Part shown: in pieces, positions 1 through 64,000 of the stretch
Layout: the number at the start of each line of letters is the position of its first letter
Position numbering within the stretch: the first letter of the stretch is position 1
Assembly: GCA_950097015.1 (NCBI GenBank)
Contig: CATNEN010000003.1
Location: forward strand, 7,688,001-7,752,000
Source: Macrostomum hystrix
Taxonomy: Eukaryota > Animalia > Platyhelminthes
Length of the DNA stretch: 64,000 nucleotides
Reading direction: 5' to 3'
The notes under the pieces: model-generated
What the model was told of the DNA's origin: nothing
The model's input: the letters and a program-made list of their open reading frames with translations, nothing else
Database searches by the model: none
Position numbers and translations under genes: made by a program

Positions 1-3000
1 GGCTGCTTTGTACAACTGCCTTCTGGCTATCGCGGCTTGGCGCCAATCAGAGCGTTGGCTAGCGAACATCCGCCATTTCCACTGAAGGATCTGTTTAGTA
101 CCGGCCAGACTGTTGTTGCTAAGGTATGGGTGTGGGTCTGTGGGATCATAATGTTTTTCCCCTTGACAATTCTCCATTCCCCCCTTTGACGATTCTTCAT
201 TCCCCCCTTTGATAATTCTCCACTCTCCCCCTTTGACAATTCTGCATTCTTACACTTTGCCAATTTTCCACTCTTCCTCCACTCTTCCCTGACAATTTTG
301 CATTCTTCGACAATTCTCCACTCTCCCCATTTGAAAATTCTCCACTCTCCCCCTTTGACAATTCTCCACTCTCCCCCTCTGACAATTCTCCACTCTTCCC
401 CTCTGACAATTCTCCACTCTTCCACTCTGACAATTCTCCACTCTCCCCATTTGACAATTCTCCACTCTCCCCATTTGACAATTCTCCACTCTCCCCATTT
501 GACAATTCTCCACTCTCCCCATTTTACAATTCTCCACTCTCCCCATTTGACAATTCTCCACTCTCCCCATTTGACAATTCTCCACTCTCCCCATTTGACA
601 ATTCTCCACTCTTCCAATTTGACAATTTTCCACTCCCCCTTTGACAATTCTCCATTCTTCCACGTCGACAGTTCTCCACTCTTCCACTTCGACAATTCTG
701 CACTACGTCCCCTTCGACGATTCTTCACTCTTCTACTTTGACAATTCTCAACTCTCCCTGACAATTATCCACTCTCTCCCTTTGAAAATTCTCCACTCTT
801 CCCCTTTGACAACTCTACAATCTTCCCTATGAGAATTCTCCACTCTTCGCCTTTGAGAGTTCTCTACTCTTCCCCTTTAAGAATTATTTTATATCATCCT
901 TTCACATTGCTCCACTCTTCCCCTGGTGAATTAGCCTCTAACATGGTTTTTAGCTATTAAATAAGTTTTTAACGAACCTTGTCAGGTGTTGGAAAAGAAC
1001 GCCGAGAAGCGTCGCTGCCTGTTGTCCCTGCGAGTTCGCGACTGCGTTCGTCCTTCAAAAGATCTGGACGATTCCCTGCTTCTATTAGAAGACACTCTGC
1101 GACTGTTAGATTCTGGCGGATTGTGTCCTAACGACTTACTGCCTGGTCGTCTAGTTCGAGTTGTGGCCACTGCCGACGGTGGTGACAGCGGAGCTAGAAG
1201 TTTTCGTCTACTTGATGGCAAGACCAAGGTACTAGATGCACTCTTGCATTTCTTGTGCACTCTTATCGCAGTCCTGCACTCTTATAGAACTTTTAGCACT
1301 TTTCTTATAGCACTTTTTAGTACTCATGTACTTTTATAGTTCTCTTGCACTTTTTTACTACTGCTGCACTTTTTAGTACTCTTGCACTTTTTAGTACTCA
1401 TGCACTATTATAGTACTTCTGTAATTTTTAAGTATTCCTGCACTCTTGCTCTTTTAAGTACTAATGTACTTTTATAGTACTCTTGCACTTACTACTGCTG
1501 CACTTTTATAGTACTCTTGCACTTTTTAGTACTCGTGCACTATTATAGTGCTCCTGTACTTTTTAAGTATTCCTGCACTCTTGCACTATTATAATGCTCA
1601 TTCTCGTGTACTTTTGTAGTACTCGCAGTTCTTGTTTTCGCAAATTCATAGTTTTTATATATATCAACACCAATTGCTCAGGCGCAAAAGTACACGTGCA
1701 AGGCCGACGCCAATCATTTGTTGGGCGCTGATTGCGCAGCCGGCAGTCGTCACACAGCCCTGGTGCTGTCTGTCAACCCCGTTGAAAAAATAGTCAGCGT
1801 ATGCCTAAGACCCGATCTACTTAGCCAACTAGCTGCTGCCCAGTCTACCGCCCGTGTTGCCGACGTGTCTCCGGGTGAAGCCTACTCTGCCGAGGTGCTC
1901 TACGCTGGAGCCGATTATCGCATGCTGGCACTGAGACTGGGGCCAACCACACAACAGGTGGCCTTTCTGCCAGCTAGAAGAGTGAGTCTGCTTGCTTTTT
2001 AATCTGACATTCTTATCTCTATCCGTGTTTAGCAATCTATCGACAATCTAACCTTCTAGTATCTACCCCTTTCACCTGACTTTCTCCTCTCTACCCCATT
2101 ACCCACCTTTCTATCCACCCATTTACCTACTTTTCTATCTACCCATTGATCTACCTTTCTCTCTACCAATTAGGCTACCCTTCTCTCTACCAATTAGGCT
2201 ACCTTTATCTTTACCAATTAGGCTACCTTGCTCTCTGCCAATTAGGCTACCTTGCTCTCTACCACTTAGGCTACCTTGCTATCTAACAATTAGGCTACCT
2301 TGCTCTCTACCACTTAGGCTACCTTGCTATCTAACAATTAGGCTACCTTGCTCTCTACCAATTAGGCTACCTTGCTATCTACCAATTAGGCTACCTTGCT
2401 CTCTACCACTTAGGCTACCTTGCTCTCTACCACTTAGGCTACCTTGCTATCTACCCATTGACCTACCTTTCTCCCTAACACTAGACTTCCTCTTTTTCTC
2501 CTTGACCTACCTCTTAAAAGTTTGTGTCATTTTCTGAACACTGTCCTAACTTAAATTGAATTTTAATTTGTTCATTTGTCTATCGTTTTATTTAATAACT
2601 CTCTGTTCTATTCTGCTATTCTGTTTTGTTAATAAAAATCGAATCTAATGTTCATCCTAACAGCACTGGAACGAGTCATATTCAGCTTGTAGTCCAACAG
2701 TTGGCTCTCAAATAAAAGTAGTTGTCCAACGTATCATTCGCGGCGGCGGCAGCTGCGAGACCGGTGGCCAATCAGCAGCAACAACAGCAGCAGCAGATAC
2801 AGGCGTTGGTTTGTATCGTTTAACAGCACTGCAATCTGAATACTCTAAAGCTGAAGGATTTCGCCATCTCGCCCCATCGTCTGTGGGCAATGGAACTGTT
2901 GCTAAGACGGGGCCAGCACTGTCTAAACGAAACGTTGTCATTGGCGAGGCTTTTGTTGTGCGGTGAGAGACTTTCTTACTACTTCTTAAAGTAGGTATTA

Positions 3001-6000
3001 GTTTCTCACGATCTTATATCTAGACCAACCGACTTTGAACCCATTGTAGAGTTGTGGCCATCACTAACTGCCAGTTGAATGTCGAAGATCTGCATTCGCG
3101 CACTAAAGGCCGAATCTTTATCACCGAATTGACTGATTCACCTCAGCAGATGATCAATCCGTTGACAGCTTTCAGTGTTGGCCAGGAGCTGCTGGCTAGA
3201 GTGGTCGGAATTAGGCCTGACCGCATTCACGAAGAGTAAGTAGTCTTGTCACGAAATTCTTATTTAACATTTGACTCACTAGATGATTGTTGATTGACAT
3301 TTGAGTCACTAGATGATTGTTGATTGACATTTGAGTCACTAGATGATTGTTGATTGACATTTGAGTCACTAGATGATTGTTGATTGACATTTGAGTCACT
3401 AGATGATTGTTGATTGACATTTGACTCAGGAGATGATTTTTGATTGACATTTGACTCACTAGATGATTGTTAATTGACATTTGACTCACTAGATGATTGT
3501 TGATTGACATTTGACTCACTAGATGATTGTTGATTGACATTTGACTCACTAGATGATTGTTGATTGACATTTGAGTCACTAGATGATTGTTGATTGACAT
3601 TTGACTCACTAGATGATTGTTGATTGACATTTGAGTCACTAGATGATTGTTGATTGACATTTGAGTCACTAGATGATTGTTGATTGACATTTGACTCAGG
3701 AGATGATTTTTGATTGACGTTTGACTCACGAGATGATTGTTGATTGACATTTGACTCAGGAGATGATTTTTGATTGACGTTTGACTCACGAGATGATTGT
3801 TGATTGACATTTGACTCACTAGATCAGTATTGATTGACATTTGACTCACTAGATCAGTATTGATTGACATTGGACTCACTAGATCAGCATTGATTGACAT
3901 TTGAGTCACTAGATGATTGTTGATTGACATTTGACTCAGGAGATGATTTTTGATTGACGTTTGACTCACGAGATGATTGTTGATTGACATCCCGGTTGCC
4001 AAACCAAAGGGCTTTTTTCATGCAAGTATGGGCTTTTCAGTGGGCCAACAGTGGGCCAGTGCCTTTTAGCCCAATTTGCGGGCTTTTTGCCCAGTTTCGG
4101 CCCACATATAGATGGGCCAACAAGTGGCCCACATAGGCCCATTAAGAGCCCATTAATAATTGGCCCATATAACGAGCCGAATGTCCAATTCAGCCCACTT
4201 TCGGCCCACTATTGTGACCCAAGAATGCTGGCCCATATTGGCCCACATGCGCTGGCCCATATTGGCCCACATATGCTGACCCAGATTGGCTCACATATAC
4301 TGGCCCATATTGGCCCACATATACTGCCACATATACTGGCCCATATTGGCCCACATATACTGCCACATATACTGGCCCATATTGGCCCACATATACTGGC
4401 CCATATACTGGCCCATATTGGCCCACATATACTGCCACATATACTGGCCCATATTGGCCCACATATACTGGCCCATATTGGCCCACATATACTGCCACAT
4501 ATACTGGCCCATATTGGCCCACATATACTGCCACATATACTGGCCCATATTGGCCCACATATACTGGCCCATATTGGCCCACATATACTGGCCCATATTG
4601 GCCCACATATACTGGCCCATATTGGCCCACATATACTGCCACATATACTGGCCCATATTGGCCCACATATACTGGCCCATATTGGCCCACATATACTGCC
4701 ACATATACTGGCCCATATTGGCCCACATATACTGCCACATATACTGGCCCATATTGGCCCACATATACTGGCCCATATTGGCCCACATATACTGGCCCAT
4801 ATTGGCCCACATATACTGGCCCATATTGGCCCACATATACTGGCCCATATTGGCCCACATATACTGCCACATATACTGGCCCATATTGGCCCACATATAC
4901 TGGCCCATATTGGCTCACATATGCTGGCCCATATTGGCCCACATGCGCTGGCCCATATTGGCCCACATATACTGGCCCATATTGGCCCACATATACTGGC
5001 CCATATTGGCCCACATATACTGGCCCATATTGGCCCACATATACTGGCCCATATTGGCCCACATATACTGGCCCATATTGGCTCACATATGCTGGCCCAT
5101 ATTGGCCCACATATACTGGCCCATATTGGCCCACATATACTGGCCCATATTGGCCCACATATACTGGCCCATATTGGCCCACATATGCTGGCCCATATTG
5201 GCCCACATATACTGGCCCATATTGGCCCACATATACTGGCCCATATTGGCCCACATATACTGGCCCATATTGGCCCACATATACTGGCCCATATTGGCTC
5301 ACATATGCTGGCCCATATTGGCCCACATATACTGGCCCATATTGGCCCACATACGCTGGCCCATATTGGCCCACATATACTGGCCCATATTGGCTCACAT
5401 ATGCTGGCCCATATTGGCCCACATATACTGGCCCATATTGGCTCACATATGCTGGCCCATATTGGCCCACATATACTGGCCCATATTGGCTCACATATGC
5501 TGGCCCATATTGGCTCACATATGCTGGCCCATATTGGCCCACATATACTGGCCCATATTGGCTCACATATGCTGGCCCATATTGGCCCACATATACTGGC
5601 CCATATTGGCTCACATATGCTGGCCCATATTGGCCCACATATACTGGCCCATATTGGCTCATGCAAAAGGATTTAAATAGCCAATGCGTATGCTTGTCAA
5701 TGGCTAGATAAATGGATTGTTTTTTCACTAGCATTCGAATACGTTTTTTATGACTTTAAAGTCCAAGTTGCACAGCGCAAATGATGTAACTTTGTTTAAT
5801 ATCACAATGAAATATAAGCCAAGGCCACGGCTAAGCAGCAGAAGGCCTCCGAAAAAGCGGCTCAGACGGCCAAGCCAAGGAAACCCGCTGTACGCAAGAA
5901 TGTCGACTTGGACGCCAACAGCAACTTCGGCCACGCAGACCACACAGACCAGCTGAAGAGGTCTGCAGCTGCAATTGATGAGTGCAGCGCTGAATCCAAG

Positions 6001-9000
6001 CGGGTCCGGTGCACGGAAGACCCACTGCCGCCGAGCGCATCAGCTGCTGCAGACGTAACTGACGAGGATGGTCAACAGAACCGAAAAGCTAAACGGTTTC
6101 CGCTACAGCAGCGGAAGATTCCGCCTGCTGATGCTTCCGCTAGTCCAGTTGCCATCGCTGCGCCTGCTATCCAGAGTGACAGCTTCTGGGTAGTCACTTA
6201 CTGCTCTTCAAATTCTCTGCAGGTGAGCGAATCTGAAATTTTAGCATCCCTACATGCAGATGCAGATGTACGTGTGCAGTATACCGACATGTCGATATCA
6301 TGATCGGATTCCACGATCCCACTTGAATGCCACTGATCTACATTCTCAGGTTGTGAGCGCAAAAAACATTGTCTCGCCGGCCGTACCTGCCCAACGAGCT
6401 ATCGGCGCGGCGGTTGATGTCGTCACGGGACGCAGCATTGGCGCCAAAAAGCATCGCGCTTTTATTACCGCAGGCCCCTTTCGAATACGAAAGGATGCAA
6501 CGTCTGCCATGGGCCGCATCGTGCACCAGGCTTCCACCGCCGCTTCGTCGTCAACAGGCCGCCCTAATTCGAGTAATCGAAGCGTCCTTAGCACGACGAC
6601 AATTAATGTGCCAGACGGTGACTGCGTACGCTGCAGAAATCTGGAAGTTGAGTGTCACAAGCTCCGCAGCGGCGTTCAGGATGCCCAGAAGCGAACAGAC
6701 GCAGAAATTGAAACAAACAGGCGCCTAAATGATGAGCTTGAGGCTCTCAAAAATCTGAACGAGACTCTGATTCAAGATCTCAAAGATAGAGACGCCGTAA
6801 TAACCCAGAATCACGACTTACTGGCTGACTACGACACTCGCCTACAGACTGCCGTTGATTTCAACGAGCGTTTGACGAACGCTATACGCACCCTGGGCCG
6901 CAGTACACTGCAGGCCGACAGAGTTGCCCGACTTATGGTCGACTCAGGCAAGCAGGCGTTGCAATATGGCCACGAACTATTGAGGCAGTTAAACGCCACA
7001 TGGGAAGCACTACCCAACAGTATAATGGCGCATTCAACCGGAGGGCCTGCTGTGTCTGCAGATAGCAACTGTGTTGGTTCTGATGTACTTCCGTCAGATA
7101 CCCACGACGCTACAGTTTTGCCGTCTAGCATCGACTCCAGCACCGACGATGCCGGCAGATCTTCATTTGTGTGCCAGCTGGGCATCTCAGCGGCAATAGA
7201 TTCAATGGGACTATCGCGATCGTCAGCTGCTCAGCGGACAGCCGCTCATGCCATCGCGGATGCCGATGTCCTTGTGCCCTTAGTAAGCAGCATCCCTACT
7301 GTGACGGTTTCCACCACTAAGCTAAACAAAATTGAGGCCGCCGTCAGCGCATACAAGGCGGCGGATACCAGCCAAAAGCTGCGCGGCACGATGCTCCGCA
7401 CACTTTTCCGAGGCGTCCTGACTGTTGCCGACTTCAGTGGCTCTTCCTGGGAAGGGCGCCAGAGCAAAAAATCAAACAAGCCAAACAGGCCGGGATTGGA
7501 CGAGACGAAAAAGCGGGCCATCCGAGCTTATCTACTAGAGAAAAAATTGGACGTAAGCTGTACACTAACTGTTTCTTTTTCTTTTTCTTTTCTTTAGTAC
7601 ATAATATTATGTGCATTGCTGTTCTACACTAGTTGTACTACTATTTTGGGCGATTTAGTGCAGCGTCATGTCTACAGCATCGGAATACATTGTATATAAA
7701 CTGTTAGAATATTAGTTTTTCATTACTTCACTTTCTTCGTTCTCACACAGACCAAACGCTTGCCGGATACTCTACTGGGCAGCGTTTTCAGGCGCACGGC
7801 CCGTACGCAGAGGGGACTGCAGACCGTTACCGCCGCCGATGTCCCGACTGCCGCGGCAGCTGGTGCCTCCGTTGTCGGCGACAACGCTGGCGCCGCAGCT
7901 ACTGCCACTGTTGCCGCCGGAGCCGGCGAAAACGATGCCGCCGATATCGATCCTTAAGCGATTGTTCCCCGCAGTGATTTTGTAACTGATTTGTTCGTCT
8001 TGAAGGTTTCAAAGTGATAAAGTATCGATTAAGGGTTGAAGGTACTCGATCCCGAGTATATATATATATCCCAATCCCGATCCCGATCCCGAGAATATAT
8101 ATGATGATGATGCGGCGATGATGGGTCTGAGACCCAGGGCCCCGGCGAGTGCGGCGATGATGGGTCTGAGGCCGCAGGCCCCAGAGACGGGGTTCGTCGG
8201 CACGCCTTAGGCGGCATATTCGAAGGAAAGACGGCGGCTGAAATTCGAGCGGATTACAATCGGCTTCCAGAGAGAAGCTCCGGGCCGGCCTGTGTGCATG
8301 TCTGCCGACGCAAAGAGGACAGACTGGAGCTCCAGGCGCACTGTTGTCCGGACTGCGAGGCCTGGTTTGCCGATCTGTCGCCTGAGAGTCGAAGAAAGAG
8401 GCTACAGGTGGCCGGCAGGCATCGCAGCAACCAGCCGAAGATTCGAACTGGCGATGCCCAGTTTTGGGCAATCGAGATGCCCCCTACACCCCCTGAAGCG
8501 CCTATCGAAGCTATGAAGTCGTTGCCTCGTCGTAAGCGGCCATTGCGGGATCTGTCAGCTGCTGAAGCGAAGAAGAAAACCTAGACTATAGATGCAGCGG
8601 AGAGTATGTGGTTATGAAAACCAAATGTGTCCTACATGACTGAACCTTTCAGTCAACCAATCAATCCATGCGTTACAATCTTTCTATTAATTTGTTTCCT
8701 ACTTGTATCCTACACATGTTGCTGTGCAAGTTTTGCGCAATACAAGCATTGCTCATTCACAATCCATTCACAATTAGTTACATGGCAAGTAAATATTTAA
8801 GAGGCAAGCCGTATTAAAGAGAAATAGGTACTTGTTTTTTATAGTAATTAGTAATTACTTTGGCCCTATGCGCTATAATATATGGACCAGCCAATATGGG
8901 CCAGCGTATGTGGGCCAATATGGGCCAGTATATGTAGGCCAATATAGGCTGGGATATGTGGCAGTATATGTGGGCCAATATGGGCCAGTATATGTGGCAG

Positions 9001-12000
9001 TATATGTGGGCCAATATGGGCCAGTATATGTGGCAGCATATGTGGGCCAATATGGGCCAGTATATGTGGGCCAATATGGGCCAGTATATGTGGCAGCATA
9101 TGTGGGCCAATATGGGCCAGTATATGTGGGCCAATATGGGCCAGTATATGGGTCAGTATATGTGGGCCAATATGGGCCAGTATATGTGGGCCAATATGGG
9201 CCAGTATATGTGAGCCAATATGGGCCAGCATATGTGGGCCAATATGGGCCAGTATATGTGGGCCAATATGAACCAGCGTATGTGGGCCAATATGGGCCAG
9301 TATATGTGGGCCAATATGGGCCAGCATATGTGGGCCAATATGGGCCAGTATATGTGGGCCAATATGGGCCAGTATATGTGGCAGCATATGTGGGCCAATA
9401 TGGGCCAGTATATGTGGGCCAATATGGGCCAGTATATGTGGCAGTATATGTGGGCCAAAATGGGCCAGTATGTGTGGGCCAATGTGGGCCGGTATATGTG
9501 GCAGTATTTGTGGGCCAATATGGGCCATCAAGGGCCAGTGTATACAAGCCAAAATGGGCCGCCGTGTATGGGCCTGTATGGGCCGCCGTGTACGGGCCTG
9601 TATGGGCCGCCGTGTATGGGCCTGTAAGGGCCGCCGTTTATGGGCCTGTGTGGGCCGCCGTGTACGGGCCTGTACGGGCCTCCGTATGAGCCGCCGTGTG
9701 ACCCGGTGTCTGCCATTAAACACTTTCTGGGTCAGCGTGGGTCAATGTGGGCTTTCTGTGGGCCGCTCAGAACCAAACTTTGGCCCACTAGTGGGCCAAA
9801 AAATGTGGCCCATTCAACTTTTTTTGGCAACCGGGCATTTGACTCACTAGATCAGTGTTGATTGACATTTGACTCACTAGATCAGTATTGATTGACATTT
9901 GACTCACGAGATGATTGTTGATTGACATTTGACTCACTAGATCAGTATTGATTGACATTTGACTCACTAGATCAGTGTTGATTGACATTTGACTCACTAG
10001 ATCAGTATTGATGGACATTTGACTCACTAGATCAGTATTGATTGACATTTGACTCACTAGATCAGTATTGATTGACAATTGACTCACTAGATCAGTATTG
10101 ATTGACAATTGACTCACTAGATCAGTATTGATTGACAATTGAATCACTAGATCAGTATTGATTGACATTTGACTCACTAGATCAGTATTGATTGACAAGT
10201 GACTCACTAGATCAGTATTGATTGACAATTGAATCACTAGATCAGTATTGATTGACATTTGACTCACTAGATCAGTATTGATTGACAAGTGACTCACTAG
10301 ATCAGTATTGATTGACATTTGACTCACTAGATCAGTATTGATTGACAATTGACTCACTAGATCAGTATTGATTGACAATTGACTCACTAGATAAGCATTG
10401 ATTGATATTTGATCAGTAATTATTGAAATTAGTTTGTCTCAAGACTAACCTTCAGCTAGCAAAATCAGTGTAGCCTTGAATTGATATTCTCTTCCTAAAA
10501 CGTCAACCCGCAGTCCGTCGCACCCGTTGGGTGGCAAGCGGTCAAGTCTCTACGAACTGTCAGCTAGGCCATCTGTTCTGGCTAGACCCGGCAATGATTT
10601 CAAAGATCTATTCGACCTGCCGCTTAGCAACCAGTCGGAAATGTGGCTCTACGTTCAACACGCCGATGCTAAATTACGCACGGTGTCCATGTACGCCGCT
10701 ATTAACAAGACTTTATCCGTACCCTATTTGGATGTTAGCAATGATTTAGATCAGTTGGCTAAACTGTCGAAATTCTTGCCGTATGGAGCCGCTATGAAGG
10801 CATGGCCGATATCTTTTGCAAACACAATCGATAATGCTCCTAGCAATGCTGAGGATTTTACCGTCGACTCAATAAAAGGATTACGTGTCACCTGTCTGGG
10901 TCCTGATGCTTGTCTGCCTTTGAAGGTAAACTATTAATATGACTTTTACATAAAACAATAGATCAACTTCATAACAATTTGCGAGAAAATATAGAATTAT
11001 GTGTAATTAAACCTTGAGAAATTACTGTTTTGTAAATCTCTATTCTATTGGTTATGTTAAAGGCTGGGGTCATCGGCCCATTAGTTTGAAAACCGATTTT
11101 TAGAGGGTTTCCCAACTGGATGTTTCTAAAAATAGCACACTAATCGATTTCAAAGTGCTCTTCAAACTACTCTACTAATAGTGGCAGTATAAGTATTTTT
11201 ATTCGATGTTTTTTATTACCAATTTATTTGAGCAATCAGACACCAATCGATACAGAAGTTTCATGCCCATGCGCATGTTAAAAAAGTAGAAAACCGTTTT
11301 TAAAAGGGTTTCCCAATGAATTGTTTCTAAAAATAGCACTACCTAACCTATCGATTTGAAAGTTTCATGACCATTATTAACCCATTTGAAATAATTAAAT
11401 ATTGCTTTTAGCTAAAAGCCTGTAAGGGAGTTTCCCAATCAAATGTTCTAAAAATAGTTACCATAGAATATATTCTTATCGACCAATCAAATTTGAGTGT
11501 AAATACATGAGGTTATATTTGTAAGGGGTTTCTCAGACTAAATATTTCTAAAAATAGCTACAACTAGATTTTCCTAGCTAGCTAACATGTTGAACCCAAT
11601 AAAACAATTGACTCACCGCCCACGCAACTAATCACTAAGGCTGGCGATTGCGTTGCAACCTACGTCACCTCGGCTAGCCAGTTTTTCTACCGAGCCAAAC
11701 TATCAGCTAATCGGTCTGGCCAGTTACACGCCTTAGATATGCACCCGTCTAGGCCTGCCGACATTGCCGACCTATGCAAAGCCGCTGCTCGTTATCACCG
11801 ACTACCGATTGGCACTTCCAATAGGCGCCGAGCTCCATTTATGCTAGCCGAAGTGATTCGTGTCGACGGCAGACTTCATTGGCTTAGACCAGTATTGACT
11901 GACGCGTCTGAATCGAATAGTCTAGCAACAAATGAAGGCGCGAATTCGAATGTTATTCTTGTTGGCTACGTTGCTAGGCAATGCGATCGAGGCCTGGCAG

Positions 12001-13885
12001 TCACATTCGGCGGCGCTAAACGCACCGGCGTTGTAAAAGTTCCCGGCAGAGCTAGACGGCTGTTTCCTATTGGCCGGCGGATTCATTGCAGTCCGTTAGT
12101 GACCGAATCGGAGAACACTTCTAGCGACTCGCGCACTAGACTGTATCGACTAGAAGAACCTATTCCAACGGCTGGTAAGAAACGCCCTCATGGTGAAAAC
12201 AACGACGAGGCCATTGCTGAAGCCGGAGCTTCTTACAAGATTAAGCGTCGACGTTTAAAATTGACAAAATCGGCTGCCAACGATATTGTCACGCAGACTG
12301 ATTTAGTCAATGGAGTGCTTGTTGTCACGCACAACGATCCGATTATTCAGAAGCCAAACAAATTAGTAGTTTCAAATATCTATTCGCCATTGAAACTTGA
12401 CGAAGCTGACGAGAATCTGAATGAAGGCGACATCGTTGACTCCGTCGACCATGGCGACCATGGCGAGAAGGCTACTAGCAAACGCAATCGACGTCAAGGC
12501 GAGACCACTAGGCAAGAATTTGAAAGTTTAGTTTCCAGGGAGCCAGGCAATCCGTCTCATTGGACAGATTACGCGCGTTACCATAGCGACGCTGAAGAAT
12601 TTGACGCCGCCAGATCTGTTATCGAACGCGGCCTAGTTGCCGTTGGTAAATTGGGAGCCGGCGACACTTCAGACGCTGGTAGGCGTCAACTGTACCGATC
12701 GCTACTGCTTCTAGAAGCTAAAGCTGTTGGCAATGCTACTGCGGATACTGATCCGGACTCGCTTGATAGACTCATTCAAGCTACTCATCGCGCCTGCCAG
12801 TTGCAAGATCCGGCACTTTGCCGACTAGCCGCCACCACTCTGTTAGACTGCGGCGAGGGCGACAAAGCGGAAACTGTTGCCGTGAAATTGAGGCGAGCCA
12901 GGCCCGACTGTCCGAAGGCGTGGCGACTGCAATTGGAGGTTGGGAAAATCTGAATGTGTTGACTAATATAAGTACGAGATATAGAAATTACTAGTGGGCC
13001 AACGGGCACGTCATTTGGTGACATTAGATCCGCAGCCAGCGAGGAGGCAATTCCATTTCGCTGACTCCTGAGCACATACTCACACAGTTGTGTACATCTG
13101 CCTAGACTTTCTCATCGTCAGGCAGTGTACACTCTCACTGTGCCTTGGATGTTTGGCCCTGAAGGGCGTAAATTGCACGACAAGCCCCCCAAGCCTTCTC
13201 TCTGCGGCTGCGCCCCAAATGAAATGTGGCCTCGCCGCGGAATCGAGCTCCGGGACCTGACCCCCAAACTGTACAGATGCAGCCTGTACAGATGCAGCCT
13301 GTATAGATACAACCTGTACAGGTACGACCTGTACAGATACAACCGGTACACTCGTATTTATCCCATGTTTAAAGCGCATTTATCCCCATTCCCAATGCAT
13401 CCCAGGTGAAGCTTCGCCGCGGTCGCAACGACGATGCCAAGCGTCTGCTATTCGACCAGGCCTTATCATCTCTACCCAAGCGGCATCATCTCGGCCTGTT
13501 GAGCGGCTTCGCCGAGTTAGCCTTCCGTCACGGTCGCCGCTCCGACGGTGTGGCCACATTTGAGAGTCTACTCAAATCGCATCCGAATCGTCCGGAGCTC
13601 TACCTACTGTACGGTCGCTGCCTGCTGTCAAATGAGGGCGGCATGGGCGGCGGCGGTTTGAGCGCGGCTAAAGATCTTCTGGATCGTGCTAAAACTGTAC
13701 TGCCAGTAGATAATAAACAGCTGCTAGCTCTTGACGAGCTTATTGGCAAAGCTACGGCTAGCGCTGATGACCGCAAAGCAAGAACCGATGCTGCTGCCGC
13801 TGCTGTTGCAGCCACTTCAGAGTCTACCTTTGCCAAGTCGTCTGCCCTGATGATTGACGACAATGATTTCAACCTGATGGAATGA
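1..13885 (+). CDS. PDCD11: RRP5/PDCD11 homolog (S1-repeat + C-terminal HAT-repeat ribosome biogenesis factor), 5'-truncated by the window; exons 1-123, 986-1228, 1682-1981, 2664-2962, 3050-3235, 10514-10925, 11640-12938, 13406-13885
   Basis: Exons 1+2 read GCFVQLPSGYRGLAP...FSTGQTVVAK|VLEKNAEKRRCLLSLR, an S1 repeat closely like PDCD11. FESLVSREPGNPSHWTDYARYH...ARSVIERGL and LPKRHHLGLLSGFAELAFRHG match the RRP5 HAT region. All listed junctions are GT-AG and phase-consistent. Confidence 0.85.
160..870. repeat. 24-bp intronic minisatellite (TTGACAATTCTCCACTCTCCCCAT)
   Basis: Tandem copies visible directly, degenerate at the edges. Confidence 0.9.
1250..1625. repeat. Degenerate ~19-20-bp tandem repeat (GCACTTTTTAGTACTCTT-like)
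   Basis: Recurring gcactt/tagtact motif in an RRP5 intron. Confidence 0.65.
2100..2470. repeat. 24-bp minisatellite (TAGGCTACCTTGCTCTCTACCAAT)
   Basis: Tandem copies visible. Confidence 0.85.
3268..3990. repeat. 30-bp minisatellite, left half (TGATTGACATTTGACTCACTAGATGATTGT)
   Basis: Tandem units, interrupted at 3991 by a transposon. Confidence 0.95.
4228..5660 (+). repeat. Left subterminal array of the transposon, 24-bp unit GGCCCATATTGGCCCACATATACT with 12-bp GCCACATATACT inserts
   Basis: Tandem array visible directly. Confidence 0.95.
5684..7957 (+). CDS. Transposon-borne coiled-coil + BEN-domain protein, predicted ~605 aa; exons 5684-5687, 5819-6222, 6350-7552, 7751-7957
   Basis: CAG|GTGAGC (6223) to TTCTCAG| (6349) and GAC|GTAAGC (7553) to CACACAG| (7750) join three open frames in phase. 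The C-terminal LRTLFRGVLTVADFSGSSWEG...RPGLDETKKRAIRAYL...LLGSVFRRTARTQR fits the BEN pattern, with CxxC + coiled coil upstream. The 4-nt first exon is tentative. Confidence 0.65.
8111..8584 (+). CDS. CtIP/Sae2 (RBBP8) C-terminal-domain-like ORF inside the transposon; frame open 8111-8584 but no in-frame ATG ahead of the domain
   Basis: VCRRKEDRLELQAHCCPDCEAWFADLSPESRRKRLQVAGRHR...FWAIEMPPTP aligns motif for motif with the CtIP C-terminus (VRKKEERRKL.GH.CxxC.YYAD...RHR...FWEVGFPST). Confidence 0.7.
   Translation, partial: CGDDGSETQGPGECGDDGSEAAGPRDGVRRHALGGIFEGKTAAEIRADYNRLPERSSGPACVHVCRRKEDRLELQAHCCPDCEAWFADLSPESRRKRLQVAGRHRSNQPKIRTGDAQFWAIEMPPTPPEAPIEAMKSLPRRKRPLRDLSAAEAKKKT
8886..9700 (-). 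repeat. Right subterminal array (reverse complement of the left 24-bp unit), followed by a GGGCCGCCGTGTATGGGCCTGTAT variant block
   Basis: AGTATATGTGGGCCAATATGGGCC units are the reverse complement of the left array. Confidence 0.95.
9836..10410. repeat. 30-bp minisatellite, right half (variant ...CTAGATCAGTAT...)
   Basis: Continues in register after the TSD. Confidence 0.95.
11095..11560. repeat. Four spaced degenerate copies of AGGGTTTCCCAA...TTTCTAAAAATAGC
   Basis: Motif recurs near 11104, 11306, 11426 and 11526. Confidence 0.55.
12990..13260 (-). mobile_element. tRNA-derived SINE-like fragment, family B (5'-truncated)
   Basis: Shares AAGGGCGTAAATTGCAC and CCTCGCCGCGGAATCGAGCTC.GGGACCT with 37102-37205. 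The minus strand gives a B-box-like GAGCTCGATTCC. Confidence 0.5.
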
Positions 13886-14234
13886 GTTTTTTTCCCTGTT
13901 CAGTTTGGCACTTGAAGCATTTGTTGACAATTTATCAAATAAGTTTAAGTCGACGCACTTTCTCTTCCATCTTCTTGATGAGCACTCGAAATTGCATCAA
14001 GGGGTGCAATTAAATTCTGGCCGCATTAAAAAGTGAAGTGAAGCTTTCTTTCTTTTGGAAGTTGTTACTCTGGTCTTTTTATTTTTGCGCTTGGGATTAA
14101 AATAGTACTAGGTTCCGGTTAACGCATTGATCCGCAAATAGTCATATCCCTTGTGCTTACTAATTCTACTGCTTATCCGCCGTTTAACAATTCATCAGTT
14201 TAATGTTAATCCGATTTCAAATGTCAATCGATAA

Positions 14235-14690
14235 ACTGTCCTCTAATCCTTCAGCATTTTATCGCTAATCTGTCCTCTAATCCTTCAGCCCAGCCTTTTA
14301 TCGCTAATCTGTCCTCTAATCCTTCAGCATTTTATCGCTAATCTGTCCTCTAATCCTTCAGCATTTAATCGCTAATCTGTCCTCTAATCCTTCAGCATTT
14401 AATCGCTAATCTGTCCTCTAATCCTTCAGCATTTTATCGCTAATCTGTCCTCTAATCCTTCAGCATTTAATCGCTAATCTGTCCTCTAATCCTTCAGCCT
14501 TTTATCGCTAATCTGTCCTCTAATCCTTCAGCATTTTATCGCTAATCTGTCCTCTAATCCTTCAGCATTTAATCGCTAATCTGTCCTCTAATCCTTCAGC
14601 CTTTTATCGCTAATCTGTCCTCTAATCCTTCAGCCTTTTATCGCTAATCTGTCCTCTAATCATTCAGCATCTAATCGCTAATCCATCCCT
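14235..14690. repeat. 34-bp minisatellite (CTAATCTGTCCTCTAATCCTTCAGCATTTTATCG)
   Basis: Tandem copies. Confidence 0.9.
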
Positions 14691-14929
14691 AAACCCTTAA
14701 CCGGCCTTAAGCATCGAACTGCTAATTGATTTCGTTTTTTCAGCAGTGCTTATTTTTTTTAGTTTCAATTTGCAATATCCCTTTTATTTTTTCAAAGTCA
14801 AACAAATTTTCCGCATGCTTTCAATTAGCCAATCTGTACTTTTTAATTTCAGCACGCACACTGGTATTAAGTGAGCAATCTCAAACGATTTGACAAAGAC
14901 TATCCAGCAGGGCAGCCAAGAGCAAGACA

Positions 14930-15700
14930 ATGAACTTCATTTTCGGCAAAAATAATAAAACCTTCAGACCGAAGAAGAGCATTCAGGAGGGCACTCATCA
15001 GTACGATCTGTTGCAGAAGGCAGCCAAGACTTTAGGCAGTGGCGATTTAAGACTAGCCGTCCGCTTACCCGAAGGCGAAGATGTTAACGAGTGGATAGCC
15101 GTGAATACTGTTGATTTCTTCAATCAGATTCACATGCTGTACGGTACGCTGACCGAATTTTGTACAGAACAAGTCTGTCCGGTGATGTCCGCCGGTCCTA
15201 AATACGAATATCACTGGGCCGACGGTGAGAAGATTAAGAAGCCGATTAAATGCGCCGCGCCTAGATATATTGACTATCTGCTGACTTGGGTCCAGACTCA
15301 ACTAGACGATGAGACGCTGTTTCCTTCCAAGATCAATGTGCCATTCCCTAAGAACTTCCTGTCAACGGCAAAGACTATCTTAAAGAAATTATTCAGAATC
15401 TACGCCCACATCTATCATCAGCACTTCAAGGAGGTGTGCGAGCTCAAGGAGGAAGCTCACCTGAACACTTCCTTTAAACATTTCATCTATTTTGTGCAGG
15501 AATTCAATTTAGTTGAACGCAAAGAACTGGCGCCGCTGCAAGAGTTCATTGATCGGCTGACTAATCGAGATAATAATCGTGCGGCTGCGGCTGCGGCTGT
15601 TGCAAGTGCTGCTAGCGCGGCCACTGGCCCCTCCGGAGCCGTTGGTAGTACCGGCGATCAACAGCAACAACAGCAGCAGCATATGTCGCAGACAAGATAA
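14930..15700 (+). CDS. MOB1: MOB kinase activator 1 (Hippo/NDR-LATS co-activator), single coding exon, 256 aa
   Basis: Near-identical to MOB1A/B (KTFRPKK, TLGSGDLRLAVRLPEGED.NEWIAVNTVDFFNQ, CPVMSAGPKYEYHWADG, AHIYHQHF, EAHLNTSFKHF), with an Ala/Gln-rich C-terminal extension. Confidence 0.97.
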   Translation: MNFIFGKNNKTFRPKKSIQEGTHQYDLLQKAAKTLGSGDLRLAVRLPEGEDVNEWIAVNTVDFFNQIHMLYGTLTEFCTEQVCPVMSAGPKYEYHWADGEKIKKPIKCAAPRYIDYLLTWVQTQLDDETLFPSKINVPFPKNFLSTAKTILKKLFRIYAHIYHQHFKEVCELKEEAHLNTSFKHFIYFVQEFNLVERKELAPLQEFIDRLTNRDNNRAAAAAAVASAASAATGPSGAVGSTGDQQQQQQQHMSQTR

Positions 15701-15889
15701 AATCTGACTTTTAAGTTTAACTTTTCAGATTACAGTTTTGTTTAAATTAAAATTAATTTGTTCAAAAACGCGTTTAAATATCTAGAAATCAGATAAATGC
15801 TCCTAGACTCTCTTCTCTCATTTACTCCTATTATTTTCTCTTCTAAGCTCTTATATTCTTCTCTCCTCTACTATCTTCTCATCTCCTCT

Positions 15890-16400
15890 TCTCTCCTCTC
15901 CTCTTAAATCCTACCCTCTCCTCTCCTCTCCAATCCTACCTTCTCCTCTCCTCTCCAATCCTACCCTCTCCTCTCCTCTACAATCCTACCCTCTCCTCTC
16001 CTCTCCAATCCTACCTTCTCCTCTCCTCTCCAATCCTACCCTCTCCTCTCCTCTCCAATCCTACCCTCTCCTCTCCTCTCCAATCCTACCTTCTCCTCTC
16101 CTCTCCAATCCTACCCTCTCCTCTCCTCTCCAATCCTACCCTCTCCTCTCCTCTCCAATCCTACCCTCTCCTCTCCTCTCCAATCCTACCCTCTCCTCTC
16201 CTCTCCAATCCTACCTTCTCCTCTCCTCTCCAATCCTACCTTCTCCTCTCCTCTCCAATCCTACCCTCTCCTCTCCTCTCCAATCCTACCCTCTCCTCTC
16301 CTCTCCAATCCTACCCTCTCCTCTCCTCTCTAATCCTACCCTCTCCTCTCCTCTCCAATCCTACCCTATCCTCTGCTCTCCTCTCCTCTCTACTCCTCCC
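15890..16400. repeat. 25-bp pyrimidine-rich minisatellite (CTCTCCTCTCCTCTCCAATCCTACC)
   Basis: Tandem copies. Confidence 0.9.
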
Positions 16401-17519
16401 GTCTTCTCTCATTTTATTCTAGATAAATTGGCAGATAAATTTGTTAAAGGAATACATATCACTTGTCTACTTGCATATCGAAGTTCTTATAATTGTAACT
16501 AGAACACACAAAATAATCCATTCTAATCTAATTTGGGTTCAAATAGTTTTTTTATAATTCTGTTTTGTGAGACACAACTCGAAAATTGATATTATTTTTT
16601 TAATTAACCCACTTTCGTTTTCTGTTATTTACATAATAGGATGAGTTAGATCTGGTTATTGCTTTGCACTATAGTCTATATCGTATTCCCTTTCCATTAC
16701 TTTTTCTCTTTTGTCTTGCATCACATAACTAAGCTGCTAGATTTTTACGAATAAATGAAGCATTATTATTTTTTATTACTGTTCCATTCAGTACATATGT
16801 ACTTTAGAAATCATATTTTAACTTTCTTCTAACGTTTGTCAGCTCAAATTGAATTTGAAAAAATGTTCGCCTTTCACAAAATAATTTTTCTCATTTTTCT
16901 ATTTTTGTTTTAGTCATCTGTTAATTTTTGTTTAAATTTTTTGCTTAGCTTGTCCAATCTAAAAAAGGTTCATTCTTAATAGAGTAGTAAGCCTCATAAA
17001 ACTTATTTTGCTTATGTTCTCCACTCTTTCTCCCATCTAACCTCTTCCCTATCCACTCTCTCATCCCTTCTCACCTCTTCTCCTTTCTAATAAGCTGTTT
17101 AAGCATTAGATTATCATATTCTTCTTGATTATTCTAGGATTTAAAGCCTTTAAAAATCCTTGCTGCTTTCATTGTTCGGCATTATAATTATTTAACTAAT
17201 ATATTATATCATTACTTTAAGTAGCTGATTATGTGTTAATTTGATTGACTTTATTTTCTTTATATTCACAAAACCCTGTGGTTTGTTTTAGATGCTAGAC
17301 ATGCCATGCCATTAATGGTTTTGTGTGTTTTAACTTTATCTGCGATTTTTTTAAACTAAAAAGTCATTTTGTAATGCGAAGTCAGTTAACGATTGGCTTT
17401 GTAATATAGTCATGTAGAACTTGTTAAAAACATTTATTTTTGCTTATCTGTTTATTATTTTCTTAAGACACTACTTCAAGTAGGCTTAGTAGGTTTGAAC
17501 AAATATTGATCTGTGGCGC

Positions 17520-18025
17520 TCAAGGGCAAGTGCACTCTGTGGCAGCCACTTGCAAGCCGCTCTGCGCGCCGACTTTTCACACCACCCCACATCTGCACGC
17601 GGCCAACCCCGGGGGTTAGGGGTGGGCGCCACCCCTCCCTGGTGTGGCGTGTTTGGGCGGAGTGACCTTGACTTTTTACCGCTTGTTTACGCGCGCTGAC
17701 CGTATAAGACTTGTTTGCGTGCGCCTCCTTCTGTTTTATACTGCGTGCTAGCTACTGCGTGCGAAGTGTAAATTTGCAGAGAGCAAAGCGATACGCGGAA
17801 AAGGATAAAACAGAAGGAGGCGCACGCAAACAAGTCTTATACGGCCAGCGCGTAAACAAGCGGTAAAAAGTCAAGGTCACTCCGCCCTTGGTCAACACGC
17901 CACACCGGGGAGGGGTGGCGCCCACCCCTAACCCGGGGTTGGCCGCGTGCAGACGTGGGGTGGTGTGAAAAGTTGGCGGGCAGAGCGGCTTGCAAGTGGC
18001 TGCCACAGAGTGCACTTGCCCTTGA
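17520..18025. mobile_element. Fold-back/MITE-like element with ~220-bp inverted arms
   Basis: 17520-17739 is the near-perfect reverse complement of 17805-18025 (TCAAGGGCAAGTGCACTCTGTGGCAGCC...GGCTGCCACAGAGTGCACTTGCCCTTGA), with a 65-nt spacer. GC-rich island in AT-rich DNA. Confidence 0.8.
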
Positions 18026-18605
18026 CCGGCACAATACTTTATATGTATGACATAATCACATAATCAGCTTACTAATATATGCTCACACCAAATTTTATTG
18101 TGTGATATTTTGTCTTAGGTTATTTTTCATTTTCAAAATTTATTGAAGCTTTTGTTTTAAGACACTGCAAATCATATTCAACCAAGTTTCTACCTTTGTC
18201 TATGGTAAAACACGGTTTTAGCCATAGACAATAATTGTAAAAGACTCAATCAGATTAGTCGTGTCTTAAACTAAACGTTCAACTTCTTAATAAAAAACGG
18301 TTCTTATATTAAATTAAGTGAATACCAATATGAAAAGCGAGGGGCCAATTTTTATCAACGTTTTTTTCGTTTCGTTTAGTATTCAAAGATGCTTGTACTT
18401 TGATTTTGAATGTAATAAAAACTATAGCTACTATATGGCATATTTAATGTGTCAAATTTTTTACTGCGCACTGAAAAAAATACTCGTAGTTTCACTCAGT
18501 TTTTTATTTTTAATTTTATTTTGTGTTTTTTTATTTTATTTAATTATTTACATATGCTACTTATAAGTAGATAACGTTGAATTTTCGCATTTCAGATAGT
18601 TTTAC

Positions 18606-21600
18606 ATGATCCAAACCGGTGATCAGACAGGTGTCACTAAGGCATCCCGGGATGCGACCGATTGTCTGTCTCGCCTATCAATTTTCGGCATGACCTGTCA
18701 ATCATGCGTTTCAAGCATCACCGATAAGTTGTTGCGCGGCACGCCCGGTGTTACCATGGCAACCGTTAGTCTGGCTCGTAACGAAGCCTGGGTAGTGCAT
18801 GATCCCACTGTCTGTCCGATAGAAAACATTGCCAACAGCATCGAAGATATGGGATTCGAATGCCAGCCAGCTGTTAGTAACTATGCGGACGGAGATGTTA
18901 CACGAACATTGGTTCGAGTCATCGGCATGACGTGCGGCAGTTGCGTTAACAATATTGAAAAGGCCTCAGCAAATCAAACCGGCGTTCTCATTGTCTCCGT
19001 GTCACTGGAACAATCTCTAGCCATTGTTTATCACGCTTCAAGTTTAATCTCGGCCGCTGATGTGGTTGAAGCCATAGACAATTGCGGATTTGAGGCCAGC
19101 CTTATGAATAGTTTGCCAGTTATTGATGCGTCTGCTCCTACTGGCAGTAGTAAGGTTCAGTTATCGTCTGTTCGCCTCCTAGTCGAAGGCATGACCTGTC
19201 AGTCGTGCGTGAAAAATATTGAAAATTGTTTAAAATCTCGACCTGGCGTAGTCACCGTTCGCGTCTCGCTAGACGATAAATCGGCTTGGATAGAATTCGA
19301 TGCCTCTAGAATCAACCCTAGCGAGGTGCGAAGCTGCATAGAAGATGCTGGATTTGATGTGCATCTGCCAGCGAGTGACGTCACCACTGCATCTGCTGCT
19401 TCTAACGCAGGTTCTAGTGCCACTGCTCCTGTTACTGTCAGAGGTAAAGTGTTTTTTAAAACGTTGGGGGGTGCCAGTAAAATGGGTCATAACTAGTTTT
19501 CTCTTGGCGAAAGATTCGAACTTCAGACGTCAGGCGATATTTTTAAACTAATCAATTCACATTAAAAAAACATTGTGTCCTTAGTTTCAGTCAAGTTTGA
19601 GTTCATCGAGTTTAAGTGTTTGTAGCCTAGTCATTAGAGCGTCGGACTCAAGACTAAAAGGTCGGGGGTTCGATTCCTGACTCCGCTGTAACAATTTGTG
19701 TCCCTTTTAATAATAATAATAATTGATTAAGCCTGTCACAATTGGGCCAGATGTGCAGCCGACAGCACAGCCGCAGCTATTGCGCGGCGCATTTGAGGGC
19801 TGCGTACAGCTGTTCAGTCCATGGACAGGGGGGACGCCACACCCACCCTCAATTACCCCAGCTGATGCTGGTACCCATTTTACAGCTGGGTGAGCTGAAG
19901 CAATGTTCCAGGAATCGAACCCCCGACCTTCATTTTTAACTAGGCTACAACACGCCTATGGTACCAGCATGGGTCCATGGACTGTACTTTCAGCCATAGA
20001 CAAGTTTTATGTATTGTTAATAAAATTATAACGTGCCCTTAACTACCGCCAATTAACAGCGCCTGTGTCTGCAGCTTGGCCTGGACAGGAGGTTCATCAA
20101 CCGCAAATTAATACAGCCAATCAAGCTGCTACAGATTTTACTAATGATTCAGTGGATCTAACCATCCTCGGCATGACCTGCGTCAGTTGTGTGCGAACTG
20201 TCGAATCGCAATTGCAAGCCCTCTCTGGCGTCCATTGCGTTGATGTCTCCTTAGAAAAGAATCGCGGTCGCGTTGTATTCGATGGCAGTTTAATCAACAT
20301 TCCTAAGCTGATTGGTCGAATCTCTGAATTAGGCTATTCTGCCGAGATATTCACCGAGACTGATGCTAAAACTAAAGTACAATCTAACAAAAATTCTGCG
20401 CCAAAATTGTTAGCCAATTCCGAATTCAAAATCTACGGCATGCACTGCAAGTCCTGCGTCTACAAAATTGAAAGCCACTTTAAAGACAATGTGCCAGCTG
20501 TTACTGCGGCTAAAGTGGACTTGGAAAGCGAAATGGGGCGCTTTGTGTATGATCCCAGTAGATACAGTGAGAAGGATTTAAGAAATCAAGTAAGTTTTAC
20601 CTGCTATGATAAGTTACCTTTGCTAATAACACTTTTTTGTTAATTTTCTTAGTTAGCCTATCGATTTTGGGTTTGATTGATTATCCTATAGATTTTGAGT
20701 TTGATTGATTATCCTATTGATTTTGAGTTTGATTGATTATCCTATTGATTTCGAGTTTGATTGATTATCCTATTGATTTTGAGTTTGATTGATTATCCTA
20801 TTGATTTTGAGTTTGATTTATTATCCTATTGATTTTGAGTTTGATTGATTATCCTATTGATTTTGAGTTTGATTGATTATCCTATTGATTTTGAGTTTGA
20901 TTGATTATCCTATTGATTTTGAGTTTGATTGCTTATCCTATTGATTTTGAGTTTGATTGATTATCCTATTGATTTTGAGTTTGATTGATTATCCTATTGA
21001 TTTTGAGTTTGATTGATTATCCTATTGATTTTGAGTTTGATTGATTATCCTATTGATTTTGAGTTTGATTTATTATCCTATTGATTTTGAGTTTGATTGA
21101 TTATCCTATTGATTTTGAGTTTGATTGATTATCCTATTGATTTTGAGTTTGATTGATTATCCTATTGATTTCGAGTTTGATTGATTATCCTATTGATTTT
21201 GAGTTTGATTGATTATCCTATTGATTTTGAGTTTGATTGCTTATCAAATCGATTTAGAGTCCAATTGATAATCTAATGGATTTAGGGTCCAATTGATAAT
21301 CTAATGGATTTAGGGTCCAGTTGATAATCTAATGGATTTAGGGTCCAATTGATAATCTAATGGATTTAGGGTCCAATTTATAATCTAATGGATTTAGGGT
21401 CCAATTGATAATCTAATGGATTTAGGGTCCAATTGATAATCTAATGGATTTAGGGTCCAGTTGATAATATAATGGATTTAGGGTCCAATTGATATTCTAA
21501 TGAATTTAGGGTCCAATTGATAATCTAATGGATTTAGGGTCCAATTTATAATCTAATGGATTTAGGGTCCCATTGATATTCTAATGAATTTAGGGTCCAA

Positions 21601-24600
21601 TTGATAATCTAATGGATTTAGGGTCCAATTTATAATCTAATGGATTTCGGGTCCAATTGATATTCTAATGGATTTAGGGTCCCATTGATATTCTAATGAA
21701 TTTAGGGTCCAATTGATAATCTAATGGATTTAGGGTCCAGTTGATAATCTAATGGATTTAGGGTCCAATTGATAATCTAATGGATTTAGGGTCCAATTTA
21801 TAATCTAATGGATTTAGGGTCCAATTGATAATCTAATGGATTTAGGGTCCAATTGATAATCTAATGGATTTAGGGTCCAGTTGATAATATAATGGATTTA
21901 GGGTCCAATTGATATTCTAATGAATTTAGGGTCCAATTGATAATCTAATGGATTTAGGGTCCAATTTATAATCTAATGGATTTAGGGTCCCATTGATATT
22001 CTAATGAATTTAGGGTCCAATTGATAATCTAATGGATTTAGGGTCCAATTTATAATCTAATGGATTTCGGGTCCAATTGATATTCTAATGGATTTAGGGT
22101 CCCATTGATATTCTAATGAATTTAGGGTCCAATTGGTAATCTAATGGATTTAGGGTCCAATTTATAATCTAATGGATTTCGGGTCCAATTGATATTCTAA
22201 TGGATTTAGGGTCCAATTTATAATCTAATGGATTTAGGGTCCAATTGATAATCTAATGGATTTAGGGTCCAATTGATAATCTAATGGATTTAGGGTCCAG
22301 TTGATAATATAATGGATTTAGGGTCCAATTGATATTCTAATGAATTTAGGGTCCAATTGATAATCTAATGGATTTAGGGTCCAATTTATAATCTAATGGA
22401 TTTAGGGTCCCATTGATATTCTAATGGATTTAGGGTCCAATTGATAATCTAATGGATTTAGGGTCCAATTGATAATCTAATGGAATTAGGGCCTAACTGA
22501 TAACACAATTGATTTCCCATTGATATTTTGTGTTTGATTGATTAGCCTGTGGCTCTCTGCCACGACAAATCAGAAGTCAAGGCGGTGAAGCGGGTTAAGA
22601 CTGGGAGCTTTGGCTCACGTGGTCGGCATTTATTTGGTTTAGCTGAGTACAGATAATCTATTAGAATAAACTAAGGTTGTCTATATATGGAAATAAATCA
22701 AAGTTAAAGTCGTAACTAAATCCTAAATAAAAGTTCATTTGTGACGCTACAAGCCTATCAACTTTTAGTAAAATTGATGATTGATGATAATCAGCTAATC
22801 GATTTTGAAATACGTTTTTTTCAATCTTTCAGGTGCTCAAATTGGGCTTTCGAACTGACGAAATGCTTTTACACACTGAAGACGAAACTAATAATTCAAC
22901 TTCTAACGCTACTGGATTATCAACAGCAGCAGCAGCAGCAGCATCTATCTCGCCACGCGATGCTTCGCCCCGTCTAGACGGCGAGAAGTGTTTAATTCGT
23001 GTATCTGGCATGACTTGTTCCAGTTGCGTCTACACAATTGAACGCCAATTGAAGAAAGTAGCTGGAATACACAATGTGCTAGTGTCGCTAATGAGCGGCA
23101 CAGCCGAGGTTCGCTACGATCCGTCTTATATATTAGCCTCCCAGATTGCTAATAAAATTGTTGCCATCGGGTTCGAGGCTCAGGTCGGTTGGATTCGAGT
23201 TAGTTCGAACTTCTTCTGACCTTAAAAATTAATAATAATCTGTATTCTTCTTCATGTCTTTATAGCCAGACCTACATTGAACCCGTGACCTTGCTACTAG
23301 TTCAAACTCTGTGACAATACCACATATCCCACACCTATCCTACACCCATCCCACACCCATCCCACACCTATCACACACCTATCCTACACCTATCCTACAC
23401 CTATCCCACACCCATCCCACACCTATCCCACACCTATCCCACACCTATCCTACACCTATACCACACCTATCCTACACCTATCCCACACCCATCCCACACC
23501 TATCCTACACCTATCCCACACCCATCCCACACCTATCCCACACCCATCCCACACCTATCTTACACCTATCCCACACCTATCCCACACCCATCCCACACCT
23601 ATCCCACACCCATCCCACACCTATCCTACACCTATACCACACCTATCCCACACCCATCCCACACCTATCCCACACCCATCCCACACCTATCCTACACCTA
23701 TCCCACACCCATCCCACACCTATCCTACACCTATCCCACACCTATCCCACACCCATTCTACACCTATCCCACACCCATCCCACACCTATCCTACACCTAT
23801 ACCACATCTATCCTACACCCATCCCACACCTATCCTACACCTATACCACACCTATCCCACACCCATCCCACACCTATCCCACACCCATCCCACACCTATC
23901 CTACACCTATCCCACACCTATCCCACACCTATCCCACACCCATCCCACACCTATCCCACACCCATCCCACACCCATCCTACACCTATACCACATCTATCC
24001 TACACCCATCCCACACCCATCCCACACCCATCCCACATCTATCTCACACCCATCCCACCCCTATCCAACACCTATCCCATACCTATCCCACACCTATCCT
24101 ACACCCATCAACACCCATCCCACACCCATCCCACAAATATTCTACACCTATCACACATCTATCCTACACCTATACTACACCTGTTCCACACCTATCCCAC
24201 ACCGTCCCATATTTATTCTCATCATCCTTATCACTGTCTCCCAACAAAGGTAATGGAAGCCGATAACGGAGTCGGTTCGGCAGGTCCCGGTAGGACCACA
24301 GTCAACCTGGAAATTGGCGGCATGAGCTGCAGCTCGTGTGTAGCCAAAGTTGAAGCAGCCGCCTTGGCCGTACCTGGCGTAGTTGAAGCAGCCGTGGCTT
24401 TGCCAACGGAGCGCGGCAGATTTGTCTACGAGACAGACGCTACCGGACCTAGGTCAATCATTGCCGCTATTGTTGATGCCGGATTCACAGCTGTTCTAGC
24501 CAGCAATCTGTCGGCATCCGAGCGTCAAGGCCGTCGCATTGTTAGTCACACGAATCGTTGGAGAAAATCGTTTCTCTATTCGCTAGTGTTCGGCGTGCCA

Positions 24601-27600
24601 ACAATGATTGTTATGGCCGGTTTCATGGCCGCATTTGATCATTCCTGTCATTCGGGCAGTATGCCAACTTCGCATATGAATCCTAATGCGTCTGTGGCGC
24701 ATAACCTGCCCTGTACACCCATGGTTAGTTATTTATTACATTCATTTATAAGCCATTTATTGATCATAATGTCACATCTATGTACATTGGTCATTTAGTC
24801 ACAATGCCATATATGACCATCGGTCATTTTATCACTATGCCATCTATGACCATCGGTCATTTGATCACAATGCCATCTATGACCATCGGTCATTTGATCA
24901 CAATGCCATCTATGACCATCGGTCATTTGATCACAATGCTATCTATGATCATTGGTCATTCTCTCATAAATTTGTCTATGAGCATCGGTCATTTGATCAC
25001 AATGCTATCTACGATCATTTATCATTCTACCATACATTTATCTATGATCATTATTAATTTATCACAATACTATCTTTGTCATTTGATCACTCATTTGTCT
25101 ATGATCATCATTAGTTTATCACAATGCCATCTTTGTTATTTAATCACACACTTATCAATGCGCATAGGCCATTCGATTCCACAAGTATCTGTGGTCATTG
25201 GTCATTTGATCGACATTTTTCTGGTAATTACATTTTTTCAGGTAATAGCAGGCCTATCTTGGGAGAATTTGTTAATGTTCCTATTGGCCAGTCCCGTACA
25301 GTTTATTGGCGGTCGGTATTTCTACACGCAAACTTACAAGGCTTTACGCCATCGCACCACAAACATGGACGTCCTTATTGTCATGGCTACAACTATATCC
25401 TACATGTACTCGCTATTGGCCGTCATTGTGTCTATGGCGCTGCGTGAGCCCGGCAGTCCGAAGACATTCTTTGAGACAACTCCAATGCTGATGGTGTTTG
25501 TGTCGCTTGGTCGTTGGCTAGAGCACATCGCTAAGGGTAAGACTTCCGAAGCTCTGAGCAAGCTAATGTCGTTGCAAGCTACAGAAGCTAATTTGGTTAA
25601 ATTGGACGAACGCGGTGGTGTATTGAATAGCGAGAAGATATCCGTTGGCCTAGTACAACGCGGCGATAAGTTGCGAGTTGTGCCCGGCGAAAAAGTGCCC
25701 GCCGACGGGCGTGTCATTCACGGCGAGAGCGAAGTGAACGAGTCTATGATCACAGGCGAGCCACTGCCCGTTACTAAGGTAAACAAATCTATTTAAAAGT
25801 AATAGATTATAGGCGAACGTTTTTCTTATCTCTGGTAGCTTAGATATTATTAGTAGTAGTATTAGCAGTACGTTTAATACTACTAGTAGTAATATTAGTA
25901 GTAGCTTTAGTACTAGTTGTAGTAGTATTACCAGTACGTTTAATAATACTAGTAGTACTATTAGTAGTTGCTTTAGTACTAGTTGTAGTAGTATTATCAG
26001 TACGTGTAATACTACTAGTAGTAATATTAGTAGTAGCTTTTATTATAGTATTAGTAGTAAGTTGTAGTATTAATGGTCACAGTAGTCGTCTTAGTAGTAG
26101 TAGATATAACTATATTAGTAAATTTTTACATATAATGAATAACAGTTAGTGTTATTGTTACCTACCCGTTGCTTTGATGAACAATAATTTGAATGCTAAT
26201 TTTCGACCCATTTAGATACCCGGATCCGATGTCATTGGCGGCTCAATGAATCAGAATGGTGTCCTAATCATTGAAGCTACTCACGTTGGTTCAGATTCGG
26301 CCCTGTCACAAATTGTTCGCCTAGTTGAAGAGGCTCAAACTTCTAAAGCGCCTATACAACAGTTGGCTGACCGAATTGCTAGTTATTTTGTCCCAATGGT
26401 GCTAATTGTGTCTAGCATTACACTTGTTACCTGGATCATTGTCGGCTATGTTAAACCCGATGTTATTCCTGGTTAGTTAAAACTATTTTATTTATTATTG
26501 CTGGTAACCATTGTTCAGTTTAGGGAATGTGCATTTTAGAGACTGTTTAGTTTAGAGAATGTGTAGTTTAGCAAGTGTGTAGTTTAAGGGATGTGCAGTT
26601 TATGGAATCTGCAGTTTAGGGAATGTGCAATTTAGGGAATCTGCAGTTTAGGGGATGCGCAGTTTAAAGAATGTGTAGTTTAGGGGATGCGCAGTTTAGG
26701 GAATGTGCAGTTTAGGTAATCTGCAATTTAGGGAATCTGCAGTTTAGGGGATGCGCAGTTTAGGGAATCTGCATTTTTAGGGAATGTGTAGTTTAGGGGA
26801 TGCGCAGTTTAGAGAATGTGTAGTTTAGGGGATGCGCAGTTTAGAGAATGTGTAGTTTAGGGAATCTGCATTTTTAGGGAATGTGTAGTTTAGAGAATGT
26901 GTAGTATAGGGGATGCGCAGTTTAAGGGAATCTGCAGTTTAGGGAATGTGTAGTTTAGAGAATGTGTAGTATAGGGGATGCGCAGTTTAAGGGAATCTGC
27001 AGTTTAGGGGATGCGCAGTTTAGGGAATCTGCATTTTTAGGGAATGTGTAGTTTAGGGGATGCGCAGTTTAGAGAATGTGTAGTTTAGGGGATGCGCAGT
27101 TTAGAGAATGTGTAGTTTAGGGAATCTGCATTTTTAGGGAATGTGCAGTTTAGGGAATCTGCAGTTTAGGGAATGTGCAGTTTAGGGAATCTTCAGTTTA
27201 GGGACTGTGTATTTTAGGGAATGTGCAGTTTAGGTAATCTGCAATTTAGGGAATCTGCAGTTTAGGGGATGCGCAGTTTTGGGGATGCGCAGTTTAGGGA
27301 ATGTGTAGTTTAGGGGATGCGCAGTTTAGAGAATGTGTAGTTTAGGGAATCTGCAGTTTAGGGAATGTGCAGTTTAGGGAATCTGCAGTTTAGGGATGCG
27401 CAGTTTAGGGGATGCGCGGTTTAGGGAATCTGCAGTTTAGGGGATGCGCAGTTTAGGGAATCTGCATTTTAGGGAATGTGTAGTTTAGAGAATGTGTAGT
27501 ATAGGGGATGCGCAGTTTAAGGGAATCTGCAGTTTAGGGAATGTGTAGTTTAGAGAATGTGTAGTATAGGGGATGCGCAGTTTAAGGGAATCTGCAGTTT

Positions 27601-30600
27601 AGGGAATGTGTAGTTTAGAGAATGTGTAGTTTAGAGGATGCGCAGTTTAAGGGAATCTGCAGTTTAGGGAATGTGTAGTATAGGGGATGCGCAGTTTAAG
27701 GGAATCTGCAGTTTAGGGAATGTGTAGTTTAGAGAATGTGTAGTATAGGGGATGCGCAGTTTAAGGGAATCTGCAGTTTAGGGGATGCGCAGTTTAGGGA
27801 ATCTGCATTTTTAGGGAATGTGTAGTTTAGGGGATGCGCAGTTTAGAGAATGTGTAGTTTAGGGGATGCGCAGTTTAGAGAATGTGTAGTTTAGGGAATC
27901 TGCATTTTTAGGGAATGTGCAGTTTAGGGAATCTGCAGTTTAGGGAATGTGCAGTTTAGGGAATCTTCAGTTTAGGGACTGTGTATTTTAGGGAATGTGC
28001 AGTTTAGGTAATCTGCAATTTAGGGAATCTGCAGTTTAGGGGATGCGCAGTTTTGGGGATGCGCAGTTTAGGGAATGTGTAGTTTAGGGGATGCGCAGTT
28101 TAGAGAATGTGTAGTTTAGGGAATCTGCAGTTTAGGGAATGTGCAGTTTAGGGAATCTGCAGTTTAGGGATGCGCAGTTTAGGGGATGCGCGGTTTAGGG
28201 AATCTGCAGTTTAGGGGATGCGCAGTTTAGGGAATCTGCATTTTAGGGAATGTGTAGTTTAGAGAATGTGTAGTATAGGGGATGCGCAGTTTAAGGGAAT
28301 CTGCAGTTTAGGGAATGTGTAGTTTAGAGAATGTGTAGTATAGGGGATGCGCAGTTTAAGGGAATCTGCAGTTTAGGGAATGTGTAGTTTAGAGAATGTG
28401 TAGTTTAGAGGATGCGCAGTTTAAGGGAATCTGCAGTTTAGGGAATGTGTAGTATAGGGGATGCGCAGTTTAAGGGAATCTGCAGTTTAGGGAATGTGTA
28501 GTTTAGAGAATGTGTAGTATAGGGGATGCGCAGTTTAAGGGAATCTGCAGTTTAGGGGATGCGCAGTTTAGGGAATCTGCATTTTTAGGGAATGTGTAGT
28601 TTAGGGGATGCGCAGTTTAGAGAATGTGTAGTTTAGGGGATGCGCAGTTTAGAGAATGTGTAGTTTAGGGGATGCGCAGTTTAGAGAATGTGTAGTTTAG
28701 GGAATCTGCATTTTTAGGGAATGTGCAGTTTAGGGAATCTTCAGTTTAGGGACTGTGTATTTTAGGGAATGTGCAGTTTAGGTAATCTGCAATTTAGGGA
28801 ATCTGCAGTTTAGGGGATGCGCAGTTTTGGGGATGCGCAGTTTAGGGAATGTGTAGTTTAGGGGATGCGCAGTTTAGAGAATGTGTAGTTTAGGGAATCT
28901 GCAGTTTAGGGAATGTGCAGTTTAGGGAATCTGCAGTTTAGGGATGCGCAGTTTAGGGGATGCGCGGTTTAGGGAATCTGCAGTTTAGGGGATGCGCAGT
29001 TTAGGGAATCTGCATTTTAGGGAATGTGTAGTTTAGAGAATGTGTAGTATAGGGGATGCGCAGTTTAAGGGAATCTGCAGTTTAGGGAATGTGTAGTTTA
29101 GAGAATGTGTAGTATAGGGGATGCGCAGTTTAAGGGAATCTGCAGTTTAGGGAATGTGTAGTTTAGAGAATGTGTAGTTTAGAGGATGCGCAGTTTAAGG
29201 GAATCTGCAGTTTAGGGAATGTGTAGTATAGGGGATGCGCAGTTTAAGGGAATCTGCAGTTTAGGGAATGTGTAGTTTAGAGAATGTGTAGTATAGGGGA
29301 TGCGCAGTTTAAGGGAATCTGCAGTTTAGGGAATGTGTAGTTTAGGGGATGCGCAGTTTAAGTGAATCTGCAGTTTAGGGAATGTGTAGTTTAGGGAATG
29401 TGCAGTTTAGGGAATGTGTAGTTTAGAGAATGTGTAGTATAGGGGATGCGCAGTTTAAGGGAATCTGCAGTTTAGGGAATGTGTAGTTTAGGGGATGCGC
29501 AGTTTAAGGGAATCTGCAGTTTAGGGAATGTGTAGTTTAGGGGATGCGCAGTTTAGAGAATGTGTAGTATAGGGGATGCGCAGTTTAAGGGAATCTGCAG
29601 TTTCGGGAATGTGTAGTTTAGAGAATGTGTAGTTTAGGGGATGCGCAGTTTAAGGGAATCTGCAGTTTAGGGAATGTGTAGTTTAGGGGATGCGCAGTTT
29701 AAGTGAATCTGCAGTTTAGGGAATGTGTAGTTTAGGGAATGTGCAGTTTAGGGAATGTGTAGTTTAGAGAATGTGTAGTATAGGGGATGCGCAGTTTAAG
29801 GGAATCTGCAGTTTAGGGAATGTGTAGTTTAGGGGATGCGCAGTTTAAGGGAATCTGCAGTTTAGGGAATGTGTAGTTTAGGGGATGCGCAGTTTAGAGA
29901 ATGTGTAGTATAGGGGATGCGCAGTTTAAGGGAATCTGCAGTTTCGGGAATGTGTAGTTTAGAGAATGTGTAGTTTAGGGGATGCGCAGTTTAGGGAATC
30001 TGCATTTTAGGGAATGTGCAGTTAAGGGAATGTACAGTTTTGGTAATGTGCAGTGAAGATAATGTTAAGTTTAGGGAATGTATAAGTTTATAGAATGTAA
30101 ATTTTAGGGAATGTACAGTTTAGAGACAGTACAGTTAATACTATCCGCAGTTTATAAAGCTCATTTAGGTGTTCATTAACACCCAAAATCCTTGCAGACG
30201 ATGGCACTGGAATCAGTCTACACGAGCGCATCTGGGAGCACGCATTCAAACTAGCCATCACTGTGCTATCAATAGCCTGTCCGTGTGCTCTAGGCTTGGC
30301 AACGCCAACAGCTGTTATGGTTGGCACAGGTGTTGGCGCTGTTAATGGAATCCTAATTAAAGGCGGCGAACCCTTGGAAACTGCTCACCGAGTTACTCAC
30401 GTCATCTTTGACAAGACTGGCACTATTACATTCGGCAAGCCGGAGGTTACTAAACTATTTCTATTTGTTAGCGAGCGCATGCTGCCTATCTCTGACTTCC
30501 TACAGACCCTCGGCTTAGCCGAAGCTAACTCTGAGCACGCCATTGCTCAGGCTATTTGCGGATTTGTTAGGCGAGCATTTTGCGACAGGCAGGACTGGGG

Positions 30601-33600
30601 CAACTGCAGCAATTTTCAGGTTGGTTTCCTTAATTCTATCTACTAATCCCACTATTCTGTCTACTAATCCTACTCTTCTGTCTACTAATCCTACTATTCT
30701 GTCTACTAATCCCACTATTCTGTCTACTAATCCTACTATTCTGTCTACTAATCCCACTATTCTGTCTACTAATCCCACTAATCTGTCTACTAATCTTACT
30801 ATTCTATCTACTAATCCCACTATTCTGTCTACTAATCCCACTAATCTGTCTGCTAATCCCACTATTGTCTACTAATCCCACGATTCTGTCAACTAATCCT
30901 ACTATTCTGTCTACTAATCCCACGATTCTGTCAACTAATCCTACTATTCCGTCTACTAATCCTACGATTCTGTCAACTAATCCTACTATTCTGTCTACTA
31001 ATCCCACGATTCTGTCAACTAATCCTACTATTCTGTCTACTAATCCCACGATTCTGTCAACTAATCCTACTATTCTGTCAACTAATCCTACTATTCTGTC
31101 TACTAATCCCACTATTGTCTACTAATCCCACTATTCTGTATACTAATCCCTCAATTTTATCAACTGATCTCACTCTTCTATCTTCTAATCACACTATTCT
31201 ATTTAATTACCTACTTTTCTATTTCTCTAAGTATCTGATACTCGTATCTTGTTCTCGTGTTTTCTTCGGTTCCCCTACTTTTAGTCTATTCTAAGCATAC
31301 TACTTATACGCTGGTTTAATTCAGTAGTGTGTAAGGCGTGTTGTACACATAATCAACCCACGCCTGTCAATGCAACAGGCTGTGCCAGGCTACGGTCTTG
31401 GCTGTCGAGTTGCTCTGAACATGCGCCTAGCGGAGCGTCTGAAGTCCGAGGGCGTTGAACTTGACTGCGGTGGCGTGCACATTCAACGCGTCGACTCGCC
31501 CGAAGTTGACATAGGCGGCCTTCGCGCCGAAGCTCTAATCCAAGTCGATTCAACATCCAGTAGCTTCGGTAGTCGCTTAGCAACCGGCGGTCATCAGACT
31601 GGCAATTCGGATTCGCTGCCAGTATTGATTGGCAATCGATCTTGGATGCTAAAAAATGGAGTGCACGTTCCGCCTACAGTTGATGAGGTGAGTTGCATTC
31701 TATGAATTACAAATATTCAATAGAAATTGTGCCAGATTTCAGTTTAACAAAAATGTTACTAATTAATGTTCTTAAAAATAGATTTACTGCTATTACTTTA
31801 TGTGGCTATTTATAGAAGCGTGGCTGCAGCCTAGCACTTAGGGTGTCGTACTCCTTACTTGAAGGTCCGAGGTTCGATTCCCGAACCCGCTGGAAAAACT
31901 TGTGTCCTTCAGCCACGACATTTTTCTCTGCATTGCTTCAGTTCACCTATCTTAAATAGGTACCAGCATTAGCTGGGGTTATTAAGGACGTGTGTGTAGC
32001 ATCCCACCAGTCCATGGACTGAACAGCTGTACGCGACCTTATTCAGACGCGCCGCGCAATAGCTGCGGCTGTGCTATCGACTGCACCTCGGGCCAAATTT
32101 GAGAAGGTGTAATAAATAATTTATTTATCTAAGTAATGAAGTCATCGTCTTGTGTCTTTATTCTGTAGTTAGAATGCCTAGTTTGCTAAGTTCGTTTTTC
32201 TGAGTAGCCGATATGTATCGAAAAATATTTCGCATAGCTGTGTTTAAATAATAATTTTTTAACAACTCCAGGTGATGCAAGCGGCAGAGGAGAACGGTGA
32301 AACGGTAGTTCTGTGCACAATCGCTGGCCAATTAGCTGGCATGGTGTCTGTCTCAGATCGAGTCAAACCAGAGGCTAAACTAGCTGTCCACGCTCTAACC
32401 CAGCTTGGTAGAAAAGTCTGCCTGCTAACTGGTGACAATCGTAAAACAGCTCTAGCCATAGCTCGCGAGGTTGGCATTAGGACGGTATTTGCCGAGGTGC
32501 TTCCCCAGCACAAGGTGTCCAAAGTGCAACAATTTCAACGCGATCCCGGAGCTCGCGTGGCTATGATTGGCGACGGAATTAATGACTCGCCAGCGTTGGC
32601 TCAAGCCGATGTTGGAATCGCCATTGGCACTGGTGAGTTTTTTAATGCAAACAGTCTCTAATTAGAAGCTTTCAATTTAAAAAATTATGAAAAAAAATTC
32701 CAACAATATCTGAATTCATTCTTAGATTTATCGATTTTTTTCATTTATCGATTTATAGATTTTTCAATTTATAGATTTTTCGATTTATCGGTTTTTTCGA
32801 TTTAAAGATTTTTTCGATTTAAAGATTTTTTCGATTTAAAGATTTTTTCGATTCAAAGATTTTTTTGATTTATCGATTTTTTCGATTTAAAGATTTATCT
32901 ATTTTTCTGATTTATCTATGTATTCTATTTTTGCTTTTTCGATTTTTTGATTTTAGCCAATCAATATCTAAAATCTAACATCTCACAGGAACCGACGTCG
33001 CTGTGGAAGCCGCTGACGTTGTACTAATACGCAACAATCTCCTAGATGTTGTTGCAGCCATCTCGCTGAGCACAGTTACCGTGCGTAGGATTCGTCTCAA
33101 TTTTGTAGCCGCCACAGTTTATAATCTGGTTGGCATTCCGATTGCCGCCGGAGCTTTTATGCCCCTTGGCCTGGAGCTAAAACCGTGGATGGCCTCGGCA
33201 GCAATGGCAATGAGCTCCGTTAGCGTTGTCTGTTTGAGTCTGCTATTGAAGACTTGGAGTCGGCCTAGCGAGGCTTCTCTCAGGGCTGGCGGATTCACTG
33301 ATCGGCCGTTGCGACGCGATGAAGTTCAGGTTTGTTTTTTTATTGCCTACGAGCTATCTTCATTGCCTCTCTTTCTACCTTGTTGAACTTAACATACTTA
33401 ACATATCTAGTCAAGTTTTGTACAGATTTAGTATTTTAATCGTGTATAGATCTAGTAGTATAAGCGTGTACAGATTTATGTAGTATAACCATGTACAGAT
33501 CTAGTATAATCATTTTTAGATCTAATCTAATCGTGTACAGATCATGTCTAACCGATGCCAAATCGATTTTTCTTTCAAGGTCTACCGCGGCTCCGAGCAC

Positions 33601-33876
33601 TTTCGGCAATCGTTTGACGCCGGCGGCGGCGGCGGCGGCCGAAACGATCGCAACTCTGGCCGACTGTCAGTGCGCAGTATTCTATCGAAGCTCAGTGGCG
33701 GCGCCGCTGGCGGCAGCGGCCTTGGCGTCGGTTTCATCGGCGGCGGCACTTCGTCTAATAATCGACGACCGCCTAGCGAGCAGAGTCGCAGCCTACTGGA
33801 GGAAGGCGGCAGCAGCGATGACGAAAATAGCGACAACGAAAACGGGCACCTAGGCGAAGCTGTCTCTCCGGTTTGA
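18606..33876 (+). CDS. ATP7: Copper-transporting P1B-type ATPase (ATP7A/B homolog); exons 18606-19443, 20060-20589, 22833-23183, 24250-24723, 25242-25778, 26216-26471, 30198-30619, 31379-31687, 32272-32632, 32989-33329, 33580-33876
   Basis: Seven GMxCxxC HMA motifs, [51 protein letters not shown] and MAMSS. All junctions are GT-AG and phase-consistent. An in-frame TAG at 18597 supports the ATG. Confidence 0.96.
19615..19705 (+). mobile_element. tRNA-derived SINE head, family A (truncated)
   Basis: A-box-like TGTAGCCTAGTCATTAG and B-box GGTTCGATTCC; homologous to 31820-31905. Confidence 0.6.
19710..19956 (-). mobile_element. SINE family A copy, reverse orientation, internally deleted
   Basis: Reverse complement of 31930-32100 (CATTGCTTCAG.TCACC...GTACCAGCAT.AGCTGGGGT...GTCCATGGACTGAACAGCTGTACGC...CGCCGCGCAATAGCTGCGGCTGTGCT), plus a reversed B-box and a (TAA)n tract at its tail. 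Confidence 0.7.
20660..21245. repeat. 28-bp minisatellite variant A (GATTTTGAGTTTGATTGATTATCCTATT)
   Basis: Tandem copies. Confidence 0.92.
21250..22495. repeat. 28-bp minisatellite variant B (GATTTAGGGTCCAATTGATAATCTAATG) with a 420-bp (15-unit) higher-order duplication
   Basis: Sequence from 21301 recurs identically at 21721. Confidence 0.92.
23320..24205. repeat. 12-bp minisatellite (CACACCTATCCC)
   Basis: Tandem copies. Confidence 0.9.
24780..25210. repeat. Degenerate 33-bp minisatellite (ATGACCATCGGTCATTTGATCACAATGCCATCT)
   Basis: Several clear copies, then decay. Confidence 0.75.
26515..30060. repeat. 16-bp minisatellite (CAGTTTAGGGAATGTG variants) with a 774-bp higher-order repeat
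   Basis: Rare variant CTTCAGTTTAGGGACTGTGT at 27191, 27965 and 28739 (spacing 774). Confidence 0.92.
30635..31150. repeat. 21-bp minisatellite (CTACTAATCCCACTATTCTGT)
   Basis: Tandem copies. Confidence 0.9.
31818..32125 (+). mobile_element. tRNA-derived SINE family A, near full length, CORE-like central domain
   Basis: A/B-box head (GCAGCCTAGCACTTAGG...GGTTCGATTCCC), then TGTGTCCTT...TTGCTTCAGTTCACC..TAAATAGGTACC resembling the CORE domain, then an AATAAA-rich tail. A second copy lies at 19710-19956. Confidence 0.7.
32725..32900. repeat. ~17-bp AT-rich tandem repeat (TTTTTCGATTTAAAGAT)
   Basis: Tandem copies. Confidence 0.7.
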
Positions 33877-33916
33877 ACAAGATTTTTATGCTTTCCGATT
33901 TTTTTGTGTTTTGTGA

Positions 33917-34042
33917 TGACGTCATGCAGATAAATATAGGCCCGCAACGATGACGTCATCGTGTGGTTAATTTTAGACGCGCTTCAATGACGTCACTTTT
34001 CAATAACCTGTCATGTTGCTAATTATAGCTGCCATGACGTCA
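33917..34042. promoter_or_regulatory. Cluster of four perfect CRE/ATF palindromes TGACGTCA
   Basis: At 33917, 33951, 33988 and 34035; function unproven. Confidence 0.4.
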
Positions 34043-34259
34043 TCATTTTATAGTAGTTCAACTGATGAGTTTAACATATAGTATTTTAGTTTTGTATGTA
34101 TTCAATTGTTCATTTTATTTATCTATTTATTTTGCTTATATATAAGCATATTCTGTGATTACCAAATACCGCATGTTAATATTTAAACTTCGTTCATACA
34201 ATTTGGGAATTTACTTATATTAACGTCTTTCATTAAAAAATAAATTGTTTATTCCATAT

Positions 34260-35365
34260 CTATCCAGAATGGGATCTGAGTTTATCTAGAATGAGATCTG
34301 AGTTTAACTAGTATGGGATCTGAGATCTATCTAGTATGGGATCTGAGTTTATCTAGAATGGGATCTGAGTTTAACTAGTATGGGATCTGAGATCTATCTA
34401 GTATGGGATCTGAGTTTATCTTGTATGGGATCTGAGATCTATCTAGTATGGGATCTGAGTTTATCTTGTATGGGATCTGAGATCTATCTAGTATGGGATC
34501 TGAGATCTATCTAGCTAGTATGGGATCTGAGATCTATCTAGTATGGGATCTGAGTTTAACTAGTATGGGATCTGAGTTTAACTAGTATGAGATCTGAGTT
34601 TAACTAGTATGGGATCTGAGATCTATCTAGTATGGGATCTGAGATCTATCTAGTATGTGATCTGAGATCTATCTAGTATGGGATCTGAGATCTATCTAGT
34701 ATGGGATCTGAGATCTATCTAGTATGGGATCTGAGTTTATCTAGTATGGGATCTGAGATCTATCTAGTATGGGATCTGAGATCTATCTAGTATGGGATCT
34801 GAGTTTATCTTGTATGGGATCTGAGATCTATCTAGTATGGGATCTGAGATCTATCTAGTATGGGATCTGAGTTTATCTTGTATGGGATCTGAGATCTATC
34901 TAGTATGGGATCTGAGATCTATCTAGCTAGTATGGGATCTGAGATCTATCTATCTAGTATGGGATCTGAGATCTATCTAGCTAGTATGGGATCTGAGATC
35001 TATCTAGCTAGTATGGGATCTGAGTTTAACTAGTATGGGATCTGAGATCTATCTAGTATGGGATCTGAGATCTATCTAGTATGGGATCTGAGTTTATCTT
35101 GTATGGGATCTGAGATCTATCTAGCTAGTATGGGATCTGAGTTTAACTAGTATGGGATCTGAGATCTATCTAGTATGGGATCTGAGATCTATCTAGTATG
35201 GGATCTGAGATCTATCTAGTATGGGATCTGAGATCTATCTGGTATGTGATCTGAGATCTATCTAGTATGGGATCTGAGATCTATCTGGTATGTGATCTGA
35301 GATCTATCTAGTATGGGATCTGAGATCTATCTGGTATGTGATCTGAGATCTATTTAGTATGGGAT
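34260..35365. repeat. 23-bp minisatellite (TATCTAGTATGGGATCTGAGATC)
   Basis: Tandem copies. Confidence 0.92.
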
Positions 35366-35894
35366 AATTCTCGCATTTGAGACAATCAAGATGGTATTTT
35401 GCTCTCTCTATATTCTTGAAAGTTAACCTTTGTAACAATTGTTTTAATTAATTTCAGCTAGTTGCAATTTTTTCTACGGATAGAAATCCCAATTCTATCA
35501 GGTTTAGTAATGCGAGCGGTCATGTTAGGCATGAAAGCTCTATGTTGCTATCTAGAATTCGGGTAAGCCACGTCTGAAAACTGACAGTGTGAGTTAGTAT
35601 TTGAATTTCAATCTTTTTCTAACAAAATCTGCTTGGTCGAATTTTCCTTGCAATATTCTTATCTTTGGGTGCATTGGACTATTGGTGCAATAGGTCTTTA
35701 ATATTTTCTTGCGTATATCCTATTTAATCTAAAACTATTATTATTATATTCCTGCATTCGACAAAAAGCGTGAATTCTGGTTATCTTTCTCCGAATGCAG
35801 TACTTGTGATATTTGTACATTTGATGCTTGCATTCTATATGCAAAACTCATTATAGATAAGCTCACAGTTGATCAGCACATTCTGAAGTAGATA

Positions 35895-36572
35895 ATAGGT
35901 TATTGGGACAAAATGACAGGTAGACAACAAGTTAGTATTATAGGCTGACAGGTAAATAAGCAGGTTATAGTGACAGACTGACAGATAGATAACAGGTTAT
36001 AGTGACAGGCTGACAGATAGATAACAGGTTATTGTGACAGGCTGACAAATAGATAACAGGTTATTGTGACAGGCTGACAGATAGATAACAGGTTATTGTG
36101 ACAGGCTGACAAATAGATAACAGGTTATTGTGACAGGCTGACAAATAGATAACAGGTTATTGTGACAGGCTGACAGATAGATAACAGGTTATTGTGACAG
36201 GCTGACAAATAGATAACAGGTTATTGTGACAGGCTGACAGATAGATAACAGGTTATTGTGACAGGCTGACAGATAGATAACAGGTTATTGTGACAAAATG
36301 ACAGATAGATAACAGGTTATTGTGACAGGCTGACAGATAGATAACAGGTTATTGTGACAAAATGACAGATAAATAAACAGGTTATTATTACAGGCTGACA
36401 GGTAGATAACAGGTTATTATTACAGGCTGACAGGTAGATAACAGGTTATTATTATAGGCTGACAGGTAAATATACAGGTTATTGTGACAGGCTGACAGAT
36501 AAATAAACAGGTTATTGTGACAGGCTGACAGGTAGATAAAATGTTATTGTGACAGGCTGACAGGTAGATAAC
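35895..36572. repeat. 32-bp minisatellite (ACAGGTTATTGTGACAGGCTGACAGATAGATA)
   Basis: Tandem copies. Confidence 0.9.
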
Positions 36573-37101
36573 ATATTATTATTGAAAGTTATCGAAAAAA
36601 AAACATTCGTGGCACTTTGCTTTTTATGTATTTTTACGATAATTATGTCATGTTGGTAATTTACAGTTTTTCTATGCCAAATAAACTCATCCTTTATCAC
36701 ATTTTTTCTCCAAACACCAAAAAAATAAATATTTTAGCGAATATTCTTTTAATAAAAAGTATTCTTTTGTGTGTGCAGTGCTTCGATTTCTGGTATAAAA
36801 GGCGCTTACGAGCTCGTAATTATATTTTCGGATAAAAGTATGAGTCGATACCCGATTCCGGGACCTGTACGTATTCTACAAACAATGCGATGCTAATTGA
36901 TCAGTTTTGTTTTAATTTGTTTAAAATAATGTTGCTTTTTCGTGTGTTATTAATGTACTGGCGTTTGTTGCGGTGATGAACATAATGCAAACCAAAATAA
37001 GATTCAGTTTTACTTTCAATAAATGGTATTAAGAAATCAATCAGTGATGAGTAAGATCTATTGTTGAGAGATCTGATTTATTTATCTTCAAATAGTTTCT
37101 C

Positions 37102-37207
37102 AAGGGCGTAAATTGCACTAAACCCCAAAGCTTAGAATGTGCCCTCGCCGCGGAATCGAGCTCAGGGACCTTGGCGCGAGAGGCAAACGCGTCAGACTGC
37201 TCCGATA
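37102..37207 (-). mobile_element. tRNA-derived SINE head, family B
   Basis: The minus strand GGAGCAGTCTGACGCGTTTGCCTCTCGCGCCAAGGTCCCTGAGCTCGATTCCGCGGCGAGGGC is tRNA-like but degenerate; homologous to 13162-13258. Confidence 0.5.
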
Positions 37208-37324
37208 GTTAGCCTTGAATTATTCGTCACAGTTGTTTCATCTCTTATTTCAGTGAATCAAAAGATGTGTTAACATTTTAGCAATCAATCAATCTATCTA
37301 TCAATCAAAGATTGATAATCAGTC

Positions 37325-40300
37325 ATGACTGCCGCAGATTTTAAGCGCACTCTAAATGCCTTCGCCAAGCATGGCAACTCCATGGCAACGCTGAGCCCCG
37401 TGTTGGCGCAGCTGCGTCTGGGCCTTCAGCTGCGCCTGACGCAACGAAATCAACGTAGGCCGGAGTTCGAATCCGGAGCAGATATCGACGATCAGGATCT
37501 GGCAGCTTTTGAAGCTTCCGCAATGTCGTCAACTGTAGACGACTTTGCCGCGGATACCGAGTGTATCTTTCAACTGCAGGAATTATTGTACAGCGATTCG
37601 GGACCACCTAACAGTTCGTCGGTGTCTGGTCTTTGTCTAAGCGGCAAACTGCATTTGCTGCTGCTGTTGCAGGAGAATGCGAATGCTTTAATTCGCTCTC
37701 AGAAAGGGTAAGCAGTTGCTAGAGATACTACTATAGTTCTTATTATCTATTTCGTAGTCTATATTTTCAGCGGTTTTTTTTCGATGGCTTCTGTAAGTTT
37801 GCTCAATCGCATTTAGTCTTTGTTCTTCGACATCATTAGACCTAATTAAAGAATTATTGACATTTTTTAAATAATTCATTCTTTAATTAATCGCAAGAAA
37901 TGTAGGATTGTAGTCTTTATTTGTTGATTTTTTGTCTCTTGTTTATCGAGCTTTATATTTTCTAAAGAACTTTAGTCTTTGTTTCAGGAATTTTTAATTT
38001 TTTAGATAAATTTAGGCTTAGTCAAATTAATTTTTTGTCTTTATTTAATGCGTTCTAGTCTTTGTTCATGCACTTTTCTCATATGAAATTGCTAAATTTT
38101 CTTCAACCGAAATCCACTACCCACAGCCTAGTCCAATTGCTGTCATTTCTATTGGAATTAACAAAATCGCAGCAGCAGCAGCAGCCGATTCACCTGACAG
38201 CCCAAGCAATGGTCTGCTGTTGCAGTCTCATAATTGCCGGAGATTTACTTGTAAGTGAGCATAAAGTTTAGTTTATTGAATTGAAATTAGTTTGTTTGAT
38301 AATTCGTATGTTTTTTACTCTACAGCGCGACGAAGATCAACTGTGCTCAAAGTTCATTTCTCACCTGTTGGAATTGGTTGGCAGTGTCAACAGTATTCAC
38401 GGCATTCTGCTCAGGTTCAGGGCTCTGCAGTGCCTTATTGCTCTCGAGGACTTTTATCCGGTTGGTTTTGATGCCATTCTAATAGAATTTTTATTTTCTG
38501 TACATGCATCTGTTCTACCTCTTAATTTATCTATTCCACTTGTTCATGCACCTGTTCTGCCTTTTCATGCATATTTTCTACCTGTTCTATCTGTTCGACT
38601 TGTTCATACATCTGTTCTACCTGTTCATGCATCTGTTCTACTTGTTCATGCACCTGATCTACCTGTTCATGCATCTGTTCTACTTGTTCATGCATCTTTT
38701 CTACCTGTTCATGCATCTGTTCTACCTGTTCATGCATCTGTTCTACCTGTTCATACATCTGCTCTACATGTTCATACATCTCTTCTACCTGTTCACGCAT
38801 CTGTTCGACTTGTTCATGCACCTGTTCTATCTGTTCATGCATCTGTTCGTATGTCTGTTCGTATACCTCTTGTCTATGTACGTCTATTCTACCTGTTTTT
38901 ATGCATGTTCTCTCTTTTACCTGTACTTATGTTTAATTTCAGTGTATTCTATCAAAGAAGCTCGACTATTTCTATCAGTTCTGCACCAGTGAGAGGACGT
39001 ATTTGTCAGAGTTTTACTACATACTGTTCTCAATGCTGTTGGTGCACGTGTTCAACTCTTGTATGAAGTAAGTCTCACCATTTCTGTATATTAATTAGTT
39101 TTTTCTTTTTAATTGTGATAATAAATCACTGCTTTTAAGGATTTGCTCGACTATAAAAATCGATATTAATCACGATAGATGCTACGTAATGTCAATCAAA
39201 TCCCAATACGTGTCAATCAAATCACAGTAGGTGTCAATCAAATCACAATAGGTGTCAATCAACTCACAATAGGTGTCAATCAAATCTCAGTAGGTGTCAA
39301 TCAAATCACAATAGGTGTCAATCAAATCACAATAGGTGTCAATCAAATCCCAATACGTGTCAATCAAATCACAGTAGGTGTCAATCAAATCACAATAGGT
39401 GTCAATCAAATCACAATAGATGTCAATCAAATCACAATAGGTGTCAATCAAATCGCAGTAGGTGTCAATCAAATCACAATAGATGTCAATCAAATCACAA
39501 TAGGTGTCAATCAAATCGCAGTAGGTGTCAATCAAATCGCAATAGATGTCAATCAAATCGCAATAGATGTCAATCAAATCGCAATAGGTGTCAATCAAAT
39601 CACAATAGGTGTCAATCAAATCGCAGTAGGTGTCAATCAAATCACAATAGATGTCAATCAAATCACAATAGGTGTCAATCAAATCGCAATAGATGTCAAT
39701 CAAATCACAATAGATGTCAATCAAATCACAATAGGTGTCAATCAAATCGCAGTAGGTGTCAATCAAATCACAATAGGTGTCAATCAAATCACAATAGGTG
39801 TCAATCAAATCACAGTAGGTGTCAATCAAATCACAATAGGTGTCAATCAACTCACAATAGGTGTCAATCAAATCTCAGTAGGTGTCAATCAAATCACAAT
39901 AGGTGTCAATCAAATCATAATAGGTGTCAATCAAATCCCAATACGTGTCAATCAAATCACAGTAGGTGTCAATCAAATCCCAATACGTGTCAATCAAATC
40001 ACAGGTGTCAATCAAATCACAATAGGTGTCAATCAAATCGCAGTAGGTGTCAATCAAATCACAATAGATGTCAATCAAATCACAATAGGTGTCAATCAAA
40101 TCGCAACAGGTGTCAATCAAATCCCAATACGTGTCAATCAAATCACAGTAGGTGTCAATCAAATCACAATAGGTGTCAATCAAATCACAATAGGTGTCAA
40201 TCAAATCACAATACGTGTCAATCAAATCACAACAGGTGTCAATCAAATCCCAATACGTGTCAATCAAATCACAGTAGGTGTCAATCAAATCACAATAGGT

Positions 40301-43300
40301 GTCAATCAAATCACAATAGGTGTCAATCAAATCACAATAGGTGTCAATCAAATCTCAGTAGGTGTCAATTAAATCACAATAGGTGTCAATTAAATCACAA
40401 TAGGTGTCAATCAAATCACAATAGGTGTCAATCAAATCACAGTAGGTGTCAATCAAATCACAATTCTCTCCTGACAGGGAGTCGGGCAGTTGGTCCGACG
40501 ATCGGCTCTGCAGCCGGGTGGAATCCCTCCCAGCCCTGTCCCTGTCATCAATGCAGCCTCTACGGGGTCGGCAATCTCTTCTACCAACGGCAGCGTCGGC
40601 TATCGCTATCGAAGTGTCGCTTTCGACTTCCAGCTCCTCGCCGGAGCTTTCTCGCGCCGTCGGCCACCTGACGTCCGCTCTGGATTCTGGCAGACTATCA
40701 CCCGTCGCCTTCTCCGCCCTCTGTCGCTGCGTCGGTCACCTGCTTGACGCCATCGGAGCCGGCGGTCGAGGTTTGCGCACCGCGTTCTACCGTCGGCTGC
40801 CGTCTTGGGATGCCATTGTTCTGGCAGCTTTGGCAGGTGATAATTTGTGTTTTAACCTGCCTGTCGCTTAAATTTTCACACCTCAAACGGTCCTTTTAAG
40901 TCGGCCGCTAATGATACCTCTAGAAATTTGCCACCTTATCTAACCTCAAAAGGCACCAAAAATATCAGGCGGTGTCCTTTGAAGCTAACTCCCACCCCTT
41001 ACCAATTATCGCTTAAAGTTAGCCGCCGCTAAATATCAACTACAGACTTCAAATAAGGTACCCTTTGAAGTTTGCCGCCGCTAAAAAAGTACGAGTAAAA
41101 CAGGCTTCAATTTAAATATTCTTTGAAGTTTGCCGCCGCGAAATATCTACATCAAGCTTTAACTAAAAAATACCCTTTGAAGTTTGCCGCCACGAAAAAT
41201 CTACATCAAGCTTCAACTAAAAATGCCCTTCTAAGTTTGCCGCCGCAAAATATCTACAACAGGCTTCAACTAAAATACCCTTTGAAGTTTGCCGCCGCTA
41301 AATATCTACAACAGGCTTCAACTAAAATACCCTTTGAAGTTTGCCGCCGCTAAATATTTACATCAAGCTTCAACTAAAAATGCCCTTTGAAGTTTGCCGC
41401 CGCTAAATATCTACAACAGGCTTCAACTAAAATACCCTTTGAAGTTTGCCGCCGCTAAATATCTACAACAGGCTTCAACTAAAATACCCTATGAAGTTTG
41501 CCGCCTATTGTATCAAGTAGTATATCATTTAAAGTTCGAATTTTCATAATCAATTTTTTTAAATCGCCATGCAGGACTTCGTCAGCGTTTCGGTTTGGCA
41601 GCTCTCGGCTGCTCAGATGAACTCGGCGGCGACTGGCTAGCACTGTCAATTCAACGCGTGGCCAGTTCACCACTATTCTCAACTCCGCTCCGTCTGCTCA
41701 TGTGTCACTACCTGTCCGCCTATCCGCATCTGCGACTGTGCCGCGGCAGAGACACCTTCCCGGAGCCTGCTTCCAGGCAGCTGGTTGCCGCCCTGCTTCC
41801 GGGCATATTCGATCCGGTCGATCTGCGGGTGCTCAAAGTGCGCCTGCTCAGTTTGAGATTCGCGCCGAAGGATAGCTCAGGTGAGCTGGATTAAAGAAAA
41901 TGATTTAGTCTTGAATTCGAAACTGTAGTTCAATAGTGACTTAATTATTAATAATCTAATCCGATTTCAGATCATTATAATCAATTGTTAAAAGGTAGCA
42001 GTCCGCCAGTTCCTTGGTGCAAGATGCTTATTATATTACTAGTGTTAGTATAGCTTGTGCTATATTTTAAGGGCTTGTATAATTTCGTATATTTAATGCT
42101 GCAACTAGCATGCTGAGTGTTAAAAAATATGTTTGCTAAAAATCGTTTACTAACATTCAAATATATTGGTTAGAAATTGAGCCAAAATGCTCATAGTTTA
42201 GAATGAATGCATGAACTGAATTTAAACTTATTAGATTGTTAAAAATATGAAACACATTCACAGTGACATCATTTTTGTCTAGAGGCTTATGAACCACGAT
42301 TAATGATTTGTCACTCATCTAGCTCCTTTGTGTGATAAAGAATGTTGTTCCTCTATGTACAAAAAGAATTGGGATTTTTATCCCCAGTGTAGTGACGTGT
42401 ACTTTGGAATGGGATTTTTATCACCAGTGTAGTGACGTGTACTTTGGAATGGGATTTTTATCCCCAGTGTACTTGGGAAGGGGATTTTTTCCTTAGTGTA
42501 CTAAAAATTAGGATTTTTCCTCAGTGTTTTTGGGAATGGAATTTTAATCCTTAGTGTTCTTGGGAATGGGATTTTTATCCTCAGTGTTCTTGGGAATGGG
42601 ATTTTAATCCTCAGTGTTCTTGGGAATGGGATTTTAATCCTCAGTGTTCTTGGGAATGGGATTTTAATCCTCAGTGTTCTTGGGAATGGGATTTTAATCC
42701 TCAGTGTTCTTGGGAATGGAATTTTAATCCTCAGTGTTCTTGGGAATGGGATTTTAATCCTCAGTGTTCTTGGGAATGGGATTTTAATCCTCAGTGTTCT
42801 TGGGAATGGGATTTTTATCCTCAGTGTTCTTGGGAATGGGATTTTTATCCTCAGTGTTCTTGGGAATGGGATTTTAATCCTTAGTGTTCTTGGGAATGGG
42901 ATTTTTATCCTCAGTGTTCTTGGGAATGGGATTTTAATCCTTAGTGTTCTTGGGAATGGGATTTTTATCCTTAGTGTTCTTGGGAATGGGATTTTTATCC
43001 TTAGTGTTCTTGGGAATGGGATTTTTATCCTTAGTGTTCTTGGGAATGGGATTTTAATCCTTAGTGTACATCGAAATGGGATATATATCCTCAGTGTTCT
43101 TGGGAATGAAATTTCGATCTTTACTGTACTTGGTATTTTAAGAAATTTTATTATTTTTTCCCGATTTTCCTGATATTCGAACTCCCGACCACGCCGTGTC
43201 AGAAGTCAGAGCCACTAAACTTTCTGAACAAATTTCAGACGAAGCGTCCGCCTGCCTGATGGGCACCCTTGTCAGTTTGAGCAGGCCAGCTATAAAATCT

Positions 43301-46300
43301 GGCGGAAGCGGTCGCCACGCTGTGGCCTTCTTTGCCAGCTTGTACGCCGTGTTCTCTAGACACCACGCGAGCGTTCTCGGCGACGACATTCGCCAGATGC
43401 TAATTAGCATGGTCAATGCCAACCTGGCATTCGCTGATCACCTGTTGGACTTTTTAGATTGCGTCACTCAGGACTTCCCGGACTCGGAACTGCCCTATCA
43501 GGTGAGGGAATTGAAGACTTATCAGTCACTCTGATTAGCAATTTTTTCACATCACTGACTTCATTTGTGTACTGAAGGGTGGGATTTCTTCCTCTCTATG
43601 TTTAAAGAAATTGAAATTTTTTATCCTCTTTTCTTTTAAAGTTTTTTAGTCTAGTTGGAAAGGAATCATATTCCTTAGTGCAGTAACAAGTGGGATTTTT
43701 ATCCACACTAAGGAATCGGATTTTAATACACACTAAGGAATGGGATTTTAAAACACACTAAGGAATGGGATTTTTATCCCCAGTGTACTAAGGAATGGGA
43801 TTTTTATCCCCAGTGTACTAAGGAATGGGATTTCTATCCCCAGTGTACTAAGGAATGGGATTTCTATCCCCAGTGTACTAAGGAATGGGATTTCTATCCC
43901 CAGTGGACTAAGGAATGGTATTTTTATCCCCAGTGTACTAAGGACTGGTATTTTTATCCCCAGTGTACTAAGGAATGGGATTTTTATTCCGTGTACTAAG
44001 GAATAGGATTTCTATCCCCAGTGTACTAAGGAATGGGATTTTTATCCCCAGTGTACTAAGGAATGGGATTTCTATCCCCAGTGTACTAAGGAATGGGATT
44101 TTTATCCCGTGTACTAAGGACTGGTATTTTTATCCCCAGTGTACTAAGGAATTGGATTTCTATCCCCAGTGTACTAAGGAATGGTATTTTTATCCCCAGT
44201 GTACTAAGGACTGGTATTTTTATCCCCAGTGTACTAAGGAATGGGATTTTTATCCCGTGTACTAAGGAATGGGATTTTTATCCCATGTACTAAGGAATGG
44301 TATTTTTATCCCCAGTGTACTAAGGACTGGTATTTTTATCCCCAGTGTACTAAGGAATGGGATTTTTATTCCGTGTACTAAGGAATAGGATTTCTATCCC
44401 CAGTGTACTAAGGAATGGGATTTTTATCCCCAGTGTACTAAGGAATGGGATTTCTATCCCCAGTGTACTAAGGAATGGGATTTTTATCCCGTGTACTAAG
44501 GACTGGTATTTTTATCCCCAGTGTACTAAGGAATGGGATTTCTATCCCCAGTGTACTAAGGAATGGGATTTTTATCCCGTGTACTAAGGACTGGTATTTT
44601 TATCCCCAGTGTACTAAGGAATGGTATTTTTATCCCCAGTGTGTAAGGGATAGGATTTCAATCTCCAGTGCACTAAGGAATGGGATTTCAAAGCTTAAAG
44701 TACCTAGGAACGGGGATAAAATTATTCGGTTAAACGATCGAATTTCATACACTCATTTACGTCACCACACATCTCTAACGCTAATTCCTTGACTCCAAAT
44801 GAAATTCTACTTCATTAATTACCAACAATGGCAGGCCTACTCTGAACTGTGCGACTTTGTAGCCGTCAACAGTCTAGAGAATGCATCAGACAAGCGGTCG
44901 CTGTCTCGCTACATGACCATTTTAAATCGAGCCGCCATGTACAATCGAATATCGCCTCAACCAATAGTTGATTTCTTAGTTCAATTAGTTGCCGCAGACG
45001 AGGCTAATCTAATCGACGACGCCGATCTTGACGCCGCTGATGCCGTTAGCGACGCCGGCAACTGGCTGTGCGGACATCTAGTACTGGATGTTTGTCGATC
45101 GATATTTCGTACCCATTGGTCCAAGCTGCACTCCGACCCTGAGATGATGGCCGCACTGTGCGGCGTTGTTGCTAACTGGGCAGGCTTGAAGGATGACAGT
45201 CTAGACATTGACGTGGATGTCAGATCTAGGGCTCAGTTGTACTATTCTCTGGCTTGTCACATGTCTGCAAAGAAATTGGCATCAATTGTATTCGAATCTG
45301 CTACTGCTATCAGTGAGTTTTCAAATCCGAACATTTTTGTTAGGGGTATGCAGTCTAGTAAGGTCTTGTGGACTGGTGAATAAATGCTAAAGTCATTAGG
45401 GATAATGAAGTTATTTAGGGATAATGAGTATGCAGGTAAATAAAAAGACGGGATAGACGAGACATGAGAGAGATGAGATAGGAGATAAGATAGCGGAGAG
45501 AGAAGACACGGGAGAGTTGAGACACGGAAGGGATGAGACTAGAGTGGAGATAAGACAGAGGAGAGATGATACTAGAGTGGAGATAACACAGGGGAGAGAT
45601 GATACTAGAGTGGAGATAAGACAGGGGAGAGATGATACTAGAGTGGAGATAAGACAGGGGAGAGATGATACTAGAGTGGAGATAAGACAGGAGAGAGATG
45701 ATACTAGAGTGGAGATAAGACAGGGGAGATAAGATTGGGTAGAGTTTAGACACGGGAGAGATAAGATTAGGTAGAGTTTAGACACGGGAGAGATACGATT
45801 GGATAGAGTTTAGACACGGGAGAGATAATATTGGGTAGAGTTTAGACACGGGAGAGATGAGATTGGATAGAGTTTAGACACGGGAGAGATAAGATTGGAT
45901 AGAGTTTAGACACGGGAGAGATGAGATTGGATAGAGTTTAGGCACGGGAGAAATGAGATTGGATAGAGTTTAGACACGGGAGAGATGAGATTGGATAGAG
46001 TTTAGACACGGGAGAGATAAGATTAGATAGAGTTTAGACACGGGAGAGATAAGATTGGATAGAGTTTAGACACGGGAGAGAGGAGACACGGAGAGAAATA
46101 AGACTAGGGGAGAGAAGAGACAGGGAAAAAGGACATACATATAAGGGAGGCAAGAGAAATGGCAAAGAGGAAATTAGAGATGTAATACTAAATTTTGCGG
46201 CAAAAGAAAGATAGACTCATGCTGAGACTAGTATAACAGTCATAATCTACTAGAACTTGAACATTGCATTTAAAACACAGTGGCTTCATCTCCCGTCGAA

Positions 46301-47572
46301 GCGTCAGATTCTCAATCGACTGATCGATCAATCAATACAAATCGTACTAGAACAAGTCTGGCTGTGACCGCACCGCCGGCTACACAAGCCATGCCTGAGA
46401 TGCGTGTACTAACTAAAGCACCCATTGAGCTGCTACTCAAAACTGACTCAATTATGGTAGAATTTGATCAGGCTCAACAACAACACGGAGACTCGGCAGT
46501 TTTGTTAGTACCTGTTCAACTGATTGTGAGTGTTAATTTGCATCATTTGGTTTTTAATATGGCGTTAAGATTGGTCAAGACAAAATCATTCTGATTGGTC
46601 CGGATACAGTTATTCTGATTGGTCAGGATTCAATCATTCTAATTGGTCAGGATTCAATCATTCTAATTGGTCAGGATTCAATCATTCTAATTGGTCATGA
46701 TTCAATCATTCTAATTGGTCATGATTCAATCATTCTAATTGGTCATGATTCAATCATTCTAATTGGTCAGGATTCAATCGATTTGATTAGTCAGAATTAA
46801 ATTGAATCGATCATCAGAGCTTTCTTTTCTCACCGTGAAGTGTCACCGGACACCGGAGCTAGTCGGCGAAACCTGTCTACTCGCCGGCGACTTAACTTTC
46901 TCGGCCTATTCGGACTACGACGCGCCTTGTAGCGTCGAATCTAATCAGAAAGGCCCTAGTAACAGCGAAGATCCCATAGCAACCGTGGAGCCTATTCACC
47001 TGCCTCGAATTCGCCTTCCTAAAATTGTCGCTGACAATCAGTCAACTTCGCCGTCGAGTAGCCAAATCGACCTGAAGCTCCGCGTTTTCTGTCATCGGCC
47101 TCTGCCCTTTGGACTAGAAATTCGCCTCGACTGCACCGCCGGAGTCGAGTGTCGACCTCTGACGTCTACGCTATCGCCGCTTCGCCTTAGCCTATCCGAT
47201 CTGCTTCAACCGTTGCCTAGCAACCGCTTAGGCGTCGACCTCAGCAACTGGTGCCAACTAGATCGGCCCGGCGCCTCATTTGTCCGCTTTTCTCCTGGCA
47301 GGGCTGCAACAATCGACTGTAAATTGGCGCGCTATCGACTGCCTGCGAATGGCGAGGCTTCGTCTACGACCAACTGTTGTTGCTACGGATTTCGAGTGTC
47401 TCCAAATTGTCAATTGCGTCTACAGGTGACAGCTGCCCCCTTGGCTGATCTTCTATATTTCTGCGTTATTGAAGACGACTGCGAGAACGCCGCCAAGTTG
47501 AAGTCTCCATCTGGCGACGCCTGGCAACTGTTGCTGCACTTCGACCGATATTTGAAGGCCAATTTTGAATAG
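37325..47572 (+). CDS. AP5B1: AP-5 complex subunit beta-1 homolog; exons 37325-37707, 38127-38250, 38326-38460, 38943-39067, 40478-40836, 41575-41880, 43203-43501, 44835-45375, 46281-46525, 46841-47572
   Basis: LRFRALQCLIALEDFYP|CIL...CTSERT, LLPGIFDPVDL, WLCGHLVLDVCRSIF...DVDVRSRAQLYYSLACHMSAKKL and VEPIHLP...LSLSDLLQP resemble AP5B1 blocks. GT-AG junctions are phase-consistent. Confidence 0.78.
38500..38850. repeat. 21-bp minisatellite (TGTTCATGCATCTGTTCTACC)
   Basis: Tandem copies. Confidence 0.88.
39190..40463. repeat. 21-bp minisatellite (GTCAATCAAATCACAATAGGT)
   Basis: Tandem copies ending ~14 nt before the splice acceptor. Confidence 0.93.
41015..41505. repeat. 52-bp minisatellite (TTTGAAGTTTGCCGCCGCTAAATATCTACAACAGGCTTCAACTAAAATACCC)
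   Basis: Tandem copies, period 52. Confidence 0.88.
42370..43110. repeat. 30-bp minisatellite (GGAATGGGATTTTAATCCTCAGTGTTCTTG)
   Basis: Tandem copies. Confidence 0.9.
43690..44690. repeat. 30-bp minisatellite (GGAATGGGATTTTTATCCCCAGTGTACTAA), related to 42370-43110
   Basis: Tandem copies, some 28-bp deletion variants. Confidence 0.9.
45500..46085. repeat. Purine-rich 33-bp then 32-bp minisatellites
   Basis: GAGATGATACTAGAGTGGAGATAAGACAGGGGA followed by GAGATAAGATTGGATAGAGTTTAGACACGGGA. Confidence 0.85.
46585..46790. repeat. 24-bp minisatellite (ATTCTAATTGGTCAGGATTCAATC)
   Basis: Tandem copies. Confidence 0.85.
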
Positions 47573-47699
47573 ACTTCTGTATAATTGCAACCTGCTGAAA
47601 TTCCTTTAACTGTTTGACTGTTTTAAGCATAATATTTTATGTGTATAAATAATGTGTCTCATAAAACTATACTATTATCCTCCGTACACTTTCTATAAT

Positions 47700-48230
47700 A
47701 TGGGATTTTATCCTTAATTTCCTAAAGAATAAGATTTTTCTCTTCAGTGTACTGAAGAATGGGATTCTTATTCTAACTTTACTCAGTAATGGTTTTTTAT
47801 CCTCACCGTACTCAGTAGAAGGGGTCTATCCTCATTGTGCTCAGTAATGATCATTGTGATTTTTATCCTCATTGTGCTCAGTAATGGGATTTTTTTCTTC
47901 ATTGTGATGAGTAATGGGATTTTTATCTTCATTGTGCTCAGTAATGGGATTTTTATCCCCATTGTGATCAGTAATGGGATTTTTATCCTCATTGTGATCA
48001 GTAATGGGATTTTTATCCTCATTGTGATCAGTAATGGGATTTTTATCCTCATTGTGATCAGTACTGGGATTTTTATCCTCATTGTGATCAGTAATGGGAT
48101 TTTTATCCTCATTGTGATCAGTAATGGGATTTTTATCCTTATTGTGCTCAGAAATGGGATTTTTATCCTCATTGTGATCAGTACTGGGATTTTCATCATC
48201 GTGTATTATAGAACGGGATTTTATCCTCTT
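47700..48230. repeat. 30-bp minisatellite (GTAATGGGATTTTTATCCTCATTGTGATCA), third member of the same family
   Basis: Tandem copies. Confidence 0.88.
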
Positions 48231-48689
48231 GCGCTGGAAATTAGATAGGCTACTACACTAATTTTTTACCTGTAATTTCTTACAATGGGATTTTTATTCA
48301 GCTACTATATCCCATTACTAACCTTTTGAGTAAATTAAAAGTAGTACAATGCGAATACGAGTATTAATTATGTCAATATTTTTTGCTACAAGTCGTTAAT
48401 CATTTTCAATTCATTTTTCAATAAAAGTAGATTCGGCAATTTATTTTTGCTGAAAATTTTCTGCTGACTTTTGTGTTACAAATAGATTATCTATGCTGAT
48501 TTTTTGTCTATCCCTGATGTCTCTTTAATGTAAGAATATAAAATCTATATAAAAATCAGAGAAATCTATTACTTTGATTTCACATAATCATTATGCGCCA
48601 GTATTAGAACTCAGTAAAATTAAAAAGAAAATTTTTGTTTTAAAAAAGAATAATTTAATAGTAAATTTTTGGTCTCTTTTCTTTTCTTT

Positions 48690-50140
48690 GACAGGTTATA
48701 AAGACGAGTAACAGGTGAGAAAGACGATTGACCGGTAAGAGAGTGGGATGATTGACAGGTAAGAGAGACGATTGACAGGTGAGAGAGACGATTGACAGGT
48801 AAGAGAGACGATTGACTGGTGAAATGGATGATTGAAAGGTGAGAGAGACGATTGACAGGTAAGAGAGACGATTGAAAGGTGAGAGAGACGATTGACAGGT
48901 AAGAGAGACGATTGAAAGGTGAGAGAGACGATTGACTGGTGAAAGGGGTGATTGACAGGTGAGAGAGACGATTGAAAGGTGATAGAGACGATTGACTGGT
49001 GAAAGGGATGATTGAAAGGTGAGAGAGACGATTGACAGGTAAGAGAGACGATTGACTCGTGAAAGGGGTGATTGACAGGTGAGAGAGACGATTGAAAGGT
49101 GATAGAGACGATTGACAGGTAAGAGAGACGATTGAAAGGTGAGAGAGACGATTGACTGGTGAAAGGGGTGATTGACAGGTGAGAGAGACGATTGACAGGT
49201 AAGAGAGACGATTGAAAGGTGAGAGAGACGATTGACTGGTGAAAGGGATGATTGAAAGGTGAGAGAGACGATTGACAGGTAAGAGAGACGATTGAAAGGT
49301 GAGAGAGACGATTGACTGGTGAAAGGGGTGATTGACAGGTGAGAGAGACGATTGAAAGGTGATAGAGACGATTGACAGGTAAGAGAGACGATTGACTGGT
49401 GAAAGGGGTGATTGACAGGTGAGAGAGACGATTGAAAGTTGATAGAGACGATTGACAGGTAAGAGAGACGGTTGAAAGGTGAGAGAGACGATTGACTGGT
49501 GAAAGGGGTGATTGAAAGGTGAGAGAGACGATTGACAGGTGATAGAGACGATTGACTGGTGAAAGGGATGATTGAAAGGTGAGAGAGACGATTGAAAGGT
49601 GAGAGAGACGATTGACTGGTGAAAGGGGTGATTGACAGGTGAGAGAGACGATTGAAAGGTGATAGAGACGATTGACTGGTGAAAGGGGTGATTGACAGGT
49701 GAGAGAGACGATTGAAAGGTGATAGAGACGATTGACAGGTAAGAGAGACGATTGAAAGGTGAGAGAGACGATTGACTGGTGAAAGGGATGATTGAAAGGT
49801 GAGAGAGACGATTGACAGGTAAGAGAGACGATTGAAAGGTGAGAGAGACGATTGACAGGTAAGAGAGACGATTGACTGGTGAAAGGGGTGATTGACAGGT
49901 GAGAGAGACGATTGAAAGGTGAGAGAGACGATTGACTGGTGAAAGGGGTGATTGACAGGTAAGAGAGACGATTGAAAGGTGAGAGAGACGATTGACAGGT
50001 GAGAGAGACGATTGACAGGTAAGAGAGACGATTGACTGGTGAAAGGGGTGATTGACAGGTGAGAGAGACGATTGACAGGTGAGAGAGACGATTGAAAGGT
50101 GAGAGAGACGATTAACAGGTGTAAAAGACGATTGACAGAT
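48690..50140. repeat. 20-bp minisatellite (ATTGACAGGTGAGAGAGACG variants)
   Basis: Strict 20-bp periodicity. Confidence 0.93.
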
Positions 50141-50921
50141 GAAATAAATGAAAAATTATAATCAAATAGCATGACATAAACAGGAGTATTTGTCTAGTCC
50201 ACCCAGTGCATGGAATGAGAAGTTGTTCGCAGACTTCGGTCGAGCTGTCAACTGAATATCTGGCCCAATTAGTATATACAGTTTCTACCTATGGTTGGTA
50301 CATGATTTTAGATGCTAAGCCTGTTTTCGCATAAATCTAGCTTATTGGTGTGTATAGGTTCCATAATATTCTCAATATTAATAATATTACGCCTTGTTGT
50401 TAAAACCTATAAAAAGCAGTATACGCATGCGCCTGTATTAGTAGGTATTGCCCAAAAAACACTTCAGTTTTACTTGATTGCACTCGCCAGTCCAAAGTGT
50501 TACATGGCTCCTATAGGGAGAGCAATATAAAACTAGATTGGTGAGGCATTACTGTATACCCTAATTGGTTCTAGCTTGCGATGGATAATTTTATGACGCC
50601 ACTTCATTACCTACACTTATGAGCTATCGCTGCTGACTGAGCTAGTGCTAGACAATGAATAATTTTACACCCCAGCAATGAATTTACAGCTGCAATGCTG
50701 CACATTTGACAAGCGGCGTTTAATACATTTATTTTCACCACGGCGCCCTATTTATTTATGTCTTCTAGAATTTTCCGAGACCAACGAAACTGTTTGGCGC
50801 CAAGGCTAGTTTTTGAAATTGTTTGTTTCATTTTTGCAATTGAGCAGACGTGTACAGCTCATGAAATCTATTTTCAATCTCAAAAGACTGAATAATCCTG
50901 GATTAATATTCTAATATATGG

Positions 50922-53900
50922 GATTCATCTTCAAATATCCTAGAGATCCGTCCTCAAATATCCTAGAGATCCATCTTCAAATATCCTAGAGATCCGTCCT
51001 CAAATATCCTAGAGATCCATCTTCAAATATCCTAGAGATCCGTCCTCAAATATCCTAGAGATCCGTCCTCAAATATCCTAGAGATCCATCTTCAAATATC
51101 CTAGAGATTCATCTTCAAATATCCTAGAGATCCGTCCTCAAATATCCTAGAGATCCGTCCTCAAATATCCTAGAGATCCGTCTTCAAATATCCTAGAGAT
51201 CCATCTTCAAATATCCTAGAGATCCGTCCTCAAATATCCTAGAGATCCGTCCTCAAATATCCTAGAGATCCGTCTTCAAATATCCTAGAGATCCGTCTTC
51301 AAATATCCTAGAGATCCATCTTCAAATATCCTAGAGATCCGTCCTCAAATATCCTAGAGATCCGTCCTCAAATATCCTAGAGATCCATCTTCAAATATCC
51401 TAGAGATTCATCTTCAAATATCCTAGAGACCCGTCCTCAAATATCCTAGAGATCCGTCCTCAAATATCCTAGAGATCCGTCTTCAAATATCCTAGAGATC
51501 CGTCCTCAAATATCCTAGAGATCCGTCCTCAAATATCCTAGAGATCCATCTTCAAATATCCTAGAGATTCATCTTCAAATATCCTAGAGACCCGTCCTCA
51601 AATATCCTCGAGATTCATCTTCAAATATCCTAGAGATCCGTATTCAAATATCCTAGAGATCCATCTTCAAATATCCTAGAGATCCGTCCTCAAATATCCT
51701 AGAGATCCGTCCTCAAATATCCTAGAGATCCGTCCTCAAATATCCTAGAGATCCGTCTTCAAATATCCTAGAGATCCGTCTTCAAATATCCTAGAGATCC
51801 GTCTTCAAATATCCTAGAGATCCGTCTTCAAATATCCTAGAGATCCATCTTCAAATATCCTAGAGATCCGTCGTTAAATATCCTAGAGATCCGTCTTCAA
51901 ATATCCTAGAGATCCATCTTCAAATATCCTAGAGATCCGTCGTTAAATATCCTTGAGATCCCTCTTCAAATATCCTAGAGATCCGTCGTTAAATATCCTA
52001 GAGATCCGTCTTCAAATATCCTAGAGATCCGTCTTCAAATATCCTAGAGATCCGTCTTCAAATATCCTAGAGATCCGTCTTCAAATATCCTAGAGATCCG
52101 TCTTCAAATATCCTAGAGATCCGTCTTCAAATATCCTAGAGATCCGTCTTCAAATATCCTAGAGATCCGTCTTCAAATATCCTAGAGATCCGTCTTCAAA
52201 TATCCTAGAGATCCATCTTCAAATATCCTAGAGATCCGTCGTTAAATATCCTAGAGATCCCTCTTCAAATATCCTAGAGATCCGTCGTTAAATATCCTAG
52301 AGATCCGTCTTCAAATATCCTAGAGATCCGTCGTTAAATATCCTAGAGATCCCTCTTCAAATATCCTAGAGATTCATCTTCAAATATCCTAGAGATCCGT
52401 CGTTAAATATCCTAGAGATCCGTCCGTAAATATCCTAGAGATCCGTCTTCAAATATCCTAGAGATCCGTCTTCAAATATCCTAGAGACCCGTCCTCAAAT
52501 ATCCTAGAGATCCATCTTCAAATATCCTAGAGATCCATCTTCAAATATCCTAGAGATCCGTCTTCAAATATCCTAGAGATCCATCTTCAAATATCCTAGA
52601 GATCCGTCTTCAAATATCCTAGAGATCCGTCGTTAATTATCCTAGAGATCCCTCTTCAAATATCCTAGAGATCCGTCGTTAAATACCCTAGAGATCCGTC
52701 GTTAAATATCCTAGAGATCCGTCTTCAAATATCCTAGAGATTCATCTTCAAATATCCTAGAGACCCGTCCTCAAATATCCTCGAGATTCATCTTCAAATA
52801 TCCTAGAGATCCGTCTTCAAATATCCTAGAGATCCGTATTCAAATATCCTAGAGATCCATCTTCAAATATCCCAGAGATCCGTCCTCAAATATCCAAGAT
52901 TCATCTTCAAATATCCTAGAGATCCATCTATAAATATTCTAGAGATCCGTCTTCAAATATCCTAGAGATCCGTCTTCAAATATCCTAGAGATCCGTCTTC
53001 AAATATCCTAGAGATCCGTCCTCAAATATCCTAGAGATTCATCTTCAAATATCCTAGAGATCCGTCTTCAAATATCCTAGAGATCCGTCCTCAAATATCC
53101 TAGAGATTCATCTTCAAATATCCTAGAGATCCGTCTTCAAATATCCTAGAGATCCGTCCTCAAATATCCTAGAGATCCATCTTCAAATATCCTAGAGATC
53201 CGTCCTCAAATATCCTAGAGATCCGTCTTCAAATATCCTAGAGATCCATCTTCAAATATCCTAGAGATCCGTCTTCAAATATCCTAGAGATCCATCTTCA
53301 AATATCCTAGAGATCCGTCCTCAAATATCCTAGAGATCCGTCTTCAAATATCCTAGAGATCCGTCCTCAAATATCCTAGAGATCCATCTTCAAATATCCT
53401 AGAGATCCGTCCTCAAATATCCTAGAGATCCATCTTCAAATATCCTAGAGATCCGTCTTCAAATATCCTAGAGATCCATCTTCAAATATCCTAGAGATCC
53501 GTCCTCAAATATCCTAGAGATCCATCTTCAAATATCCTAGAGATCCATCTTCAAATATCCTAGAGATCCATCTTCAAATATCCTAGAGATCCGTCTTCAA
53601 ATATCCTAGAGATCCGTCTTCAAATATCCTAGAGATCCGTCTTCAAATATCCTAGAGATTCATCATCAAATATCCTAGAGATCCGTCCTCAAATATCCTA
53701 GAGATCCGTCTTCAAATATCCTAGAGATCCGTCTTCAAATATCCTAGAGATCCGTCTTCAAATATCCTAGAGATCCATCTTCAAATATCCTAGAGATCCG
53801 TCTTCAAATATCCTAGAGATCCATCTTCAAATATCCTAGAGATCCGTCGTTAAATATCCTAGAGATCCCTCTTCAAATATCCTAGAGATCCGTCGTTAAA

Positions 53901-56900
53901 TATCCTAGAGATCCGTCTTCAAATATCCTAGAGATCCGTCTTCAAATATCCTAGAGATCCGTCGTTAAATATCCTAGAGATCCGTCTTCAAATATCCTAG
54001 AGATCCATCTTCAAATATCCTAGAGATCCGTCGTTAAATATCCTAGAGATCCGTCCTCAAATATCCTAGAGATCCGTCTTCAAATATCCTAGAGATCCGT
54101 CTTCAAATATCCTAGAGATCCATCTTCAAATATCCTAGAGATCCGTACTCAAATATCCTAGAGATCCGTCTTCAAATATCCTAGAGATCCGTCTTCAAAT
54201 ATCCTAGAGATCCATCTTCAAATATCCTAGAGATTCATCTTCAAATATCCTAGAGATCCGTCCTCAAATATCCTAGAGATCCGTCCTCAAATATCCTAGA
54301 GATCCGTCCTCAAATATCCTAGAGATCCGTCTTCAAATATCCTAGAGATCCGTCCTCAAATATCCTAGAGATCCGTCCTCAAATATCCTAGAGATCCATC
54401 TTCAAATATCCTAGAGATCCGTCTTTAAATATCCTAGAGATCCCTCTTCAAATATCCTAGAGATCCGTCGTTAAATATCCTAGAGATCCGTCTTCAAATA
54501 TCCTAGAGATCCATCTTCAAATATCCTAGAGATCCGTCGTTAAATATCCTAGAGATCCATCTTCAAATATCCTAGAGATCCATCTTCAAATATCCTAGAG
54601 ATCCATCTTCAAATATCCTAGAGATCCGTCGTTAAATATCCTAGAGATCCATCTTCAAATATCCTAGAGATCCATCTTCAAATATCCTAGAGATCCATCT
54701 TCAAATATCCTAGAGATCCGTCCTCAAATATCCTAGAGATCCGTCTTCAAATATCCTAGAGATCCGTCTTCAAATATCCTAGAGATCCGTCTTCAAATAT
54801 CCTAGAGATCCGTCTTCAAATATCCTAGAGATCCGTCTTCAAATATCCTAGAGATCCGTCTTCAAATATCCTAGAGATCCGTCTTCAAATATCCTAGAGA
54901 TCCGTCTTCAAATATCCTAGAGATCCATCTTCAAATATCCTAGAGATCCGTCCTCAAATATCCTAGAGATCCGTCTTCAAATATCCTAGAGATCCGTCTT
55001 CAAATATCCTAGAGATCCGTCTTCAAATATCCTAGAGATCCATCTTCAAATATCCTAGAGATCCGTCGTTAAATATCCTAGAGATCCGTCGTTAAATATC
55101 CTAGAGATCCGTCGTTAAATATCCTAGAGATCCGTCTTCAAATATCCTAGAGATCCGTCGTTAAATATCCTAGTGATCCGTCGTTAAATATCCTAGAGAT
55201 CCGTCTTCAAATATCCTAGAGATCCGTCTTCAAATATCCTAGAGATCCATCTTCAAATATCCTAGAGATCCGTCTTCAAATATCCTAGAGATCCGTCCTC
55301 AAATATCCTAGAGATCCGTCCTCAAATATCCTAGAGATCCGTCCTCAAATATCCTAGAGATCCGTCCTCAAAAATCCTAGAGATCCGTCTTCAAATATCC
55401 TAGAGATCCGTCTTCAAATATCCTAGAGATCCGTCTTCAAATATCCTAGAGATCCGTCTTCAAATATCCTAGAGATCCGTCCTCAAATATCCTAGAGATC
55501 CGTCCTCAAATATCCTAGAGATCCGTCCTCAAATATCCTAGAGATCCGTCTTCAAATATCCTAGAGATCCGTCTTCAAATATCCTAGAGATCCGTCTTCA
55601 AATATCCTAGAGATCCGTCTTCAAATATCCTAGAGATCCATCTTCAAATATCCTAGAGATCCGTCGTTAAATATCCTAGAGATCCGTCTTCAAATATCCT
55701 AGAGATCCATCTTCAAATATCCTAGAGATCCGTCGTTAAATATCCTTGAGATCCCTCTTCAAATATCCTAGAGATCCGTCGTTAAATATCCTAGAGATCC
55801 GTCTTCAAATATCCTAGAGATCCGTCTTCAAATATCCTAGAGATCCGTCTTCAAATATCCTAGAGATCCGTCTTCAAATATCCTAGAGATCCGTCGTTAA
55901 ATATCCTAGAGATCCGTCTTCAAATATCCTAGAGATCCGTCTTCAAATATCCTAGAGATCCATCTTCAAATATCCTAGAGATCCGTCTTCAAATATCCTA
56001 GAGATCCGTCCTCAAATATCCTAGAGATCCGTCCTCAAATATCCTAGAGATCCGTCCTCAAATATCCTAGAGATCCGTCCTCAAATATCCTAGAGATCCG
56101 TCTTCAAATATCCTAGAGATCCGTCTTCAAATATCCTAGAGATCCGTCTTCATATATCCTAGAGATCCGTCTTCAAATATCCTAGAGATCCGTCCTCAAA
56201 TATCCTAGAGATCCGTCCTCAAATATCCTAGAGATCCGTCCTCAAATATCCTAGAGATCCGTCTTCAAATATCCTAGAGATCCGTCTTCAAATATCCTAG
56301 AGATCCGTCTTCAAATATCCTAGAGATCCGTCTTCAAATATCCTAGAGATCCGTCTTCAAATATCCTAGAGATCCGTCGTTAAATATCCTAGAGATCCCT
56401 CTTCAAATATCCTAGAGATTCATCTTCAAATATCCTTGAGATCCGTCGTTAAATATCCTAGAGATCCGTCCTTAAATATCCTAGAGATCCGTCTTCAAAT
56501 ATCCTAGAGATCCGTCTTCAAATATCCTAGAGACCCGTCCTCAAATATCCTAGAGATCCATCTTCAAATATCCTAGAGATCCATCTTCAAATATCCTAGA
56601 GATCCGTCTTCAAATATCCTAGAGATCCATCTTCAAATATCCTAGAGATCCGTCTTCAAATATCCTAGAGATCCGTCGTTAATTATCCTAGAGATCCCTC
56701 TTCAAATATCCTAGAGATCCGTCGTTAAATATCCTAGAGATCCGTCGTTAAATATCCTAGAGATCCGTCGTTAAATATCCTAGAGATCCGTCCTTAGAAA
56801 TCCTAGAGATCCGTCTTCAAATATCCTAGAGATTCATCTTCAAATATCCTAGAGACCCGTCCTCAAATATCCTCGAGATTCATCTTCAAATATCCTAGAG

Positions 56901-59900
56901 ATCCGTCTTCAAATATCCTAGAGATCCGTATTCAAATATCCTAGAGATCCGTCCTCAAATATCCTAGAGATCCATCTTCAAATATCCTAGAGATCCGTCT
57001 TCAAATATCCTAGAGATCCCTCTTCAAATATCCTAGAGATCCGTCGTTAAATATCCTAGAGATCCGTCTTCAAATATCCTAGAGATCCATCTTCAAATAT
57101 CCTAGAGATCCGTCGTTAAATATCCTAGAGATCCATCTTCAAATATCCTAGAGATCCATCTTCAAATATCCTAGAGATCCATCTTCAAATATCCTAGAGA
57201 TCCGTCGTTAAATATCCTAGAGATCCATCTTCAAATATCCTAGAGATCCATCTTCAAATATCCTAGAGATCCATCTTCAAATATCCTAGAGATCCGTCCT
57301 CAAATATCCTAGAGATCCGTCTTCAAATATCCTAGAGATCCGTCTTCAAATATCCTAGAGATCCGTCTTCAAATATCCTAGAGATCCGTCTTCAAATATC
57401 CTAGAGATCCATCTTCAAATATCCTAGAGATCCGTCTTCAAATATCCTAGAGATCCGTCTTCAAATATCCTAGAGATCCGTCTTCAAATATCCTAGAGAT
57501 CCATCTTCAAATATCCTAGAGATCCGTCCTCAAATATCCTAGAGATCCGTCTTCAAATATCCTAGAGATCCGTCTTCAAATATCCTAGAGATCCGTCTTC
57601 AAATATCCTAGAGATCCGTCTTCAAATATCCTAGAGATCCGTCTTCAAATATCCTAGAGATCCATCTTCAAATATCCTAGAGATCCGTCGTTAAATATCC
57701 TAGAGATCCGTCGTTAAATATCCTAGAGATCCGTCGTTAAATATCCTAGAGATCCGTCTTCAAATATCCTAGAGATCCGTCGTTAAATATCCTAGTGATC
57801 CGTCGTTAAATATCCTAGAGATCCGTCTTCAAATATCCTAGAGATCCGTCTTCAAATATCCTAGAGATCCATCTTCAAATATCCTAGAGATCCGTCTTCA
57901 AATATCCTAGAGATCCGTCCTCAAATATCCTAGAGATCCGTCCTCAAATATCCTAGAGATCCGTCCTCAAATATCCTAGAGATCCGTCCTCAAATATCCT
58001 AGAGATCCGTCTTCAAATATCCTAGAGATCCGTCTTCAAATATCCTAGAGATCCGTCTTCAAATATCCTAGAGATCCGTCTTCAAATATCCTAGAGATCC
58101 GTCCTCAAATATCCTAGAGATCCGTCCTCAAATATCCTAGAGATCCGTCCTCAAATATCCTAGAGATCCGTCTTCAAATATCCTAGAGATCCGTCTTCAA
58201 ATATCCTAGAGATCCGTCTTCAAATATCCTAGAGATCCGTCTTCAAATATCCTAGAGATCCATCTTCAAATATCCTAGAGATCCGTCGTTAAATATCCTA
58301 GAGATCCGTCTTCAAATATCCTAGAGATCCATCTTCAAATATCCTAGAGATCCGTCGTTAAATATCCTTGAGATCCCTCTTCAAATATCCTAGAGATCCG
58401 TCGTTAAATATCCTAGAGATCCGTCTTCAAATATCCTAGAGATCCGTCTTCAAATATCCTAGAGATCCGTCTTCAAATATCCTAGAGATCCGTCTTCAAA
58501 TATCCTAGAGATCCGTCTTCAAATATCCTAGAGATCCGTCTTCAAATATCCTAGAGATCCGACTTCAAATATCCTAGAGATCCATCTTCAAATATCCTAG
58601 AGATCCGTCGTTAAATATCCTAGAGATCCCTCTTCAAATATCCTAGAGATCCGTCGTTAAATATCCTAGAGATCCGTCTTCAAATATCCTAGAGATCCGT
58701 CGTTAAATATCCTAGAGATCCCTCTTCAAATATCCTAGAGATTCATCTTCAAATATCCTAGAGATCCGTCGTTAAATATCCTAGAGATCCGTCCTTAAAT
58801 ATCCTAGAGATCCGTCTTCAAATATCCTAGAGATCCGTCTTCAAATATCCTAGAGACCCGTCCTCAAATATCCTAGAGATCCATCTTCAAATATCCTAGA
58901 GATCCATCTTCAAATATCCTAGAGATCCGTCTTCAAATATCCTAGAGATCCATCTTCAAATATCCTAGAGATCCGTCTTCAAATATCCTAGAGATCCGTC
59001 GTTAATTATCCTAGAGATCCCTCTTCAAATATCCTAGAGATCCGTCGTTAAATATCCTAGAGATCCGTCGTTAAATATCCTAGAGATCCGTCGTTAAATA
59101 TCCTAGAGATCCGTCCTTAAAAATCCTAGAGATCCGTCTTCAAATATCCTAGAGATTCATCTTCAAATATCCTAGAGACCCGTCCTCAAATATCCTCGAG
59201 ATTCATCTTCAAATATCCTAGAGATCCGTCTTCAAATATCCTAGAGATCCGTATTCAAATATCCCAGAGATCCATCTTCAAATATCCTAGAGATCCGTCC
59301 TCAAATATACAAGATTCATCTTCAAATATCCTAGAGATCCATCTATAAATATTCTAGAGATCCGTCTTCAAATATCCTAGAGATCCGTCTTCAAATATCC
59401 TAGAGATCCGTCTTCAAATATCCTAGAGATCCCTCTTCAAATATCCTAGAGATTCATCTTCAAATATCCTAGAGATCCGTCTTCAAATATCCTAGAGATC
59501 CGTCCTCAAATATCCTAGAGATTCATCTTCAAATATCCTAGAGATCCGTCTTCAAATATCCTAGAGATCCGTCCTCAAATATCCTAGAGATCCATCTTCA
59601 AATATCCTAGAGATCCGTCCTCAAATATCCTAGAGATCCGTCTTCAAATATCCTAGAGATCCATCTTCAAATATCCTAGAGATCCGTCTTCAAATATCCT
59701 AGAGATCCATCTTCAAATATCCTAGAGAACCGTCCTCAAATATCCTAGAGATCCGTCTTCAAATATCCTAGAGATCCGTCCTCAAATATCCTAGAGATCC
59801 ATCTTCAAATATCCTAGAGATCCGTCGTTAAATATCCTAGAGATCCCTCTTCAAATATCCTAGAGATCCGTCGTTAAATATCCTAGAGATCCGTCTTCAA

Positions 59901-62900
59901 ATATCCTAGAGATCCGTCGTTAAATATCCTAGAGATCCCTCTTCAAATATCCTAGAGATTCATCTTCAAATATCCTTGAGATCCGTCGTTAAATATCCTA
60001 GAGATCCGTCCTTAAATATCCTAGAGATCCGTCTTCAAATATCCTAGAGATCCGTCTTCAAATATCCTAGAGACCCGTCCTCAAATATCCTAGAGATCCA
60101 TCTTCAAATATCCTAGAGATCCATCTTCAAATATCCTAGAGATCCGTCTTCAAATATCCTAGAGATCCATCTTCAAATATCCTAGAGATCCGTCTTCAAA
60201 TATCCTAGAGATCCGTCGTTAATTATCCTAGAGATCCCTCTTCAAATATCCTAGAGATCCGTCGTTAAATATCCTAGAGATCCGTCGTTAAATATCCTAG
60301 AGATCCGTCGTTAAATATCCTGGAGATCCGTCCTTAGAAATCCTAGAGATCCGTCTTCAAATATCCTAGAGATTCATCTTCAAATATCCTAGAGACCCGT
60401 CCTCAAATATCCTCGAGATTCATCTTCAAATATCCTAGAGATCCGTCTTCAAATATCCTAGAGATCCGTATTCAAATATCCTAGAGATCCGTCCTCAAAT
60501 ATCCTAGAGATCCATCTTCAAATATCCTAAAGATCCGTCTTCAAATATCCTACAGATCCCTCTTCAAATATCCTAGAGATCCGTCGTTAAATATCCTAGA
60601 GATCCGTCTTCAAATATCCTAGAGATCCATCTTCAAATATCCTAGAGATCCGTCGTTAAATATCCTAGAGATCCATCTTCAAATATCCTAGAGATCCATC
60701 TTCAAATATCCTAGAGATCCATCTTCAAATATCCTAGAGATCCGTCGTTAAATATCCTAGAGATCCATCTTCAAATATCCTAGAGATCCATCTTCAAATA
60801 TCCTAGAGATCCATCTTCAAATATCCTAGAGATCCGTCCTCAAATATCCTAGAGATCCGTCTTCAAATATCCTAGAGATCCGTCTTCAAATATCCTAGAG
60901 ATCCGTCTTCAAATATCCTAGAGATCCGTCTTCAAATATCCTAGAGATCCATCTTCAAATATCCTAGAGATCCGTCTTCAAATATCCTAGAGATCCGTCT
61001 TCAAATATCCTAGAGATCCGTCTTCAAATATCCTAGAGATCCATCTTCAAATATCCTAGAGATCCGTCCTCAAATATCCTAGAGATCCGTCTTCAAATAT
61101 CCTAGAGATCCGTCTTCAAATATCCTAGAGATCCGTCTTCAAATATCCTAGAGATCCGTCTTCAAATATCCTAGAGATCCGTCTTCAAATATCCTAGAGA
61201 TCCATCTTCAAATATCCTAGAGATCCGTCGTTAAATATCCTAGAGATCCGTCGTTAAATATCCTAGAGATCCGTCGTTAAATATCCTAGAGATCCGTCTT
61301 CAAATATCCTAGAGATCCGTCGTTAAATATCCTAGTGATCCGTCGTTAAATATCCTAGAGATCCGTCTTCAAATATCCTAGAGATCCGTCTTCAAATATC
61401 CTAGAGATCCATCTTCAAATATCCTAGAGATCCGTCTTCAAATATCCTAGAGATCCGTCCTCAAATATCCTAGAGATCCGTCCTCAAATATCCTAGAGAT
61501 CCGTCCTCAAATATCCTAGAGATCCGTCCTCAAATATCCTAGAGATCCGTCTTCAAATATCCTAGAGATCCGTCTTCAAATATCCTAGAGATCCGTCTTC
61601 AAATATCCTAGAGATCCGTCTTCAAATATCCTAGAGATCCGTCCTCAAATATCCTAGAGATCCGTCCTCAAATATCCTAGAGATCCGTCCTCAAATATCC
61701 TAGAGATCCGTCTTCAAATATCCTAGAGATCCGTCTTCAAATATCCTAGAGATCCGTCTTCAAATATCCTAGAGATCCGTCTTCAAATATCCTAGAGATC
61801 CATCTTCAAATATCCTAGAGATCCGTCGTTAAATATCCTAGAGATCCGTCTTCAAATATCCTAGAGATCCATCTTCAAATATCCTAGAGATCCGTCGTTA
61901 AATATCCTTGAGATCCCTCTTCAAATATCCTAGAGATCCGTCGTTAAATATCCTAGAGATCCGTCTTCAAATATCCTAGAGATCCGTCTTCAAATATCCT
62001 AGAGATCCGTCTTCAAATATCCTAGAGATCCGTCTTCAAATATCCTAGAGATCCGTCTTCAAATATCCTAGAGATCCGTCTTCAAATATCCTAGAGATCC
62101 GACTTCAAATATCCTAGAGATCCATCTTCAAATATCCTAGAGATCCGTCGTTAAATATCCTAGAGATCCCTCTTCAAATATCCTAGAGATCCGTCGTTAA
62201 ATATCCTAGAGATCCGTCTTCAAATATCCTAGAGATCCGTCGTTAAATATCCTAGAGATCCCTCTTCAAATATCCTAGAGATTCATCTTCAAATATCCTA
62301 GAGATCCGTCGTTAAATATCCTAGAGATCCGTCCTTAAATATCCTAGAGATCCGTCTTCAAATATCCTAGAGATCCGTCTTCAAATATCCTAGAGACCCG
62401 TCCTCAAATATCCTAGAGATCCATCTTCAAATATCCTAGAGATCCATCTTCAAATATCCTAGAGATCCGTCTTCAAATATCCTAGAGATCCATCTTCAAA
62501 TATCCTAGAGATCCGTCTTCAAATATCCTAGAGATCCGTCGTTAATTATCCTAGAGATCCCTCTTCAAATATCCTAGAGATCCGTCGTTAAATATCCTAG
62601 AGATCCGTCGTTAAATATCCTAGAGATCCGTCGTTAAATATCCTAGAGATCCGTCCTTAAAAATCCTAGAGATCCGTCTTCAAATATCCTAGAGATTCAT
62701 CTTCAAATATCCTAGAGACCCGTCCTCAAATATCCTCGAGATTCATCTTCAAATATCCTAGAGATCCGTCTTCAAATATCCTAGAGATCCGTATTCAAAT
62801 ATCCTAGAGATCCATCTTCAAATATCCTAGAGATCCGTCCTCAAATATCCAAGATTCATCTTCAAATATCCTAGAGATCCATCTATAAATATTCTAGAGA

Positions 62901-64000
62901 TCCGTCTTCAAATATCCTAGAGATCCGTCTTCAAATATCCTAGAGATCCGTCTTCAAATATCCTAGAGATCCCTCTTCAAATATCCTAGAGATTCATCTT
63001 CAAATATCCTAGAGATCCGTCTTCAAATATCCTAGAGATCCGTCCTCAAATATCCTAGAGATCCGTCTTCAAATATCCTAGAGATCCGTCTTCAAATATC
63101 CTAGAGATCCCTCTTCAAATATCCTAGAGATTCATCTTCAAATATCCTAGAGATCCGTCTTCAAATATCCTAGAGATCCGTCCTCAAATATCCTAGAGAT
63201 TCATCTTCAAATATCCTAGAGATCCGTCTTCAAATATCCTAGAGATCCGTCCTCAAATATCCTAGAGATCCATCTTCAAATATCCTAGAGATCCGTCCTC
63301 AAATATCCTAGAGATCCGTCTTCAAATATCCTAGAGATCCATCTTCAAATATCCTAGAGATCCGTCTTCAAATATCCTAGAGATCCATCTTCAAATATCC
63401 TAGAGAACCGTCCTCAAATATCCTAGAGATCCGTCTTCAAATATCCTAGAGATCCGTCCTCAAATATCCTAGAGATCCATCTTCAAATATCCTAGAGATC
63501 CGTCCTCAAATATCCTAGAGATCCGTCTTCAAATATCCTAGAGATCCGTCTTCAAATATCCTAGAGATCCGTCTTCAAATATCCTAGAGATCCGTCTTCA
63601 AATATCCTAGAGATCCGTCTTCAAATATCCTAGAGATCCGTCTTCAAATATCCTAGAGATCCGACTTCAAATATCCTAGAGATCCATCTTCAAATATCCT
63701 AGAGATCCGTCGTTAAATATCCTAGAGATCCCTCTTCAAATATCCTAGAGATCCGTCGTTAAATATCCTAGAGATCCGTCTTCAAATATCCTAGAGATCC
63801 GTCGTTAAATATCCTAGAGATCCCTCTTCAAATATCCTAGAGATTCATCTTCAAATATCCTAGAGATCCGTCGTTAAATATCCTAGAGATCCGTCCTTAA
63901 ATATCCTAGAGATCCGTCTTCAAATATCCTAGAGATCCGTCTTCAAATATCCTAGAGACCCGTCCTCAAATATCCTAGAGATCCATCTTCAAATATCCTA
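50922..64000. repeat. Large 23-bp satellite array (AGATCCGTCTTCAAATATCCTAG), ~570 units, with higher-order structure; continues past the window end
   Basis: Period 23. The blocks at 56341 and 59881 are near-identical (3540-bp period). Confidence 0.97.

What the first reader, a model, noticed from the sequence alone, without database searches (positions are those of the whole stretch)
8111..8584. Transposon carries a CtIP/Sae2 C-terminal (MRN-activating) domain
Seen: inside the TIR element an open frame encodes VHVCRRKEDRLELQAHCCPDCEAWFADLSPESRRKRLQVAGRHRSNQPKIRTGDAQFWAIEMPPTP...PRRKRP...KKKT*. Established: the conserved C-terminus of CtIP/Ctp1/Sae2 has the order VR.K.ER..L.GH.CxxC...YAD...RHR...TP..FW...FP.T and a basic tail. 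It activates Mre11 endonuclease to process hairpin-capped or protein-blocked DNA ends and commits breaks to resection. Here the CxxC, RHR and FW motifs are kept, but the CDK site (human T847-P) reads RTG, so the proline-directed consensus is lost. Inference: the element captured a host DSB-repair module that could open hairpins, bias repair of its excision site toward homologous restoration, or act as a dominant-negative MRN decoy, possibly uncoupled from cell-cycle control. I know of no described cut-and-paste transposon with this cargo. Caveat: no in-frame ATG precedes the domain (TGA at 8108), so it is either a spliced exon or decayed in this copy.
Basis: partly seen in the sequence, partly recalled or inferred. 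Interest (0 to 1): 0.92.

Follow-up and report, generated by a model that had tools for sequence, protein, structure and literature searches.

The report
Transposon copy with truncated CtIP-tail gene
A jumping-gene family in a Macrostomum-type flatworm carries its own gene copied from the tail of the host DNA-break-processing factor CtIP and kept by selection. The copy in this window has lost that gene's front half and its transposase, so here it is a relic.

Summary
Window 8111-8584 is an open frame inside a real cut-and-paste element (3991-9835; 13-bp TIRs, 3-bp TSD CAT).

Its last ~100 codons are a true CtIP/Sae2 C-terminal domain. Pfam alone is borderline (19.6 vs 19.8 bits). A profile of 11 genomic relatives finds 322 proteins in 1.84 billion, and the eight more distant hits I checked all carry Pfam SAE2, five of them with CtIP_N.

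This is not a one-off capture. At least 36 places in the genome hold the domain (46-100% identity). At 21 or more loci it lies 2-7 kb downstream of a transposase homologue on the same strand. Synonymous sites between subfamilies are saturated while pN is 0.14-0.44, so selection has kept it.

The nearest relative is the host's own CtIP (61% identity to the M. lignano orthologue). The host tail also lacks the CDK-type T-P site, so that loss is not special to the element.

In this copy a deletion removed the gene's start codon and N-terminal half. Transcript contigs run unspliced from the upstream gene's stop into it, so it is not a spliced exon.

How the intact protein works is inferred, not shown: probably a mini-CtIP/Ctp1 that engages MRN at transposase-made breaks.

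No paper found reports such cargo. This scan has already noted it several times elsewhere in this genome.

The parts
3988..3990 (.). left target-site duplication CAT
   Evidence: CAT on both flanks. The 30-bp satellite continues on both sides of the element.
3991..4003 (+). left terminal inverted repeat CCCGGTTGCCAAA
   Evidence: The same termini bound 7 elements in the genome, each with its own 3-bp TSD.
4200..5660 (+). left subterminal array of ~24-bp repeats
   Evidence: Inverted-repeat arms 4225-5661 against 8889-9530, 71-86% complementary.
5817..7957 (+). coiled-coil / faint-BEN gene, 5'-truncated here. Introns at about 6220-6346 and 7553-7750; stop at 7955-7957.
   Evidence: 99.8% identical to positions 4659-7146 of the 20.5-kb copy, whose ATG lies about 50 nt upstream of the breakpoint. 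Both splice joints appear in X6 contigs. BEN scores 16.5 bits, below the cut-off.
8111..8584 (+). 5'-truncated CtIP-tail gene: 157 open codons plus stop, with no start codon
   Evidence: The full gene (285 aa, starting MDHWTHAA...) exists in copy C38:33660887-33681435 with an identical tail.
8112..8304 (+). segment present twice in the long copy; site of the deletion that removed the gene's 5' half
   Evidence: BLAST maps window 8112-8304 to both 6954-7146 and 8535-8727 of the long copy. The 1.4 kb between them is absent here.
8117..8134 (+). one remaining acidic DDGSET motif (3-6 tandem copies in intact relatives, one in host CtIP)
   Evidence: Motif count.
8249..8545 (+). SAE2/CtIP C-terminal domain, from ADYNRLP to RRKRPL; includes CPDC, RHR, FW and PPTP
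8860..9530 (-). right subterminal repeat array, inverted relative to the left one
9823..9835 (-). right terminal inverted repeat
9836..9838 (.). right target-site duplication CAT

Best explanation
Window 3991-9835 is a non-autonomous internal-deletion derivative of a three-gene cut-and-paste transposon in a Macrostomum-type flatworm. The three genes are a transposase, a coiled-coil/BEN-like gene and a CtIP-tail gene. The tail gene descends from the last coding exon of the host CtIP gene. It has been kept under purifying selection while the transposon clade diversified.

Intact versions encode about 285 aa in four parts: a short N-terminal CxxC plus coiled coil, tandem acidic DDEGSET repeats, the ADYNRLP motif, and the full CxxC-RHR-F[WF]-PxTP CtIP/Sae2 C-terminus. 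This layout resembles fission-yeast Ctp1.

Inferred mechanism: the protein acts as an element-encoded mini-CtIP. It engages host Mre11-Rad50-Nbs1 at the breaks or hairpin-capped flanks left by excision. Donor sites would then be opened and resected, which favours cell survival and homology-directed refilling of the element.

In this particular copy one deletion removed the transposase. A second deletion, between two copies of a 192-bp segment, removed the tail gene's start codon and N-terminal half. The frame at 8111-8584 is therefore a young relic, most likely untranslated, carried in the 3' part of the upstream gene's transcript.
For: Homology:
- The profile of 11 tails finds 322 proteins at E<=1e-3 in 1.84e9, matching their C-termini.
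- Of ten hits scanned, nine carry Pfam SAE2 (E 1e-12 to 1e-7) and five also carry CtIP_N. The tenth, P0003 (the M. lignano orthologue), has no Pfam hit at E<=0.001.
- 7 of 11 tails hit PF08573 on their own at E<=0.1, best E 1.3e-5.
- Pairwise E is 1e-11 to a long CtIP-type protein and 7e-37 to M. lignano Mlig004387.

Transposon:
- 7 elements share the termini, each with a different perfect 3-bp TSD.
- A related subfamily has TIR CCCGGTTGAAAAA and TSD CTG.

Linkage:
- Tail loci lie 2-7 kb downstream of, and on the same strand as, transposase homologues of 31-62% identity at 21 or more loci.

Selection:
- Between subfamilies pS is 0.64-0.93 (saturated) and pN is 0.14-0.44. Where computable, omega is 0.06-0.30.

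Origin:
- Element tails plus the host CtIP (G000 C39:3400457-3402441 and M. lignano P0003) form one clade with 100/99 support, apart from all other CtIPs.
- The host gene has an N-terminal coiled-coil exon and no transposase hit nearby in the genome-wide list.

Truncation:
-.
- The three window-type copies share the same 157-codon frame.

RNA:
- X6 contigs are spliced at both introns of the upstream gene, run unspliced across 7751-8145, and cover 8128-8729.

Mechanistic link:
- In yeast, Ac/Ds excision leaves hairpins, and no revertants were recovered without Mre11 or Sae2 (PMC3299998).
Against: No experiment or binding prediction supports MRN engagement. The mechanism rests on analogy with CtIP, Ctp1 and Sae2.

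The element tails and the host tail lack the T-P site that in human CtIP (T847; from my own knowledge) licenses activity, so regulation may differ.

The element protein has no detectable CtIP_N tetramerisation domain.

Whether this transposase makes hairpins is unknown. Its superfamily is not established: there is no Pfam hit, including Transposase_21, and the AF2 model is poor.

Tail and transposase divergences disagree. A3-type tails are 73% identical to this one but their transposases only 35%. C-type tails are 55% identical but their transposases 60-62%. Gene order also differs between subfamilies. The association therefore involves module shuffling, not simple co-descent.

The only long copy of this subfamily carries an in-frame stop in the transposase and a 10-kb nested insertion.

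Contigs cannot show which copy is transcribed.
Confidence: 0.6

Rival explanations
1. Decoy or antagonist. The element protein keeps the MRN-contacting tail but lacks the host CtIP N-terminal tetramerisation domain. It would compete with host CtIP and dampen resection at transposition intermediates, for example to protect excised element ends or to favour end joining.
For: No CtIP_N hit in the 285-aa protein, whereas the host orthologue has an N-terminal coiled coil. Tandem amplification of the acidic DDEGSET motif would suit a high-avidity competitor.
Against: The element protein has its own conserved N-terminal CxxC plus heptad-like stretch in four subfamilies, so self-association is not excluded. 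Nothing distinguishes activation from inhibition at sequence level.
Confidence: 0.17
2. DNA-binding accessory factor. The CxxC/RHR region, which binds DNA in Ctp1 (from my own knowledge), has been re-used as a TnpA-like protein. It would bind the element's subterminal 24-bp repeat arrays and help synapse the ends, independently of MRN.
For: Very long subterminal repeat arrays need a binding protein. RHR and the Cys pair are invariant or nearly so across subfamilies.
Against: The co-resident coiled-coil/BEN-like gene is the more obvious array binder. Conservation extends over the whole CtIP tail, including F[WF]..MP.TP and RRxRPL, not only the DNA-binding motifs.
Confidence: 0.13
3. Passive cargo. 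The CtIP fragment was picked up by chance and has no role for the element; open frames survive only because the copies are young.
For: This copy, its two sisters and three shorter derivatives carry truncated, start-less versions. Several other copies have stops.
Against: Subfamilies with saturated synonymous sites still keep 46-74% protein identity, invariant motifs and open frames. Linkage to the transposase holds at 21 or more loci.
Confidence: 0.05
4. The frame 8111-8584 is the last exon of the upstream coiled-coil/BEN gene, giving a fusion protein.
For: Same strand, about 150 nt downstream of that gene's stop, with no ATG of its own.
Against: One spliced X6 contig crosses 7552/7751 and then runs colinear to 8145, through the TAA at 7955-7957, with no joint. 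In the long copy and in other subfamilies the tail is a stand-alone ORF with its own ATG. In C-type elements it lies upstream of the BEN-like gene.
Confidence: 0.05

Closest known systems
CtIP / RBBP8 / Com1 / Ctp1 / Sae2 C-terminal domain (Pfam PF08573)
   Same: Colinear over about 100 residues: [DS]F[DN]R[VL]P-like ADYNRLP, V.RK..ER..L, H.C..C, [YW][YF]A, RHR, F[WF], P.T and a basic RRxRP[LY] end. Reciprocal profile hits to CtIP_N+SAE2 proteins.
   Different: Encoded by a transposon as a protein of about 285 aa, without the CtIP_N domain. There is no T-P before F[WF], which the Macrostomum host CtIP also lacks. The position matching human S-T859-Q reads T-P. The acidic DDEGSET motif is tandemly amplified.
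Host CtIP of Macrostomum (M. lignano Mlig004387, PAA54340.1 / PAA88737.1; G000 C39:3400457-3402441)
   Same: 61% identity over the tail. Shares the DDEGSET, SPVFN and ADYNRLP motifs. Forms one clade with the element tails.
   Different: Single-copy, multi-exon gene with an N-terminal coiled coil. No transposase hit nearby in the genome-wide list. 82% identity between the two species over the last exon.
S. pombe Ctp1 (short CtIP orthologue; architecture from my own knowledge)
   Same: Similar size and order: N-terminal oligomerisation coil, acidic S-x-T motifs (which bind the Nbs1 FHA domain in Ctp1), and a C-terminal CxxC/RHR domain.
   Different: No sequence relation outside the C-terminal domain was tested or seen. 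The role of the S-E-T repeats here is only an analogy.
CACTA/EnSpm (CMC) transposons with accessory genes (TnpA/TnpD)
   Same: 3-bp TSD, long subterminal repeat arrays, several genes on one strand, frequent internal-deletion derivatives. The protein-atlas neighbours of the transposase carry Transposase_21 (score 0.95).
   Different: Termini are CCCGGTTG, not CACTA. There is no HMM match to Transposase_21 in any of four subfamilies. No CACTA accessory protein is known to me to be a CtIP relative, and none was found in papers.

Membership tests
SAE2/CtIP C-terminal domain (PF08573) | Scores at or above Pfam's gathering cut-off (19.8 bits) | tested here: inconclusive
   19.6 bits for the 157-aa frame, 20.3 bits for the 130-aa piece, and 17.1 bits for the 285-aa protein. 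7 of 11 family members match at E<=0.1, best E 1.3e-5.
SAE2/CtIP C-terminal domain (PF08573) | Profile of the family retrieves bona fide CtIP proteins at their C-termini | tested here: met
   322 hits at E<=1e-3, 22 at E<=1e-10. Nine of the ten hits scanned carry SAE2, five of them with CtIP_N.
SAE2/CtIP C-terminal domain (PF08573) | Conserved CxxC, RHR and F[WF]...P.T motifs in the canonical order | tested here: met
   Alignment A1: C52, C55, R78 and F91 are invariant and H77 nearly invariant. Colinear with CtIP segments.
SAE2/CtIP C-terminal domain (PF08573) | CDK-type T-P/S-P site just before F[WF] (human T847; from my own knowledge) | tested here: not met
   The window reads KIRTGDAQFW. 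Other subfamilies read RDPNFF or QAPNFF. The host CtIP reads VQAPNFF.
Full-length CtIP orthologue | N-terminal CtIP_N tetramerisation coiled coil | tested here: not met
   No CtIP_N hit in the 285-aa element protein. This copy lacks any N-terminal part.
CMC / CACTA / EnSpm transposon superfamily | 3-bp (2-3 bp) target-site duplication | tested here: met
   Seven of seven elements: CAT, TAG, AAT, TCT, TTG, TAG, TTA. The C-type relative has CTG.
CMC / CACTA / EnSpm transposon superfamily | CACT[AG] termini | tested here: not met
   Termini are CCCGGTTGCCAAA and CCCGGTTGAAAAA.
CMC / CACTA / EnSpm transposon superfamily | Transposase matches Transposase_21 (PF02992) | tested here: not met
   No hit at E<=10 for the long copy's ORF or for P0001 and P0002. 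No hit at E<=0.01 for three paralogues. The genome's 15 PF02992 matches lie at other loci. The only lead is atlas similarity of 0.95.
CMC / CACTA / EnSpm transposon superfamily | Subterminal repeat arrays and several genes on one strand | tested here: met

The most novel reading that the evidence does not exclude
A clade of animal DNA transposons has turned the tail of the host's CtIP into its own constitutive MRN co-activator. The protein would carry multimerised Nbs1-docking motifs and no CDK gate. The element could then direct how its own excision breaks are opened and repaired, in any cell-cycle phase. That would be a transposon-encoded DNA-repair pathway-choice factor.
Probability: 0.3. 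Interest if true: 0.85.

Novelty: new variant of a known kind. Interest (0 to 1): 0.6.

Why it matters
Cut-and-paste transposons are usually thought to rely wholly on host break repair. Here an element family carries a selectively maintained copy of the factor that switches on Mre11 end processing. That would be a direct case of a mobile element manipulating repair-pathway choice at its own excision sites.

It would also supply a compact natural CtIP tail of about 100-285 aa, without the usual CDK site, for studying MRN activation.

For genome annotation, the 36 or more CtIP-like hits in this genome are transposon genes. The single host gene lies on C39.

The copy in this window adds little by itself. 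It shows how such elements decay by internal deletion and keep being mobilised.

Tried and rejected
- Pfam scans of the putative transposase: four subfamily ORFs plus the two database relatives gave nothing.
- Genome-wide PF02992 search: it hit only unrelated loci.
- AlphaFold2 on the transposase core with a 6-row alignment: mean pLDDT 43.7, too poor for a fold search, so none was run.
- Word-indexed protein searches: the transposase, its alignment and the 285-aa tail protein returned only M. lignano and JGI relatives without Pfam labels.
- Search for the host CtIP through PF08573 in six frames: it returned only members of the element family and the host exon. The best hit, on C25, proved to be a decayed element copy next to a transposase fragment.
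- A 'solo' TIR on C32: a chance match inside coding sequence.
- Wastewater RNA-library contigs (X1-X3): X1 contigs run colinear through both introns, so they may be DNA or unspliced RNA. I did not count them as expression.
This stopped a profile-profile test against the genome's true Transposase_21 ORFs and a wider tail-versus-transposase co-phylogeny.
- No complex prediction was sent. Host Mre11, Rad50 and Nbs1 sequences could not be obtained by reference.
Full report
**Observation.** TGA lies at 8108-8110 and no in-frame ATG precedes the conserved part. It lies inside a bounded element. The 13-mer CCCGGTTGCCAAA occurs in the window only at 3991 (+) and 9823 (-), against 0.03 matches expected. 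Long inverted arms of about 24-bp tandem repeats follow each end. The element interrupts a 30-bp satellite with a CAT/CAT duplication.

**Is the domain a CtIP/Sae2 tail?** Pfam alone is borderline.
- SAE2 (PF08573) scores 19.6 bits (E 0.0021) against a cut-off of 19.8 for the frame.
- It scores 20.3 bits for the last 130 residues.

The own genome is 220 Mb in 42 contigs, and the window is C3:7688001-7752000. It holds at least 36 places matching the tail at 46-100% identity, most of them open. I aligned 11 intact tails from about six subfamilies (A1).
- 7 of the 11 match PF08573 on their own at E<=0.1, best E 1.3e-5.
- The A1 profile, scored against 1.84 billion representative proteins, gave 322 hits at E<=1e-3 and 22 at E<=1e-10. 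Nearly all lie at the extreme C-terminus of proteins of 300-1500 aa.
- I scanned ten of those hits. Nine carry Pfam SAE2 (E 1e-12 to 1e-7) and five also carry CtIP_N. The exception, P0003, is the M. lignano orthologue and has no Pfam hit at E<=0.001.
- Pairwise BLASTP of the window tail gives E 1e-11 over residues 792-891 of an 893-aa CtIP-type protein.

The match is colinear over the whole domain: ADYNRLP, V.RR..DR.EL, H.C..C, W[FY]A, RHR, F[WF], MP.TP, RRxRPL. The homology is real.

**Where did it come from?** The closest database proteins are Macrostomum lignano Mlig004387 g2 and g1 (P0003, P0153). The window tail is 61% identical to them (E 7e-37). P0153 has an N-terminal coiled coil. It maps to G000 C39 in two blocks:
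- 3402082-3402441, at 57% identity;
- 3400457-3400969, at 82% identity.

No transposase homologue lies near that locus in the genome-wide list. I take it as the host CtIP gene, and the genome as a Macrostomum-type flatworm that is not M. lignano itself.

In a maximum-likelihood tree of the domain, the element tails and the two host sequences form one clade (100/99) on a long stem, apart from 49 other CtIP tails. Inside it the host pair (99/94) and three element subclades are unresolved. The element tails also share with the host's last exon the motifs DDEGSET, SPVFN and ADYNRLP. The simplest reading is capture of the host's last coding exon within the macrostomid lineage.

The host tail also lacks a T-P before FF (VQAPNFF). 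The missing CDK-type site is therefore a lineage trait, not a property of the element.

**Is it part of the transposon or a passenger?** Seven elements in the genome are bounded by the same TIR. Each has a different perfect 3-bp TSD: CAT, TAG, AAT, TCT, TTG, TAG, TTA. Six are 4.1-6.9 kb and one is 20.5 kb (C38:33660887-33681435).

The long copy carries, on one strand:
- a 1005-codon transposase-like frame, 57% identical to an M. lignano protein;
- the coiled-coil/BEN-like gene;
- a partial duplicate of the tail;
- the full tail gene of 285 aa;
- about 10 kb of nested foreign sequence inside the right arm.

Across the genome, tail loci lie 2-7 kb downstream of, and on the same strand as, transposase homologues of 31-62% identity at 21 or more loci. 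A C-type relative has TIR CCCGGTTGAAAAA and TSD CTG.

Between subfamilies, synonymous differences are saturated (pS 0.64-0.93) while pN is 0.14-0.44. Where dS can be computed, omega is 0.06-0.30. The tail gene is therefore an old, selectively maintained component of a transposon clade.

The association is not simple co-descent.
- A3-type tails are 73% identical to this one but their transposases only 35%.
- C-type tails are 55% identical but their transposases 60-62%.
- The BEN-like gene lies upstream of the tail here and downstream of it in C-type elements.

Modules have been exchanged.

**What is this particular copy?** BLAST against the long copy shows the following:
- Window 3991-5817 matches its left end.
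- Window 5817-8304 matches its 4659-7146 at 99.8%.
- Window 8112-9309 matches its 8535-9706.

The transposase region (long-copy 976-4658) is therefore gone, together with the ATG of the BEN-like gene. The 1.4 kb between two copies of a 192-bp segment is also gone. That 1.4 kb holds the tail gene's ATG, its N-terminal DHWTHAA-CxxC-coil and most of the acidic repeats.

Two sister copies (C26, C38:24.3 Mb) share the same 157-codon frame. Three shorter derivatives keep only the last 42 codons.

**RNA.** Contigs of run X6 (organism B) carry both introns of the upstream gene spliced out: 6220-6346 and 7553-7750. One such contig then runs colinear from 7751 to 8145, through the TAA at 7955-7957. Another covers 8128-8729. 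The tail is therefore not spliced onto the upstream ORF, and here it most likely rides as untranslated 3' sequence. Contigs cannot tell which copy is expressed.

In the three wastewater RNA libraries, contigs carry the full gene's upstream sequence ahead of 8123. X1 contigs also run straight through both introns, so I do not count these libraries as expression.

**Mechanism (inferred).** The intact protein has the layout of a short CtIP such as Ctp1: a small N-terminal Cys pair plus heptad stretch, 3-6 tandem acidic S-E-T motifs (one in the host protein), and the complete C-terminal domain. In Ctp1 and MDC1, acidic S-x-T motifs dock Nbs1 after CK2 phosphorylation, and the CtIP/Sae2 tail activates Mre11-Rad50 endonuclease (my own knowledge). 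In yeast, Ac/Ds excision leaves hairpin-capped flanks, and no revertants were recovered without Mre11 or Sae2 (PMC3299998).

I therefore favour an element-encoded MRN co-activator acting at excision breaks. The structural and evolutionary parts I hold at about 0.9. The mechanism itself I hold at about 0.35.

Rivals are an MRN decoy, a TnpA-like binder of the subterminal repeats, passive cargo (disfavoured by selection), and a spliced fusion exon (disfavoured by RNA).

**Classification of the element.** The 3-bp TSD, subterminal arrays, multi-gene layout and deletion derivatives resemble CACTA/EnSpm (CMC). The protein atlas places the transposase next to Transposase_21 clusters (0.95). Against that:
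- the termini are not CACTA;
- no HMM match to PF02992 was obtained for any subfamily;
- the AF2 model was unusable.

I call it CMC-like but unclassified. The long copy's transposase has an in-frame stop at codon 661, where three paralogues read through.

**Novelty.** Three full-text searches found no report of a transposon-borne CtIP/Sae2 gene. The scan's own earlier notes describe the same cargo in other pieces of this genome. My results agree with them and add the following:
- the host-gene locus;
- the 3-bp TSD series;
- the deletion mechanism for this copy;
- the splice evidence;
- the module shuffling;
- the DDEGSET amplification.

**Limits.** This limited the transposase classification and the co-phylogeny.

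Noticed in passing
window 3270-3990 and 9836-10390: The element sits in a 30-bp satellite (unit TTTGACTCACTAGATGATTGTTGATTGACA) that continues in phase on both sides. This gives a clean empty-site reconstruction.
   Followed up: partly
window 5816 (X6 contig): A transcript contig carries 27 nt (CATGCTGGCCGATCCTAGTCTGCAGCC) ahead of 5816. They occur neither in the window nor in the 20.5-kb copy. This could be a trans-spliced leader or an exon from another copy's flank. The position coincides with the deletion breakpoint and an AG.
   Followed up: partly
G000 C38:33660887-33681435 (L039-L041, L044): The only long copy of this subfamily has an in-frame stop at transposase codon 661. It also has about 10 kb nested in its right arm, including a 1422-aa ORF with PWWP and a CHHC zinc finger and further minisatellites.
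   Followed up: partly
G000 C1:11068695-11082438 (L055+L056, local 695-14438): A C-type relative of 13.7 kb with TIR CCCGGTTGAAAAA and TSD CTG. Its gene order is transposase, tail, BEN-like gene, which is the reverse of the last two genes in the window's subfamily.
   Followed up: partly
tails of subfamilies A, A2, B, F (L012, L013, L017, L033) and host exon L021: An acidic DDEGSET motif is single in the host CtIP of both Macrostomum species. It is tandemly repeated 3-6 times in the element proteins.
   Followed up: partly
runs X1-X4: Four wastewater 'metatranscriptome' libraries hold 55-74% of the sampled words of window 5700-8700. Their contigs match at 95-100% identity, so this flatworm or a close relative was in those samples.
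   Followed up: no
window 6254-7597: The upstream gene has a strong coiled-coil region and only a faint BEN match (16.5 bits, cut-off 23.2). Homologues of 33-36% identity sit in other elements of the clade.
   Followed up: partly
window 51000-64000: Very uniform composition (GC 0.38-0.39, GC skew about -0.35 in every 1-kb bin) suggests one long tandem array.
   Followed up: no
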